This document shows, in pieces, positions 1 through 64,000 of a DNA stretch of 64,000 nucleotides (positions are counted from its first letter, which is position 1; the number at the start of each line of letters is the position of its first letter). The notes beneath the pieces are model-generated. The model made no database searches, was not told the origin of the DNA, and was given only the letters and a program-made list of their open reading frames with translations. Location of the stretch: NCBI GenBank assembly GCA_021683455.1, contig GCA_021683455.1_3051.1; one strand, 5' to 3'. The DNA comes from a phage. Both the position numbers and the translations under genes were made by a program.

Positions 1-1
1 T

Positions 2-1285
2 GGCTATAAAGCCTGGATTGACCCACAAATTAACGAAAAAGAAGAATTATCAAGAAAAGATTTTGATGAATGGCTTTCTAAATTAGAAATCTATTCAGGA
101 AATAAAAGAATTGAACCACACTGGTATCAAAAAGATGCAGTGTTCGAAGGATTAGTTAATCGTCGTAGAATTCTTAATCTTCCAACATCTGCAGGTAAAT
201 CTTTAATTCAGGCTCTGCTTGCGCGATATTATTTGGAAAATTATGAAGGTAAAATTCTTATCATTGTTCCAACAACTGCTCTAACAACTCAGATGGCTGA
301 TGATTTCGTTGACTATCGTTTATTCAGTCATGCAATGATAAAGAAAATCGGTGGTGGAGCATCAAAAGATGATAAATATAAAAATGATGCACCAGTCGTT
401 GTTGGTACATGGCAAACTGTAGTAAAACAACCAAAAGAATGGTTCTCACAGTTTGGAATGATGATGAATGATGAATGTCATCTTGCTACAGGAAAAAGTA
501 TTTCATCTATCATATCAGGTTTAAATAACTGTATGTTCAAATTTGGTCTATCTGGTTCATTACGTGATGGCAAAGCCAATATCATGCAGTATGTTGGAAT
601 GTTTGGCGAAATATTTAAGCCAGTAACGACTTCTAAGTTAATGGAAGATGGACAAGTAACTGAGCTAAAAATTAATAGTATTTTTCTTCGTTATCCTGAT
701 GAGTTCACTACTAAATTAAAGGGAAAAACTTACCAAGAAGAAATAAAAATTATTACGGGGCTTAGTAAAAGAAATAAATGGATCGCTAAATTAGCTATTA
801 AGCTTGCGCAAAAAGATGAAAACGCTTTTGTCATGTTTAAACATGTATCGCACGGTAAAGCTATTTTCGATTTAATTAAAAATGAATACGATAAAGTTTA
901 TTACGTATCAGGGGAAGTTGATACCGAAACCCGCAATATAATGAAAACCTTAGCTGAAAATGGTAAAGGAATAATTATAGTAGCTAGTTATGGTGTATTT
1001 TCTACTGGTATTTCAGTTAAAAATCTGCATCACGTTGTTTTAGCGCACGGTGTTAAATCAAAAATCATTGTATTACAAACAATCGGTCGTGTATTACGTA
1101 AGCATGGTTCTAAGACAATAGCAACTGTCTGGGACCTCATAGATGACGCGGGCGTAGTTTCTAAATCAAAAACATCTTCTAAAAAATACTCGCATTTAAA
1201 CTATCTTTTAAAACATGGACTTGATCGTATTCAGCGTTATGCTGATGAAAAGTTTAATTATGTGATGAAAGAGGTTAAACTTTGA
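2..1285 (+). CDS. uvsW: UvsW RNA-DNA/DNA-DNA helicase, 5-prime partial (N-terminus upstream of window)
   Basis: Frame open from position 2 (..EPHWYQKDAVFEGLV..); helicase motifs LPTSAGKS and NDECH; matches T4 UvsW as recalled; stop TGA 1283-1285. Confidence 0.9.
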   Translation, partial: GYKAWIDPQINEKEELSRKDFDEWLSKLEIYSGNKRIEPHWYQKDAVFEGLVNRRRILNLPTSAGKSLIQALLARYYLENYEGKILIIVPTTALTTQMADDFVDYRLFSHAMIKKIGGGASKDDKYKNDAPVVVGTWQTVVKQPKEWFSQFGMMMNDECHLATGKSISSIISGLNNCMFKFGLSGSLRDGKANIMQYVGMFGEIFKPVTTSKLMEDGQVTELKINSIFLRYPDEFTTKLKGKTYQEEIKIITGLSKRNKWIAKLAIKLAQKDENAFVMFKHVSHGKAIFDLIKNEYDKVYYVSGEVDTETRNIMKTLAENGKGIIIVASYGVFSTGISVKNLHHVVLAHGVKSKIIVLQTIGRVLRKHGSKTIATVWDLIDDAGVVSKSKTSSKKYSHLNYLLKHGLDRIQRYADEKFNYVMKEVKL

Positions 1286-1974
1286 ATTATAAATTAATAT
1301 ATGATAATTTAATTAATAGAGCCCAGAATCGGGCTCGCCTTAATGGATACACTGAAACACATCATATAATTCCTAGATGTATGGGTGGTACAAATGATAA
1401 GTGTAATTTAGTAGAACTAACGGCTGAAGAACATTTTATAGCCCATAAACTTTTAGCTAAAATTCATCCAAACCATTACGGTATAATTAAAGCTGTTATA
1501 TGTATGGGGATGAATTCAAATACTCATGAAAGACATGTTAATAAATCTTACGCATGGGAACGTCGTAAAATGGCAGAACTTCAATCCGGCGAAGGTAATC
1601 CATTTTACGGAAAACACCATACGGAAGAACATAAACAATATATGTCAAAACTCATGAAAAGTCGTCCAATTACATGGGGAAATAAAATTAGTAAAACTAA
1701 AAGAATGAACCCAACGAAATGGACTGAAGAAGCTAAAAGATTACATTCAATCAATCAATCGGGTAAAAATAACGGCATGTATGGAAGGAAACATTCTGCT
1801 AAATCTATTCAGAAAATTAAAGATAACATGCCAGATAATTCAGGAGCTAATAACCCAGCTGCTAAACCTATAGAAGTAAATGGTGTTAAATATAAATGTA
1901 TGAAAGATGCTTCTAAAGCTACTGGATTATCAATGTACAAACTAAGAATACTTAGAAAAACAGTTAATTTATAA
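1282..1974 (+). CDS. HNH-family homing endonuclease (Mob-like) with NUMOD3-type repeats
   Basis: HNH motif HHIIPRCMGG..N..EEHFIAH; repeats GKHHTEEHKQYMSK and GRKHSAKSIQKIK; only in-frame start is TTG at 1282 overlapping the uvsW stop, with AAGAGG at 1269-1274. Confidence 0.8.
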   Translation: MNYKLIYDNLINRAQNRARLNGYTETHHIIPRCMGGTNDKCNLVELTAEEHFIAHKLLAKIHPNHYGIIKAVICMGMNSNTHERHVNKSYAWERRKMAELQSGEGNPFYGKHHTEEHKQYMSKLMKSRPITWGNKISKTKRMNPTKWTEEAKRLHSINQSGKNNGMYGRKHSAKSIQKIKDNMPDNSGANNPAAKPIEVNGVKYKCMKDASKATGLSMYKLRILRKTVNL

Positions 1975-1986
1975 GGGCTTCGGCCC
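1975..1986. terminator. GGGC-UUCG-GCCC stem-loop between HNH gene and uvsW.1 (terminator or RNA-stability hairpin)
   Basis: Perfect 4-bp GC stem with UUCG tetraloop, directly followed by SD GGAG and the uvsW.1 ATG. Confidence 0.45.
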
Positions 1987-1999
1987 TTTGGAGAAAAAG

Positions 2000-2233
2000 A
2001 TGTTACTAGAATTTAAACAATTTCTTTATGAAGCTTCTATTGATGAATTTATGGGTAAAATTGCCTCTTGTCAAACATTAGAAGGTTTAGAAGAACTTGA
2101 AGCTTATTATAAGAAAAGAGTCAAAGAAACTGAATTAAAAGATACTGATGACATCTCTGTGAGAGATGCTTTGGCAGGAAAAAGAGCTGAATTAGAAGAT
2201 TCAGACGATGATGAAGTAGAAGAAAGCTTTTAA
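2000..2233 (+). CDS. uvsW.1: UvsW.1 small acidic protein
   Basis: 77-aa ORF MLLEFKQFLYEASIDEF..; track start at 1988 is a TTG; ATG at 2000 has SD GGAG 6 nt upstream. Confidence 0.8.
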   Translation: MLLEFKQFLYEASIDEFMGKIASCQTLEGLEELEAYYKKRVKETELKDTDDISVRDALAGKRAELEDSDDDEVEESF

Positions 2234-2242
2234 ATTAAAAAA

Positions 2243-2265
2243 GGCCCAACCGAAAAGGAAGGGCC
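2243..2265. terminator. Possible convergent terminator hairpin
   Basis: GGCCC..GGGCC inverted repeat with long loop between converging uvsW.1 and minus-strand genes. Confidence 0.3.
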
Positions 2266-2288
2266 AAAACTATAGACTAAAGGTCACA

Positions 2289-2456
2289 CTATAGCAAAAG
2301 TTGTGTTTCATTTAATTGTTCTTCCGAACTTTCTGAAACTGGTAGTTCTTTAATGTAATTATAGCAAGGCCCAGGATGTACAGGACCTTTGTCTGTTTCA
2401 ACAACCAATGCAGAATCGATTGGAGTTTTACAGACAACACAAATCTTATCTGACAT
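2289..2456 (-). CDS. Small Cys-rich protein (55 aa; uvsY.-2 position)
   Basis: Hand-translated MSDKICVVCKTPIDSALVVETDKGPVHPGPC..; SD GAGGAG upstream; below track size cutoff. Confidence 0.45.
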   Translation of the reverse strand: MSDKICVVCKTPIDSALVVETDKGPVHPGPCYNYIKELPVSESSEEQLNETQLLL

Positions 2457-2482
2457 GATTGTCTCCTCTGAATTATATATCT

Positions 2483-2490
2483 ATTTATAA
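2483..2490 (-). promoter_or_regulatory. T4-type late promoter TATAAATA
   Basis: Exact TATAAATA on minus strand about 27 nt upstream of ATG at 2456. Confidence 0.5.
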
Positions 2491-2579
2491 CCCCATCTTA
2501 AAGCGCATTTCTTGTACACGCTTTAAACATGCTTCCATTTCTGCTAAAAGTCTAAATACTTCTTTATAATTTGTCATAT

Positions 2580-2807
2580 TTACCCCATATCTCTCATATG
2601 CATATCAATGCCCATATCTTTAGAATAAAAATATTCATCAAGATATCCGGCAAATTTTCCTTTAATATAAAGGACATCTTCACCACACGGGTGGTCGGCC
2701 AGGATACGAATATCCTGACGCTTAAGATTATGCTTTTTCATTAAGAATTGAATTTCCGTTTCAAATTCTTCTTCATAATTAAAAGCATCATCAATGCTAT
2801 ATCTCAT
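2580..2807 (-). CDS. Hypothetical protein (75 aa; uvsY.-1 position)
   Basis: ORF immediately downstream of uvsY, start overlaps uvsY stop. Confidence 0.6.
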   Translation of the reverse strand: MRYSIDDAFNYEEEFETEIQFLMKKHNLKRQDIRILADHPCGEDVLYIKGKFAGYLDEYFYSKDMGIDMHMRDMG

Positions 2808-3220
2808 TATTTTCCAGCCTCAAATGCTCGCATGTCTTGAATATGCTTAATAGCAAATCCACGTGATTTAATAGCATCAAGAGCTCCGCTACAGAAATCC
2901 AATAAAATCCCCCAATATTGTAACGAGGTATCAACCTTTAAAACATCCTTATCAGCTGATAGAACTGTTTTCATTTCTGATTTCTCGTAACGATCCATAC
3001 TAAATTCATCACCATCTCCTCGTCCCGAGTAGTAATCTAATTTAGCTTTAAGAGCAACTTTTTTCTGTGCTTCAATTCTAAGCATTTCCTTTTTAATACT
3101 TGAATGCTTATTAAGCCATTTACTATATAACATCACATTATTAGCTGCTTCATACTGTAATTTAGTCGAATCTATAAACACATCTTTCTTCAATTCTTCT
3201 TGAAGATCTTCTAATCTCAT
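2807..3220 (-). CDS. uvsY: UvsY recombination mediator
   Basis: 137-aa ORF MRLEDLQEELKKDVFIDSTKLQYEAANN..; matches T4 UvsY length and sequence as recalled. Confidence 0.9.
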   Translation of the reverse strand: MRLEDLQEELKKDVFIDSTKLQYEAANNVMLYSKWLNKHSSIKKEMLRIEAQKKVALKAKLDYYSGRGDGDEFSMDRYEKSEMKTVLSADKDVLKVDTSLQYWGILLDFCSGALDAIKSRGFAIKHIQDMRAFEAGK

Positions 3221-3258
3221 ATTGTTCTCTATTCAATTGTTATTGGATGGACTTAGAT

Positions 3259-3290
3259 TCATTATACCACGTTTTAACGTGAAGCATTAT
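3259..3290 (-). promoter_or_regulatory. Candidate MotA-dependent middle promoter for uvsY
   Basis: Minus strand ATGCTTCA (MotA-box-like) about 12 nt upstream of TATAAT. Confidence 0.45.
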
Positions 3291-3685
3291 ACCCTATTAC
3301 TGGAAGCCAGTTGCAGTTTTATCTGCTCAATATCATCAGGGTTATCGATGACTGAAAAGCGTATTTCTACTATCAGAGTATAATCATCATAAACGGGTAT
3401 CACATTAACTGCTAATTTATCAATACGTGGCTCATAGTTTCTTACTGCGCTTTCAATGTTACGCTCAACCGTGTCAGCAGTAAGAGGAGTCATATTCTCA
3501 AAAAGTTGGTCAGATAAATCACATCCAAATTCAGGGTCAAACGGTCTTGAACCTTTTCTTGTTGTAATAATTCCTAAAAGACTATTTTTAATTGACCTTA
3601 ATCCAAGTGATCTTGAAACGTCTTTGTTCCAATCCATTTTCATCTCTGGGTCAATATCAGAATAAAGCTTATTAATATTTGCCAT
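3287..3685 (-). CDS. 25: Baseplate wedge subunit gp25
   Basis: 132-aa [22 protein letters not shown]..; T4 gp25 length and sequence. Confidence 0.9.
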   Translation of the reverse strand: MANINKLYSDIDPEMKMDWNKDVSRSLGLRSIKNSLLGIITTRKGSRPFDPEFGCDLSDQLFENMTPLTADTVERNIESAVRNYEPRIDKLAVNVIPVYDDYTLIVEIRFSVIDNPDDIEQIKLQLASSNRV

Positions 3686-4311
3686 TACAATAGCTCAAAG
3701 AATTCTTTGAGTCCTCTTATTACATGAGCGTGAGTTTTTCCACACTCTGGACATTTAATTGGAACAGCCAAATAAACAGTAGGCTTTAAAAGCATATCTT
3801 TTATAGCTACAATATCTGACTCTGTGATGATAGAATATAAATCTTCCAATTCTTTTTCATTTAAGTCTTCAACTGGAATGCTTTCCCCGTTAGCGTGAAT
3901 CGTTTCTATACATGATACTATCATGTGGGCTATATTTTTATCATCAAAAATTTTAGGGTAATGGAATTTAATTTTAATGTCACCCAGTGTATACCAGAGG
4001 TCTTCTGGTGCATCTATTTGTGTATGTAATAGATTTATATGGGTTGGTATTTCAGTTCCACAGGTGCACTTCCAGGAGTTTTCGTGATTAACTTCACCAA
4101 GAGAATGTGCCCATAAATGAATCAATAATAGTTCTGATTCTTGGCGGTTTAAATCTTTTGCATTTGTACAGTCTTTGATTAGCTTTTTAACAATTGCTTC
4201 TACAGAACCATTATTTTTGGCAGTAATAAGTTCTAGATATTCTTTAAGCGTGAATGCGCGACAATTGATTATTTTAGAACCAACTCTCACATCAAATTTG
4301 TATTCATACAT
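3685..4311 (-). CDS. 26: Baseplate hub subunit gp26
   Basis: 208-aa ORF; T4 gp26 length and position. Confidence 0.85.
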
Positions 4312-4332
4312 ATTTAGCTCCTTTATTTATCA

Positions 4333-4340
4333 TATTTATA
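4333..4340 (-). promoter_or_regulatory. Late promoter TATAAATA for 26-25
   Basis: Minus-strand TATAAATA 22 nt upstream of gp26 ATG. Confidence 0.55.
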
Positions 4341-4344
4341 AATA
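4337..4344 (+). promoter_or_regulatory. Late promoter TATAAATA for 51-27-28-29
   Basis: Plus-strand TATAAATA overlapping the minus-strand copy; SD AAGGAG 4351-4356; ATG 4362. Confidence 0.55.
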
Positions 4345-4361
4345 GAATAAAAGGAGCATCT

Positions 4362-5114
4362 ATGGCAAACATTATTCGTTGTAAATTACCAGATGGTGTT
4401 CATCGTTTTAAACCATTTACGGTAGAAGATTATCGAGATTTTTTGTTAGTTCGAAACGATATAGAACATCGGTCACCACAAGAACAAAAAGAAGTAATTG
4501 CTGATTTAATTGCTGATTATTTTGGAGACTATCCAAAGACTTGGCAACCATTTATATTTTTGCAGGTATTTGTAGGTTCAATAGGTAAAACTAAAGTACC
4601 AGTCACATTTGTATGTCCAAAATGTAAAAAAGAAAAGACAATTCCATTTGAAATATATCAAAAAGAATTAAAGGAACCTATTTTTGATGTAGCTAATGTT
4701 AAAATTAAATTAAATTTTCCTTCTGAGTTTTATGAAAATAAAGCAAAGATGATTACTGAAAATATTCATTCTGTTCAAGTAGATGAAATGTGGTATGATT
4801 GGAAGGAAATTAGTGAATCAAGTCAAATAGAACTTGTTGACGCCATCGAGATAGAAACATTAGAAAAAATTCTCGATGCAATGAATCCTATTAATTTAAC
4901 ATTGCACATGTCGTGTTGTGATAAGTACATTAAAAAATACACTGATATAGTAGATGTGTTTAAGCTATTAGTTAATCCAGATGAGATATTTACTTTTTAT
5001 CAAATTAATCACACGCTTGTAAAAAGTAATTATAGCTTAAATTCAATAATGAAAATGATTCCTGCCGAGCGCGGATTCGTATTAAAACTGATTGAGAAGG
5101 ATAAACATCAATGA
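4362..5114 (+). CDS. 51: Baseplate hub assembly protein gp51
   Basis: 250-aa ORF; T4 gp51 length and position. Confidence 0.85.
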
Positions 5115-6283
5115 GTATGTTACAACGTCCTGGATATCCAAATCTCAGCGTTAAATTATTTGAGAGTTATGACGCTTGGAGTAATAATAGATTTGTTGAA
5201 TTAGCTGCTACTATTACCACATTAACTATGCGTGACTCTCTTTATGGTCGAAATGAAGGAATGCTGCAGTTTTATGATTCTAAAAACATCCATACAAAAA
5301 TGGATGGAAATGAAATAATTCAGATTTCTGTAGCTAATGCAAACGATATTAATAATGTTAAAACACGAATTTATGGATGCAAGCATTTTTCCGTGTCAGT
5401 AGATTCAAAAGGCGATAACATCATTGCTATTGAATTGGGAACTATTCATTCTATAGAAAATCTTAAATTTGGTAGACCATTTTTCCCTGATGCCGGTGAA
5501 TCTATAAAGGAAATGCTTGGCGTAATTTATCAAGATCGTACATTATTAACTCCAGCGATAAATGCTATTAATGCTTATGTTCCTGATATTCCATGGACTA
5601 GCACATTTGAAAACTATTTGTCATATGTAAGAGAAGTTGCTCTAGCGGTAGGAAGCGATAAGTTCGTATTTGTATGGCAAGACATCATGGGAGTTAACAT
5701 GATGGACTATGATATGATGATAAATCAAGAACCATATCCAATGATTGTAGGTGAGCCAACTTTAATAGGTCAATTCGTCCAAGAATTGAAATATCCATTA
5801 GCATATGATTTTGTTTGGTTGACTAAATCAAACCCGCATAAACGCGATCCAATGAAAAATGCTACTATCTATGCTCATTCATTTTTAGATTCTTCATTAC
5901 CAATGATTACTACAGGAAAGGGTGAAAACTCTATTGTAGTGTCAAGGTCAGGTGCTTATTCTGAAATGACTTATAGAAATGGATATGAAGAAGCTATTCG
6001 TCTTCAGACTATGGCGCAGTATGATGGTTACGCTAAATGTTCTACTGTCGGTAATTTTAACTTGACTCCCGGCGTTAAAATTATTTTTAATGATAGTAAA
6101 AACCAATTTAAAACAGAATTTTACGTTGATGAAGTTATTCACGAATTATCAAATAATAATTCCGTAACTCATCTTTATATGTTCACTAATGCAACGAAAC
6201 TGGAAACAATCGACCCAGTTAAGGTTAAAAATGAATTTAAAACTGATACTACCACTGAAGAAAGTAGTTCTTCCGATAAGTAA
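5111..6283 (+). CDS. 27: Baseplate hub subunit gp27
   Basis: 390-aa ORF; ATGA overlap with gene 51; T4 gp27. Confidence 0.9.
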
Positions 6284-6764
6284 TAAAGAAGTTTCTATTC
6301 CTAAAATGGGTCTTAAACATTATAACATTTTAAAAGATGTTAAAGGTCCTGATGAAAATTTAAAACTTCTTATTGATTCTATTTGTCCGAATTTATCACC
6401 GGCAGAAGTTGATTTCGTTTCCATTCATTTGCTAGAATTTAATGGAAAGATTAAATCTCGTAAAGAAATAGATGGTTATACTTATGATATTAATGACGTT
6501 TATGTATGCCAAAGATTGGAATTTCAATACCAAGGAAATACATTTTATTTTAGACCTCCTGGAAAATTTGAACAATTTTTAACTGTAAGCGATATGTTAT
6601 CCAAATGCTTGCTTAAGGTCAATGATGAAGTTAAAGAAATTAATTTTCTTGAGATGCCAGCATTTGTTTTAAAATGGGCAAATGATATTTCTACAACTTT
6701 AGCAATTCCTGGCCCTAATGGTCCAATAACCGGAATTGGCAATATTATTGGATTATTTGAATGA
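6231..6764 (+). CDS. 28: Baseplate hub distal subunit gp28
   Basis: Track ORF 6189-6764; internal ATG at 6231 gives 177 aa (T4 gp28 length) and a short overlap with gp27. Confidence 0.8.
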
Positions 6765-8533
6765 AAAAGCCACAAGAAATGCAAACGATGCGTAGAAAAG
6801 TTATTTCAGATAATAAACCAACACAGGACGCGGCTAAATCCGCTTCTAATACTTTATCTGGTCTTAATGACATTTCTACAAAATTAGATGATGCTCAAGC
6901 TGCTTCTGAATTAATAGCTCAGACTGTTGAAGAAAAATCAAATGAAATAGTTGGAGCAATTGATAACGTTGAAAGCGCAGTAAGTGATACTACTGCCGGT
7001 TCTGAGTTAATTGCTGAAACTGTTGAAATTGGAAACAATATTAATAAAGAAATCGGTGAATCGCTCGGAAGCAAATTAGATAAATTAACAAGTTTACTGG
7101 AACAAAAAATTCAGACAGCTGGAATTCAGCAAACTGGAACGAGTTTAGCAGTAGTCGAAAATGCTATTCCTGTTAAAGTCGTCGAGGATGATACAGCTGA
7201 ATCTGTGGGTCCTTTATTACCGGCTCCTGAAGCAGTTAATAATGATCCTGATGCTGATTTTTTCCCTACCCCTCAGCCAATTGAACCAAAACAAGAGTCT
7301 CCAGAAGAGAAGCAAAAAAGAGACGCATTTAACTTAAAAATATCTAATGCATTAGATAAATTAACAAAGACAGTTGATTTCGGATTTAAGAAATCTATTT
7401 CAATTACTGATAAAATATCTAGTATGCTATTTAAGTATACCGTCAGTGCTGCTATTGAAGCTGCTAAAATGGTTGCATTGATAATGGCTGTTGTTATTGG
7501 AATAGACCTGCTGATGGTTCATTTTAAATACTGGTCAGATAAATTTTCAAAAGCCTGGGATTTATTTGGTACTGATTTTACTAAATTCTCTAGCGAAACC
7601 GGAACATGGGGTCCTTTATTACAAAGCATCTTTGATTCTATTGATAAAATTAAACAACTTTGGGAAGCTGGAGATTGGGGCGGATTAACAGCAGCTATTG
7701 TTGAAGGGCTTGGAAGTGTTCTTTATAATTTAGGAGAGCTTATTCAATTAGGTATGGCTAAATTATCTGCAGCAATTCTTCGAGTTATTCCTGGCATGAA
7801 GGATACTGCTGATGAAGTAGAAGGAAGAGCATTAGAAAATTTTCAAAATTCTACTGGAGCATCTCTTAATAAAGAAGACCAAGAAAAAGTAGCAAATTAT
7901 CAAGATAAACGAATGAATGATGATCTTGGCCCAATAGCAAAAGGATTAGACAAAATTGCGAATTGGAAAACTCGTGCATCTAACTGGATTCGTGGTGTAG
8001 ATAATAAAGAAGCATTGACTACTGACGAAGAACGTGCAGCAGAAGAAGAAAAATTAAAACAACTTTCACCGGAAGAAAGAAAAAATGCTTTAATGAAAGC
8101 TAATGAAGCTCGTGCTGCGATGATTCGTTTTGAAAAATACGCTGATTCAGCTGATATGAGCAAAGACTCAACGGTTAAATCAGTTGAATCTGCCTATGAA
8201 GACCTTAAAAAACGGATGGATGACCCGGATTTAAATAATTCACCGGCGGTTAAAAAAGAACTTGCTGCTAGATTTTCTAAAATTGATGCTACTTATCAAG
8301 AGCTCAAGAAAAATCAGCCTAATGCCAAACCTGAAACTTCTGCTAAATCGCCAGAAGCGAAACAGGTCCAGGTGATTGAAAAGAACAAAGCACAACAAGC
8401 TCCTGTTCAACAAGCATCTCCTTCAATCAATAATACTAATAATGTTATTAAGAAAAATACTGTCGTTCATAATATGACACCTGTCACAAGCACAACTGCT
8501 CCTGGTGTATTTGGTGCGACGGGAGTTAATTAA
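6761..8533 (+). CDS. 29: Baseplate hub / tail length determinator gp29
   Basis: 590-aa ORF; T4 gp29 length; ATGA overlap with gene 28. Confidence 0.9.
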   Translation: MKKPQEMQTMRRKVISDNKPTQDAAKSASNTLSGLNDISTKLDDAQAASELIAQTVEEKSNEIVGAIDNVESAVSDTTAGSELIAETVEIGNNINKEIGESLGSKLDKLTSLLEQKIQTAGIQQTGTSLAVVENAIPVKVVEDDTAESVGPLLPAPEAVNNDPDADFFPTPQPIEPKQESPEEKQKRDAFNLKISNALDKLTKTVDFGFKKSISITDKISSMLFKYTVSAAIEAAKMVALIMAVVIGIDLLMVHFKYWSDKFSKAWDLFGTDFTKFSSETGTWGPLLQSIFDSIDKIKQLWEAGDWGGLTAAIVEGLGSVLYNLGELIQLGMAKLSAAILRVIPGMKDTADEVEGRALENFQNSTGASLNKEDQEKVANYQDKRMNDDLGPIAKGLDKIANWKTRASNWIRGVDNKEALTTDEERAAEEEKLKQLSPEERKNALMKANEARAAMIRFEKYADSADMSKDSTVKSVESAYEDLKKRMDDPDLNNSPAVKKELAARFSKIDATYQELKKNQPNAKPETSAKSPEAKQVQVIEKNKAQQAPVQQASPSINNTNNVIKKNTVVHNMTPVTSTTAPGVFGATGVN

Positions 8534-8541
8534 GGAATAAT

Positions 8542-9636
8542 ATGGCAATTGTTAAAGAAATAACTGCTGATTTAATTAAAAAGTCCGGTGAAACAATTTC
8601 AGCCGGACAGAGTACTAAATCAGAAGTAGGAACTAAAACATACACAGCCCAGTTTCCAACTGGGCGTGCTAGTGGTAATGACACTACAGGGGACTTCCAG
8701 GTAACAGATCTATATAAGAATGGATTATTATTTACTGCATACAATATGTCATCTAGGGATTCTGGAAGTCTTAGAACGATGAGATCTAACTACTCTTCTT
8801 CATCTTCGAGTATTTTACGTACAGCCAGAAACACTATCAGTAATACAGTATCAAAACTATCAAATGGACTAATATCAGATAATAATTCAGGAACAATAAG
8901 TAAAGTTCCTGTTGCAAATATTCTTTTACCTAGATCTAAATCTGACGTCGATACGTCATCACATAGATTTAATGATGTTCAAGATAGTCTTATTACAAAA
9001 GGCGGAGGTACTGCTACTGGTGTGCTAAGTAATATGGCTTCAACTGCAGTATTTGGTGCGCTTGAAAGTATAACACAAGGAATAATGGCTGATAATAATG
9101 AACAGATCTATACAACAGCTAGAAGTATGTATGGCGGTGCTGAAAATAGAACAAAAGTGTTCACCTGGGATTTGACTCCACGCTCAACAGAAGATTTAAT
9201 GGCTATTATTAATATCTATCAGTATTTTAACTATTTTTCTTACGGTGAAACTGGTAAATCTCAATATGCTGCTGAAATAAAAGGATATTTAGATGAGTGG
9301 TATCGTTCTACATTTATTGAACCATTAACGCCAGAAGACGCGATTAAAAACAAGACGTTATTTGAAAAAATGACATCGAGTTTAACGAACGTTCTTGTAG
9401 TTTCAAACCCGACAATTTGGATGGTGAAAAACTTTGGTGCAACTTCTAAATTTGATGGAAAGACTGAAGTATTCGGTCCATGCCAAATACAGAGTATTAG
9501 ATTTGATAAAACACCAAATGGTAACTTTAATGGATTAGCTATTGCTCCTAACCTTCCAAGTTCTTTTACACTCGAGATTACTATGAGAGAGATTATTACG
9601 TTAAACCGTGCTTCTTTATATACGGGGACTTTCTAA
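8542..9636 (+). CDS. 48: Baseplate tail-tube cap gp48
   Basis: 364-aa ORF; T4 gp48 length and order. Confidence 0.9.
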   Translation: MAIVKEITADLIKKSGETISAGQSTKSEVGTKTYTAQFPTGRASGNDTTGDFQVTDLYKNGLLFTAYNMSSRDSGSLRTMRSNYSSSSSSILRTARNTISNTVSKLSNGLISDNNSGTISKVPVANILLPRSKSDVDTSSHRFNDVQDSLITKGGGTATGVLSNMASTAVFGALESITQGIMADNNEQIYTTARSMYGGAENRTKVFTWDLTPRSTEDLMAIINIYQYFNYFSYGETGKSQYAAEIKGYLDEWYRSTFIEPLTPEDAIKNKTLFEKMTSSLTNVLVVSNPTIWMVKNFGATSKFDGKTEVFGPCQIQSIRFDKTPNGNFNGLAIAPNLPSSFTLEITMREIITLNRASLYTGTF

Positions 9637-10601
9637 TGTATTCTTTAGAGGAATTTAATAATCAAGCAATAAACGCAGACTTCCAACGTAATAATATGTT
9701 CAGCTGTGTTTTTGCTACAACTCCATCAACTAAAAGCTCATCGTTAATAAGCTCAATTAGTAACTTTGCTTATAATAACTTGGGTCTAAATTCAGATTGG
9801 TTGGGATTAACTCAAGGTGATATTAATCAGGGAATTACCACGCTAATTACCGCTGGCACACAAAAACTAATAAGAAAATCGGGAGTCAGTAAATATCTTA
9901 TTGGCGCTATGAGTCAGCGTACTGTTCAGAGTTTATTAGGCTCATTTACAGTTGGTACATATTTAATTGACTTCTTTAACATGGCATATAACTCATCTGG
10001 ATTGATGATATATTCTGTAAAAATGCCAGAGAATAGATTATCCTATGAAACTGACTGGAACTATAATTCTCCTAATATTCGTATAACTGGAAGAGAATTA
10101 GACCCTTTGGTTATTTCATTCAGAATGGATTCAGAAGCTTGTAACTATCGTGCAATGCAAGACTGGGTTAACGCTGTTCAAGACCCAGTAACTGGATTGC
10201 GTGCTTTACCGCAAGATGTCGAGGCAGATATTCAGGTTAATCTTCATTCTCGCAATGGATTACCTCATACTGCGGTGATGTTCACTGGATGCATTCCAAT
10301 ATCAGTGAGCGCTCCTGAGTTATCATATGATGGAGATAACCAAATAACTACATTTGACGTTACTTTTGCGTATAGAGTGATGCAGGCTGGAGCAGTTGAT
10401 AGACAAGCTGCCCTTGAATGGCTTGAATCTGCTACTATAAATGGTATTCAAAGCGTTCTCGGAAATAGTGGAGGTGTTACTGGACTATCTAATTCGCTTT
10501 CACGACTTAGTAGATTAGGGGGAACTGCAGGAAGCATTTCAAATATTAATACTATGACAGGAATTGTCAATTCGCAAAGTAAAATATTAGGAGCAATATA
10601 A
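9636..10601 (+). CDS. 54: Baseplate tail-tube initiator gp54
   Basis: 321-aa ORF; T4 gp54; start overlaps gp48 stop. Confidence 0.9.
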   Translation: MYSLEEFNNQAINADFQRNNMFSCVFATTPSTKSSSLISSISNFAYNNLGLNSDWLGLTQGDINQGITTLITAGTQKLIRKSGVSKYLIGAMSQRTVQSLLGSFTVGTYLIDFFNMAYNSSGLMIYSVKMPENRLSYETDWNYNSPNIRITGRELDPLVISFRMDSEACNYRAMQDWVNAVQDPVTGLRALPQDVEADIQVNLHSRNGLPHTAVMFTGCIPISVSAPELSYDGDNQITTFDVTFAYRVMQAGAVDRQAALEWLESATINGIQSVLGNSGGVTGLSNSLSRLSRLGGTAGSISNINTMTGIVNSQSKILGAI

Positions 10602-10605
10602 CAAT

Positions 10606-10623
10606 GGGGACCGAAAGGTCCCC
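10606..10623. terminator. Bidirectional terminator hairpin GGGGACC-GAAA-GGTCCCC
   Basis: 7-bp GC stem with GAAA loop followed by T-run, between converging gene 54 and minus-strand genes. Confidence 0.6.
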
Positions 10624-10629
10624 ATATTT

Positions 10630-10920
10630 TTATTTACGGAATGAAATAAAAGCAGCAACTGAAGAAACAGAGGTTTCTTCAATATAAACCTCAATTTTTA
10701 CCGGAGCTTCTGACTCAAATTTACCTGTTACTACACCTTGGAAAATACTTTCAGTCTGTTCTGGCTTTGAAAAATTTTCAGAAGGAAAAATTCCAAACTT
10801 TTTATCGGTTCCGAAAATTTTAATAAATTCATCATAAACTGCTTCATTGAAAGCGTTATCAGCGGGAATAACGCCCTCAACGACGAGTTCTTGACCTAAA
10901 AAGCGCAAAGAAGATTTCAT
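10630..10920 (-). CDS. Hypothetical protein (96 aa; alt.-3 position)
   Basis: ORF with SD GAGGAA; lies downstream of the early promoter at 10952-10981. Confidence 0.6.
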   Translation of the reverse strand: MKSSLRFLGQELVVEGVIPADNAFNEAVYDEFIKIFGTDKKFGIFPSENFSKPEQTESIFQGVVTGKFESEAPVKIEVYIEETSVSSVAAFISFRK

Positions 10921-10951
10921 TTTGTGTTCCTCATGTTATGTCAGTAAAACT

Positions 10952-10981
10952 ACTATAACACAATACGAGGGACTTGTAAAC
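10952..10981 (-). promoter_or_regulatory. Early sigma70-type promoter (GTTTAC-N18-TATAGT)
   Basis: Minus-strand GTTTAC 18 nt upstream of TATAGT; same architecture recurs 12 times in the window. Confidence 0.6.
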
Positions 10982-13038
10982 TACATTTTGAACTTTTTAG
11001 ACATTCCGTTGATGTTAACCAAAGAAGCTAAGATTTGAGAAACTTCGCTTTCCTCTTCTTTTGATTCTTCTACAAGGAATTGATTAAATCTAGCCATTGG
11101 ACGAACTTCTCCGGTTTCCATCAAATGGTCACCATCATATACCGATTCCTCTAATTGTTCAGAAGGAGGAACAATCGTGCCTTCAATTAGATACTTATTA
11201 TAAGCGGTTTCTTTCATCATGTACGTACTTACTTTATTAATCTTCAGTAAAATTCCACGTGGTAGAATAACTTCAGCTTCTGATGGAAATCCTGATAAAT
11301 GACCTGGAACGATAACTTTGATTCGCTCAGCTCCTTTAATTACCATACCCACGCTAGTTTCAGCATCTTCATTAGCATATGTAGAATGACTACCCATATG
11401 CATCAAATCTTCTGCATCAACAGAACCTTCTCCTTCGCCAGAAAATACTGCGCCGGAATCATCTAGAGCCATATAGTTTTTACCATGCTCACCGAAGATA
11501 TTTGGTTTAAGCGATGTGGATACGAAGTTCTTGAAATAGAACATTTTATTTTCAATGTTATGACGCAAAGTTTTAAAGGTAACTTCTTGTCCACGGTAAA
11601 GTGTAGTTCCTGGAGGAAGAACTGAACCTTTAGCGAATGCAGAATCAAGCGTCTCAATATGTTTAATAGCTCGTTCCATATATTCTTCACGGGTAGAATC
11701 TGGTTTACCTAAAAGGAATGAGTTCATTTCAACATATGAATCTGCACAATAATCTTCAATTACATCAGATTCAGCCTGAGTTAATCCTTTTGGAGTTACT
11801 TCAGTACTTGCATATTCATATGCCTGAGCGGCAGATTCATCAATTAATTTATAAATTCCATTCATTACAAATTGAATAATAGCTGTCTTTTCATCTGGTG
11901 TAGCTTTAGAACCTTTAACTAAATCATTGATAATTTTCTTAATAACATCAAAACTATTAGAAATATTAATGTCAGCAAGATCGCTTAAAATTTTATCAGT
12001 TTTATAATCAAAGAATTCTTTATTCTTTAAATATTCTTGAGAACCTTGATATGTTATATCGCTCTGCAACTTGATAGATGGATCACGTAAACGTGCATGG
12101 GCTAATGCAATATGATTTCGGAAACTTTCTAGTTCATAATCGTTAGATTTAAAACGAGAAGCACTTCTCATACCACCGATAGCTCCTTTGCTAAAGTTTG
12201 AACCAATCTGGATAACCCCGGAGTTCATTGGTCCTTCTGCTTTATACACCGGAACTTTAGATTCAAACTCTTGATATTTCTTAGCAGCGAAGCTATCGCC
12301 TTGAAGCGAAGCATCGACAGTAGAATATTGAGCTTGTGCTGCTAATCGACGACTAATTTTAGTTTTCTGAATAACAGCTTGATCCGTACGCTTATCATTT
12401 TCTAAAGCAATAGAAGCAGCAACTGCGACAGCTTTAGGAACAGCATTACCTGTTTTAACATCTACATAAACATCACCGACCTTCGATTCAACTTTTGTGA
12501 ATAGCTCTGTTGAAATAGGAGGTACACCTGGAATGTCTTCTAAATTGGCATTTTTACGGTAAACCATAATATATGCATATTTCTTATCATAGTCCCAGAT
12601 TTCCTTTAAAAGAACATATCGACCTGCTCCTTTAGTACGTACTAAGCGGTCAGCAATAACTTGCATTTGACGAGCTGCGCCATTTGTTTTACTTTTTAGT
12701 ACGCGGAATAGGCATGCATCAATTTTATACTGTTTCATTGTTTGAAGAGCAGTATCAAAAACAGCATTAATGACGCCAATTGGATTTCCACCCAAGTTTT
12801 TAAGCTTAACTAACGATAATTTCTCGTTGACACCTATCATTACGATATGCATCATTTTGTCGCCTGGCTTAACGTTTTTATTCGTATCACCACCAGAGGT
12901 GTATGTACAAAATCTAAATCCAGGAAGCACGCTTTCTTCACCGGCTTGAATAGCAAAAATTTGAGGTATTTTATGCTTAGGATTTAAGTTAACAACCGGC
13001 GCCGAAGCGCCGTCAAATAATTCTGTAATAAGTTCCAT
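10981..13038 (-). CDS. Alt-family ADP-ribosyltransferase paralog (685 aa)
   Basis: N-terminus MELITELFD.. closely similar to neighbouring alt; C-terminal ART motifs YRGQ, FVSTSL, EAEVILPRG. Confidence 0.85.
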   Translation of the reverse strand: MELITELFDGASAPVVNLNPKHKIPQIFAIQAGEESVLPGFRFCTYTSGGDTNKNVKPGDKMMHIVMIGVNEKLSLVKLKNLGGNPIGVINAVFDTALQTMKQYKIDACLFRVLKSKTNGAARQMQVIADRLVRTKGAGRYVLLKEIWDYDKKYAYIMVYRKNANLEDIPGVPPISTELFTKVESKVGDVYVDVKTGNAVPKAVAVAASIALENDKRTDQAVIQKTKISRRLAAQAQYSTVDASLQGDSFAAKKYQEFESKVPVYKAEGPMNSGVIQIGSNFSKGAIGGMRSASRFKSNDYELESFRNHIALAHARLRDPSIKLQSDITYQGSQEYLKNKEFFDYKTDKILSDLADINISNSFDVIKKIINDLVKGSKATPDEKTAIIQFVMNGIYKLIDESAAQAYEYASTEVTPKGLTQAESDVIEDYCADSYVEMNSFLLGKPDSTREEYMERAIKHIETLDSAFAKGSVLPPGTTLYRGQEVTFKTLRHNIENKMFYFKNFVSTSLKPNIFGEHGKNYMALDDSGAVFSGEGEGSVDAEDLMHMGSHSTYANEDAETSVGMVIKGAERIKVIVPGHLSGFPSEAEVILPRGILLKINKVSTYMMKETAYNKYLIEGTIVPPSEQLEESVYDGDHLMETGEVRPMARFNQFLVEESKEEESEVSQILASLVNINGMSKKFKM

Positions 13039-13041
13039 GAT

Positions 13042-15135
13042 TTATCCTTGAACGAACTTGTAAGGCATGTTTGCAATATCTATGCAAGACGCAATAATTC
13101 CAAGAGATGATTCTACTTTTTGTTTAACATTTGATGAAACAAATGATGCAAAGTCAACTCTGTCTTCTATTTCAATATCACCTGTCATTGCAACTACTTC
13201 ACCAGTTTCCATTAGACGGTCTCCGTCATAGATTATCGATTCGGTGAGCTCTTCCGTGGTCATAACTTCAGCTTGAATGAGTTTTGTATTATTAGATGTT
13301 GTTCCGTCATTATTAGAAGCATCAGTTATTTTATTAACTTTGACCATCAATCCACGCGGTAGAATAACTTCAGCTTCTGTTGCTATTCCGAGACTTCCTG
13401 GATATACAACATTAACTTTATGAGCTCCATCAATTGCCCATCCTATTTGAACTTTAACGTATTCAGGATTTTCTTTATACGCTCTTATTTCGTTTGGATT
13501 AATAGTTATTCCTTCTTCATTTTTATCAACTGTTAATTCATTGCGAGCTTCTGGTTCTAAAAGACCAATACCAGCATGTGTGATTCCAAAACGTCCAAAA
13601 ATGATAGGAGTTAAAGAAGTAGATACAAAATTTCTGAAGTAGAACACTTTATTTTTAACTAACGCTTCATATATAGGAGCAGTCATACTTTGAGCACGAT
13701 AAACTGTAATGCCTTCTGGTATACGGTCACCATTTTCAAAAGCTGAATCTAAGTTATTTATAGCAGATTCAATTTCTTTTTCATTCATTACATCATATCG
13801 TTCTGGATTGTAACGACCTAAAAGAAGATTATTGATGTCAGTATATCCTGAACCGCAATATTCTCTAATGCCACGCTTTTGTGATGGAGTATATTTAGAA
13901 CCATCGCGTGCAATAGTAATATCAATCATTGGACCAGCACCAATTCCAGAAAAACTGTAAATCATTCGTTTGAGGAATTTAGTTTTTGCTGCGTTCCAGG
14001 AATTTTTAGTTATTTCTTCCCAGACTTCATCTGATTGTCCTTTACGATTTTTATTATGATTAGCAAGCCATTTATCTTTATAATCTTCAAAGAATTGATT
14101 TACAGCTGCTGCGTATTTCTCTAAACATTTTATTGAAGTAGTTGGTTCATTTTTAATTGCATTAAAAATTACTTCTTTAATTTTTTCTGAAACTTCACCG
14201 ACTTGACTCATTGGAAAGAATTTATAATCATAGTGAAGTTCATCTGCCGTTCCTTCAGCAATAATTTTTGCTGCCTTTGTTTTAGAAGCTAATGAATTAA
14301 TTCCAATTTTCATTTCTTCTGCTTCGGGAATTAAAGGTGCAGTAGCTGGTTTATTAAAATTGGCTGCTGTAGATTCATACTTCTGGAATAATTCACTTTC
14401 AAATCTAGAAGATTCCAATGACTGACTTTGTGCAATTGCTCTACGGGAAATTTTAACTTTAACGATTACAGCTTGGTCAGAACGTTTATCATTTTCTTGT
14501 GCAATAGATGCTGCAATTGCCTCATTTTTAGTTACTTGAGCTCCAGTATCTTTATTGATATAAACATCACCGACCTTCGATTCAACTTTAGTAAAGAGCT
14601 CTGTACTAATTTCCGGAACTCCTGGAATGTCTTCTAGTGATACATTTTTGCGATGTATAAGAATATATGCATACTTTTTATCGTAATCCCAGAGTTCCTT
14701 AAGAAGGACGTATCTGCCACCTGAACGACTACGGATAAGTCTATCAGCAATAAGTTGAATTTGTCGAGCTTGACCGGCGGTTTTAGACTTAAGAATACGA
14801 AGCATGCAGGCATCAATTTTATATTGACGCATTGTTTGCATTGCAACAGTAAAAACTGAATTGATATAATTAATCGGGCTTGGACCAAGACCTTTTAATT
14901 TAGCAATTGAACCTTTAGCAGTTAATGTAAAAGGAACAATATGCATCATTTTATCGCCCATCTTTAAATCGCGATTAGTATCACCTCCAGATGTATATGT
15001 ACATAAACGAAAGCCTGGCTGTTCAATTGCATCATCAACATGAACTGAAAAAATTTGCGGTATTTTCTTCTTTGGATTTAAGTTTGTAATCGGAAGAGTA
15101 GTATCTTCGTCAAATAATTCTGTAATAAGTTCCAT
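13042..15135 (-). CDS. alt: Alt ADP-ribosyltransferase (697 aa from second ATG)
   Basis: MELITELFDEDTTLPITNL..; ART motifs YRAQ, FVSTSL, EAEVILPRG; adjacent to ligase gene as in T4. Confidence 0.8.
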   Translation of the reverse strand: MELITELFDEDTTLPITNLNPKKKIPQIFSVHVDDAIEQPGFRLCTYTSGGDTNRDLKMGDKMMHIVPFTLTAKGSIAKLKGLGPSPINYINSVFTVAMQTMRQYKIDACMLRILKSKTAGQARQIQLIADRLIRSRSGGRYVLLKELWDYDKKYAYILIHRKNVSLEDIPGVPEISTELFTKVESKVGDVYINKDTGAQVTKNEAIAASIAQENDKRSDQAVIVKVKISRRAIAQSQSLESSRFESELFQKYESTAANFNKPATAPLIPEAEEMKIGINSLASKTKAAKIIAEGTADELHYDYKFFPMSQVGEVSEKIKEVIFNAIKNEPTTSIKCLEKYAAAVNQFFEDYKDKWLANHNKNRKGQSDEVWEEITKNSWNAAKTKFLKRMIYSFSGIGAGPMIDITIARDGSKYTPSQKRGIREYCGSGYTDINNLLLGRYNPERYDVMNEKEIESAINNLDSAFENGDRIPEGITVYRAQSMTAPIYEALVKNKVFYFRNFVSTSLTPIIFGRFGITHAGIGLLEPEARNELTVDKNEEGITINPNEIRAYKENPEYVKVQIGWAIDGAHKVNVVYPGSLGIATEAEVILPRGLMVKVNKITDASNNDGTTSNNTKLIQAEVMTTEELTESIIYDGDRLMETGEVVAMTGDIEIEDRVDFASFVSSNVKQKVESSLGIIASCIDIANMPYKFVQG

Positions 15136-15158
15136 CATATCCTCTCTAGTGTTTATTC

Positions 15159-15166
15159 TATTTATA
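15159..15166 (-). promoter_or_regulatory. Late promoter TATAAATA upstream of alt
   Basis: Minus-strand TATAAATA about 21 nt upstream of alt start, followed by SD GAGAGGA. Confidence 0.5.
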
Positions 15167-15171
15167 AAATT

Positions 15172-15189
15172 AAAGGCCCGAAGGCCTTT
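15172..15189. terminator. Terminator hairpin AAAGGCC-CGAA-GGCCTTT
   Basis: GC stem with CGAA loop flanked by A/T runs. Confidence 0.55.
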
Positions 15190-15376
15190 AATAATCTATT
15201 GGTAAGAGAGTACGATATATTTCAAACTTTGGACCTTTTTCATAAGCATCAAAAGTTTCTGTGAATTTATTATAAGCATATGCATCTATAAATTCGAGAA
15301 TGACTTGTGATACAGAAGTAGAAACATCTCCACCTTCTTTTTGAGCAATGACAATTGTTTCTAAGTAAGCTTTCAT
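15188..15376 (-). CDS. Hypothetical protein (62 aa)
   Basis: ORF with ATGA overlap to ligase stop. Confidence 0.5.
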   Translation of the reverse strand: MKAYLETIVIAQKEGGDVSTSVSQVILEFIDAYAYNKFTETFDAYEKGPKFEIYRTLLPIDY

Positions 15377-16836
15377 AGACCAGTTACCTCATGAAAATCA
15401 CCAAATACATCCTCGAATGTATTAGCTTTAGTTTTATCTTCACGTAAACGAATTGCAATTGGAAGAAATAGCTTAACGTAATCAGTACGTCCATCTAATT
15501 TTACCCAGCCGTTGCATTCGCACTCTAGAATTTTTCCAATATAATAATTTTGGTTTTCCATAATGCGAGTACGGTCAAGTTCATGCGATTTTACGCCGGC
15601 TTTATCTTTTAAGCCTGAACCAGCATTTACTTTAATTTTTCCACACTCTGATTCAAGAATGAAACCACCTGCTTTAGTAGGGTCTTTACGGTGAGGATAA
15701 ATTCCTACAATTTTTAAATCAACATCAATTACTTCTTTAAATTTATAAAGATTTTTTGAACGAGCATTTTCCCATAATCCATCGATATTTTTGAGAATAA
15801 TACCTTCAAGACCTTGGTCAATATACTTTTTGTAAATTACCTTAGCTTCATCTAGGTTATTTACTATCTGGTTTTCAATTAAAATTACTTTATCATAGCC
15901 TGATGTCATTTGTTCTAGTTTAGAAAAACGTACATCATATTTTAAACGAAACGCCGGAAGACCGTATATTTCTACCAACGGAACATAATCCCAGACCTGA
16001 AACTTCATGCATTGAGCTTCTTTTTCTGAAATAGTTCCCTTTAAAGATTTATTAGCGATTCCATTAGAAGTAGTACGTGATTCAGCTACTTCGGCGAATT
16101 CTTTAGCTTTACTAATTTCAGGATAAGCATCAAAAAGAAAATCTAGGCCTTCTGGCTCCTTTTCAACTTGCTCATGGTATACCAATTCGCCATCAATTAA
16201 CACACCTTCTGGATGAATCTGGCGAGCTTCTGCAGTCATTTTGATTAACTCTTCCTTGAGAAGATCTAATCCTAGATATTCATTACCAGCTCGTGATAAA
16301 AGACGAACATCATCTAATTCATCACCTCTGACTTCAGCAAAGCACCGAGCTCCATCAGCTTTTAATTGGGCAAAGGCTGGAAATTTGATATTCTTATTAA
16401 TGCCTTTTTCATCATAAGAACTTGCCAGCATTTGAGGTTGTTCAGGAATTAAACCTGGCCAAACTTTGTTTGCAATAGATACTGATGCACCGCATTCAAG
16501 GTCTCGCATCATCACCCGACGCAAAACTTCAACATCATCTTTTTTACCGTCAGTAATATATCCAGTTAATTCCTCAATTGCCGCATTTCCAGTCAATTTC
16601 CGAGTAGCTAATGTGAATTCAATGAAGTCAAGCATATCGGTAAGAGTCAACATTCCAAAACTCTGGGTAGCAATACCAGGTTTAGGCCATTTCTTGATAT
16701 AATACTGTAACCCACGAGAATAAGTCAGACGATATACTCGTTTGAGCAATTCATTATCTTTATTCTTTTCAAGAATTGCTTGCTTTTGCTTAGTTGAACC
16801 AATAGATGCTATTTCATTCAGAATTTTAAGAATCAT
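15373..16836 (-). CDS. 30: ATP-dependent DNA ligase gp30
   Basis: 487-aa ORF MILKILNEIASIGSTKQKQAILEKNKDNELLKRVY..; T4 DNA ligase. Confidence 0.95.
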   Translation of the reverse strand: MILKILNEIASIGSTKQKQAILEKNKDNELLKRVYRLTYSRGLQYYIKKWPKPGIATQSFGMLTLTDMLDFIEFTLATRKLTGNAAIEELTGYITDGKKDDVEVLRRVMMRDLECGASVSIANKVWPGLIPEQPQMLASSYDEKGINKNIKFPAFAQLKADGARCFAEVRGDELDDVRLLSRAGNEYLGLDLLKEELIKMTAEARQIHPEGVLIDGELVYHEQVEKEPEGLDFLFDAYPEISKAKEFAEVAESRTTSNGIANKSLKGTISEKEAQCMKFQVWDYVPLVEIYGLPAFRLKYDVRFSKLEQMTSGYDKVILIENQIVNNLDEAKVIYKKYIDQGLEGIILKNIDGLWENARSKNLYKFKEVIDVDLKIVGIYPHRKDPTKAGGFILESECGKIKVNAGSGLKDKAGVKSHELDRTRIMENQNYYIGKILECECNGWVKLDGRTDYVKLFLPIAIRLREDKTKANTFEDVFGDFHEVTGL

Positions 16837-17102
16837 TGTTCATCCTTTAGAGTTTGGTTTACAGCTCTATTATAAATCAATTCATCATTAAGCTCAGTCA
16901 AAGACCTGTGGTACGTGGTTCTAACTTTATTTCCTTGCATCCAGTGCTTGACGTAAATGAAACCTTGCTCTACACATTTTTTAAAAATTCGTTCGTCTTT
17001 TTGAGCTCGGAATTCTGGATTGCATCTAAAAAATTGATTTACGTGACCGTAATCACGTGTAGTATTACCTTCATTTTCATAAATAGTATGAACAACAAAC
17101 AT
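16833..17102 (-). CDS. Hypothetical protein (89 aa; 30.1 position)
   Basis: ORF overlapping ligase start by 4 nt. Confidence 0.6.
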   Translation of the reverse strand: MFVVHTIYENEGNTTRDYGHVNQFFRCNPEFRAQKDERIFKKCVEQGFIYVKHWMQGNKVRTTYHRSLTELNDELIYNRAVNQTLKDEQ

Positions 17103-17944
17103 TAGAATGCTCCTTGTAAAATATTATCACCACTAGTAGGTCTATTATACAAATACTCTATGCCACCAGGTTTAATATAGTTCCATGTATGAAATGGATG
17201 CACATGATATGGATGTGTATAATATGGATGGTATGGATTTAATCCAGGAGTTCTCCAGGTAGTATTCCAACGAAAAGAATCGTTTTTAATCATCTTTTCA
17301 ATTACATCTTTTATAGCTTTTTCACTATCAAAACTTTCTTTATTTTCATTCGATGGAAAAAGCTTATTCTCTACATCATTCCATGTATAAACTCGCTGTG
17401 CAGTTTTTGGAATACTGTCACGCTCCCCTCGAGCCATCCAATAAACAGGAACATTTAATATTTCACTCGCGTGATCGCAGTGGTGAGCGAGATCGTCAAT
17501 ATAACAAATTACGTTATATTTCTCTTTTGCCTTTTTGAACAACTCTTCTTTTGAAGAATCATGACCACACATCAATACTTCTGAGAAGGCACCAGGAAAA
17601 AGAGCATTCAAATTAAATTGACGATTCAGCAGAGCGTCAATAGAATCACCCAATGCTGTAACAGCTACAAAATTATAATCTTCTTTTAATTTGTTAATTA
17701 CACACAGGGCATCTTTATATGGAGACAAGTAACGAATAAAATCTGAACGATTGTATTTTTCAATTAACTTGACGCCAAGTTCTTCATCGCAATTAAAGAG
17801 CTTACCAGGAGAAATAAATTTTTCGTCCTGAATCATTTTTAAAATATGTTCTAATGGAAGATTATATTTTTGGGCAAAATAAGGAAGACCTGATTGCCAG
17901 CTTAAACATACACCATCAATATCAGTCAAAATAGTAGGCTTCAT
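17102..17944 (-). CDS. HAD-superfamily-like hydrolase (280 aa; 30.2 position) with His/Tyr/Pro-rich tail
   Basis: N-terminal motif ILTDIDGV, later YIDDLAHH; C-terminal HPYHPYYTHPYHVHPFH. Confidence 0.6.
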   Translation of the reverse strand: MKPTILTDIDGVCLSWQSGLPYFAQKYNLPLEHILKMIQDEKFISPGKLFNCDEELGVKLIEKYNRSDFIRYLSPYKDALCVINKLKEDYNFVAVTALGDSIDALLNRQFNLNALFPGAFSEVLMCGHDSSKEELFKKAKEKYNVICYIDDLAHHCDHASEILNVPVYWMARGERDSIPKTAQRVYTWNDVENKLFPSNENKESFDSEKAIKDVIEKMIKNDSFRWNTTWRTPGLNPYHPYYTHPYHVHPFHTWNYIKPGGIEYLYNRPTSGDNILQGAF

Positions 17945-18405
17945 AGAGAGTCTCTTAATAGGTTTAACACATCAATAAATTCAGCTTCGGTTAGTATTGT
18001 ATCATCTTTTGTTAGACCGCTGGCCATGCTGTGCTTCAAAACTTTTCCTTTCGAGGCTTGTAATGCATCACGAAACCCTTTATTTTGGATCGCGGCTTCA
18101 AAATATGCATTTGTGTATAATTCTTTCCACGCTGGAGAGTATCTTGAAAACGGAACTCCGAGCCAGAAGAGGGTCCCACGGTCCTGAGCTCTAGCATAAG
18201 ACCTTCCAGCTTGTTGGGCGGCAAGCCCGGATAACCCAAATACACGACGTTGCTGTTCAACATTTTTCACCTTACATCCTTGGAGAAATCCTTCAAGACC
18301 TCCGAATTGAATACCATCCATGACAAAAGGCCATTGGGCGAAATTACTTAATGCACATGATGGCCATTTAAAATTGCTTCTAATCTCTAACTCAGACATT
18401 TTCAA
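17941..18405 (-). CDS. NADAR-like domain protein (154 aa; 30.3 position)
   Basis: LSNFAQWPFVMDGIQFGGLEGFLQGCK resembles the YbiA/NADAR core FSNFAAWP..DG....EHYFQAQK. Confidence 0.55.
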   Translation of the reverse strand: MKMSELEIRSNFKWPSCALSNFAQWPFVMDGIQFGGLEGFLQGCKVKNVEQQRRVFGLSGLAAQQAGRSYARAQDRGTLFWLGVPFSRYSPAWKELYTNAYFEAAIQNKGFRDALQASKGKVLKHSMASGLTKDDTILTEAEFIDVLNLLRDSL

Positions 18406-18598
18406 TACTTATAATTTCAACATCAGCCCAATGACCATAGCAAGGAAGACGAAACTCAACTGGCCAGTCACTACCCTTTTCTAGTATAATAGACTTGACT
18501 TGTGGTTCTTCATGCTCGTCAGTATATGGATTTTTATCTGTTACTTTATATGTGACCTTAATGTACTGAATTCCAAAAATCTTATTAATTATATTCAT
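18392..18598 (-). CDS. Hypothetical protein (68 aa)
   Basis: Collinear minus-strand ORF in 30.x block. Confidence 0.5.
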   Translation of the reverse strand: MNIINKIFGIQYIKVTYKVTDKNPYTDEHEEPQVKSIILEKGSDWPVEFRLPCYGHWADVEIISIENV

Positions 18599-18792
18599 AC
18601 TAATTCCTTTAATCCGTAAATAGGAGATAATTCATCACCCATACGAAGGTCTTCATTTCCATCTACCCAGGAAACAATATAAGCCTCTTTTATTTGAATA
18701 CCACTCCATTTAAATGGAGGTAGAACCTTAGAAATTAATCCAGGTATACCAACTCCCTTTAATTCAACAGTTTGACCTAAAAAGAATTTCAT
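18595..18792 (-). CDS. Hypothetical protein (65 aa)
   Basis: Collinear ORF, start/stop overlap with neighbours. Confidence 0.5.
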   Translation of the reverse strand: MKFFLGQTVELKGVGIPGLISKVLPPFKWSGIQIKEAYIVSWVDGNEDLRMGDELSPIYGLKELV

Positions 18793-19130
18793 TAGAACCT
18801 CATCTGAAAACCATGTGATTTAACATTACCGCCGCCAATATCAGAAATGTTAATTTCACGCGCAATTGAAGGGTCAATGTCAATTTCACCATTAAGTTTA
18901 GCGATAGCTAAAGTATCACGCCCATTTACTGTACGGAATTCTAAAGGACAAACCACATCAACATAATTTTTAATCGATTCACTAGTAGGTTGCAAATGAG
19001 CAGGAAGGTCTTTAGGCGCCTTAGAGAAAACCACTTCACAAAAATTTTTGCGGGTGTCAAAATAAGTAGTCATAAACATAATATTTTCCTCAGTAAGGGG
19101 CTGAAGCCCCTCATTTATTTTAAATATCAA
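18792..19130 (-). CDS. Hypothetical protein (112 aa)
   Basis: Collinear ORF in 30.x block. Confidence 0.55.
   Translation of the reverse strand: MIFKINEGLQPLTEENIMFMTTYFDTRKNFCEVVFSKAPKDLPAHLQPTSESIKNYVDVVCPLEFRTVNGRDTLAIAKLNGEIDIDPSIAREINISDIGGGNVKSHGFQMRF
19097..19110. terminator. Stem-loop GGGGC-UGAA-GCCCC (inside the 3-prime end of the 19120-19485 ORF)
   Basis: 5-bp GC stem with tetraloop. Confidence 0.35.
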
Positions 19131-19485
19131 ATTCGTTAAGAACTACATCAAAGATTGCTTCAAGATGCTCAGGTTTAGCTCTATTACTCAGAATATGACG
19201 AATCCAAGTTTTAACCAGAAGCTTACGATTAACGCCATTCCAGCAAGGATGAGTCCCTAAATCACGTTGACGAAAATCATCATCTAAAGCGATTTTAAAA
19301 TTTGAACCTTCCATTGTGATTGAAACCGTGATGCCATTTTCAAATCGCATATAAACGTAGTTAGGAGTCATATACTGTTCAATTTCGCATACTGAACCAT
19401 TTTGATGTTTCCAAAGGCAAATAGTATCAATAGAACCTGCAATACCATTAGAAACATATTTACGTTCAAAGTTGATGTAGTTCAT
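19120..19485 (-). CDS. Hypothetical protein (121 aa)
   Basis: ORF downstream of early promoter 19523-19551. Confidence 0.55.
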   Translation of the reverse strand: MNYINFERKYVSNGIAGSIDTICLWKHQNGSVCEIEQYMTPNYVYMRFENGITVSITMEGSNFKIALDDDFRQRDLGTHPCWNGVNRKLLVKTWIRHILSNRAKPEHLEAIFDVVLNEFDI

Positions 19486-19522
19486 TTTTATTCTCCGAGA
19501 TGTTTAATTGCGGTACAGGTAT

Positions 19523-19551
19523 ATAATATCATATCCTGTACCAAAGTAAAC
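19523..19551 (-). promoter_or_regulatory. Early promoter (GTTTAC-N17-TATTAT)
   Basis: Same module as the other early promoters. Confidence 0.55.
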
Positions 19552-19553
19552 AA

Positions 19554-19886
19554 TTATTTTACTACTTTCCAGTACTTCATGTCAAGTTTACCAACTTTTT
19601 TCATCTTCTCAATTAAGCGTTCGGCACGTTGGCGAGCTGTAACATAATACCATTCACCTAATTCATTTTGTTCAATTTTTCCAACGATTACTGTATTCAA
19701 TTCATAAATCCAACCAGTAAAGAAATTATGAACTTGAATTGTAAAGGTGAAATCTGTTCCCATACCTTCTGTTGTTTCTACTTCAATAATATCACCTTCA
19801 ACTGCCATTAAGAACCACATAGTTTCATCATATTTACCATTGAAGCATTTAGTTTTAACTGCAGCGTTCAGATTAATCGTTTTCAT
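19554..19886 (-). CDS. Hypothetical protein (110 aa)
   Basis: Collinear ORF. Confidence 0.55.
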   Translation of the reverse strand: MKTINLNAAVKTKCFNGKYDETMWFLMAVEGDIIEVETTEGMGTDFTFTIQVHNFFTGWIYELNTVIVGKIEQNELGEWYYVTARQRAERLIEKMKKVGKLDMKYWKVVK

Positions 19887-19904
19887 TTTATTCTCCTTTG
19901 TTTG

Positions 19905-19944
19905 TGTAAGATAATACTATCACAAAGGAACCATTACTGTAAAC
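19905..19944 (-). promoter_or_regulatory. Early promoter-like element (GTTTAC .. TAGTAT)
   Basis: GTTTAC and -10-like hexamer upstream of the 19886 start; spacer slightly longer than the others. Confidence 0.4.
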
Positions 19945-19974
19945 AACTTTATGCAATCTTTGGAAAATAAAAAA

Positions 19975-19992
19975 GGACTCCCGAAGGAGTCC
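19975..19992. terminator. Terminator hairpin GGACTCC-CGAA-GGAGTCC
   Basis: 7-bp stem, CGAA loop, flanked by A-run and T-run. Confidence 0.55.
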
Positions 19993-19997
19993 TCAAC

Positions 19998-20174
19998 TTA
20001 TGCTTTCTGCTTACCAAAACGAGAAGCATCATCTCGAAGAACCGCACGTGCTCGGCGCATGATCTTCTCAACAGTTTGATTGATACGAGAGTTCGACCCA
20101 CGCTTGTAGCCAGCGCGTTTAGAATCACCAACTTTCTTTTCAACTGCTTTCTTTGCTTTAGCTTGTTTTGCCAT
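19998..20174 (-). CDS. Small basic protein (58 aa; 30.9 position)
   Basis: Track ORF extends to 20216, but the internal ATG at 20174 (MAKQAKAKK..) has an SD-like AAGAG upstream. Confidence 0.5.
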   Translation of the reverse strand: MAKQAKAKKAVEKKVGDSKRAGYKRGSNSRINQTVEKIMRRARAVLRDDASRFGKQKA

Positions 20175-20419
20175 TATAAATTCTCTTTTAAATGAAAATG
20201 CAGGACTTATTGGCATTGCCTGCGCAAGCCCTCAAGGGGAACATAGGTTTTTGGATATTTAACGACCAGGATAACCATAAACCCGTCATCATTCACATTC
20301 AAGAGGTACACCGTAAAACTGCCGGGGTCTTAAAACTATAATGATTCGCAAATCATTAATCAGACAGTTCGACGGCTCCTCGATTTTAGCTCACACTAAG
20401 GCAGTGAATCTCCAATAAA

Positions 20420-20668
20420 TTACTTCAATGTTACCACAAAGTGACGAACTGCTTTTCGTGCAGCAGAAGCCAGAGGCTTGGCATATTTAAGTTCATCTTT
20501 TTCCTGAAGCTCAGCAGCTAATGCAGTTTGAGCAGGATTCAGATGTTTGAAATAACGCAGGATTTCAAGAGCTTCGGCTTCAACATCAATAGATGCGCCA
20601 TAGTTTTCGTGACCATTATTCCATGCGTTTCGTTGCAGTTCAAGAGCGTGTTGTAATTGTTTAATCAT
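20420..20668 (-). CDS. rIII: rIII lysis-inhibition accessory protein
   Basis: 82-aa ORF MIKQLQHALELQRNAWNNGHENYG..; T4 rIII. Confidence 0.85.
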   Translation of the reverse strand: MIKQLQHALELQRNAWNNGHENYGASIDVEAEALEILRYFKHLNPAQTALAAELQEKDELKYAKPLASAARKAVRHFVVTLK

Positions 20669-20816
20669 TTAAAAAATTCTCGTTAGAGATTAAAACTCGG
20701 TAGTCACGTTCTTCTGAATTTCATCTTCTTTCGACAGATCTCTCAGTTGTAGACTACCACGTAGAATTGTTCGGGTAACTTATTATTCCGACACCCAATT
20801 CATATTATTATTTATA

Positions 20817-21152
20817 TCACTTATAAAGACATGGAATAGCTTTATAGTGGCAAGTGACGAATTTTTGTTTAATTTCTTTTGGCTGCTTAAGACCCAGAGC
20901 TACAAAAGGATGCGGAACATTTCGAATTTGACCAACTGGAAGAGAAGTCAAATCACCAACTTCGCAGAAACCTTCAGGAACATCAGGACCGACAGAGTGA
21001 ACTACACACAGTTCAGGAACTTCACCTTGAACACGTTTACCGATAATAAGTCCTGATTCTGTAACTTCTTCATCACCGGCTTGTGCAGGTTCAGAAACTA
21101 AAATAACATATTCACCGACAGCACGAATTGGCAGCTGTTGTACTTCAGACAT
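20817..21152 (-). CDS. 31: Co-chaperonin gp31 (GroES analogue)
   Basis: 111-aa [33 protein letters not shown]..; T4 gp31. Confidence 0.9.
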
Positions 21153-21209
21153 CGTTTTTCCTTTTTTGTTAACAGATGAATTAATAATAACAAATAATTC
21201 TTAAAGCAT

Positions 21210-21518
21210 TTATTTACCAATAAATTGGAGTAAATGCTCAACTTTCATACCATTAACAGAAATCAATTTGTCAATAGAAAAACCTCGCCAAGCGCCAAGT
21301 TCAATATCAAATACTGGAATCATGTCAGTAGATTCTTTCCGAGTAGATTCAGTCAATTTACCGGTTTGCATGGTTGGCATAAAGTCTGCATCACGAGTAC
21401 CTTTCATAGTACGAATAGTACCATCAGACTTTTCAAAAACTACGTTTGAAACACCCATGGACAATTTAGTTTTCAAAATTTCGCGAATTGCTACTTTCTG
21501 CTCAGTTGTCAGTTTCAT
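21210..21518 (-). CDS. Hypothetical protein (102 aa; 31.1 position)
   Basis: Collinear ORF. Confidence 0.55.
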   Translation of the reverse strand: MKLTTEQKVAIREILKTKLSMGVSNVVFEKSDGTIRTMKGTRDADFMPTMQTGKLTESTRKESTDMIPVFDIELGAWRGFSIDKLISVNGMKVEHLLQFIGK

Positions 21519-21755
21519 TTATTTACCTATTACAGTTTTAATATGAGTTGTTCCACGTTCTTTAAGGGTGGAAAGCAATTTTTGGCATTTTTCTAAATCA
21601 GATTTCCAACTATATGGTCTATCAATACAAACCCATTCTGACTTATAATACTGCTTCCATTTAGAGAAAAAATATTTCTTATACTCTACAGCAAATGAAA
21701 TATTCTCATTAGAATAAGAACTAATTGCTGTGAGCTGTACCAAACGAAATTTCAT
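21519..21755 (-). CDS. Hypothetical protein (78 aa; 31.2 position)
   Basis: Collinear ORF. Confidence 0.55.
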   Translation of the reverse strand: MKFRLVQLTAISSYSNENISFAVEYKKYFFSKWKQYYKSEWVCIDRPYSWKSDLEKCQKLLSTLKERGTTHIKTVIGK

Positions 21756-22336
21756 TATTCACCACAGAATTCGTTGATATTTTCCCAGTTTAACTTATTC
21801 AAGTTTTTCTTAGGAACATTAAACACTTCAATACCTGCATTTCGCAGAATATCATCCCAGCCAGGTTTATTTTTATCGTATGTTTCACAATAAACCAACT
21901 TTTTAATACCAGATTGAGCTATTGCTTTTGCACAATCTGGACAAGGAGAAAGTGTTACATACATAGTAGCACCTTCAATAGAAGAACCATTTCGTGCAGC
22001 AAACAAAATTGCATTTAGCTCAGCATGAATTTCATTTTTAGACGACCATTCAGAGTGAGCGCTGCGGTGTTCTTTCGCCAAGACAAAACGATCAGTTGAA
22101 CCAAATGATACACATTCAGGCTTATGGCCTTGAATGATAGTGTGTTTAGGCTTATTCAACAACCATCCTTGCTCAGCAGCATAATCACAACAGTTCACAC
22201 CCCCGGCAGGTGAACCATTATATCCGGTAGAAATAATACGTCCATTCTTTTCAATTACTGCTCCTACCTTCCAGGAGCAACATTTTGATTCCTGCGATAC
22301 TAAATATGCAATTTGAAGTACTGTACTCGCTTTCAT
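21755..22336 (-). CDS. cd: dCMP deaminase
   Basis: 193-aa ORF with zinc motifs HAELNAI and PCPDCAKAI; T4 Cd. Confidence 0.95.
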   Translation of the reverse strand: MKASTVLQIAYLVSQESKCCSWKVGAVIEKNGRIISTGYNGSPAGGVNCCDYAAEQGWLLNKPKHTIIQGHKPECVSFGSTDRFVLAKEHRSAHSEWSSKNEIHAELNAILFAARNGSSIEGATMYVTLSPCPDCAKAIAQSGIKKLVYCETYDKNKPGWDDILRNAGIEVFNVPKKNLNKLNWENINEFCGE

Positions 22337-22671
22337 TTCATAATCACCAGATAAGCAGATTTAGCAGTTTCAACACGATAAATTTCGTGACGAAGTTTAG
22401 TTATACTTTTAATAACAGAACTAATTATATTCTGCCCATCTTTAAAGCGGTTTTTCTTATCAATAAAAATTGCGCCAACCATCTTTTTGTGAAGCTCAAC
22501 TGGATACTTCGTCACAATAATAGCATCATATACGGAAGGATGAATACTATTTACTAGAGTGTCATTCATTAAAGTTATTCTAATGAACTGTGCTGTTTCA
22601 GAGTCAAGCGCTCTATGATCGCCAGTATCATTTTCAAGACAATTATCAATTATATCAGTTAAATTCATCAT
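22333..22671 (-). CDS. Hypothetical protein (112 aa; cd.1 position)
   Basis: Collinear ORF. Confidence 0.55.
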   Translation of the reverse strand: MMNLTDIIDNCLENDTGDHRALDSETAQFIRITLMNDTLVNSIHPSVYDAIIVTKYPVELHKKMVGAIFIDKKNRFKDGQNIISSVIKSITKLRHEIYRVETAKSAYLVIMK

Positions 22672-22907
22672 AGTACGCCATACACCCTTTGTGCTTCAAC
22701 TAATCCATCAAAATCTAATTTAAGATGTGATATTTGATCGCCATCACCTGGATTCACAATTACTAATACTGAACGAGGAGTTTCGGTAATAACACGAACC
22801 GATGTTTCAGGAAATCGTTCAGAAACCTTATTTACCAATTCCTGTGCAAATAGCTTAACTTTTTCTTGGAATTCTTTAACGGTAATCGGTTTTTCACTTA
22901 ACAGCAT
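22668..22907 (-). CDS. Hypothetical protein (79 aa)
   Basis: Collinear ORF downstream of early promoter. Confidence 0.55.
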   Translation of the reverse strand: MLLSEKPITVKEFQEKVKLFAQELVNKVSERFPETSVRVITETPRSVLVIVNPGDGDQISHLKLDFDGLVEAQRVYGVL

Positions 22908-22936
22908 TTTGTTTTCCTCATTTGTTTGGTAGAGCT

Positions 22937-22966
22937 ATAATATCACAACTCTACCGTAAAGTAAAC
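22937..22966 (-). promoter_or_regulatory. Early promoter (GTTTAC-N18-TATTAT)
   Basis: Same module; SD GAGGAA and ATG follow. Confidence 0.6.
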
Positions 22967-22968
22967 TA

Positions 22969-23250
22969 TTAAATTGCTTTGAATTCTGCTGTCTGCGATT
23001 CAAAACGAATATCGCCTTTGATGACTAGCTCAGCATCAAGACCGAATACAACAATGATATGTGCAGAACCTGGATACAACGTGATGGCAATAGAATCCAC
23101 CTGGTCTGGAAGCAAAGTGTTCAATACATGAGTCACTTGAGCATGGATTCGAAGCTCGGCTGCGTTATCAAGCTTTTCAAACATATTATTAGCGATAATT
23201 TGACTAAACACTACTTCTACGATTTTAGAATAAGTCGGAAACATATTCAC
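22969..23250 (-). CDS. Hypothetical protein (93 aa)
   Basis: Collinear ORF. Confidence 0.55.
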   Translation of the reverse strand: MNMFPTYSKIVEVVFSQIIANNMFEKLDNAAELRIHAQVTHVLNTLLPDQVDSIAITLYPGSAHIIVVFGLDAELVIKGDIRFESQTAEFKAI

Positions 23251-23439
23251 CTCACATAATTTTCTTCAAGCCAATTAATAACATCCAACGCATTATCAAA
23301 AGTTGAACCATCTACTATGTCTTCTGTTTCATAATCAAGAATATCTATGTCTACTCTTCCATCAACAATAGGCCATAAACAAAATAGATATTTCTTTTCT
23401 TTTTCAATTTTATCACAAAGTTGATAAATCTTTTCTATG

Positions 23440-23447
<8 letters not shown>
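23247..23447 (-). CDS. Hypothetical protein (66 aa)
   Basis: Collinear ORF. Confidence 0.5.
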
Positions 23448-24841
<1,394 letters not shown>

Positions 24842-25075
24842 TTATTTTTTCTCAACCAATGATTGAATATAATCATGTAGGTCTTTAGATGCTTTACCCC
24901 ACTTATTTTGATATTCATTTTTAAGATTAGCACGAGATTGAGCTAATAAAACATCATTAGTTGGAGGTAAAGATTCTAACCGCTGAATCTGGCGTCCGTA
25001 AATCATTGCAGCCATCTCGGATTCATAAATCAATCCTTTGAGATGTTCAAATTGATGCCATGAAATCATTTGCAT
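24842..25075 (-). CDS. Hypothetical protein (77 aa)
   Basis: Collinear ORF. Confidence 0.5.
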   Translation of the reverse strand: MQMISWHQFEHLKGLIYESEMAAMIYGRQIQRLESLPPTNDVLLAQSRANLKNEYQNKWGKASKDLHDYIQSLVEKK

Positions 25076-25365
25076 TTATCCTCTTTTAACTCTTTACGAT
25101 AATAACATATCATAGTTTTCTGGTCATGTACATATCGTTTTACGTCATTAAGCCAAATACGAAATTCCTGAGAATCTTCAAATGGCATACCGACCCAAGC
25201 TTTACCATCAATAACTTTAACTTGCCAGGATAGTTTAGCTTCGTCATATGACTTTATTTGTACAGGCCAATTAGGATGAACTGTTTCTTTCTTTACTTCT
25301 AGAGGCTTTGTCGAACAACCAACTAGAAGACCAATAGATAATATTACTGCTGATAGTTTAATCAT
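25066..25365 (-). CDS. pseT.2: Outer-membrane spanin lipoprotein (o-spanin)
   Basis: Signal peptide plus lipobox MIKLSAVILSIGLLVGC; immediately downstream of and overlapping the i-spanin-like gene. Confidence 0.7.
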   Translation of the reverse strand: MIKLSAVILSIGLLVGCSTKPLEVKKETVHPNWPVQIKSYDEAKLSWQVKVIDGKAWVGMPFEDSQEFRIWLNDVKRYVHDQKTMICYYRKELKEDKCK

Positions 25366-25715
25366 TTAGAAAGGTCCTGGATGTCTTCTGCGAACTTGTT
25401 GAAGGAGTTGTTGATTTGTTTTTCAACCAATCCTGGCTTACGAGCCACCACATCCGCCTTCTTTGCGTCTTTGCGCAGTTTTTCATTTTCACGCTCAATA
25501 GCAGCAATCGCCTCACGATTTTTATTATTCATCGCATCAATATAATTATACTGAATTCGCAAATTATTTAATGCTAAAGCGTTTTTATTGGCCGTTTTTG
25601 TAATTTCAGTAACTGATGTTTCTAATCTTTCTACCTTATTTTTTAAAATAATAGATGTTCCGCCTAATGCTATTACAATTAATAGCAAACCTGCTGTAGT
25701 ATTACTTAATTGCAT
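25362..25715 (-). CDS. pseT.3: Inner-membrane spanin (i-spanin)
   Basis: N-terminal TM segment LLLIVIALGG followed by a charged coiled-coil-like region; paired with the downstream lipoprotein. Confidence 0.7.
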   Translation of the reverse strand: MQLSNTTAGLLLIVIALGGTSIILKNKVERLETSVTEITKTANKNALALNNLRIQYNYIDAMNNKNREAIAAIERENEKLRKDAKKADVVARKPGLVEKQINNSFNKFAEDIQDLSK

Positions 25716-26209
25716 AAAGTTTTAATAACCTCTACAATATCATCTTGAGAAAGACCGTTAATTAAAATATGATGTTCAGCCGGAGATTTAGAAATTTTAA
25801 AGCACGCCGCAACATCTTCTGCCATATCAGATGCGCTACGATTTGGATTACTAATTCCAAGACGATGCTTTCCAGTCAAAGGATTAACGATGATATAGCA
25901 TTTACAGCTATTAATGTGAACATTAGGTTGAGTCTGATTAATGAATACTTCACAATCGTATTTCGCAAACTGATTTTCTAAAAAGACTTTCATCTCCTCA
26001 ACCGCATCGGGAAGCATATCACGGGCTTGCTCAAGACGACGATTTCGATATTCTTTAGTGGTCGTTTTCCGTTTGACTTGCTTCGCTAAATCTTTCTTAA
26101 GATCGGTGATATATCCAACTCGACGATTTCCTTTGAATACAGAAATCCCATCTGTAGTATCACCGTATGCTTCAACGACCATTTCAGTAGTAATAAGCTG
26201 CAAATCCAT
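25706..26209 (-). CDS. alc: Alc, inhibitor of host transcription
   Basis: MDLQLITTEMVVEAYGDTTDGISVFKG..; 167 aa from second ATG; T4 Alc. Confidence 0.85.
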   Translation of the reverse strand: MDLQLITTEMVVEAYGDTTDGISVFKGNRRVGYITDLKKDLAKQVKRKTTTKEYRNRRLEQARDMLPDAVEEMKVFLENQFAKYDCEVFINQTQPNVHINSCKCYIIVNPLTGKHRLGISNPNRSASDMAEDVAACFKISKSPAEHHILINGLSQDDIVEVIKTLCN

Positions 26210-26240
26210 CATAAAGTCCTCATGTTATGTCAGTAAGACT

Positions 26241-26270
26241 ACTATAACACAACATGAGGGACTTGTAAAC
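26241..26270 (-). promoter_or_regulatory. Early promoter (GTTTAC-N18-TATAGT) upstream of alc
   Basis: About 50 bp near-identical to the element at 10925-10981. Confidence 0.6.
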
Positions 26271-26273
26271 AGC

Positions 26274-27889
<1,616 letters not shown>

Positions 27890-27892
27890 TCC

Positions 27893-29071
27893 TTAAAAGT
27901 ATTTTTTAAAACTCATCATAACTTTATCATCAACATCATTATCAATCTGTGCAACAAGATAAGATGACAGTTCTACTTCTTGCGGCGCTGATTGAACATT
28001 ATCAGAATTAAGGTATTCACGAATCCAAGGATATGGATGTTTAACCGGAGCATCGGTAATCGGGCATGGAAGACCGCACTGTTTCATACGAGATACAGTT
28101 AAGTAATCAATAAAGCTCCACATGCTATTTGTATTTAATCCAGGAACATCGCCATCTTTAAATAAATGAACTGCCCAATCTTTTTCTTGGCGGTTAACTT
28201 CCATGAAAATATCAACTGCTTCTTGTTCACACTCTTTGGCAATTTTAACCCATTCATCACCATCAGTGCCAAGTTGAAGTTGACGAATAATATATTGTGT
28301 ACCTTTAAGATGAAGCTGCTCATCACGTGCAATGAACTTCATAATCTTGGCATTACCTTCCATGATTTCCATGTTCTTATGGAAGTTGAAAGTACATGCA
28401 AAGGATACATAAAAACGAATAGCTTCCAGAGCATTGATAACATGAAGACACAGATAGAGAGACTTCATTAGGTCATGTTTACATTCTTCCATGTGCATAA
28501 GACTATTTGAATATGCATCTAAATCATATTCATTTTCGGAAAAACGTTTAAAAATTTCTTTGGCATTTTCCCATTCACGAGTCTTGACTAGAACATCGTC
28601 ATAATAGCGGCCAATAGACTCAGCACGTTTCATAATAGCTTCATCTAATACAATTTCATCAAATACCTTCGATGGATCAGTATAAAGATTTCGCATGATA
28701 TGAGTATACGAACGAGAGTGAATAGTTTCACTGAATGTCCATGTAGCAACCCATGTATCAAGACTTGGGTCTGAAATTAACGACATAAGTACAGCAGATG
28801 GTGCACGACCCTGAATGCTATCTAGAAGTGATTGATACTTCAGGTTATTAGTAAAAATATCTTGCTGATATTGAGGAAGCTTGTTAAATTGCGCAGCATC
28901 CATCATTAAGTTTACTTCTTCAGGACGCCAGAAAAATGACAACTGCTTTTCGGTTAAATCTTCAAAAACTTTATGACGTTGAATATCATAACGCGCAATA
29001 CCAAGACCTGAACCAAAAAACATAGGTTCTTTTAAAACATCAACTGGATTTGTATTAAAAACTGTGCTCAT
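27893..29071 (-). CDS. nrdB: Ribonucleotide reductase small subunit, uninterrupted
   Basis: 392-aa contiguous ORF with di-iron/tyrosyl-radical family features; no intron. Confidence 0.9.
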   Translation of the reverse strand: MSTVFNTNPVDVLKEPMFFGSGLGIARYDIQRHKVFEDLTEKQLSFFWRPEEVNLMMDAAQFNKLPQYQQDIFTNNLKYQSLLDSIQGRAPSAVLMSLISDPSLDTWVATWTFSETIHSRSYTHIMRNLYTDPSKVFDEIVLDEAIMKRAESIGRYYDDVLVKTREWENAKEIFKRFSENEYDLDAYSNSLMHMEECKHDLMKSLYLCLHVINALEAIRFYVSFACTFNFHKNMEIMEGNAKIMKFIARDEQLHLKGTQYIIRQLQLGTDGDEWVKIAKECEQEAVDIFMEVNRQEKDWAVHLFKDGDVPGLNTNSMWSFIDYLTVSRMKQCGLPCPITDAPVKHPYPWIREYLNSDNVQSAPQEVELSSYLVAQIDNDVDDKVMMSFKKYF

Positions 29072-29122
29072 AAATTTTCCACTTAGTTAATAGATAGTGA
29101 CTCGTCCATGAGTCAAATTATA

Positions 29123-31387
29123 TCATAATTTACAGGATGAACAATCTTCAGCTTTTGGAGTTTCTATTTCATAATCATCAGTACCAGAACCATCACGGGT
29201 ATTATGATAATAGAAATTTTTTCCGCCAAAATACCAAAAATACAAAAGGTCATCAATCATTATTGACATTGGAACCTTTCCTTTTGGAAAAATCTGCGGG
29301 TCATAATATGTATTCGCCGAAGCTGATTGACAAACCCATTTCAGCATAATAGCTACCTGCGTAAGATAAGGTTTATTACCTTTCTTAGCTAATTTCCATG
29401 TATAATCATAGAGGTCTATGTTATGCTCAATATTGGGCACGACTTGATTAAAGGAGCCCTCTTTTGATTCTTTAACAGAGACTGGTCCACGTGGAGGCTC
29501 GATACCGTTTGTACTGTTAGAAACTTGGGAAGATGACTCACATGGCATAAGTGCTGATAATGTGCTATTACGGATGCCAAAGAGCTTAAGGTCTTCCCGC
29601 AGCGACGACCAGTCACAAACGTATTTTGGAGCTGCGATTTGGTCAATCTTTTTATTGTACCAGTCGATAGGTAATTCGCCTCGAGACCAACGAGTGTCTG
29701 AATAATATTCACAAGGTCCTTTTTCTTTGGCGAGTTTAATGGATGCTTTAATGAGTCCATACTGTAATCTCTCAAATAATTCATGTGTTAAATCGTTAGC
29801 ATCTTCATAAGAAGCAAAGTTACTTGCCAGCCAAGCTGCATAGTTAGTAACACCTACACCGAGGTTACGACGCTTTTTAGCTTTTTCTGCTTCAGGAACT
29901 GGATATCCTTGGTAATCCAAAAGATTATCGAGAGCACGAACTTGGACTTCTGCCAATTCATTAATTTTATCTTGGTCTTGCCAGTCAAAATTATCCAGTA
30001 CGAATGCAGAGAGAGTACACAATCCAATTTCAGCATCTGGACTATTCACATCATTTGTTGGAATAGCAATTTCACAACACAAGTTACTCTGACGAATAGG
30101 TGCCTTTTCACGAATAAACGGAGTATAGTTATTCGTATTATCAATGAACTGCACATAAATCCTTGCTGTTCCTGAGCGTTCAGTCATGAGCAATTCAAAT
30201 AGTTCACGGGCTTTAATACGCTTTTTACGAATATTAGGGTCTTTTTCTGCTGCTTCGTATAATTCACGGAAACGGTCTTGGTCTTTAAAATAAGAATAAT
30301 AAAGCTCGCCACCCATTTCATGCGGACTGAACAAAGTAATGTAATCGTTCTTTCCAAAACGTTCCATCATCAGGTCATTCAGCTGAACACCATAATCCAT
30401 ATGACGAATGCGGTTTTCTTCTACGCCTTTGTTATTTTTCAAAACAAGAAGATTTTCAACTTCCAAATGCCAAATAGGATAATAAGCAGTAGCAGCGCCG
30501 CCACGAATTCCACCCTGTGAGCATGATTTAACAGCAGTCTGAAAATGTTTCCAAAAAGGAATAACACCGGTATGGCGTACTTCACCCATGCCAATCTTAG
30601 AACCTTCGGCACGAATCATACCAACATTAATACCAATTCCAGCACGTTTGGAGATATATTCAACAATTGAAGCGGAAGCCTTATTGATAGACTTTAATGA
30701 ATCACCTGCCTCAATAACAACGCATGAACTAAACTGTCGAGTCGGAGTACGGCAACCAGCCATAATAGGAGTTGGCAGTGAAATCTGTCGAGTAGATACT
30801 GCTTCATAAAAACGGATAACATGTTTTAATCTATCAACAGGTTCATCTTGATGCAATGCCATTCCAATAGTCATAAATGCAAACTGTGGAGTTTCATAAA
30901 TTTGACCGGTGGTTTTATCTTTAACTAGATATTTTTCTTTTAATTGCATCGCCCCGGAATAAGTAAATTCCATATCCCGCTCGTGCTTAATTTTTGATTC
31001 TAAAAATGTAATTTCTTCTGCTGAATATTTTGACAATAATTCAGGGTCGTATTTACCTTCATTTACACAGTAAGAAATATGGTCAATAAATGAACGTGGT
31101 TCATACTGCCCATAAACATGCTTACGAAGAGCGAACATTAAACAACGTGCAGCTACATATTGATAATCAGGCTCTTCAACCGAAATAGAATTCGCAGCGG
31201 CCTTAATGACAATAGTCTGAATATCATCAGTTGTCATTCCATCACGGAGATAAGATTTAATATTTTCATATAATTCATAAGGATCGACTGATGTTCCTTC
31301 AGCTGCCCAAGATAAAACTTTAATAATTTTTTGTGGGTCAAAGCTCTGAGAAACACCACTACTTTTGATAACATTAATTAATTGCAT
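29123..31387 (-). CDS. nrdA: Ribonucleotide reductase large subunit
   Basis: 754-aa ORF (T4 NrdA length); only 51 bp separates it from nrdB. Confidence 0.95.
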   Translation of the reverse strand: MQLINVIKSSGVSQSFDPQKIIKVLSWAAEGTSVDPYELYENIKSYLRDGMTTDDIQTIVIKAAANSISVEEPDYQYVAARCLMFALRKHVYGQYEPRSFIDHISYCVNEGKYDPELLSKYSAEEITFLESKIKHERDMEFTYSGAMQLKEKYLVKDKTTGQIYETPQFAFMTIGMALHQDEPVDRLKHVIRFYEAVSTRQISLPTPIMAGCRTPTRQFSSCVVIEAGDSLKSINKASASIVEYISKRAGIGINVGMIRAEGSKIGMGEVRHTGVIPFWKHFQTAVKSCSQGGIRGGAATAYYPIWHLEVENLLVLKNNKGVEENRIRHMDYGVQLNDLMMERFGKNDYITLFSPHEMGGELYYSYFKDQDRFRELYEAAEKDPNIRKKRIKARELFELLMTERSGTARIYVQFIDNTNNYTPFIREKAPIRQSNLCCEIAIPTNDVNSPDAEIGLCTLSAFVLDNFDWQDQDKINELAEVQVRALDNLLDYQGYPVPEAEKAKKRRNLGVGVTNYAAWLASNFASYEDANDLTHELFERLQYGLIKASIKLAKEKGPCEYYSDTRWSRGELPIDWYNKKIDQIAAPKYVCDWSSLREDLKLFGIRNSTLSALMPCESSSQVSNSTNGIEPPRGPVSVKESKEGSFNQVVPNIEHNIDLYDYTWKLAKKGNKPYLTQVAIMLKWVCQSASANTYYDPQIFPKGKVPMSIMIDDLLYFWYFGGKNFYYHNTRDGSGTDDYEIETPKAEDCSSCKL

Positions 31388-31704
31388 AAGTCCTCAACTT
31401 GAAAATCGTCTTTAAACAATCGGTTAACTATATGAGCTATTATATCACCATGACACGGCTTTGGTTTACATGTGCATCCTAGCCTCATTCCACGTAAAGG
31501 CTCTAAATGTGCTTTAGTTATTTCTCCGGATTTAATTCGACGTATAAAATCTTTTTTGAATAATTCAATGGCAGCCTCCCGGCTGCCAGCATCTTTACCG
31601 ACGTAATTCCCCCAAAATGTACCACGGTGAATATTAACATCAAAGTCGGATTTATATTTATTCACTACTCGGCATATACGGCCTGCGCGGTTGTAAGTGT
31701 TCAT
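31378..31704 (-). CDS. Hypothetical protein (108 aa; nrdA.1 position)
   Basis: Collinear ORF. Confidence 0.55.
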
Positions 31705-31921
31705 ATTGTTCTTCCGTTAAAACAGTAATATCGTAGTAACAGTCAGAAGAAGTTTTAACTGTGGAAATTTTATTATCAAAATACTCACGAGTCATTTTAT
31801 GGGTATAATATTTTTTGCCATAAATGATAATAGGCTGATTTGGTCCTGGAACTTCTAACTCACTTGGATTAGGAAGTGTAAAAAGAACTACACCAGAAGT
31901 ATCCTTAAATCGTAAAATCAT
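31658..31921 (-). CDS. Hypothetical protein (87 aa; nrdA.2 position)
   Basis: Collinear ORF. Confidence 0.5.
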
Positions 31922-32778
31922 ATTGCCATTTTCCCTTTAATTGCCGGATGTGATTCATAATTTTCAAGGATAAAATCTTTCGGTTTCATGTATTCAGTTA
32001 ACCAGTAAAGCTGTGTTTTGGTGTCACAATTTTCAAACTCTATAGGCCAATCAATTTTAAGTTCGCACAGTTCTTTAGGCTCACGACGTAAAATTTCTTT
32101 ACATTGTTCTACGTGATTCATATAGATGTGAGTATTACCACCAGAAAATATCAAATCTCCTGGGATAAGATTACACATCTTAGCTACAATATGAACTAAC
32201 GTAGCATATGATGCAATATTAAATGGAAGACCGAGGAAAACATCTACCGAACGTTGATACCACTGCAAATCTAAATAGCCATTACGCACATTAAACTGAT
32301 AGAACATATGACAAGGTGGTAATGCCATATATTTAAGTTCAGCTGGATTCCACGCAGAAACAATTTGACGCCTATCATTTGGCAGTTTTTTAATACGATC
32401 AACAACTTCTATAATTTGGTCTACACCGCCAAAATCACGCCACTGTTTTCCATAAATTGGACCAAGTTCACCGCTATGGTATCCTAAATCTTTTGCTTGA
32501 TTTTCGTAATTTTCATCCCAGACTGTTTTGCCTTGAATTGATGAATCATGTTGAATTAATCGCAAATCATTGACATTTGTGCTTCCTGATAAAAACCATA
32601 TTAGCTCAGCAATGCATGCATTCCAGGCGAGCTTTTTAGTTGTTACTGCAGGAAAACCTTTAGTTAAATCCCAACGCAATTTAGTACCGAACAGAGCAAT
32701 TGTTCCTGTGCCCGTTCGGTCATCGGTTTCATAGCCATTTTCAAAAATGTCTTTAATTAAATCTTGGTATTGTTTCAT
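31918..32778 (-). CDS. td: Thymidylate synthase, intronless
   Basis: 286-aa contiguous [29 protein letters not shown]..; catalytic PPCH motif. Confidence 0.95.
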
Positions 32779-32823
32779 TTAGTACCTTATATAAATTATA
32801 ATACATTTTATGAAGCTAAATAA

Positions 32824-33171
32824 TCAATACGGTTTAGCAACAAATTTTCTCTCAATTTCAGGCGTGAAATATAATTCTTTACCACGTTTGGAAAAGCGAC
32901 CAATAATATGATAATTATTCTCATCAAACGTAATATTACCAATATCCATAGCTTTCAACCAAATATCGATATTTCTATCTAGCTTTATGTCAAAATTCCA
33001 ATACGGAGAACTATTACCGAAAATACTGCAAGCGGATTCAGTGAAACAACTGCTATAAATCTTGTCTTTAGGAACTACCAATTGATAGACGCCTTTAATA
33101 AACTGAGGACCCTGCCACTTTGGTTGTTTCTCATCTTTTTCTAATAGAATAGGGTAATAATTAAAATTCAT
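32824..33171 (-). CDS. Hypothetical protein (115 aa) between td and frd
   Basis: ORF filling the frd-td junction; no recognisable motif. Confidence 0.55.
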   Translation of the reverse strand: MNFNYYPILLEKDEKQPKWQGPQFIKGVYQLVVPKDKIYSSCFTESACSIFGNSSPYWNFDIKLDRNIDIWLKAMDIGNITFDENNYHIIGRFSKRGKELYFTPEIERKFVAKPY

Positions 33172-33190
33172 ATTTCCGCCACACGTTATT

Positions 33191-34013
<823 letters not shown>

Positions 34014-34029
<16 letters not shown>

Positions 34030-34373
34030 TGAAAAGAGTCATGAGCATATCCGCTAGCGTCAATCATTTTAACTAAAGTTACCATTCCTCTGTTAACTGC
34101 TTGCGCGATTTCATCAAAAACTTCGTCACTATCATCGTAAAGATCATTAAAAAGTTCTAGCACGTTCTTCTGAACTTTTAATTTACGGCCGACAATTTCG
34201 CCTACAGTAAATTCGTTTCCGCCAAATCCAGCGTAAAATGTAATTACACCCATTAACTGGCTTTCACGAGAATCTATGTCGTGTGATAAATTAATAAAAG
34301 CCGTCCCAGGCGCGGTTTTAAGTTGGCAACGAATTTTTACTTGGGTAATTCCAGTTATATGAATGTTAGACAT
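34014..34373 (-). CDS. Hypothetical protein (119 aa)
   Basis: Collinear ORF. Confidence 0.55.
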
Positions 34374-34383
34374 AATATTTTCC

Positions 34384-34626
34384 TCAGACAGACTTTTTCA
34401 CAATTTTCCAATCAGCTTTAAACTGATCAACGTCAGAATGGTAAATCCAGAATCCTGCGCTTTCTCCGTCTTCATAAAGAGGACATCCATCGCATTCATC
34501 TTCCCATCCCATATCACGTAAAAGATGTTCAGCTTTTTCAATGAGTTCAGAATCTTTACCGATGATATTAAAATACCATTTACCTCTAACTTCTGAATCT
34601 TTAATGCTCTGGCGTTGTAATCTCAT
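34384..34626 (-). CDS. Hypothetical protein (80 aa)
   Basis: ORF downstream of early promoter 34655-34684 with SD GAGGAG. Confidence 0.55.
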   Translation of the reverse strand: MRLQRQSIKDSEVRGKWYFNIIGKDSELIEKAEHLLRDMGWEDECDGCPLYEDGESAGFWIYHSDVDQFKADWKIVKKSV

Positions 34627-34654
34627 TTTATTCTCCTCAGTAGTTGATAGGGTA

Positions 34655-34684
34655 ATAGTATCACACTACTACCCTGTTGTAAAC
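34655..34684 (-). promoter_or_regulatory. Early promoter (GTTTAC-N18-TACTAT)
   Basis: Same module including conserved leader TATCAACTACTGAGGAG. Confidence 0.6.
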
Positions 34685-34686
34685 AA

Positions 34687-34989
34687 TTATTTTTGAATTT
34701 TATCGAGCCACTTACCAAGCTTAATCATTTCTTTAGTAGCCTTTTCCATACTTCTGAACTTAACCAATAGAGGATAGGTATCGACACCCATAACTAAATT
34801 GGTTGCAAGACTGTGTTCACCCACAAGCCATAACGAATACGTTTGAATATCGAGCCCGTAATTTCTGTCTTTATGGACCCGTACACCCATCACTTCAAAT
34901 TTCTCACTAGCTTTTTCTACCGCATCCAGGAAATCATCTTTAGTCATATTAGGCCTTGAAAGTTTTTCGCAAAAGTTCAATGATTTCAT
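34687..34989 (-). CDS. Hypothetical protein (100 aa)
   Basis: Collinear ORF. Confidence 0.55.
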   Translation of the reverse strand: MKSLNFCEKLSRPNMTKDDFLDAVEKASEKFEVMGVRVHKDRNYGLDIQTYSLWLVGEHSLATNLVMGVDTYPLLVKFRSMEKATKEMIKLGKWLDKIQK

Positions 34990-35335
34990 CTACATTGTTT
35001 TCGTCAACAATGCAGTGAATTTTTGTTACGCCAGAAACTATACCTTCATTAGCGGATTGAGGCTTTTCTAAAGTTACCTCAGTAAAGTATTTGAATTCTT
35101 CAGAGTAAATCTCAAAATACGTCTCAAGTGGGCCACCCGCCATGTATTCAGTGCCGTCTTCCATAGTTACACGTACCACACAGTCACCAGCACAATCATC
35201 ACTTTCTATTTCATCTACAACAAAACTAGGTCCGTGCTTCTCTATTAAATTTAGCATCATTACATTGCAACGGCACTCGTTAGCAAAGTCATTTTTAAAT
35301 AAAGGGTTAATGATATAAGTTTTTCCAACTTCCAC
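34949..35335 (-). CDS. Hypothetical protein (128 aa)
   Basis: Collinear ORF. Confidence 0.55.
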   Translation of the reverse strand: MEVGKTYIINPLFKNDFANECRCNVMMLNLIEKHGPSFVVDEIESDDCAGDCVVRVTMEDGTEYMAGGPLETYFEIYSEEFKYFTEVTLEKPQSANEGIVSGVTKIHCIVDENNVDEIIELLRKTFKA

Positions 35336-35379
35336 TTTGATTTCCTCATTTTAACGGGGCTATAATAGCCCCTTGATAA

Positions 35380-35610
35380 TTATTGTTCAATCAGTCCCAT
35401 GTAAAATTCTGCGTCTTCAGAATCCATGCCATCACAATATTCATTAGCCATAAAGCGGGTAAGGTCTTCAAGAGGACCTTCAATGACAATAGAAAAATTG
35501 CAATAATTGGGATCATCATGAATACTTGTGATACTAAGTTCAGGATAACGATTACGAATAATCTCTTCAATATATTCAAAATCAACGATGTCAATATCAA
35601 CTTTAGCCAT
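35380..35610 (-). CDS. Hypothetical acidic protein (76 aa)
   Basis: Track ORF to 35736 reads through promoter and terminator; internal ATG at 35610 (MAKVDIDIV..) has SD AAGAGGAA. Confidence 0.55.
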
Positions 35611-35653
35611 ATTATTTTCCTCTTTAATCATCAGCAGTATTGCCGATAGTTGT

Positions 35654-35683
35654 ATAGTACCATAAAGCCTTATGTTTGTAAAC
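35654..35683 (-). promoter_or_regulatory. Early promoter (GTTTAC-N18-TACTAT)
   Basis: Near-identical to 52348-52377, including an upstream A/T-rich tract. Confidence 0.6.
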
Positions 35684-35715
35684 CGTTTTGTGAAAAAAAT
35701 TTTGAAATAAAAAAA

Positions 35716-35734
35716 GGGGACCTCTAGGGTCCCC
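35716..35734. terminator. Terminator hairpin GGGGACC-UCUA-GGGTCCCC downstream of gene 32
   Basis: 7/8-bp GC stem flanked by A-run and T-run. Confidence 0.6.
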
Positions 35735-35756
35735 AATTAATTAGTAATATAATCTA

Positions 35757-36665
35757 TTAAAGGTCATTCAAAAGGTCATCCAGGTCCGTGTCATCAGCAC
35801 TAGATGAACTGCCAGAGCTTGAGCTCATAAAATCATCTTCAGTTTTTGTATTGAAGTCATCAACATTGAATGCATCCAAATCATCAGCAACTTTATCGGC
35901 TTTCTTAGCAGCAGTTGCTGCGGCACCACCCATAGCAGCAGTTCCCATAACTTGACTGAACTTAGTGCTCAGTTCTTCAAACGATTTGAATTTATCTTTA
36001 GAAGTCATTTCAGAAAGGTCAACCATTTGTTCGAACAGTTCTTTCTGGAAAGATTCATCGTCAATGTTTGGAATCGCAGATTGATTCAGGAATTTAGATT
36101 CGTCGTAGTTACTAAATCCAGAAACTTGTTTAACTTTCAGTACAAAGTTAGCACCTTCCCACGGACAAGTTACATCAACCGGAGTTTCACCCATTTCAAC
36201 ATCAACTGCAATCATTGCATTGATTTTATCCCAGATTTTCTTGCCGAAACGGTATTTAAATACTTTACCTTCGTTTTCTGGAGCAGCTGGGTCTTTTACT
36301 ACAAGAATGTTAGCCCAGTAAGAAGTTTTACGTTTAACAAGACCGTACTCTTTATTGTCAGTGTTGTACAAATCATTTTTACTGATGTACTGACATACTG
36401 GACAAGAATCGTAATCACCGTGGGTAGATGAACAGTTTTCAATATACCATTTACCATTTTTCTTGAAACCGTGATTTACAAGAATTGCGAATGGTGCTTG
36501 TTCATCATTTTTAGACGGAAGAAAACGAATTACTGCTTGACCGTTACCCGCATTGTCGAGTTTCAGTTTCCACTCGCCTTTATCTTCAGAAGAAAAACCA
36601 CCTTTATTTCCAGCCAGTTTAGCCATTTGTGCAGCGAGTTCAGCAGTAGATTTACGTTTAAACAT
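35757..36665 (-). CDS. 32: Single-stranded DNA-binding protein gp32
   Basis: 302-aa [40 protein letters not shown].. with acidic C-terminal tail; T4 gp32. Confidence 0.95.
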
Positions 36666-36697
36666 TTTTATTTCCTTTTTAATTTAATTAACAGTTG

Positions 36698-36730
36698 GTG
36701 CTATGACGATGTATGACCTCATAGCTGGTC
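36698..36730 (-). promoter_or_regulatory. Gene 32 translational-operator pseudoknot
   Basis: Minus-strand GACCAGCUAUGAGGUCAUACAUCGUCAUAGCAC: stems GACC/GGUC and AGCUAUGA/UCAUAGCU interleave; followed by an unstructured A/U-rich tract up to the gene 32 ATG. Confidence 0.65.
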
Positions 36731-36748
36731 AGTGAGATAATTATAATC

Positions 36749-36756
36749 TATTTATA
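36749..36756 (-). promoter_or_regulatory. Late promoter TATAAATA upstream of gene 32
   Basis: Exact minus-strand TATAAATA in the 59-32 intergenic region. Confidence 0.5.
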
Positions 36757-36764
36757 ATAAGCAA

Positions 36765-37418
36765 TTAATACTTACAAGATTTCACAGTTTCAATAAAAAC
36801 TTTTTTAGCTTCCTGTGAATCGATATTTAAAATTTTTCTATAAGCCTTTAACTTTATAGAATAATTATTCCAGACTAAATTATCAGTCTGTTCATCATGT
36901 TTATCAATTATATTTAAAAACGAATCAAGCAAGATAAACGTCTCAAACGAAATTATGTTCGACTGAAGCAGTTTAAAAATATAACTTGATTGAACTTTTG
37001 GATTATACTCAAAAATTTCTTTAAAAGCAGAAACTTCAACTTTTTTACTAAAATAATAAATGTTGCGAATATCTTCTTCAAACTTAAATTTAATTTGCTT
37101 TAAGCGTCCGATATATTCACGATAAAACACAAGTGCATCAGCATCAGAGATGTCGCCAATCCAAGCATCTTGGTTAGCTACAAGATTGCTAATAAAAATT
37201 AAAGTCAATTCTTTTAATTTATACTTTTCTGATAGCTTTTGGAAAAAATACTTATCTCTTCGTTTTTGATAAGCGGCATCAGACACCCGCATGCACCAAT
37301 TGTACTTAATAACATCATATTTTCCATTCATATGTTGTTTTATCATTAAGTATAATTTATAAACTGATTTACCATCAATATATCTTTCACCACCAGCAGG
37401 CATGCGGAGTTTAATCAT
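36765..37418 (-). CDS. 59: Helicase loader gp59
   Basis: 217-aa ORF; T4 gp59 length and position. Confidence 0.85.
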   Translation of the reverse strand: MIKLRMPAGGERYIDGKSVYKLYLMIKQHMNGKYDVIKYNWCMRVSDAAYQKRRDKYFFQKLSEKYKLKELTLIFISNLVANQDAWIGDISDADALVFYREYIGRLKQIKFKFEEDIRNIYYFSKKVEVSAFKEIFEYNPKVQSSYIFKLLQSNIISFETFILLDSFLNIIDKHDEQTDNLVWNNYSIKLKAYRKILNIDSQEAKKVFIETVKSCKY

Positions 37419-37753
37419 AGCAGAAAGTCTAACGTATTCGTTTTTTCACATCTAACAACAGAAGGGCGTAAAAGATTTTCGTCAATAGCTTCTGATTGAA
37501 TTTTTTCAATTATACCCGAAGGAATAAATTTAGCAAATTGAGTTTCAGGAATAGAGTTTTCTTCCAAGAATGCTGTCGTAGCTTCAAGATAACTCATTCC
37601 AAACTCTTCTACCATTTTTTCAATAATAAATCCATTTTCTTGACGATCAAGAAGCTTTGCTATTTCATCCTTTTCTTTCTTGATTGAAAGTTCTTTTTCT
37701 GAAAGACCGGTCTCATCGACCGGACGAATATCATTTAGAGAAAACTGTGTCAT
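37415..37753 (-). CDS. 33: Late transcription co-activator gp33
   Basis: MTQFSLNDIRPVDETGLSEKELS.. from ATG 37753 gives 112 aa (track ORF starts 3 codons earlier). Confidence 0.85.
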   Translation of the reverse strand: MTQFSLNDIRPVDETGLSEKELSIKKEKDEIAKLLDRQENGFIIEKMVEEFGMSYLEATTAFLEENSIPETQFAKFIPSGIIEKIQSEAIDENLLRPSVVRCEKTNTLDFLL

Positions 37754-38000
37754 AAAGTTCAACTACCTCTTCAGTTTCAGCTTCAAACACATCACGGTTA
37801 TCTTTATGATATAGAGCTAATAGACGATTAAACATCTTGCCGTCAACACCAAGTTCATCTTTAGCACGAATTCGAATATCTTTAATCAATTCATTATAAC
37901 CGGAAATTTTCAGTTTATGATCAGATGCTTCTTTAATAAATTTAGCCAAGTCTTCGCCATGGATAGCTTCATCAAATTCAACCATTTCTTTTTTAGCCAT
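37731..38000 (-). CDS. dsbA: DsbA double-stranded DNA-binding protein
   Basis: 89-aa ORF; T4 DsbA length and position. Confidence 0.8.
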   Translation of the reverse strand: MAKKEMVEFDEAIHGEDLAKFIKEASDHKLKISGYNELIKDIRIRAKDELGVDGKMFNRLLALYHKDNRDVFEAETEEVVELYDTVFSK

Positions 38001-38008
38001 TATTCACC

Positions 38009-38926
38009 TCAAAATTCATTAATGCTATTAGTTAATTTAGAAAGACCCGCTTTTACAAAATATGAATAAATTTTGCCACGCGGTGGTAATTTATATGAAT
38101 TATAGTAATTCACAATGTTTGAAGCAATATTATCAGGAATATAATCAAAATCAATTAGAACTAAATTTTCTTTATAACGATTATATTCAGATTCTGTGAG
38201 AAGCACCTTAGCTTGCTCACGGTCATTAGCAATAGCTTCAACGATTGAAGTTTTCATTGAAGGGGTTCGTTCACCTTCAACTTTGGTAAACCAAAAGTCA
38301 GATCGTACTTTAACTGAAGCAACGTTATCCTTTTTGTCGCCCTTAAGGATTTTAGTCATACAGTCAATTTCAGCAGAACCGCTTTTAATTTTAACCCATT
38401 TCTTGTGCATCGGTGACCATTGCTTAACATTTGGGTATTTGTGAAGTTGAGTAAAGTCACCATCCGATGAAATGATTAAAATCTTGTGTCCTTCTAAAGA
38501 GAACTTTTTAACAAGAACAGCAATGTGGTCATCTGCTTCATACTTATCGATATCCATAACAATGTATGGCATATAAGCTTTCAATTCATCTATAACTTTG
38601 TGGCTGGATTCAAAATAACCTTCCCAGTCCCAAGTCGATTCTTCTCGTGCTTTTCCACGGTTTTTCTTATAATAATAAGCGAAATCACGACGCCAGTATC
38701 CAGATTTCGCGTTATCAATACACAGTACAATTTTAGTGTATCCAAGAGTTTTTGCTTTTTTGACATTAAACTTAATTGAGTTCAATATCAAATGACGAAC
38801 CATTGATAAATTAATTTTTTCTTTATCTGGGAAGTTTACTAAAGCAGTTGAAAGCGCAATTTGACTAAAGTCAATAAAGCAAATTCCTTCTTTGTAATCT
38901 TCATCCAGCATCATTTCTAAATCCAT
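38009..38926 (-). CDS. rnh: RNase H (5-prime to 3-prime exonuclease / flap endonuclease)
   Basis: MDLEMMLDEDYKEGICFIDFSQIAL.. from ATG 38926 gives 305 aa as in T4 RNase H. Confidence 0.9.
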   Translation of the reverse strand: MDLEMMLDEDYKEGICFIDFSQIALSTALVNFPDKEKINLSMVRHLILNSIKFNVKKAKTLGYTKIVLCIDNAKSGYWRRDFAYYYKKNRGKAREESTWDWEGYFESSHKVIDELKAYMPYIVMDIDKYEADDHIAVLVKKFSLEGHKILIISSDGDFTQLHKYPNVKQWSPMHKKWVKIKSGSAEIDCMTKILKGDKKDNVASVKVRSDFWFTKVEGERTPSMKTSIVEAIANDREQAKVLLTESEYNRYKENLVLIDFDYIPDNIASNIVNYYNSYKLPPRGKIYSYFVKAGLSKLTNSINEF

Positions 38927-38955
38927 ATGAACCTCGTTCAATTAGTGAGATTTCT

Positions 38956-38985
38956 ATTATATACCATCCAAATCTTAAAGTAAAC
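38956..38985 (-). promoter_or_regulatory. Early promoter (GTTTAC-N18-TATAAT) for rnh
   Basis: Same 30-nt architecture, in the rnh-34 intergenic region. Confidence 0.5.
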
Positions 38986-38988
38986 AAG

Positions 38989-38996
38989 TATAAATA
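38989..38996 (+). promoter_or_regulatory. Late promoter TATAAATA for gene 34
   Basis: Exact TATAAATA 35 nt upstream of gp34 ATG, SD GGAG. Confidence 0.6.
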
Positions 38997-39030
38997 CTTA
39001 TTATTGAAAACACAATAGGAGCCCGGGAGA

Positions 39031-42000
39031 ATGGCCGAGATTAAAAGAAAGTTCAGAGCAGAAGACGGTCTGGACGCAGGTGGTGATAAAATAATCAACG
39101 TAGCTTTAGCTGATCGTACCGTAGGAACTGACGGTGTTAACGTTGATTACTTAATTCAAGAAAACACAGTTCAACAATATGATCCAACTCGTGGATACTT
39201 AAAAGATTTTGTAATCATTTATGATAACCGCTTTTGGGCTGCTATAAATGATATTCCAAAACCAGCAGGAGCTTTTAATAGCGTACGCTGGAGAGCATTA
39301 CGTACTGATGCAAACTGGACAACTGTTTCGTCAGGACCTTATCAATTAAAATCAGGCGAATCGATTTCAGTTAACACCGCAGCGGGTAATGACATTACAT
39401 TTACTTTGCCATCTTCTCCAATTGATGGTGATACTATCGTTCTCCAAGATATTGGAGGAAAACCTGGAGTTAACCAGGTTTTAATTACAGCTCCGGTACA
39501 AAGCATTGTAAACTTTAGAGGTCAACAAGTACGCTCAGTACTAATGACTCATCCAAAATCACAGATAGTTTTAATTTTTAGTAATCGTCTGTGGCAAATG
39601 TATGTTGCTGATTATAGCAGAGAAGCGGCAGTTGTAACGCCAGCGAGTCTTTATCAAGCGCAATCAAACGATTTTATCGTGCGTAGATTTACTTCTGCTT
39701 CAGCAATTAATATTAAACTTCCTAGATTTGCTAATCATGGGGATATTATTAATTTTGTTGATTTAGATAAATTAAATCCGTTATATCATACTATCGTTAC
39801 TACATACGATGAAACGACTTCAGTACAAGAAGTTGGAACTCATTCCATTGAAGGCCGTACATCTATTGATGGTTTCTTGATGTTTGATGATAATGAGAAA
39901 TTGTGGAGATTGTTTGACGGGGATAGTAAAGCACGTTTACGCATTATAACGACTAATTCTAATATTCGTCCAAATGAAGAAGTCATGGTATTTGGCGCGA
40001 ATAATGGAACAACCCAAACAATTGAACTTCAGCTTCCAACTGATATTTCTATCGGTGATACTGTTAAAATTTCCATGAATTACATGAGAAAAGGACAAAC
40101 AGTTAAAATCAAAGCTGCCGGTGAAGATAAAATTGCTTCTTCAGTTCAATTGCTGCAATTCCCAAAACGTTCAGAATATCCACCTGAAACTAAATGGGTG
40201 ACTGTTCAAGAATTAGTTTTTAATGGCGAAACCAATTATGTTCCAGTTTTACAGCTTGCTTATATCGAAGATTCCGATGGAAAATATTGGGTTGTACAGC
40301 AAAACGTTCCAACTGTAGAAAGAGTAGACTCTTTAAATAATTCTACTAGAGCAAGATTAGGCGTAATTGCTTTAGCTACACAGGCTCAAGCTAATGCTGA
40401 TTTAGAAAATTCTCCACAAAAAGAATTAGCAATTACTCCAGAAACGTTAGCTAATCGTACTGCTACAGAAACTCGTAGAGGTATTGCAAGAATAGCAACT
40501 ACTGCCCAAGTGAACCAGGATACTACATTCTCTTTTGCTGATGACCTTATCATCACTCCTAAAAAGTTGAATGAAAGAACTGCTACAGAAACTCGTAGGG
40601 GTGTCGCTGAAATTGCTACGCAGCAAGAAACTAATACAGGGACCGATGATACTACAATCATTACTCCTAAAAAGCTTCAAGCTCGCCAAGGTTCTGAATC
40701 ATTATCTGGTATTGTAACTTTTGTATCTACTGCAGGTGCTACTCCGGCTTCTAGCCGTGAATTAAATGGTACAAATGTTTATAATAAAAACACTAATAAT
40801 TTAGTTGTTTCGCCAAAAGCTTTGGACCAGTATAAAGCTACTCCTACTCAACAGGGTGCAGTAATTTTAGCAGTTGAAAGTGAAGTAATTGCTGGTCAAA
40901 GTCAAGAAGGATGGGCAAATGCTGTTGTAACTCCAGAAACGTTACACAAAAAGACATCAACTGATGGAAGAATTGGTTTAATTGAAATTGCTACACAAAG
41001 TGAAGTTAATACAGGAACTGATTATACTCGTGCAGTCACTCCTAAAACTTTAAATGACCGTAGAGCAACTGAAAGTTTAAGTGGTATAGCTGAAATTGCT
41101 ACACAAGTTGAATTCGACGCAGGCGTCGACGATACTCGTATCTCTACACCATTAAAAATTAAAACTAGATTTAATAGTACTGATCGTACTTCTGTTGTTG
41201 CTCTATCTGGATTAGTTGAATCAGGAACTCTCTGGGACCATTATACCCTTAATATTCTTGAAGCAAATGAGACACAACGTGGTACACTTCGTGTGGCTAC
41301 ACAAGTTGAAGCTGCTGCTGGAAAATTAGATAATGTTTTAATAACTCCTAAAAAGCTTTTAGGTACTAAATCTACTGAAGCACAAGAAGGTGTTATTAAA
41401 GTTGCAACACAAACCGAAACTGTTGCTGGAACATCGGCAAATACTGCTGTATCTCCAAAAAATTTAAAATGGATTGTGCAGAGTGAACCTACTTGGGCAG
41501 CTACTACTGCGATAAGAGGTTTTGTTAAAACTTCATCTGGTTCAATTACATTTGTCGGTAATGATACAGTCGGTTCTACCCAAGATTTAGAACTGTATGA
41601 GAAAAATAGCTATGCAGTATCACCATACGAATTAAACCGTGTATTAGCAAATTATTTGCCATTAAAAGCAAAAGCTACAGATAGTAATTTATTGGATGGT
41701 CTAGATTCATCTCAGTTCATTCGTAGGGACATTGCGCAGACGGTTAATGGTTCACTAACCTTAACCCAACAAACGAATCTGAGTGCCCCTCTTGTATCAT
41801 CTAGTACTGCTACGTTCGGTGGATCAGTTTCAGCAAATAGTACATTAACTATTTCTAATACTGGAACAGCAACTCGATTGATTTTTGAGAAAGGACCTCA
41901 AACTGGAACAAACCCAGCCCAAACGATGACTGTTAGAGTGTGGGGAAATCAATTTAGTGGGGAATTAGATACAACACGTTCTACCGTATTTGAAGTTAGT

Positions 42001-42900
42001 GATGAAACATCTAGTCATTTTTATTCTCAGCGCAATAAAGCTGGAAATATAACATTTAATATCAACGGTACAGTAACACCGATAAATGTTAATGCTTCAG
42101 GAACATTGAATGCAAATGGCGTAGCAACATTTGGTAATTCAGTCACTGCAACTGGTGAAATTATTTCTCGAAGCGCAAATGCTTTCCGTGCTATTAACGG
42201 AAATTATGGTTTCATTGTTCGCAATGATGGATCAGTAACGAATTTTATGCTTACTGCATCGGGTGATCAGACTGGTGGATTTAATGGATTACGTCCTTTG
42301 GCTATTAATAATGCATCTGGTCAAGTAACGATTGGTGAAAGCTTAATCATCGCCAAAGGTGCTACTATAAATTCTGGTGGTTTAACTGTTAATTCGAGAA
42401 TTCGTTCTCAAGGTACTAAAACTTCTGATTTATATACCCGTGCGCCAACATCTGATACTGTAGGATTCTGGTCAATTGATATTAATGATTCAGCTACTTA
42501 TAACCAGTTCCCAGGTTATTTTAAAATGGTTGAAAAAACTAATGAAGTGACTGGTCTTCCATATTTAGAACGTGGCGAAGAAGTTAAATCTCCTGGTACA
42601 TTGACTCAGTTTGGTAACACACTTGATTCGCTTTATCAAGATTGGATTACTTATCCAACGACGCCAGAAGCGCGTACCACTCGTTGGACCCGCACATGGC
42701 AGAAAACCAAAAATTCTTGGTCAAGTTTTGTTCAGGTATTTGATGGAGGTAACCCTCCTCAACCGTCTGATATCGGTGCTTTACCATCTGATAATGCTAC
42801 AATGGGTAATCTTACTATTCGTGATTTCTTACGAATTGGTAATGTTCGCATTATTCCTGACCCAGTGAATAAAACTGTTAAATTTGAATGGGTTGAATAA
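39031..42900 (+). CDS. 34: Long tail fiber proximal subunit gp34
   Basis: 1289-aa ORF (T4 gp34 length) with internal fibre repeats. Confidence 0.9.
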   Translation: MAEIKRKFRAEDGLDAGGDKIINVALADRTVGTDGVNVDYLIQENTVQQYDPTRGYLKDFVIIYDNRFWAAINDIPKPAGAFNSVRWRALRTDANWTTVSSGPYQLKSGESISVNTAAGNDITFTLPSSPIDGDTIVLQDIGGKPGVNQVLITAPVQSIVNFRGQQVRSVLMTHPKSQIVLIFSNRLWQMYVADYSREAAVVTPASLYQAQSNDFIVRRFTSASAINIKLPRFANHGDIINFVDLDKLNPLYHTIVTTYDETTSVQEVGTHSIEGRTSIDGFLMFDDNEKLWRLFDGDSKARLRIITTNSNIRPNEEVMVFGANNGTTQTIELQLPTDISIGDTVKISMNYMRKGQTVKIKAAGEDKIASSVQLLQFPKRSEYPPETKWVTVQELVFNGETNYVPVLQLAYIEDSDGKYWVVQQNVPTVERVDSLNNSTRARLGVIALATQAQANADLENSPQKELAITPETLANRTATETRRGIARIATTAQVNQDTTFSFADDLIITPKKLNERTATETRRGVAEIATQQETNTGTDDTTIITPKKLQARQGSESLSGIVTFVSTAGATPASSRELNGTNVYNKNTNNLVVSPKALDQYKATPTQQGAVILAVESEVIAGQSQEGWANAVVTPETLHKKTSTDGRIGLIEIATQSEVNTGTDYTRAVTPKTLNDRRATESLSGIAEIATQVEFDAGVDDTRISTPLKIKTRFNSTDRTSVVALSGLVESGTLWDHYTLNILEANETQRGTLRVATQVEAAAGKLDNVLITPKKLLGTKSTEAQEGVIKVATQTETVAGTSANTAVSPKNLKWIVQSEPTWAATTAIRGFVKTSSGSITFVGNDTVGSTQDLELYEKNSYAVSPYELNRVLANYLPLKAKATDSNLLDGLDSSQFIRRDIAQTVNGSLTLTQQTNLSAPLVSSSTATFGGSVSANSTLTISNTGTATRLIFEKGPQTGTNPAQTMTVRVWGNQFSGELDTTRSTVFEVSDETSSHFYSQRNKAGNITFNINGTVTPINVNASGTLNANGVATFGNSVTATGEIISRSANAFRAINGNYGFIVRNDGSVTNFMLTASGDQTGGFNGLRPLAINNASGQVTIGESLIIAKGATINSGGLTVNSRIRSQGTKTSDLYTRAPTSDTVGFWSIDINDSATYNQFPGYFKMVEKTNEVTGLPYLERGEEVKSPGTLTQFGNTLDSLYQDWITYPTTPEARTTRWTRTWQKTKNSWSSFVQVFDGGNPPQPSDIGALPSDNATMGNLTIRDFLRIGNVRIIPDPVNKTVKFEWVE
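40380..41500 (+). repeat. Degenerate tandem fibre repeats inside gene 34
   Basis: Recurring units such as ITPETLANRTATETRRGIARIATTAQ / ITPKKLNERTATETRRGVAEIATQQE / VTPKTLNDRRATESLSGIAEIATQ, also visible at DNA level. Confidence 0.7.
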
Positions 42901-42908
42901 GAGGTATT

Positions 42909-44024
42909 ATGGAAAAATTTATGGCAGAGTTTGGACAAGGATATGTCCAAACGCCATTTTTATCGGAAAGTAATTCAGTAAGATATAAAATAAGTATAGC
43001 GGGTTCTTGCCCGCTTTCTACCGCAGGACCATACGTTAAATTTCAAGATAATCCTGTAGGAAGTCAAACATTTAGCGCAGGCCTTCATTTAAGAGTTTTT
43101 GACCCTTCCACGGGAGCATTGGTTGATAGTAAGTCATATGTTTTTTCGACTTCAAATGATACTACATCAGCTGCTTTTGTTAGTTTCATGAATTCTTTTT
43201 CAAGCAATAGACTTGTTGCCATATTAACTAGCGGAAAGGTTAATTTTCCTCCTGAAGTAGTATCTTGGTTAAGAACGGCAGGAACATCTGCTTTTCCATC
43301 TGATTCTTTATTGTCAAGATTTGACGTATCATATGCTGCCTTTTACACTTCTTCTAAAAGAGCTATCGCACTAGAGCATGTTAAACTGAGTAACAGAAAA
43401 AGCACAGATGACTATCAAACTATATTAGATGTAGTATTTGATAGTTTAGAAGATGTTGGAGCGACAGGATTTCCTAAAAGAACATATGAAAGCGTTGAGC
43501 AATTTATGTCAGCTGTCGGTGGAACTAATAACGAAATTGCACGTCTACCTACAGCATCTGCAATAAGTAAACTTTCTGACTATAATTTAATTCCTGGAGA
43601 TGTTCTTTATCTTAAAGCACAACTATATGCTGATGCTGATTTATTAGCGTTGGGAACTACTAATATTTCAATTCGTTTTTATAATGCGTCGAATGGATAT
43701 ATTTCCTCTACCCAAGCTGAGTTTACTGGACAAGCTGGGTCATGGGAATTAAAGGAAGATTATGTAGTTATTCCAGAAAATGCAGTAGGATTTACGATAT
43801 ACGCACAGAGAACTGCACAAGCGGGTCAAGGCGGTATGAGAAATTTAAGCTTTTCTGAAGTGTCAAGAAATGGCGGCATTTCAAAACCTGCTGAGTTTGG
43901 CGTCAATGGTATTCGAGTTAATTATATCTGTGAATCTGCTTCACCTCCGGATATAATGGTACTTCCTACGCAAGCATCGTCTAAAACTGGTAAAGTGTTT
44001 GGGCAAGAATTTAGAGAAGTATAA
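42909..44024 (+). CDS. 35: Long tail fiber hinge protein gp35
   Basis: 371-aa ORF; T4 gp35 length and order. Confidence 0.85.
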   Translation: MEKFMAEFGQGYVQTPFLSESNSVRYKISIAGSCPLSTAGPYVKFQDNPVGSQTFSAGLHLRVFDPSTGALVDSKSYVFSTSNDTTSAAFVSFMNSFSSNRLVAILTSGKVNFPPEVVSWLRTAGTSAFPSDSLLSRFDVSYAAFYTSSKRAIALEHVKLSNRKSTDDYQTILDVVFDSLEDVGATGFPKRTYESVEQFMSAVGGTNNEIARLPTASAISKLSDYNLIPGDVLYLKAQLYADADLLALGTTNISIRFYNASNGYISSTQAEFTGQAGSWELKEDYVVIPENAVGFTIYAQRTAQAGQGGMRNLSFSEVSRNGGISKPAEFGVNGIRVNYICESASPPDIMVLPTQASSKTGKVFGQEFREV

Positions 44025-44029
44025 ATTGA

Positions 44030-44047
44030 GGGAGCCTTCGGGTTCCC
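44030..44047. terminator. Stem-loop GGGAGCC-UUCG-GGUUCCC after gene 35
   Basis: GC stem (one G-U pair) with UUCG tetraloop followed by T-run. Confidence 0.5.
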
Positions 44048-44055
44048 TTTTTCTT

Positions 44056-44063
44056 TATAAATA
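44056..44063 (+). promoter_or_regulatory. Late promoter TATAAATA for 36-37-38
   Basis: Exact TATAAATA 24 nt upstream of gp36 ATG. Confidence 0.6.
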
Positions 44064-44086
44064 CTATTAAAATAAAGGGGCATACA

Positions 44087-44743
44087 ATGGCTGATTTAAA
44101 AGTAGGTTCAACAACTGGAGGCTCTGTCATTTGGCATCAAGGAAATTTTCCATTGAATCCAGCCGGTGACGATGTACTCTATAAATCATTTAAAATATAT
44201 TCAGAATATAATAAACCACAAGCAACTGATAACGATTTCGTTTCTAAAGCTAATGGTGGTACATATTTAAATAAAGTAATTTTTAATAAAGGAATGACTG
44301 TTCCTGGTGCTGGGTCAGGTGACAACGGCATTTTTGCCGGTCCTGGTGATAATGCCACATATGATACTACAAATATGGATATTGTTTCATGGTATGGTAT
44401 CGGCTTTAAATCATCACAAGGAGCAGCAGGTAGAACTGTAGTAATTAACACACGAAACGGAGATATTAGCTCAAAGGGTGTAATTGAAGCATCACAAATA
44501 CGCGCAACTTCGTTATCACCAGTAAATAATTATGACCTTACGAGAAAAGATTATGTTGATGGGGCAATAAATATTGTTACAACAAATGCAAACTCTAGAG
44601 TATTACGCTCTGGAGACACTATGACAGGAAATTTAACTGCGCCAAACCTTTTTTCACAGAATCCTGCATCTCAACCCTCGCATGTTCCGCGATTTGACCA
44701 AATCGTAATTAAGGATTCTGTTCAAGATTTCGGCTATTATTAA
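44087..44743 (+). CDS. 36: Long tail fiber distal connector gp36
   Basis: 218-aa ORF; T4 gp36 order and length. Confidence 0.85.
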   Translation: MADLKVGSTTGGSVIWHQGNFPLNPAGDDVLYKSFKIYSEYNKPQATDNDFVSKANGGTYLNKVIFNKGMTVPGAGSGDNGIFAGPGDNATYDTTNMDIVSWYGIGFKSSQGAAGRTVVINTRNGDISSKGVIEASQIRATSLSPVNNYDLTRKDYVDGAINIVTTNANSRVLRSGDTMTGNLTAPNLFSQNPASQPSHVPRFDQIVIKDSVQDFGYY

Positions 44744-44751
44744 GAGGACTT

Positions 44752-48889
<4,138 letters not shown>

Positions 48890-48921
48890 TTTTTGAATAA
48901 ATATCCTTAAAAGGAGGGTCT

Positions 48922-49578
48922 ATGGCAGCACCTAGAATATCATTTTCGCCCTCTGATATTCTATTTGGTGTTCTAGATCGCTTGTTCAAAGATAACGCTA
49001 CCGGGAAAGTTCTTGCTTCCCGGGTAGCTGTCGTAGTTCTTTTGTTTATGATGGCGATTGTTTGGTATAGGGGAGATAGTTTCTTTGAGTACTATAAGCA
49101 ATCAAAGTATGAAACATACAGTGAAATTATTGAAAAGGAAAGAAATGCACGCTTTGAATCTGTCGCCCTGGAACAACTCCAGATAGTTCACATATCATCT
49201 GAGGCAGACTTTAGTGCGGTGTATTCTTTCCGCCCTAAAAACTTAAACTATTTTGTCGATATTATAGCATATGAAGGAAAATTACCTTCAACAATAAGTG
49301 AAAAATCACTTGGAGGATATCCTGTTGATAAAACTATGGATGAATATGCAGTTCATTTAAATGGACGTCATTATTATTCCAACTCAAAATTTGCTTTTTT
49401 ACCAACTAAAAAGCCTACTCCCGAAATAAACTACATGTACAGTTGTCCATATTTTAATTTGGATAATATCTATGCTGGAACGATAACCATGTACTGGTAT
49501 AGAAATGATCATATAAGTAATGACCGCCTTGAATCAATATGTTCTCAGGCGGCCAGAATATTAGGAAGGGCTAAATAA
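48922..49578 (+). CDS. t: Holin t
   Basis: 218-aa ORF MAAPRISFSPSDILFGVLDRLFKDNATGK.. with one TM segment; T4 holin. Confidence 0.9.
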   Translation: MAAPRISFSPSDILFGVLDRLFKDNATGKVLASRVAVVVLLFMMAIVWYRGDSFFEYYKQSKYETYSEIIEKERNARFESVALEQLQIVHISSEADFSAVYSFRPKNLNYFVDIIAYEGKLPSTISEKSLGGYPVDKTMDEYAVHLNGRHYYSNSKFAFLPTKKPTPEINYMYSCPYFNLDNIYAGTITMYWYRNDHISNDRLESICSQAARILGRAK

Positions 49579-49851
49579 TTATTTGTTTGTATACATTTCT
49601 AAATATCTATATACACCCTCAAAACCCTCGTTGAATTCGTCGATGAGGGTTTTCTTATCTTCTTGAGTTAATTCAGAAACAATTTTACGGAATGAATTCT
49701 GATTTAATTTTCTACCTTCGTGTGTTACTCCAATCTCATTCAGAAATGCAATAAAATTAGCACGATTCTCAACAATATCTTCTCTGGAAAATTTAATCAA
49801 AATAGACGCAACAGTAATAATTTCACGAACTGTATCAATATTTTTATTCAT
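49579..49851 (-). CDS. asiA: Anti-sigma70 factor AsiA
   Basis: 90-aa ORF MNKNIDTVREIITVASILIKFSREDIVENRANFIAF..; T4 AsiA. Confidence 0.9.
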   Translation of the reverse strand: MNKNIDTVREIITVASILIKFSREDIVENRANFIAFLNEIGVTHEGRKLNQNSFRKIVSELTQEDKKTLIDEFNEGFEGVYRYLEMYTNK

Positions 49852-49863
49852 TAACTATACCAC

Positions 49864-50016
49864 TCAATTAGTTGACTTTATTATAATATCATCAGACGCT
49901 TGATTTGTAAACTGGTCTGTGTTATTTTCTTCAAAAATTTTTTCTACGAATTCCTTGAACGACTCACGTTCCTGAGCTACATTGTGCTCGATTACCTTTT
50001 CAAGATTATGACTCAT
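49864..50016 (-). CDS. Possible small acidic protein (50 aa) between arn and asiA
   Basis: Hand-translated MSHNLEKVIEHNVAQERESFKEF..; ATGA overlap with arn stop; early promoter embedded at its 3-prime end. Confidence 0.4.
   Translation of the reverse strand: MSHNLEKVIEHNVAQERESFKEFVEKIFEENNTDQFTNQASDDIIIKSTN
49883..49912 (-). promoter_or_regulatory. Early promoter (GTTTAC-N18-TATTAT) for asiA
   Basis: Same 30-nt architecture as the other early promoters. Confidence 0.55.
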
Positions 50017-50291
50017 TCGAAATAATCTTCAATTTCGTAATCATGGACGTAAATCATTATAGTTTTTAATACATCATCAATACTTTTTCCTGGAGCTGGA
50101 ATTACGTAAAAATATCCTGCTTTTGAGAGGTCTTTATAAGTTCCAACCAAGAAATCATTATTCTCGAGATGTAATTCTTCAACTAATTCATTAACAATTG
50201 AGTGGTATAAATTTGGTAGAAACTTATATAGCTTTTCTAGAATATCAATTTTGATTGTGTATTGAACCACAGACTGAGAATCAATAATCAT
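50013..50291 (-). CDS. arn: Arn anti-restriction protein
   Basis: 92-aa acidic ORF MIIDSQSVVQYTIKIDILEKLYKFLPNLYH..; T4 Arn. Confidence 0.85.
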   Translation of the reverse strand: MIIDSQSVVQYTIKIDILEKLYKFLPNLYHSIVNELVEELHLENNDFLVGTYKDLSKAGYFYVIPAPGKSIDDVLKTIMIYVHDYEIEDYFE

Positions 50292-50374
50292 AGACCTTCC
50301 CCTTATGTTTCTGTTTGCGATTAGATTCTTTAAACGCTTTCTTCTTATCCTTATGAACAGAAGCTTTATTAAAA

Positions 50375-50593
50375 TTATGTTTTGCGACTAAATTGTTCAT
50401 AATGCTGAATTACCTCTCTTAAACATTTGCATGTGAATGAAAACTTTTTAGCTACACCACATTCAAATATATGTTCTCTTAAATCACGTGTATCAGTATA
50501 TCCCATCTCAACAATAAAATGCCTTATTAGATTTTTATCTTTATCATTGAGAGAATTAAAATAATCAGATTTTGAATTAATTTCCCTGGCCAA
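50375..50593 (-). CDS. Hypothetical protein (72 aa; arn.x block)
   Basis: Collinear ORF. Confidence 0.5.
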   Translation of the reverse strand: MAREINSKSDYFNSLNDKDKNLIRHFIVEMGYTDTRDLREHIFECGVAKKFSFTCKCLREVIQHYEQFSRKT

Positions 50594-50873
50594 ATTGAAT
50601 CACCTTCAGTTGACGTTTTAATTCTTTTATCATTTCTTCGTTCATCGCAATATAAAGATCGCGTAAAGCAGGTTTTAGCATTCCATTTACCGGAGAACTA
50701 AATGGGCATACATAATCTTTTCCTACAAGCTTTTTGGTAAATTCCATATCACAAAATTTAAATGCCGGCTCATTCGCATAAATTCCCCAATTAGTTGACA
50801 TCATTTTATTGGCATATTCCAGTGCCTGGATTTGATTCATAATTCCATCGATTTGAAACTTTTTAATATTCAT
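50577..50873 (-). CDS. Hypothetical protein (98 aa)
   Basis: Collinear ORF. Confidence 0.55.
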   Translation of the reverse strand: MNIKKFQIDGIMNQIQALEYANKMMSTNWGIYANEPAFKFCDMEFTKKLVGKDYVCPFSSPVNGMLKPALRDLYIAMNEEMIKELKRQLKVIQFGQGN

Positions 50874-51334
50874 TAGTAAAGGTCCTCAGAGTAAAGTTCT
50901 TTTTCACTACCACCGCGTTCAATACGTACTTGTCCAGCGTAAGTTGCAATAATCATTGCTTCTTCACGTGTCCAATAATTACTATATTGGTCAATAAACC
51001 CTTGGTCATCATCACAAACTTGTTGAGTAACTAATTGAGGTTTAACTACATCTAAAACTTCTGCCATATCTTTAGAATAATGACGAGCACCTGGAATAAT
51101 AAGAGTTCGTCCATCTTTTAATTTAAAACGGTTGGCTGCACAGACAATTCGTCGTTGGTACTTTTGGTTTTCATCCCAGTATGCAGTCTGCCAACAGATT
51201 TCAGGAACTTCTTTCAGGATATCTTCTTCTGTACATTTATAACCATGCGCTTTAAATTTTTCAACAAGACTTTCTGGAGTTTCACGAGATAAAGGAACAT
51301 TCAGCATTTTTAAACGATTAATAAATGGGTTCAT
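50873..51334 (-). CDS. Hypothetical protein (153 aa)
   Basis: Collinear ORF. Confidence 0.55.
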
Positions 51335-51660
51335 TTAAACCATCCTTTAATACGTTGCCACAAAGTTTTCTGTTGAGCTTTGTTAACACCAATTGAACGA
51401 ATAACTGGTTGAGATTCCTGGAATTCTTTATAATCAGCAAGGTAAATTTCGTAAGCTGAATCCGTAAAGGAACTTATCGCTGCCATGAAATTATTGCGAA
51501 TACCTATTGGAGCATCTTTACTGTCACGAATAATCATGTATTTACCAGTCTTAATCTTTACAATAGTTCCAAGATAAGCTCCATGGTACCAAATGTCCCA
51601 CCCCTCTTGAGTGGGTTCTGCACAACGACGAAGTTCATTGATAATTTCTAACTTGTTCAT
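51331..51660 (-). CDS. Hypothetical protein (109 aa)
   Basis: Collinear ORF. Confidence 0.55.
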
Positions 51661-51670
51661 TATTTATTCC

Positions 51671-52306
51671 TCACAGTTCAGATGCTACAGTGATTACAGC
51701 TTCAATGTTTTCTGCTGAGCGTTTAATGTCAAGATACACATTACCGTTTTTAGCGATTTTACAAGACATTCCGATATCAGTAAATTTCTGAATATGATGT
51801 TCCATCATTTTGTATCCAAAAATTCGCATATTTCCATTATTGTTAATTTCAAAATTGCGAATTCCGTGAGTGCGTTTTTCTAAAATAGCAAGATAGTTAC
51901 TACGATAAGTTTCAACTTTTTTAAGAACAAATCCATTTTCATCTAAAAGTTTTAACATAAAGTCTTTATCTTCTTCCATATCAGAAGTAATCTCGCGAGC
52001 TTTACGAGTTGCTCGTTTTTTCAGCAGTTCCGGAGCATTTTCCTGTGCGTATAAAGTTGCTGCATTTGAAATAATATCCTGAGCTTCACCAGTAATGATT
52101 AATCCATCACCAGATTTCTCCACCAGGCCTTTTTTAATCAATACCCCAATATTACTATTAACTACTGCATTACCTAAATCTGGATGCACCTCACGAACTT
52201 CTGCAGCTGTAATGAAATCTTTCTTAGCAATAGTAATTAAAATCGCAGCAGTTTTTTCATTCAGAACATCGTTAGAAGCTTTGATGATGTAAGTTACTTT
52301 AGACAT
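51671..52306 (-). CDS. motA: MotA middle-transcription activator
   Basis: 211-aa ORF MSKVTYIIKASNDVLNEKTAAILITIAKKDF..; T4 MotA. Confidence 0.9.
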   Translation of the reverse strand: MSKVTYIIKASNDVLNEKTAAILITIAKKDFITAAEVREVHPDLGNAVVNSNIGVLIKKGLVEKSGDGLIITGEAQDIISNAATLYAQENAPELLKKRATRKAREITSDMEEDKDFMLKLLDENGFVLKKVETYRSNYLAILEKRTHGIRNFEINNNGNMRIFGYKMMEHHIQKFTDIGMSCKIAKNGNVYLDIKRSAENIEAVITVASEL

Positions 52307-52347
52307 TTTCTAATCTCCGTAATTCTGTATCAGTAGTTGATAGTTGT

Positions 52348-52377
52348 ATAGTACCACAGTATGCTTTGGTTGTAAAC
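52348..52377 (-). promoter_or_regulatory. Early promoter (GTTTAC-N18-TACTAT) for motA
   Basis: Same module with upstream A/T tract. Confidence 0.6.
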
Positions 52378-52408
52378 CGTTTTGTGAAAAAAATTTTGAA
52401 ATAAAAAA

Positions 52409-52428
52409 GGGAGAGCCGAGGCTCTCCC
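52409..52428. terminator. Terminator hairpin GGGAGAGCC-GAG-GCUCUCCC
   Basis: 8/9-bp stem flanked by A-run and T-run, directly upstream of the motA early promoter. Confidence 0.6.
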
Positions 52429-52433
52429 TAAAA

Positions 52434-52583
52434 TTACTGCATGACTGTGATAACTGTCATGATAACACGTTGAATTCCGAATGCAAGAAGACCTCCTGCT
52501 ACGGCTGGAACAACACCTAAACCCGCCAGTAAAATGCTACCGGATACTAATGCAGCGCTTGTAATACCTATAAATGGACTCAT
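52434..52583 (-). CDS. Small hydrophobic membrane peptide (49 aa)
   Basis: Hand-translated MSPFIGITSAALVSGSILLAGLGVVPAVAGGLLAFG..; ATGA overlap with gene 52 stop. Confidence 0.45.
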   Translation of the reverse strand: MSPFIGITSAALVSGSILLAGLGVVPAVAGGLLAFGIQRVIMTVITVMQ

Positions 52584-53908
52584 TTGATTTCCTCTAAATC
52601 TTTAGTGTATTCGGTAACTACATCAGTAGTTTTCCAATATTCGTTTTCTTCTTTCTTAGCTTTAGCTTCTTCAGCAAGTTTCTTTGCTTCGTCGGAAGTC
52701 ATATGAAAAATATTCATTCCAACTAGTTTATCAACATAAGAAGAATACATATCAATTTTAGAAAGTTCTTCGGTCAGTTCTTTGCGAGTTTTACCCTGCA
52801 CAACGATTTCACCTGAAATTACTTTCTTAATGAAATGTGCCTTGGCAAAGGCTAAACGAAAAGCTGACTCAGTTTCTTTGATTTTGTTATCAATTCGCTT
52901 TTGGACATAAGTTTTACGAACTTCAACGAAGTCTTTAATTAAATCGACTACGTTATCGTAAACTTGTAGTTTTCCTTTCTCATTAATAACCGTAATATTC
53001 TGAGAACGACGCTCAATTAACCCAAAGTCTTTCATAATTTTTGCATGGCGTTCTTCTTCATTATCGCTCAAAGAATATTCTTTACGGAATTTAACTTTAA
53101 AGCCAAAACCATGCTCACCACAAGCATCATCCCATGTAATGAAGCCTTTATCTTCAAGTGGGTCTAAGATTTTACTCACATAAGTTTCACGATCATACTT
53201 ATACGGAATCTCAGTGATATGCATTTGAGTTCGTGAAGTAAACTTATATGTTCCACGAATTTCATATTGCCCATCAATTTCAACGACTTCACCACGAAAT
53301 TCTGGGAATTCTACCTTCGGTTTAGTTACTTTCTTTCCTTGAAGAGCTTGTAATACAGCTTTCTTAACAGAAGAAACGCTATGAGGAAGAATGTAAGTTG
53401 CATAACCAGTTGCAATACCGGAAACGCCATTAAGAAGAACAGTAGGAATAATAGGCAAATAGAAAGCAGGCGGAATGTGTTCTTTATCTTGATGTACCGG
53501 AGCATATTCAGTATCTTTATATACGTTATAGAAATTTTTACTTACACGAGCAAAAATATAACGACTTGCTGCTGCTTTTTGGACGGTACGAGAACCAAAG
53601 TTTCCTTGACCATCTAACAAAGGAAAGTTATTATTCCAAGTATTCGCCATCAAAGCACCTGCATCTTGTGCAGAGTTTTCACCATGATGATATCCAAGGT
53701 CCGCTACACCACCTGCAATAGAAGCGAGTTTGTGAAACTTATCTTTATTTCCTCGTGCCAAATCAAGAGCTCGAGCAATAACAAATCGTTGAACTGGCTT
53801 AAATCCGTCAATCATATTTGGAATGGCACGATTTTCAACCGTGTACATAGCATAAGCCAATGCTTCATTATCAATGATACTTTTTAAATCGCGATTATTC
53901 AGTTGCAT
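52580..53908 (-). CDS. 52: DNA topoisomerase II medium subunit gp52
   Basis: 442-aa ORF MQLNNRDLKSIIDNEALAYAMYTVENRAIPN.. (GyrA-like N-terminal domain); T4 gp52 length. Confidence 0.95.
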   Translation of the reverse strand: MQLNNRDLKSIIDNEALAYAMYTVENRAIPNMIDGFKPVQRFVIARALDLARGNKDKFHKLASIAGGVADLGYHHGENSAQDAGALMANTWNNNFPLLDGQGNFGSRTVQKAAASRYIFARVSKNFYNVYKDTEYAPVHQDKEHIPPAFYLPIIPTVLLNGVSGIATGYATYILPHSVSSVKKAVLQALQGKKVTKPKVEFPEFRGEVVEIDGQYEIRGTYKFTSRTQMHITEIPYKYDRETYVSKILDPLEDKGFITWDDACGEHGFGFKVKFRKEYSLSDNEEERHAKIMKDFGLIERRSQNITVINEKGKLQVYDNVVDLIKDFVEVRKTYVQKRIDNKIKETESAFRLAFAKAHFIKKVISGEIVVQGKTRKELTEELSKIDMYSSYVDKLVGMNIFHMTSDEAKKLAEEAKAKKEENEYWKTTDVVTEYTKDLEEIK

Positions 53909-53912
53909 AAAT

Positions 53913-54053
53913 TTACCATACTAGTGAATGTAGTGCCATAATAACATCAGAAATGAAAAGCACGACTTGAATTAATCCGAACATTACTCCATAATATAGT
54001 GCTGCTAATAAAGTAGCAAGGGCTAATGAATAGCCCAAGATTTTCTTAATCAT
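53913..54053 (-). CDS. Small hydrophobic peptide (46 aa; 52.1 position)
   Basis: Hand-translated MIKKILGYSLALATLLAALYYGVMFGLIQVV.. Confidence 0.4.
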   Translation of the reverse strand: MIKKILGYSLALATLLAALYYGVMFGLIQVVLFISDVIMALHSLVW

Positions 54054-54198
54054 TTTCATTTAATAGCCAAAACAATGATAAAATTGCTAATACGCCTTGA
54101 GCTGTTGCTTGTAAAAATACTGAAGTTTCTCCAGTTATTACTGTTCCGGCGAATAAAAAGGACCAGCAGAAAAAGGCTATACCATAAACAAATTTCAT
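54046..54198 (-). CDS. ac: Small membrane protein (50 aa; ac position)
   Basis: Hand-translated MKFVYGIAFFCWSFLFAGTVITGETSVFLQATAQGVLAILSLFWLLNEND; position between 52 and stp. Confidence 0.5.
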   Translation of the reverse strand: MKFVYGIAFFCWSFLFAGTVITGETSVFLQATAQGVLAILSLFWLLNEND

Positions 54199-54205
54199 AT
54201 TTTCC

Positions 54206-54286
54206 TCACTGGCGTCCGAAGACGCCTTTGGTTTTAAGATTATTACGATAGAACTGCATCACATGTTCGTTATGGAAATTACTCAT
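54206..54286 (-). CDS. stp: Stp peptide (26 aa)
   Basis: Hand-translated [26 protein letters not shown], matching T4 Stp as recalled; TAATG overlap with ndd stop. Confidence 0.8.
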
Positions 54287-54744
54287 TAATATGCCTGCAA
54301 AACAAATTTAAAGTTATCAGCCAACATACGGTTCATTTCTTCAAGTGTTTGATACTCAGAATGATGATTACGAGTAAACGCCAAAGCTAACTGACCTTTA
54401 CCAAATCCCGTCGTCAGAGGTTTCATCTTAGAAGCAGGCAGATAAAATACTGTGTATGGAACATTGTTATTTGCAATAGTACGTGCAAGTTGAGACCGGC
54501 GTTGACGAATATGACTTAAAACCGCACTGAATCCTTGCTTAGAACGTTGATTACCTACATAAAATCGTGCAGACACACATGGATTACTAAATGGACGACC
54601 ATCTAATTTACTTACTAAAAAGTAAAATCCAGGTTTAGATAAAATATCTTTATGCGGAGTTCCCAAAAACCATTCACCACACTTGATTGTACCAATAACA
54701 GTAGCGCCTGCATTATTCAGATCAGTAACAGTCATATATTTCAT
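54286..54744 (-). CDS. ndd: Ndd nucleoid disruption protein
   Basis: [21 protein letters not shown].. from internal ATG 54744 (SD GGAGGAA); about 152 aa. Confidence 0.85.
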
Positions 54745-54804
54745 ATTAATTTCCTCTAAATTATTTTCTACTCCAAGGCCGCATGAATACATACGGCCGA
54801 TAAA

Positions 54805-55020
54805 TTAATCGTCGCAGTCAACGCTCAATTCCCAAAACTCTTCTATGGTATAAGTTTCAGTATCATTTTCAATACAGAAACGTTCATTGCTGTTATTTGC
54901 TAAAGTAGCATTAACTGTCGGTTTCTCGCTAGTGCTCTTAAGAGGTGAAATACGAATTAACTGATCACCGTTATCTAAACAAAAAATTTCACCGACTTTT
55001 ACATCTTTAAAAATTTTCAT
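54805..55020 (-). CDS. Hypothetical protein (71 aa; ndd.1 position)
   Basis: Collinear ORF. Confidence 0.5.
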   Translation of the reverse strand: MKIFKDVKVGEIFCLDNGDQLIRISPLKSTSEKPTVNATLANNSNERFCIENDTETYTIEEFWELSVDCDD

Positions 55021-55135
55021 AATTCACCTCAAGGAGTATAAAATCCGAATGCAGTTGTTGACCATCCCATCCAATATGGGAAATTTGCGCCAATGTAAAA
55101 CATAAGAATATAAAACCAACCGCTCAGCAAATTCA

Positions 55136-55354
55136 TCATTTTACACCATTCCAAATTGTTTCAACCACGGATTTTAAACCATTTTGATGAATATCCATTC
55201 CGACAACTGCCATCAAATAGATTCCAACTACAACTGAACCTAAGGCAAAAATCAGCATGAAAATGAATAAAGCCGGAAAAATATTATCGAAAAACCATTC
55301 AATAAATGTAAAAGCACTGCGTTTACGCTTCATATTTTCCTCACATAAATCCAA
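55136..55354 (-). CDS. Hypothetical membrane protein (72 aa)
   Basis: Hydrophobic segment IFPALFIFMLIFALGSVVVGIYLMAVVG. Confidence 0.5.
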   Translation of the reverse strand: MDLCEENMKRKRSAFTFIEWFFDNIFPALFIFMLIFALGSVVVGIYLMAVVGMDIHQNGLKSVVETIWNGVK

Positions 55355-55454
55355 AGTAAACGTTTAATACATCAATCATTAAAACGATTGGGAATATACT
55401 CAAAACTATTAGTATTATAACTACATTCCATATAGCTTTAATAATCTTTTTCAT
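55341..55454 (-). CDS. Small membrane peptide (37 aa)
   Basis: Internal ATG MKKIIKAIWNVVIILIVLSIFPIVLM.. after SD GGAGGAA; track N-terminal extension reads through the promoter. Confidence 0.45.
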   Translation of the reverse strand: MKKIIKAIWNVVIILIVLSIFPIVLMIDVLNVYFGFM

Positions 55455-55482
55455 TTTCTGTTCCTCCGTAGTTGATAGGGTA

Positions 55483-55512
55483 ATAGTACCACGGAAGAAC
55501 AGTCTTGTAAAC
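55483..55512 (-). promoter_or_regulatory. Early promoter (GTTTAC-N18-TACTAT)
   Basis: Same module plus conserved leader CCTATCAACTACGGAGGAA. Confidence 0.6.
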
Positions 55513-55697
55513 AACTTTTTTAAAAATATTCGTAATAAATGTGAATACCAACTACTACCGCTGAAACCTGTGCAACCCACCACGCACAAGCAATAAGTGC
55601 AGAATTCAAAATTTTCATAATAACCTCATCACAAAAGTAAATGTTAAACAAATTACTGGAATACTAATTAACCAAACAAAACACCACCATAATGAAC

Positions 55698-55961
55698 TCA
55701 TAGTTCAATCTCAGCAATTTTCATTTCATTACTATTAATAGCCGCTTTAAGACTATCTGAAAGAATTACATTCCAGTGGTCATTCATATGACCATTAACT
55801 AAGCGTGTAATTTCTTCGGGAGTTGAAAAATAAGGCGTATCAGACTCCCAATGCGATAATCCTAAGCGAGTATAAATCATACCTTCATCATCGCTAGAAT
55901 ATTCAACTGACACAAACTCATCAGTTATTTTATGTTTAGCGTAATGAAATTTAAATTTCAT
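55698..55961 (-). CDS. Hypothetical protein (87 aa)
   Basis: Internal ATG at 55961 (MKFKFHYAKHK..) after SD GGAGGAG; track extension rejected. Confidence 0.5.
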   Translation of the reverse strand: MKFKFHYAKHKITDEFVSVEYSSDDEGMIYTRLGLSHWESDTPYFSTPEEITRLVNGHMNDHWNVILSDSLKAAINSNEMKIAEIEL

Positions 55962-55989
55962 TTTCCGCTCCTCCGTAGTTGATAGTTGT

Positions 55990-56019
55990 ATAGTACCACG
56001 GTCCTTGTGGTATGTAAAC
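55990..56019 (-). promoter_or_regulatory. Early promoter (GTTTAC-N18-TACTAT)
   Basis: Same module. Confidence 0.6.
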
Positions 56020-56035
56020 CGTTTTGTGAAAATTT

Positions 56036-56593
56036 TTAAATGGAAAGATACCATCCGTTGTAGTTGCTTTTTCTTACAACCTTACGAAGGTCTTCTCTGT
56101 CACCGATGAACTTCGGAGTGTACTGGATGACACCTGGATGAATTTCTTTAGTGTTGAATATAATTATACAGTCAGCGACTTGATGATTTAGAATGGGCCC
56201 TAGATTTATTCCAGAACCATATGGATACTCTCCGCTGCATCCCGTTGTTACCGAAATCCAACGCGAGTCAGTTTGATGTGTTTTGACTTCTACACGAAGC
56301 CCGCAATATTTTGGATGCGCTAAAACATCCCATGCATACGTGTACGGATCATCGACATTTTCTTGGCCTTTATTGACATATCCGCTTAGCCAATCTGCCA
56401 CAAAAAACTCTGCGTACACCGCGATACGGCATCTTTCGATAACTTCTGCTTTATCCTGGTTCGGGTTTTGTTTTAAAGAGTATCTTGCTGTATCAGCAAT
56501 TTTGACCTTCATTTCACTAGTCAAGTCACTGTTCGATAGGGTAAATGTCGGAATCTGAAATAGTCTCTGCAAACCCGGATTTGTTTTCTGCAT
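56036..56593 (-). CDS. denB: Endonuclease IV (cytosine-DNA specific)
   Basis: 185-aa ORF; T4 DenB length and position between ndd block and rIIB. Confidence 0.8.
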   Translation of the reverse strand: MQKTNPGLQRLFQIPTFTLSNSDLTSEMKVKIADTARYSLKQNPNQDKAEVIERCRIAVYAEFFVADWLSGYVNKGQENVDDPYTYAWDVLAHPKYCGLRVEVKTHQTDSRWISVTTGCSGEYPYGSGINLGPILNHQVADCIIIFNTKEIHPGVIQYTPKFIGDREDLRKVVRKSNYNGWYLSI

Positions 56594-56639
56594 TTAAACT
56601 TTCCTTTATGTCGGAATCATAATTTCTCTTAAAACAAAA

Positions 56640-56651
56640 GGGCCGAAGCCC
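56640..56651. terminator. Stem-loop GGGC-CGAA-GCCC
   Basis: GC stem with tetraloop flanked by A-run and T-run. Confidence 0.45.
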
Positions 56652-56657
56652 CTTATT

Positions 56658-56852
56658 TTATTTGAATTGTGCAATTCTTTTCTCTAGACATTCAGCATAA
56701 GATTTCATTGAGATGAACTGTGAAAGTAGAAGTTCTTGCTCAACTGCACTAACCGTTAGAAACTTTGCGCTTTCTAAAAATTTGCTCAGTGCATTAATTT
56801 TGAGCATTAATTGATCGTATTCTTCTTTTACTCGTGCTTGATAACCTAACAT
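56658..56852 (-). CDS. Hypothetical protein (64 aa; denB.1 position)
   Basis: Collinear ORF flanked by hairpins. Confidence 0.5.
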   Translation of the reverse strand: MLGYQARVKEEYDQLMLKINALSKFLESAKFLTVSAVEQELLLSQFISMKSYAECLEKRIAQFK

Positions 56853-56867
56853 AATTTTCCTTAGTTA

Positions 56868-56881
56868 AGGGCCGAAGCCCT
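56868..56881. terminator. Stem-loop AGGGC-CGAA-GCCCU downstream of rIIB
   Basis: GC stem with tetraloop followed by T-run. Confidence 0.5.
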
Positions 56882-57819
56882 TATTTAAATTGTTCAGTAA
56901 CGTCTTCAACTACTTCGTATTGACAGGTACGCATTTTAGCGTCGTTGTAATCAATCGGAATTGATACTACATCGCGAGGATGAACTTTAACTTTTACAAC
57001 TCGGCTGGTTGAACCACCGAAGTGACGAATATAAGATTTAGAACACACATGCAGACCACGAGAACAAGTTTGTGTATCATCGTCATTCACGCGAGTACGC
57101 GGCATTTTAACTACTTTACCCGGACTGTTATCAAAGGTATTTGAGTGACAGTCAAAGTAATTGCTGCGAACTACTTTCCAAGCATAGAAGTAACCATCTT
57201 CTGTAATTTCAATATCGTTTGCTACCAAGAAATCAAAAAGTCGAGATACCGCTTTCTGGCTTGGGTTTTCCAGCAGATTTTCCAAGAACGGAAAATAAAA
57301 TTCAAAGTTTTCGCCTTTTTCCATCGAATCAAGAATACGATCAACCAAACCAGACCGCAATTCAATATTTTGATAGAATAAGCTTCCACCTTCAATTCGA
57401 ACATCGCCGGAAATATATTTTTCAACAGCGCGACGAACATTAATTTTTTGTGCAGCTTCTTCCAACTTATCCGCTACAAGCAGATTAAGAATTTCCTGGA
57501 AGTTTGAATGAGTATTAGGAGTTGCGTTATAAGTTACACCGTCAACAGTAATTGAAATGAATTTTTTAGATGCATTCCAAATAATGTCAGATTTAGCAAC
57601 TGGAGCAATAACTACATCACTATTAACTTTAACTGTAATATCACCGCTAATAGTAACTTTAGAGCGTTCAGCTTCTTCAGCATTTTTCAAAACACGACGG
57701 ATTGTATCAACCGATACACCTTGCCAATCAGCCAATTCCTGTTGGGTGTAATTACCGCTTGAATACAGTTTAACAATTTCAGCTTGTTCGTTTTTGGTCA
57801 GGCATTTAATATTGTACAT
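56881..57819 (-). CDS. rIIB: rIIB protein
   Basis: 312-aa ORF; T4 rIIB length and position. Confidence 0.9.
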   Translation of the reverse strand: MYNIKCLTKNEQAEIVKLYSSGNYTQQELADWQGVSVDTIRRVLKNAEEAERSKVTISGDITVKVNSDVVIAPVAKSDIIWNASKKFISITVDGVTYNATPNTHSNFQEILNLLVADKLEEAAQKINVRRAVEKYISGDVRIEGGSLFYQNIELRSGLVDRILDSMEKGENFEFYFPFLENLLENPSQKAVSRLFDFLVANDIEITEDGYFYAWKVVRSNYFDCHSNTFDNSPGKVVKMPRTRVNDDDTQTCSRGLHVCSKSYIRHFGGSTSRVVKVKVHPRDVVSIPIDYNDAKMRTCQYEVVEDVTEQFK

Positions 57820-57830
57820 AATTTTCCTTA

Positions 57831-60008
57831 TTAGGCCGCAAGGGCCTTCATAGTTTTAGCGATTTGGGAAACTTCATCATCACTTAAAGAGTTGCGATAA
57901 CCGATGAAGTCAGAAACAATACGGAATTTCTTGGTAAACTCAGCAACCATTTTATCACTATTTTTTGAAGCATTACGTGATAATTCATCAAAGAGATTAG
58001 TTACTGTCCAGATATCATGACCGATGGTATCTTTTCCACCATTAAAATACACACCGCGTAATGAACTAACCATATTAGCGAGTCGTGTATATTCTTCAGA
58101 AACTTCATCTGTACTGAAGTATTTCATCATAAAATCTAGTTCAGGATACTTGATAATTTTATCAATATATCGTTGAGCTGAACTTGAATAACCTACATAC
58201 TTATCATAATCTACATCATCAAAAGCATCTACATATAAATCACGTAAAGCTTCAAAAATACATTGGCACTGACCAAGCTCTTTTACCTTTTTCTGCAAAA
58301 GCGGACGAATAACATAAAATTCATTAATGCCAATAAGATTAGCCATACGAATCAAAATATTCATAGATGGATGACAAAGAGATGTAGTACCATCCATAGA
58401 GAAAATATCAGAACGATGCATATACGCTACATAACCAGTAATTTCATCTGCTTCTGACGTAAGTGTAAATAGTTCCTCTTTTTCCCATCGCCCATCTTTA
58501 ATTTCAAATTTAAATGCTGTAGCAGCTTTAGGACGAGGAGCTTTACTTTTAACTACCTTTGGAATATAGCTTTTAACTAAAGCTTCAATTTCTGACAAAT
58601 AATGAATGTTAACTTCATCACTTTCAAACATTGCCATAATATCAGGTAGTAAATCAATCTGCGATTCTACTTCCGGATTAATAAACAGAAGACGCTCATT
58701 GTGATGAATATTTAAAGTGTTATTAAATTCACTATCATCTAACGCGTGTGCTAATCCACGGACAATATTAACACGATTTTTAATATTATCAATAACGATA
58801 TTAATTTTTGTTGTATTAATACCAAACAGACGATAACTTGATGCAACGGCTGAAGTTTCATGACTTTGCTTAATGCGTTTCAGTCGAGGGTCAAGATTTA
58901 CTTCATACACCACGCCTGCATTACATAACTTACTGTCAGGTTCAAACATGCTCTGCATTTTCTTATATGACAGATTTTTAGTCGTGAATTTGACTGAATT
59001 ACTAATCATATAATCTCGAGCAGAATACCCCATCTTCATCAATTCACGATATGTATGACGAGGAGATGTAGATTCTTTAAATCGTTTTACATCTTCATTA
59101 AATGCTTTCTCACTGAGTTCTTTAACTCGTTCAATAATATTTTTACGAGTGCGATCATCTAATGAAAGAGCTTCGCGTGATGGAGCAATATCCAGCGAAC
59201 CCATTGGAAACTTAATGTAATTCACTTCATTGCGAATGCTTAGCCAGTTACGCTCTCTAATAACGCCATCGATAGGATATACAATACCGCCATAGATAGC
59301 ATATAATCCACCACGATCTGGCCAGTATCTTTCTGGATTTACACCGTAATAGTCATCAAAATCCGGAAAATAATCAATTTCGCGGTCAAGACCATTAATG
59401 ATAGCCAAATCTTTGAACGGTCGCATGATATAAGAAACTTCATAAGCAAAGTTTCTAAAGTCTTTTTCTTCAACTGGAACTACGATTTCAATACCGGTTT
59501 TATCATCTGGACCCATTTCTTTTACGAATGTAGGTTTAATCTGTGGGCCATCACCATCCATGTAAGCTACATAACCACGAATTTCACCTTTATGATACGA
59601 AGTAATACTAAACGTATCAGTATAACTAAACGGAGATTTAGAACCTAAACCAAATCCGCCAATGAAATCGTTAGATTCAGCCTTAGATGAACTGAAGTAT
59701 GAATTATACAAACCAGGAGAATTATCATCACCCTGAATATCAAAATCACTCATACCCGGACCAAAATCTCGGCAAACAAATCGTGGATCTAAACGTCCAG
59801 GAACTTGAATGATAAATTTTTCAGGATTTCCATTGAGAGCATGGGCATCAATCATGTTGGTAATCAATTCACGAACAACTGCGCGAATTTTGTTTGTATA
59901 CAAATCAGATGACAGAATTTTAAATACTTTAGGAGATGCTGTGATGCTAAATGCTTTTGATTTAGAACCATTACCAAGAATTGTTTCTTTTTCAGTGGTG
60001 ATAATCAT
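57831..60008 (-). CDS. rIIA: rIIA protein
   Basis: 725-aa [31 protein letters not shown]..; T4 rIIA. Confidence 0.95.
57833..57847. terminator. Stem-loop AGGCC-GCAAG-GGCCU at the rIIA/rIIB junction
   Basis: 5-bp stem at the rIIA stop. Confidence 0.4.
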
Positions 60009-60018
60009 AATTTCCTCA

Positions 60019-60222
60019 TTAATTCATATTACGCTTAATAACTTCAGCAACTTCTAGTAGTTCATCTTTAGTTGCAGTGTCGGATTGAATTTTATCTCTA
60101 ATATCTTTAAAGCGGTTTTTAAATTCTTCGGCTTCTCCCATATCGAAAAAGCGTTGAATGATTCTATATTCTCGATGAACTGCTTTATCAAAAAGTTCTA
60201 AATTTACTCTATATGATTTCAT
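60019..60222 (-). CDS. rIIA.1: rIIA.1 small protein
   Basis: 67-aa ORF immediately upstream of rIIA. Confidence 0.7.
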
Positions 60223-60247
60223 TTCAATATCCTCATTTGCCCAATTA

Positions 60248-60277
60248 ATTATACCACATCCTTGTGGTAAAGTAAAC
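60248..60277 (-). promoter_or_regulatory. Early promoter (GTTTAC-N18-TATAAT) for rIIA.1-rIIA
   Basis: Same architecture with consensus -10. Confidence 0.6.
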
Positions 60278-62097
60278 TACTGGCTCATCCATTCTTTACG
60301 AAGGTCAGCATTATCTCCCATGAGCATTTCAAAAAGCTCTTTCCAGTTCTCAGGAAGTTTAACAACATCATATACTGGATTTTGAATCATCTCACGATAT
60401 TCAGATTTTTCCAAAGAGCCAAGTCCCTTAATATAACGGATGCTATGTTTAGGTAGAGCATCTTTAGCACTCTCATATTCAGCGACTGTATAAAACCATT
60501 CTTGTTTTTTACCGACCTGAGCGATGATTACAGGAGTTTTGACAAAGCGAATTCGTCCTTGCTCAAACAATTCTGGCCAATTACTAAAAAATCCGAGCAG
60601 AGAAGGATAAATGCTTCCTAGACCATCATGGTCAGCATCAGTCATAATAGCAATATTATGATAATTCAAGTTTTCAGCTTTTTCACCTAGAACTAAACCC
60701 GTGATTGCGCAAATATCAAACAGTTCTTTGTTTTTAAGCATATCAGCATATGACATACCCCAACTGTTGAGAACTTTACCACGCAATGGATAACCACCAT
60801 GAAGTTCTTTATCACGAACATCAATAAGATATCCGATAGCAGAATCACCCTCAGTCAAGAAAAGAGTAGTATCAGCATCTTTACCGCAAAGATTCGCTTT
60901 GATATGTTTATGAACTTTAGCTTTAGAAGCCTTTTTAGCTGCTTTAGTTTCAGCTGCTTTTTCTGCCGCCAATTTACGAGCCAACGCAGCTTCAATAATC
61001 GGCATTAGAATTGCTTCATTATTTAGAATAGCGCGTGAAATCTTTTTAGCATCAAGCTGAATATGACTACGAATTTCGCCAAATGGAGAAGTCAAACGCT
61101 CTTTAGTTTGAGAATCAAATCGCATGTTTTTCATATCACGAACAAACATAACGATAGTCAAACATTCTTTGACACGTGCTTTAGTTACATCAATTTTGAA
61201 CTTACGTTTGATTTGTGGAATAAGGTCTTCACAAATATCATCCATAACACAGTCAATGTGATGGCCACCATTCTTAGTGTGAATGTTATTCACATAAGTT
61301 AATTGACGAAAACCATCAGGTGAACGACCAACCGCAATAGAACAATTTTCTTGTTCTTGAACAATAGCATGTTCATCATACTGCCGTGCATATTTCTTAA
61401 AATTGCCCTGAACCTTTTTACCATTAAAAGTAAATTGAATATCAGGATAAACAACAGCAAGTGTCTGAAGACGATCTAGTGTAATGTCAAGATAAACTTG
61501 GGACAGCTCATTAGTTTCAAATGACATAAAATCAGGAATGAAAGTAACACGAGTTCCTTTCCATTTTCCAGGAATATCTTCCCATGATTTATTTTCCATG
61601 CCATTTGAACAACGAACTACAATATTATTTTGACCATCGCCAGTTTCACCGACAAACATCACAGAAAAAATGTTAGTTAAACTAGAACCAACACCATTCA
61701 TACCACCGGTGACACGTTCTTTATCATCACCAAAGTTACCACCTGCTTTTGGAATAGTCCACGCAGCAACAGGACCAGGAATTTCTTCACCAGTAGGTGT
61801 TTTAACCATCGCTTGTGGAATACCGCGACCGTTATCTTCAACTGTCACCTGATTATTTTTAATGGTAACATTAATTTTATTTGCGAACTTAAATTTAGTA
61901 CGAATACCTTCATCGACTGAGTTATCGATAATTTCATCAATAAGCTTAACAAGACCAGGTACATACTGAACACTTTCCCATTTACCAAACAGAAAGCGCT
62001 CATGCATTTCATTAGCAGAAGAGCCAATATACATGCCGCTACGTTTTTTGATATGTTCAATATCGCTCAGAATTTTAATTTCATTCTTAATCATCAC
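60277..62097 (-). CDS. 39: DNA topoisomerase II large (ATPase) subunit gp39, uninterrupted
   Basis: 606-aa single ORF with GHKL ATPase N-terminus and Toprim region; no split into 39 plus 60. Confidence 0.9.
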   Translation of the reverse strand: MMIKNEIKILSDIEHIKKRSGMYIGSSANEMHERFLFGKWESVQYVPGLVKLIDEIIDNSVDEGIRTKFKFANKINVTIKNNQVTVEDNGRGIPQAMVKTPTGEEIPGPVAAWTIPKAGGNFGDDKERVTGGMNGVGSSLTNIFSVMFVGETGDGQNNIVVRCSNGMENKSWEDIPGKWKGTRVTFIPDFMSFETNELSQVYLDITLDRLQTLAVVYPDIQFTFNGKKVQGNFKKYARQYDEHAIVQEQENCSIAVGRSPDGFRQLTYVNNIHTKNGGHHIDCVMDDICEDLIPQIKRKFKIDVTKARVKECLTIVMFVRDMKNMRFDSQTKERLTSPFGEIRSHIQLDAKKISRAILNNEAILMPIIEAALARKLAAEKAAETKAAKKASKAKVHKHIKANLCGKDADTTLFLTEGDSAIGYLIDVRDKELHGGYPLRGKVLNSWGMSYADMLKNKELFDICAITGLVLGEKAENLNYHNIAIMTDADHDGLGSIYPSLLGFFSNWPELFEQGRIRFVKTPVIIAQVGKKQEWFYTVAEYESAKDALPKHSIRYIKGLGSLEKSEYREMIQNPVYDVVKLPENWKELFEMLMGDNADLRKEWMSQ

Positions 62098-62148
62098 TTA
62101 TCCTCGTTTGGTTTCGGGAATATTATACTCCGGCAATCATAAAGCTAA

Positions 62149-62162
62149 AGGCCCGAAGGCCT
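62149..62162. terminator. Terminator hairpin AGGCC-CGAA-GGCCU
   Basis: GC stem with tetraloop flanked by A-run and T-run. Confidence 0.55.
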
Positions 62163-62163
62163 T

Positions 62164-62433
62164 TTATTTAAAACGAATAGTTGAATCCTTAAAGAACAGC
62201 CCAGAACATACTGTTCCTTCTACTTTCTGCCCAGTAGGTCCAATAGCACGAAATCCAGTATGTTGGAAATCATTTTCAGAGCAACCGAACCAATTATATC
62301 CAGTGATTTCAATATTCGTAAAACCACTCGATGATAAAATTTTAGTTGCATTATCAGCATCAGTACATCCTACTAAAGATACTGCTAATACTAATGCTGC
62401 AATAGAACGATTAATATATTTCATAGTTTTCAC
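62164..62433 (-). CDS. Predicted lipoprotein (89 aa)
   Basis: Signal peptide plus lipobox MKYINRSIAALVLAVSLVGC. Confidence 0.6.
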   Translation of the reverse strand: MKTMKYINRSIAALVLAVSLVGCTDADNATKILSSSGFTNIEITGYNWFGCSENDFQHTGFRAIGPTGQKVEGTVCSGLFFKDSTIRFK

Positions 62434-62804
62434 TTAAATTTAATGGCTTGAAGGAGACTAATAATTCTCAAACGGCTTCTTTCATCTTTAACTGTAAAAG
62501 AAAGAGGGTCGCCAGATTTCATAGTGATAGTGCATTCAAAATCAAAATCTTCAGGAACTTCTTCGAAGAAGTCAAATTCTTCATCATAAATTAGAACTTC
62601 ACTCCGCAGACTGTGAAGAATTTTTCCAGCATTTCTGCTAGTTGCTGTACTAATCATTGTAACATTATGACCTTTCATATCTTCAACGATAAATTCGCTT
62701 GTAGATATTACGGCATTAATAGAACCATTCCTATTACTAGCAGAAAGTAGATATTTCTTTTCTTCACCTTCGCGAACACGATATTTCTTACCGATTTTAA
62801 ACAT
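62430..62804 (-). CDS. Hypothetical protein (about 124 aa)
   Basis: Track start 62810 appears to be GTG; first ATG at 62804. Confidence 0.55.
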   Translation of the reverse strand: MFKIGKKYRVREGEEKKYLLSASNRNGSINAVISTSEFIVEDMKGHNVTMISTATSRNAGKILHSLRSEVLIYDEEFDFFEEVPEDFDFECTITMKSGDPLSFTVKDERSRLRIISLLQAIKFK

Positions 62805-62806
62805 AA

Positions 62807-62983
62807 TCACCCTTTAAGTAAATCGTAAAAACCGCCATTCACATGCTTAGGAGCAGAAGGCCGACGAGTAGACAAACGATGACATTTAGGACAAACATCA
62901 TTTTCTCGTTCAGAAATCTTTTTAATTTTTTCATATTCATGCCCGCAATCTTTAGATTGGCATTTATAATCATACATTGGCAT
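62807..62983 (-). CDS. Small zinc-ribbon protein (58 aa)
   Basis: Hand-translated MPMYDYKCQSKDCGHEYEKIKKISERENDVCPKCHR.. with two CxxC pairs; start is 2 nt downstream of the upstream gene stop. Confidence 0.5.
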   Translation of the reverse strand: MPMYDYKCQSKDCGHEYEKIKKISERENDVCPKCHRLSTRRPSAPKHVNGGFYDLLKG

Positions 62984-62985
62984 AA

Positions 62986-63429
62986 TTATTCCTTAAAGTG
63001 TGCTTTCAACATCTGATACAAGGACCATGCCTGTTCATTATTTTCAATAGTAACTTTCATGACCGGGAATTCTGTGAAATCTTCTATTTGTTCTTGCTCT
63101 TTCTCTTCCTGCTCTTGCTCTTCAGCTGCCTGGTATGGATTTTCCACTTCATCAAAGAACACAGCTTCACTCGTTGAAAGCCAGATAAAATCTTCATCCA
63201 AAATATCTTTACCAGAAGATAACGCCAATTTTCCACTAGATGTCACAAGTTTAGTAGGACGACCAAGATAGTCAATATCTGTAACTCTAAAAGGTTCCAT
63301 ACCAAGACGTCGTGCATAAATTCCGTTTTCAGTATGGTCCTTGATAAAATCTTCTTGAGCTTGTTTATTTTTAAATTGATACCATTTATTAACTTCAAAT
63401 TTAATAGCCATTAATAAGTTTCCTTCCAA
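62986..63429 (-). CDS. Hypothetical acidic protein (147 aa)
   Basis: Collinear ORF with Glu/Gln-rich stretch. Confidence 0.55.
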
Positions 63430-63626
63430 TAAGTTGTACCATCTTCAGTAATTTCGCGAAACACACCATAAATTGGTTGTTTATCACCAACTTTTTCGTA
63501 CACATAAACCGAAGTCAAGTGAGTAAACTTAACGGTATGTTCCTTTTGAACTACTACCAAATCTGGATCAAATAATACATCTTCAAATTCGTCATTAGTG
63601 CAATTCTGAACAATTTTACGTTTCAT
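63411..63626 (-). CDS. Hypothetical protein (71 aa)
   Basis: Collinear ORF. Confidence 0.5.
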
Positions 63627-63639
63627 TACAATTTCCTCA

Positions 63640-63921
63640 TTAATTGAACAGTGGAGCGATGCGTTTCAGAAGAGTAGCAGCACCTTTAGCGAATTTTACA
63701 TCATGAAAAACAGTTTCTTCTTCCGTTACAACACGAGCTTTAATGTTTTCACAATCCCAATTTTTGCGAACAATCTTCAAAAGCTGCAGTAAATCTTTAC
63801 ATTCAGCAATATCGATAACACATCCACGAGAATCTTCCATTATCGCACGATAACCGTAAGCCATACCATAATCGTTGAAAGATTGCTCGATGATAATTAA
63901 GTTTTCCATTTTATTCTCCAA
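63640..63921 (-). CDS. Hypothetical protein (93 aa)
   Basis: Collinear ORF with SD GGAGAA; partial early-promoter-like module upstream at the window edge. Confidence 0.55.
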   Translation of the reverse strand: MENKMENLIIIEQSFNDYGMAYGYRAIMEDSRGCVIDIAECKDLLQLLKIVRKNWDCENIKARVVTEEETVFHDVKFAKGAATLLKRIAPLFN

Positions 63922-64000
63922 GTTATTTTCTGTATCAGTAGTTGATATTGATATAGTACCATAATCAACTACTGATGTATATAGTTTTATGAAAAAATTT

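Follow-up and report, generated by a model that had tools for sequence, protein, structure and literature searches.

Organization of the two junctions

The DNA analyzed here, a stretch of 64,000 nucleotides referred to as the window, belongs to a Tequatrovirus (T4-like phage) and shows 97–98.5% identity to Tequatrovirus genomes at the two sites considered, A and B. Both sites act on the minus strand and have the same layout, namely a terminator hairpin followed by an early promoter. Site A lies between gene 32 and frd.3, and site B is placed between motA.1 and motA:

35757–36665, minus strand: gene 32 (gp32), ORF of 302 aa; orthologs annotated gp32 in wV7, T4 and RB51
35380–35611, minus strand: frd.3, the gene downstream of site A, with its ATG at 35609–35611
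52434–52583, minus strand: motA.1, the gene upstream of site B, ORF of 49 aa; orthologs annotated motA.1
51671–52306, minus strand: motA (activator of middle transcription), downstream of site B, ORF of 211 aa; orthologs annotated

The MotA protein of the window is 100% identical to proteins in IMG/VR contigs. At site A, the stop codon of gene 32 is followed by the hairpin with its U-tract, the UP element, a GTTTAC -35, a TGn/TACTAT -10 and frd.3. The elements of the two sites, together with a third member of the promoter subfamily, are as follows:

35709–35734, minus strand: intrinsic terminator of gene 32 (hairpin 35716–35734, T7 tract 35709–35715; terminator scan)
35687–35703, minus strand: A/T-rich, UP-element-like segment of the frd.3 promoter, AAAATTTTTTTCACAAA, about -56 to -40
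35654–35683, minus strand: core early promoter of frd.3 (GTTTACA -35 at 35677–35683, TACTAT -10 at 35654–35659; promoter scan)
52403–52428, minus strand: intrinsic terminator of motA.1 (hairpin 52409–52428, T6 tract 52403–52408; terminator scan)
52381–52397, minus strand: UP-element-like segment of the motA promoter, with the same sequence as at site A
52348–52377, minus strand: core early promoter of motA (GTTTACA at 52371–52377, TACTAT at 52348–52353; promoter scan)
55958–56037, minus strand: third promoter of the subfamily (repeat families D1 and D4), just downstream of denB, without a strong terminator hairpin

The hairpin of the gene 32 terminator, GGGGACC-CTAGA-GGTCCCC, begins 22 nt past the stop codon and has a stem of 7 bp (6 GC), a loop of 5 nt and a folding energy of -14.6 kcal/mol; taken alone, it is only modestly more stable than shuffled sequence (z = -1.9 in a 71-nt context). 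The motA.1 hairpin, GGGAGAGCCTCGGCTCTCCC, lies 5 nt past the stop codon and pairs as GGGAGAGC(C)/(G)GCTCTCCC, with a stem of 8–9 bp, a loop of 4 nt and an energy of -21.1 kcal/mol (z = -5.3). RNA folding of both copies, as proposed in a preliminary description of this DNA, thus yielded stable, perfect, GC-rich hairpins. Each site combines a GC-rich stem of at least 5 bp, a short loop, a U-tract and a co-oriented stop codon just upstream. The U-tract directly follows the 3' side of the stem on the minus strand only (T7 at A, T6 at B); on the plus strand, AATTAATT or TAAAATTA comes after the hairpin. The preliminary description had quoted the cassettes on the plus strand; there, an A-run stands before the hairpin, which is not terminator-like, and the functional reading is the reverse complement. 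A function on the plus strand was rejected for want of a T-run and of co-oriented genes, and an assembly artefact was rejected because the same arrangements recur across many independent genomes.

Other records describe these terminators as well. That of site A is annotated as rho-independent in wV7, Lutter, fPS-65 and R5505, and that of site B is annotated in Aplg8 (by three methods), Lutter, fPS-65 and R5505. Five of six T4-like genomes share a conserved terminator past gene 32 (PMC1524935). An Rfam scan of the whole window returned no family above threshold, so no known structured RNA accounts for the hairpins. The T4 ortholog of site A has an identical hairpin, GGGGACCCTAGAGGTCCCC, with a T-run; the window differs from T4 here in homopolymer lengths, at one C/T site in the UP region and at two spacer positions. 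The same T4 segment (hairpin, UP element and -35) forms the inverted repeats flanking tetA(C) in the mini-Tn5-tagged plasmid pIPO2T. The T4 gene 32 terminator reportedly stands at the ends of the Omega interposons, work attributed to Prentki and Krisch in 1984 and to Fellay et al. in 1987, and the copies in pIPO2T presumably belong to an Omega cassette. Their placement would lend indirect support to termination by the T4 ortholog of site A.

Each terminator loop is found in two forms, one being the exact reverse complement of the other: CTAGA/TCTAG for site A, CTCG/CGAG for site B. This flipping resembles hairpin-loop inversion (flip-flop) and is unrelated to the similarity between A and B. 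Hairpin-loop inversion arises by intrastrand template switching at inverted repeats, as in T4 quasipalindrome mutagenesis and in chloroplast hairpins.

Both core promoters have the sequence features of T4-type early promoters, i.e., a -35 and a -10 separated by 17 nt, a TGn and an A/T-rich UP element; in both, the spacer ends in TGG. Within the 64-kb window, the sequence AAAWWTWTTTTNNNAAA, which we take to be the full UP-element consensus, is matched at sites A and B only. Transcription of frd.3 probably starts near 35647. An early promoter is predicted at both orthologous sites in the Lutter and fPS-65 records; PMC6024815 reports no mapping of either the motA or the frd.3 promoter. Altogether, 13 early-promoter-like sites lie on the minus strand of the window, and a strong terminator stands upstream of three of them (19943, 35682 and 52376). 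An independent pattern scan also placed a terminator-like site and a -35/-10 pair with an upstream TG in both stretches singled out in the preliminary description, again on the minus strand. To date, composite elements of an early promoter and a stem-loop terminator have been described as PeSLs, short for promoter-early stem-loop (Arbiol et al. 2010, PMC2839356; Comeau et al. 2014, PMC4122927). Those of the PST/T4 pair have their stem-loop immediately upstream of a promoter with the consensus TTTACW-N17-TAYWAT (PMC2839356, PMC4122927), which the frd.3 promoter fits. Hence, the proposal that a terminator is placed directly upstream of an early promoter is supported at both sites, where sequence anatomy, annotation of orthologs and the literature on PeSLs and early promoters agree.

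Shared promoter sequence and its probable exchange between loci

The 37-mer on which the preliminary description was built occurs exactly twice in the window, at 35678–35714 and 52372–52408, against zero occurrences expected by chance. Read directly, the exact match extends to 39 nt (35676–35714 and 52370–52408), and spans the last part of the U-tract together with the UP element and the -35 region. A second exact block of 18 nt, GATAGTTGTATAGTACCA, covers the -10 and start region (35645–35662 and 52339–52356), and overall the sites share 86% identity over 76 nt (repeat family D4). The homology reaches no further than the U-tract and the CCC closing pairs of the hairpin; upstream of the hairpins, the sequences of A and B are unrelated. 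The promoter downstream of denB has TTTTCACAAAACGGTTTACA and GTGGTACTATACAACTATCAACTAC in common with site B.

Such identity might be due purely to convergent or purifying selection for optimal UP, -35 and -10 elements, with no exchange between the sites. T4 early promoters, which are of the UP/-35/TGn/-10 class, are indeed known to be strongly constrained (Hinton 2010, PMC2988021). Moreover, the shared block fits the complete UP-element consensus, with its A4T7/A5T6 variation falling on degenerate W positions. Yet, about 11 other early promoters of the window have quite different upstream sequences. The spacers argue against selection alone as well. The frd.3 promoter of bov9_1, RB14 and R5505 has exactly the spacer of motA, a non-consensus sequence of 15 nt, and keeps the gene 32 hairpin and the frd.3 leader. 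This motA-type spacer is found at frd.3 in about 38 of 496 records, a count that is approximate, since BLAST aligns the 66-nt junction queries through other spacer types at about 91–93% identity. In SH7, the spacer at the frd.3 site is that of the promoter past denB, apart from one mismatch in 18 positions.

A further point against selection alone is that A and B of one genome can share a variant that is rare or private among 16 paired genomes, as is the case in the window and, with another variant, in T4. In these genomes, the UP/-35 core is identical at A and B in 5 of 16, compared with 1.3 expected under random pairing (P = 0.0005, in a test that ignores phylogeny), and the cores of the other 11 differ mainly in homopolymer lengths prone to sequencing error. 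In an edit-distance version of this test for concerted evolution, the mean was not significantly lower (P = 0.09); the test is therefore taken as supportive, and the claim of conversion rests on the spacer swaps. Megablast with a 241-nt site A query missed site B in the same genomes, owing to the short and A/T-rich shared part, and was not usable for counting pairs. These comparisons leave selection without exchange improbable, and the shared promoter part appears to bear signs of ectopic gene conversion, a mechanism suggested by the swapped spacers.

By a slight preference, we further propose a small network of early promoters, those of frd.3, of motA and of two ORFs in the ndd-denB region, that exchange sequence by ectopic gene conversion, in which the 39-nt and 18-nt blocks would serve as homology arms and frd.3 would be the usual recipient. 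A single ancient event, passed on by ordinary homologous recombination, could, however, account for the motA-type spacer at frd.3 in place of recurrent conversion. If the network exists, the frd.3 promoter has at least four "borrowed" spacer alleles in natural T-even populations, and promoter alleles move between loci within a genome while gene order is unchanged, a mode of regulatory evolution not spelled out in PMC2839356 or PMC4122927.

Conservation and origin of the hairpins

The preliminary description took the different stems beside a shared repeat as pairing-preserving changes between two copies, and thus as a sign of selection on structure. This argument is not supported: the two hairpins cannot be aligned as homologues. 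Their stems differ in length (7 vs 8–9 bp) and their loops in size (5 vs 4 nt), and they follow different genes, gene 32 and motA.1. Nor did a count across T-even orthologs, which had been suggested for compensatory substitutions, provide such a signal: across 17 genomes, neither stem varies at its site, so zero compensatory substitutions can be counted within the genus. Stem disruption without compensation was seen in none of the orthologs examined; in one contig, the entire site A terminator is lost through a 72-nt deletion. IMG/VR scans for the promoter 18-mer and for relatives of gp32 and MotA gave only 4–5 Tequatrovirus contigs, too few for statistics, but proved useful for other genera.

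Between genera, the picture is different. A hairpin is present at 25 of the 25 gene 32 loci compared across T4-like genera, with at least seven different stems, and five of the eight consensus pairs show compensated double changes. At 24 of the 25 loci, a [G/T]TTTAC motif follows within 5–88 nt after the hairpin. Judging from these alignments, selection on structure is visible only in gene 32 terminators compared between T4-like genera.

A common origin of A and B from one duplicated or mobile cassette, hairpin included, with stems that diverged by compensatory substitutions under selection for pairing, would explain why the parts stand in the same order and why the identity reaches 3 nt into the 3' arm (CCC) and hence implies a 5' GGG; PeSL cassettes have also been proposed to move as units. 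Nevertheless, we regard this origin as very improbable. Stem length, loop size and sequence give no alignable register beyond GGG/CCC, and such GGG...CCC closing pairs are generic for terminators of the window (families D6 and D10). No intermediates linking GGGGACC to GGGAGAGCC were seen, with both stems invariant in the 17 genomes, and the sequence upstream of the hairpins is unrelated. Equally hard to sustain is a role of the hairpins mainly as DNA, i.e., as cruciforms or protein sites targeting recombination: according to a speculation of the PeSL authors, a recombination protein may bind GGGG...CCCC stems, each loop has an inverted form in the population, whose origin calls for DNA pairing within one strand, and rearrangements adjoin both sites, but the T-run follows the hairpin on the coding strand only and the hairpin lies just past a stop codon, the conservation of structure and T-run across genera despite sequence change argues against a sequence-specific protein site, and conversion tracts and the insertion at site B end in the promoter, not in the hairpin.

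Proposed function and comparison with known systems

We therefore interpret sites A and B, with a probability of roughly 0.9, as composite terminator/early-promoter junctions of the PeSL kind, in which the hairpins are unrelated and the identity of the promoters reflects constraint and occasional conversion. The sequence anatomy, its conservation, the exchanged haplotypes and the third-party annotation on which this reading builds are direct observations; actual termination and initiation in the window phage, like conversion as the mechanism of exchange, are presumed from them. RNA polymerase coming from gene 32 (site A) or from gene 52/motA.1 (site B) would reach the GC-rich hairpin and U-tract and terminate, and the hairpin probably also stabilizes the mRNA 3' end of the upstream gene. 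Just downstream, host sigma-70 polymerase would restart at an early promoter of great strength, whose A/T-rich UP element is close to consensus, driving frd.3 and the following genes from site A and motA from site B. By termination at the hairpin and a fresh start at the promoter, the downstream unit would be insulated from upstream transcription. The hairpins themselves would be two different, unrelated terminators belonging to the upstream genes, and the high identity of the promoters would stem from functional constraint together with occasional ectopic gene conversion, a non-reciprocal form of recombination, among paralogous early promoters. Crossing over between the direct repeats at A and B would remove 16.7 kb of essential genes, which a mini-circle of the kind ascribed to neighbouring PeSLs would have to carry; thus, only conversion products would be expected to survive.

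The gene 32 terminator, the T4 early promoters and the PeSL combination are already textbook or published knowledge, and related records annotate both sites. The comparison nonetheless offers a caution: differing stems beside a shared repeat do not in themselves point to compensatory evolution, for which the homology of the hairpins has to be established first. The spacer swaps at frd.3, involving motA and other early promoters, and the loop flips are of modest value for the study of phage genome plasticity and likewise for users of T4 promoters and terminators as parts.

With respect to T4 early promoters (PMC2988021; Nolan et al. 2006, PMC1524935), A and B show no difference in kind: the GTTTAC -35, the 17-nt spacing, the TG and the A/T-rich upstream element are shared, and those promoters are likewise placed before known early genes, e.g., motA. 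As in PeSLs, a stop codon, a stem-loop, an A/T-rich region, a sigma-70-type -35/-10, an SD and a start codon follow one another; early promoter and stem-loop form one short intergenic unit at both sites, and dispersed repeat families (D1, D2 and D4) are present in the genome. As for rearrangements, site A has the 72-nt deletion in one contig and spacer replacement in many genomes, and site B contains an inserted additional ORF, together with a promoter of its own, in YUEEL01 and in three IMG/VR contigs; most genomes keep the same order of flanking genes. A and B also differ from PeSLs. PeSLs typically lie in hyperplastic regions with ORFans, whereas A and B flank the conserved gene 32 and motA, and the exchange at A and B would be a conversion of promoter sequence without gene gain or loss. 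In lambdoid morons, a promoter and a terminator likewise bracket small transcription units; however, their signals lack the character of conserved repeats, and no role in recombination is ascribed to them, whereas the promoter at A and B is a conserved repeat.

Predicted terminator and promoter at the two junctions

By its sequence, the window belongs to a T4-like phage (genus Tequatrovirus), with 97–98.5% identity to NiC89, ECO4, wV7, RB51, and others. The two sites compared lie among genes that are on the minus strand throughout.

Features of the two sites and spacers compared in the window
Site A, minus strand: between gene 32 (35757–36665) and frd.3 (ATG at 35611)
Hairpin A, 35716–35734, minus strand: predicted terminator hairpin of gene 32
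Site B, minus strand: between motA.1 (52434–52583) and motA (51671–52306)
Hairpin B, 52409–52428, minus strand: predicted terminator hairpin of motA.1
35676–35714 (A) and 52370–52408 (B): exact 39-nt block
35645–35662 (A) and 52339–52356 (B): exact 18-nt block
52354–52371: motA promoter spacer
55996–56013: spacer of the promoter downstream of denB (56018)
55489–55506: spacer of the 55511 promoter

The preliminary description reported a shared stretch of about 37 nt. This 37-mer indeed occurs exactly twice in the window, against a chance expectation of 0, and by direct reading the match extends to 39 nt. The 18-nt block follows 13–14 nt beyond it, and the spacers between the two blocks are unrelated.

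On the minus strand, both sites read as stop codon, GC hairpin, T6–7, A/T-rich segment, GTTTACA, spacer, TACTAT, leader, Shine-Dalgarno sequence, and ATG, the −35 to −10 spacer being 17 nt long with TGG at its end. An independent pattern scan placed a terminator-like site and −35/−10 boxes with an upstream TG on this strand at both cassettes first described (35654–35734 and 52348–52428). On the plus strand, on which these had been quoted, an A-run precedes the hairpins and no T-run follows them. The A/T-rich segment, AAAATTTTTTTCACAAA, fits the full UP-element consensus, AAAWWTWTTTTNNNAAA, which is matched nowhere else in the 64 kb than at sites A and B. On this reading, the 39-mer runs from the last part of the U-tract through the UP element to and including the −35 region; the 18-mer is the predicted TGn/−10 and start region.

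The earlier proposal of a putative terminator directly upstream of a putative early promoter is correct and is backed by this anatomy, by third-party annotation, and by the literature. A rho-independent terminator is publicly annotated at site A in wV7 and R5505 and at site B in Aplg8 and R5505, and the Lutter and fPS-65 records carry both terminator and early promoter at either site. T4 early promoters are UP/−35/TGn/−10 promoters (PMC2988021), and a terminator downstream of gene 32 is conserved in five of six T4-like genomes (PMC1524935).

Stems and loops of the hairpins

As first noted, each copy ends in a hairpin and the stems differ; both hairpins are perfect and GC-rich, with folding energies of −14.6 (A) and −21.1 kcal/mol (B). 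The argument built on this difference, that pairing had been preserved by compensatory change between the copies, is invalid, and nothing in hairpins A and B indicates one diverged hairpin. Identity between the sites ends at the U-tract and the CCC/GGG closing pairs, the stems measure 7 bp (A) and 8–9 bp (B) with loops of 5 and 4 nt, and the sequences upstream of the hairpins are unrelated. Among 17 Tequatrovirus genomes, each stem is unchanging at its own site, so that the count of compensatory substitutions first proposed for T-even orthologs comes to zero. Beyond changes in the loops, the hairpins differed only by an extra G in RB27 and a terminal G-U pair in one contig.

Putative selection on hairpin structure is visible only at a greater distance than Tequatrovirus. 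When 12 distinct gene 32 terminator versions were aligned, five of eight consensus pairs showed compensated double changes; the alignment fits versions with 5-nt loops imperfectly. A hairpin is present at every one of the 25 gene 32 loci compared across T4-like genera, in at least seven stem versions, and in 24 of these loci a [G/T]TTTAC motif lies 5–88 nt after it.

For each of the two hairpins, a second form exists that is the exact reverse complement of the first (loci L108–L121). At site A, 11 genomes have GGGGACC-CTAGA-GGTCCCC and 6 have GGGGACC-TCTAG-GGTCCCC; the centre of hairpin B is CTCG or CGAG, or CTTG in SH7. The sequences suggest inversion of the loop (flip-flop) where perfect inverted repeats flank it.

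Probable exchange between early promoters

Function accounts for part of the likeness between the two promoters; other early promoters in the window have upstream regions and spacers quite unlike those of A and B. Sites A and B were compared in 16–17 genomes. The motA spacer, AACCAAAGCATACTG, shows no variation, whereas the frd.3 spacer is polymorphic among T-even phages, with several haplotypes. Between a gene 32 hairpin upstream and a frd.3 leader downstream, both of which are kept, the frd.3 promoter of bov9_1, RB14, and R5505 has a spacer identical to that of motA; this junction is present in about 38 of 496 records. The SH7 frd.3 spacer equals that of the denB-downstream promoter with 1/18 mismatches, and the EPIMRB01 spacer matches it exactly. 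The "TCC" frd.3 haplotypes are nearest to the 55511 promoter (3–6/18 mismatches versus a background of 8–10). These frd.3 alleles correspond to spacers that other early promoters of their own genome carry (loci L110, L114, L121; L115).

The UP/−35 core, i.e., the shared upstream element and −35 region, varies among phages in homopolymer lengths and one C/T site. The cores of A and B are identical within 5 of 16 genomes, compared with 1.3 expected under random pairing (P = 0.0005); the test ignores phylogeny, and on edit distance it yields P = 0.09. At both sites the window has a core variant private to it (C, A4, T7), and T4 has one variant (T, A5, T6) at both of its sites. Taken together, the spacer swaps and shared core variants point to putative ectopic gene conversion between paralogous early promoters, in which the conserved blocks would serve as homology. 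According to work cited in PMC2839356, under 50 bp of homology suffices for recombination in T4. If A and B crossed over, 16.7 kb with the tail fibre genes would be lost, which would leave only products without a crossover viable.

Related elements and promoter-early stem-loops

Parts of the T4 version of site A are also found in plasmids. In pIPO2T, a mini-Tn5-tagged plasmid, inverted repeats around tetA(C) (3010–3069 and 5042–5101 of locus L123) consist of the site A ortholog from T4, with its hairpin, UP element, and −35, and reach as far as the HindIII site of the spacer; this arrangement indicates a laboratory interposon cassette. These repeats are presumably Omega interposon ends, for which the T4 gene 32 terminator was the source. 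Three conjugative plasmid records (pIPO2T, NC_007635.1, and NZ_CP017779.1) each contain two copies of a 117-bp segment that matches T4 at 100% and includes the gene 32 end, terminator, UP element, and frd.3 promoter −35; one of the three plasmids comes from Klebsiella pneumoniae in human urine.

Other repeats were seen in the window. A tandem duplication, now diverged, occupies 11229–15138 at a period of about 2.1 kb (e.g., 12842–12999 versus 14936–15093, 72%; 13011–13041 versus 15108–15138, 97%), suggesting paralogous neighbouring genes. Direct repeats of 27–68 nt (65–78% identity, spacings of 108–681 nt) lie in 40432–41355, within the proximal tail fibre gene 34 by position relative to related-phage annotation. 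An Rfam scan of the whole 64 kb gave no family at threshold. The T4 td gene is annotated as two joined pieces; if td is within the window, its group I intron may be absent from this phage.

Among further promoters, the window end truncates another copy of the promoter and leader resembling those of site B, at 63928–64000 (77% identity over 73 nt); the −35 region of this copy appears degenerate. An early-promoter-plus-leader pair at 10928–10981 and 26217–26270 (94% identical, 15.3 kb apart) has a 9-bp dyad, CCTCATGTT...AACATGAGG, across the −10 region and Shine-Dalgarno sequence of each, which could mask the ribosome binding site in read-through transcripts. Minus-strand early promoters at 19550, 22965, 34683, 56018, and 60276 have a short inverted repeat in the spacer or over the −10, e.g., GGTACAGG...CCTGTACC at 19550 and GGTAGAG...CTCTACC at 22965. 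The T4 frd.3 spacer is a perfect palindrome, CATAAAGCTTTATG, around a HindIII site.

Promoter-early stem-loops (PeSLs) are composites of an early promoter and an adjacent stem-loop terminator; in those of the PST/T4 pair, the stem-loop is just upstream of the promoter, with the consensus TTTACW-N17-TAYWAT (PMC2839356, PMC4122927). Sites A and B agree exactly with this pair in both stem-loop position and consensus, and the inverted-repeat promoters of the window resemble the PeSL subclasses with a stem-loop between or overlapping the promoter boxes.

Two rearrangements also fit PeSL recombination at such junctions. At site B, YUEEL01 and three IMG/VR contigs (L095–L097) have an insertion between motA and the promoter on the motA.1 side (1217–1686 of locus L120 in YUEEL01). 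It consists of a 75-codon ORF with a weak hairpin and an early promoter of its own, is bounded by a 23-nt direct repeat, CTATCAAATAAATGAACTGAAAC, and replaces the motA leader. At site A, IMGVR_UViG_2974787500_000001 (L018, ~2385–2410) has a 72-nt deletion to which the final 8 codons of gene 32 are lost together with the hairpin and T-run of the terminator; the gene reads on into the UP region belonging to frd.3, and its C-terminus is altered. The function of a terminator upstream of an early promoter is already known, and the promoter-conversion polymorphism and flipped terminator loops are minor additions to this known biology.
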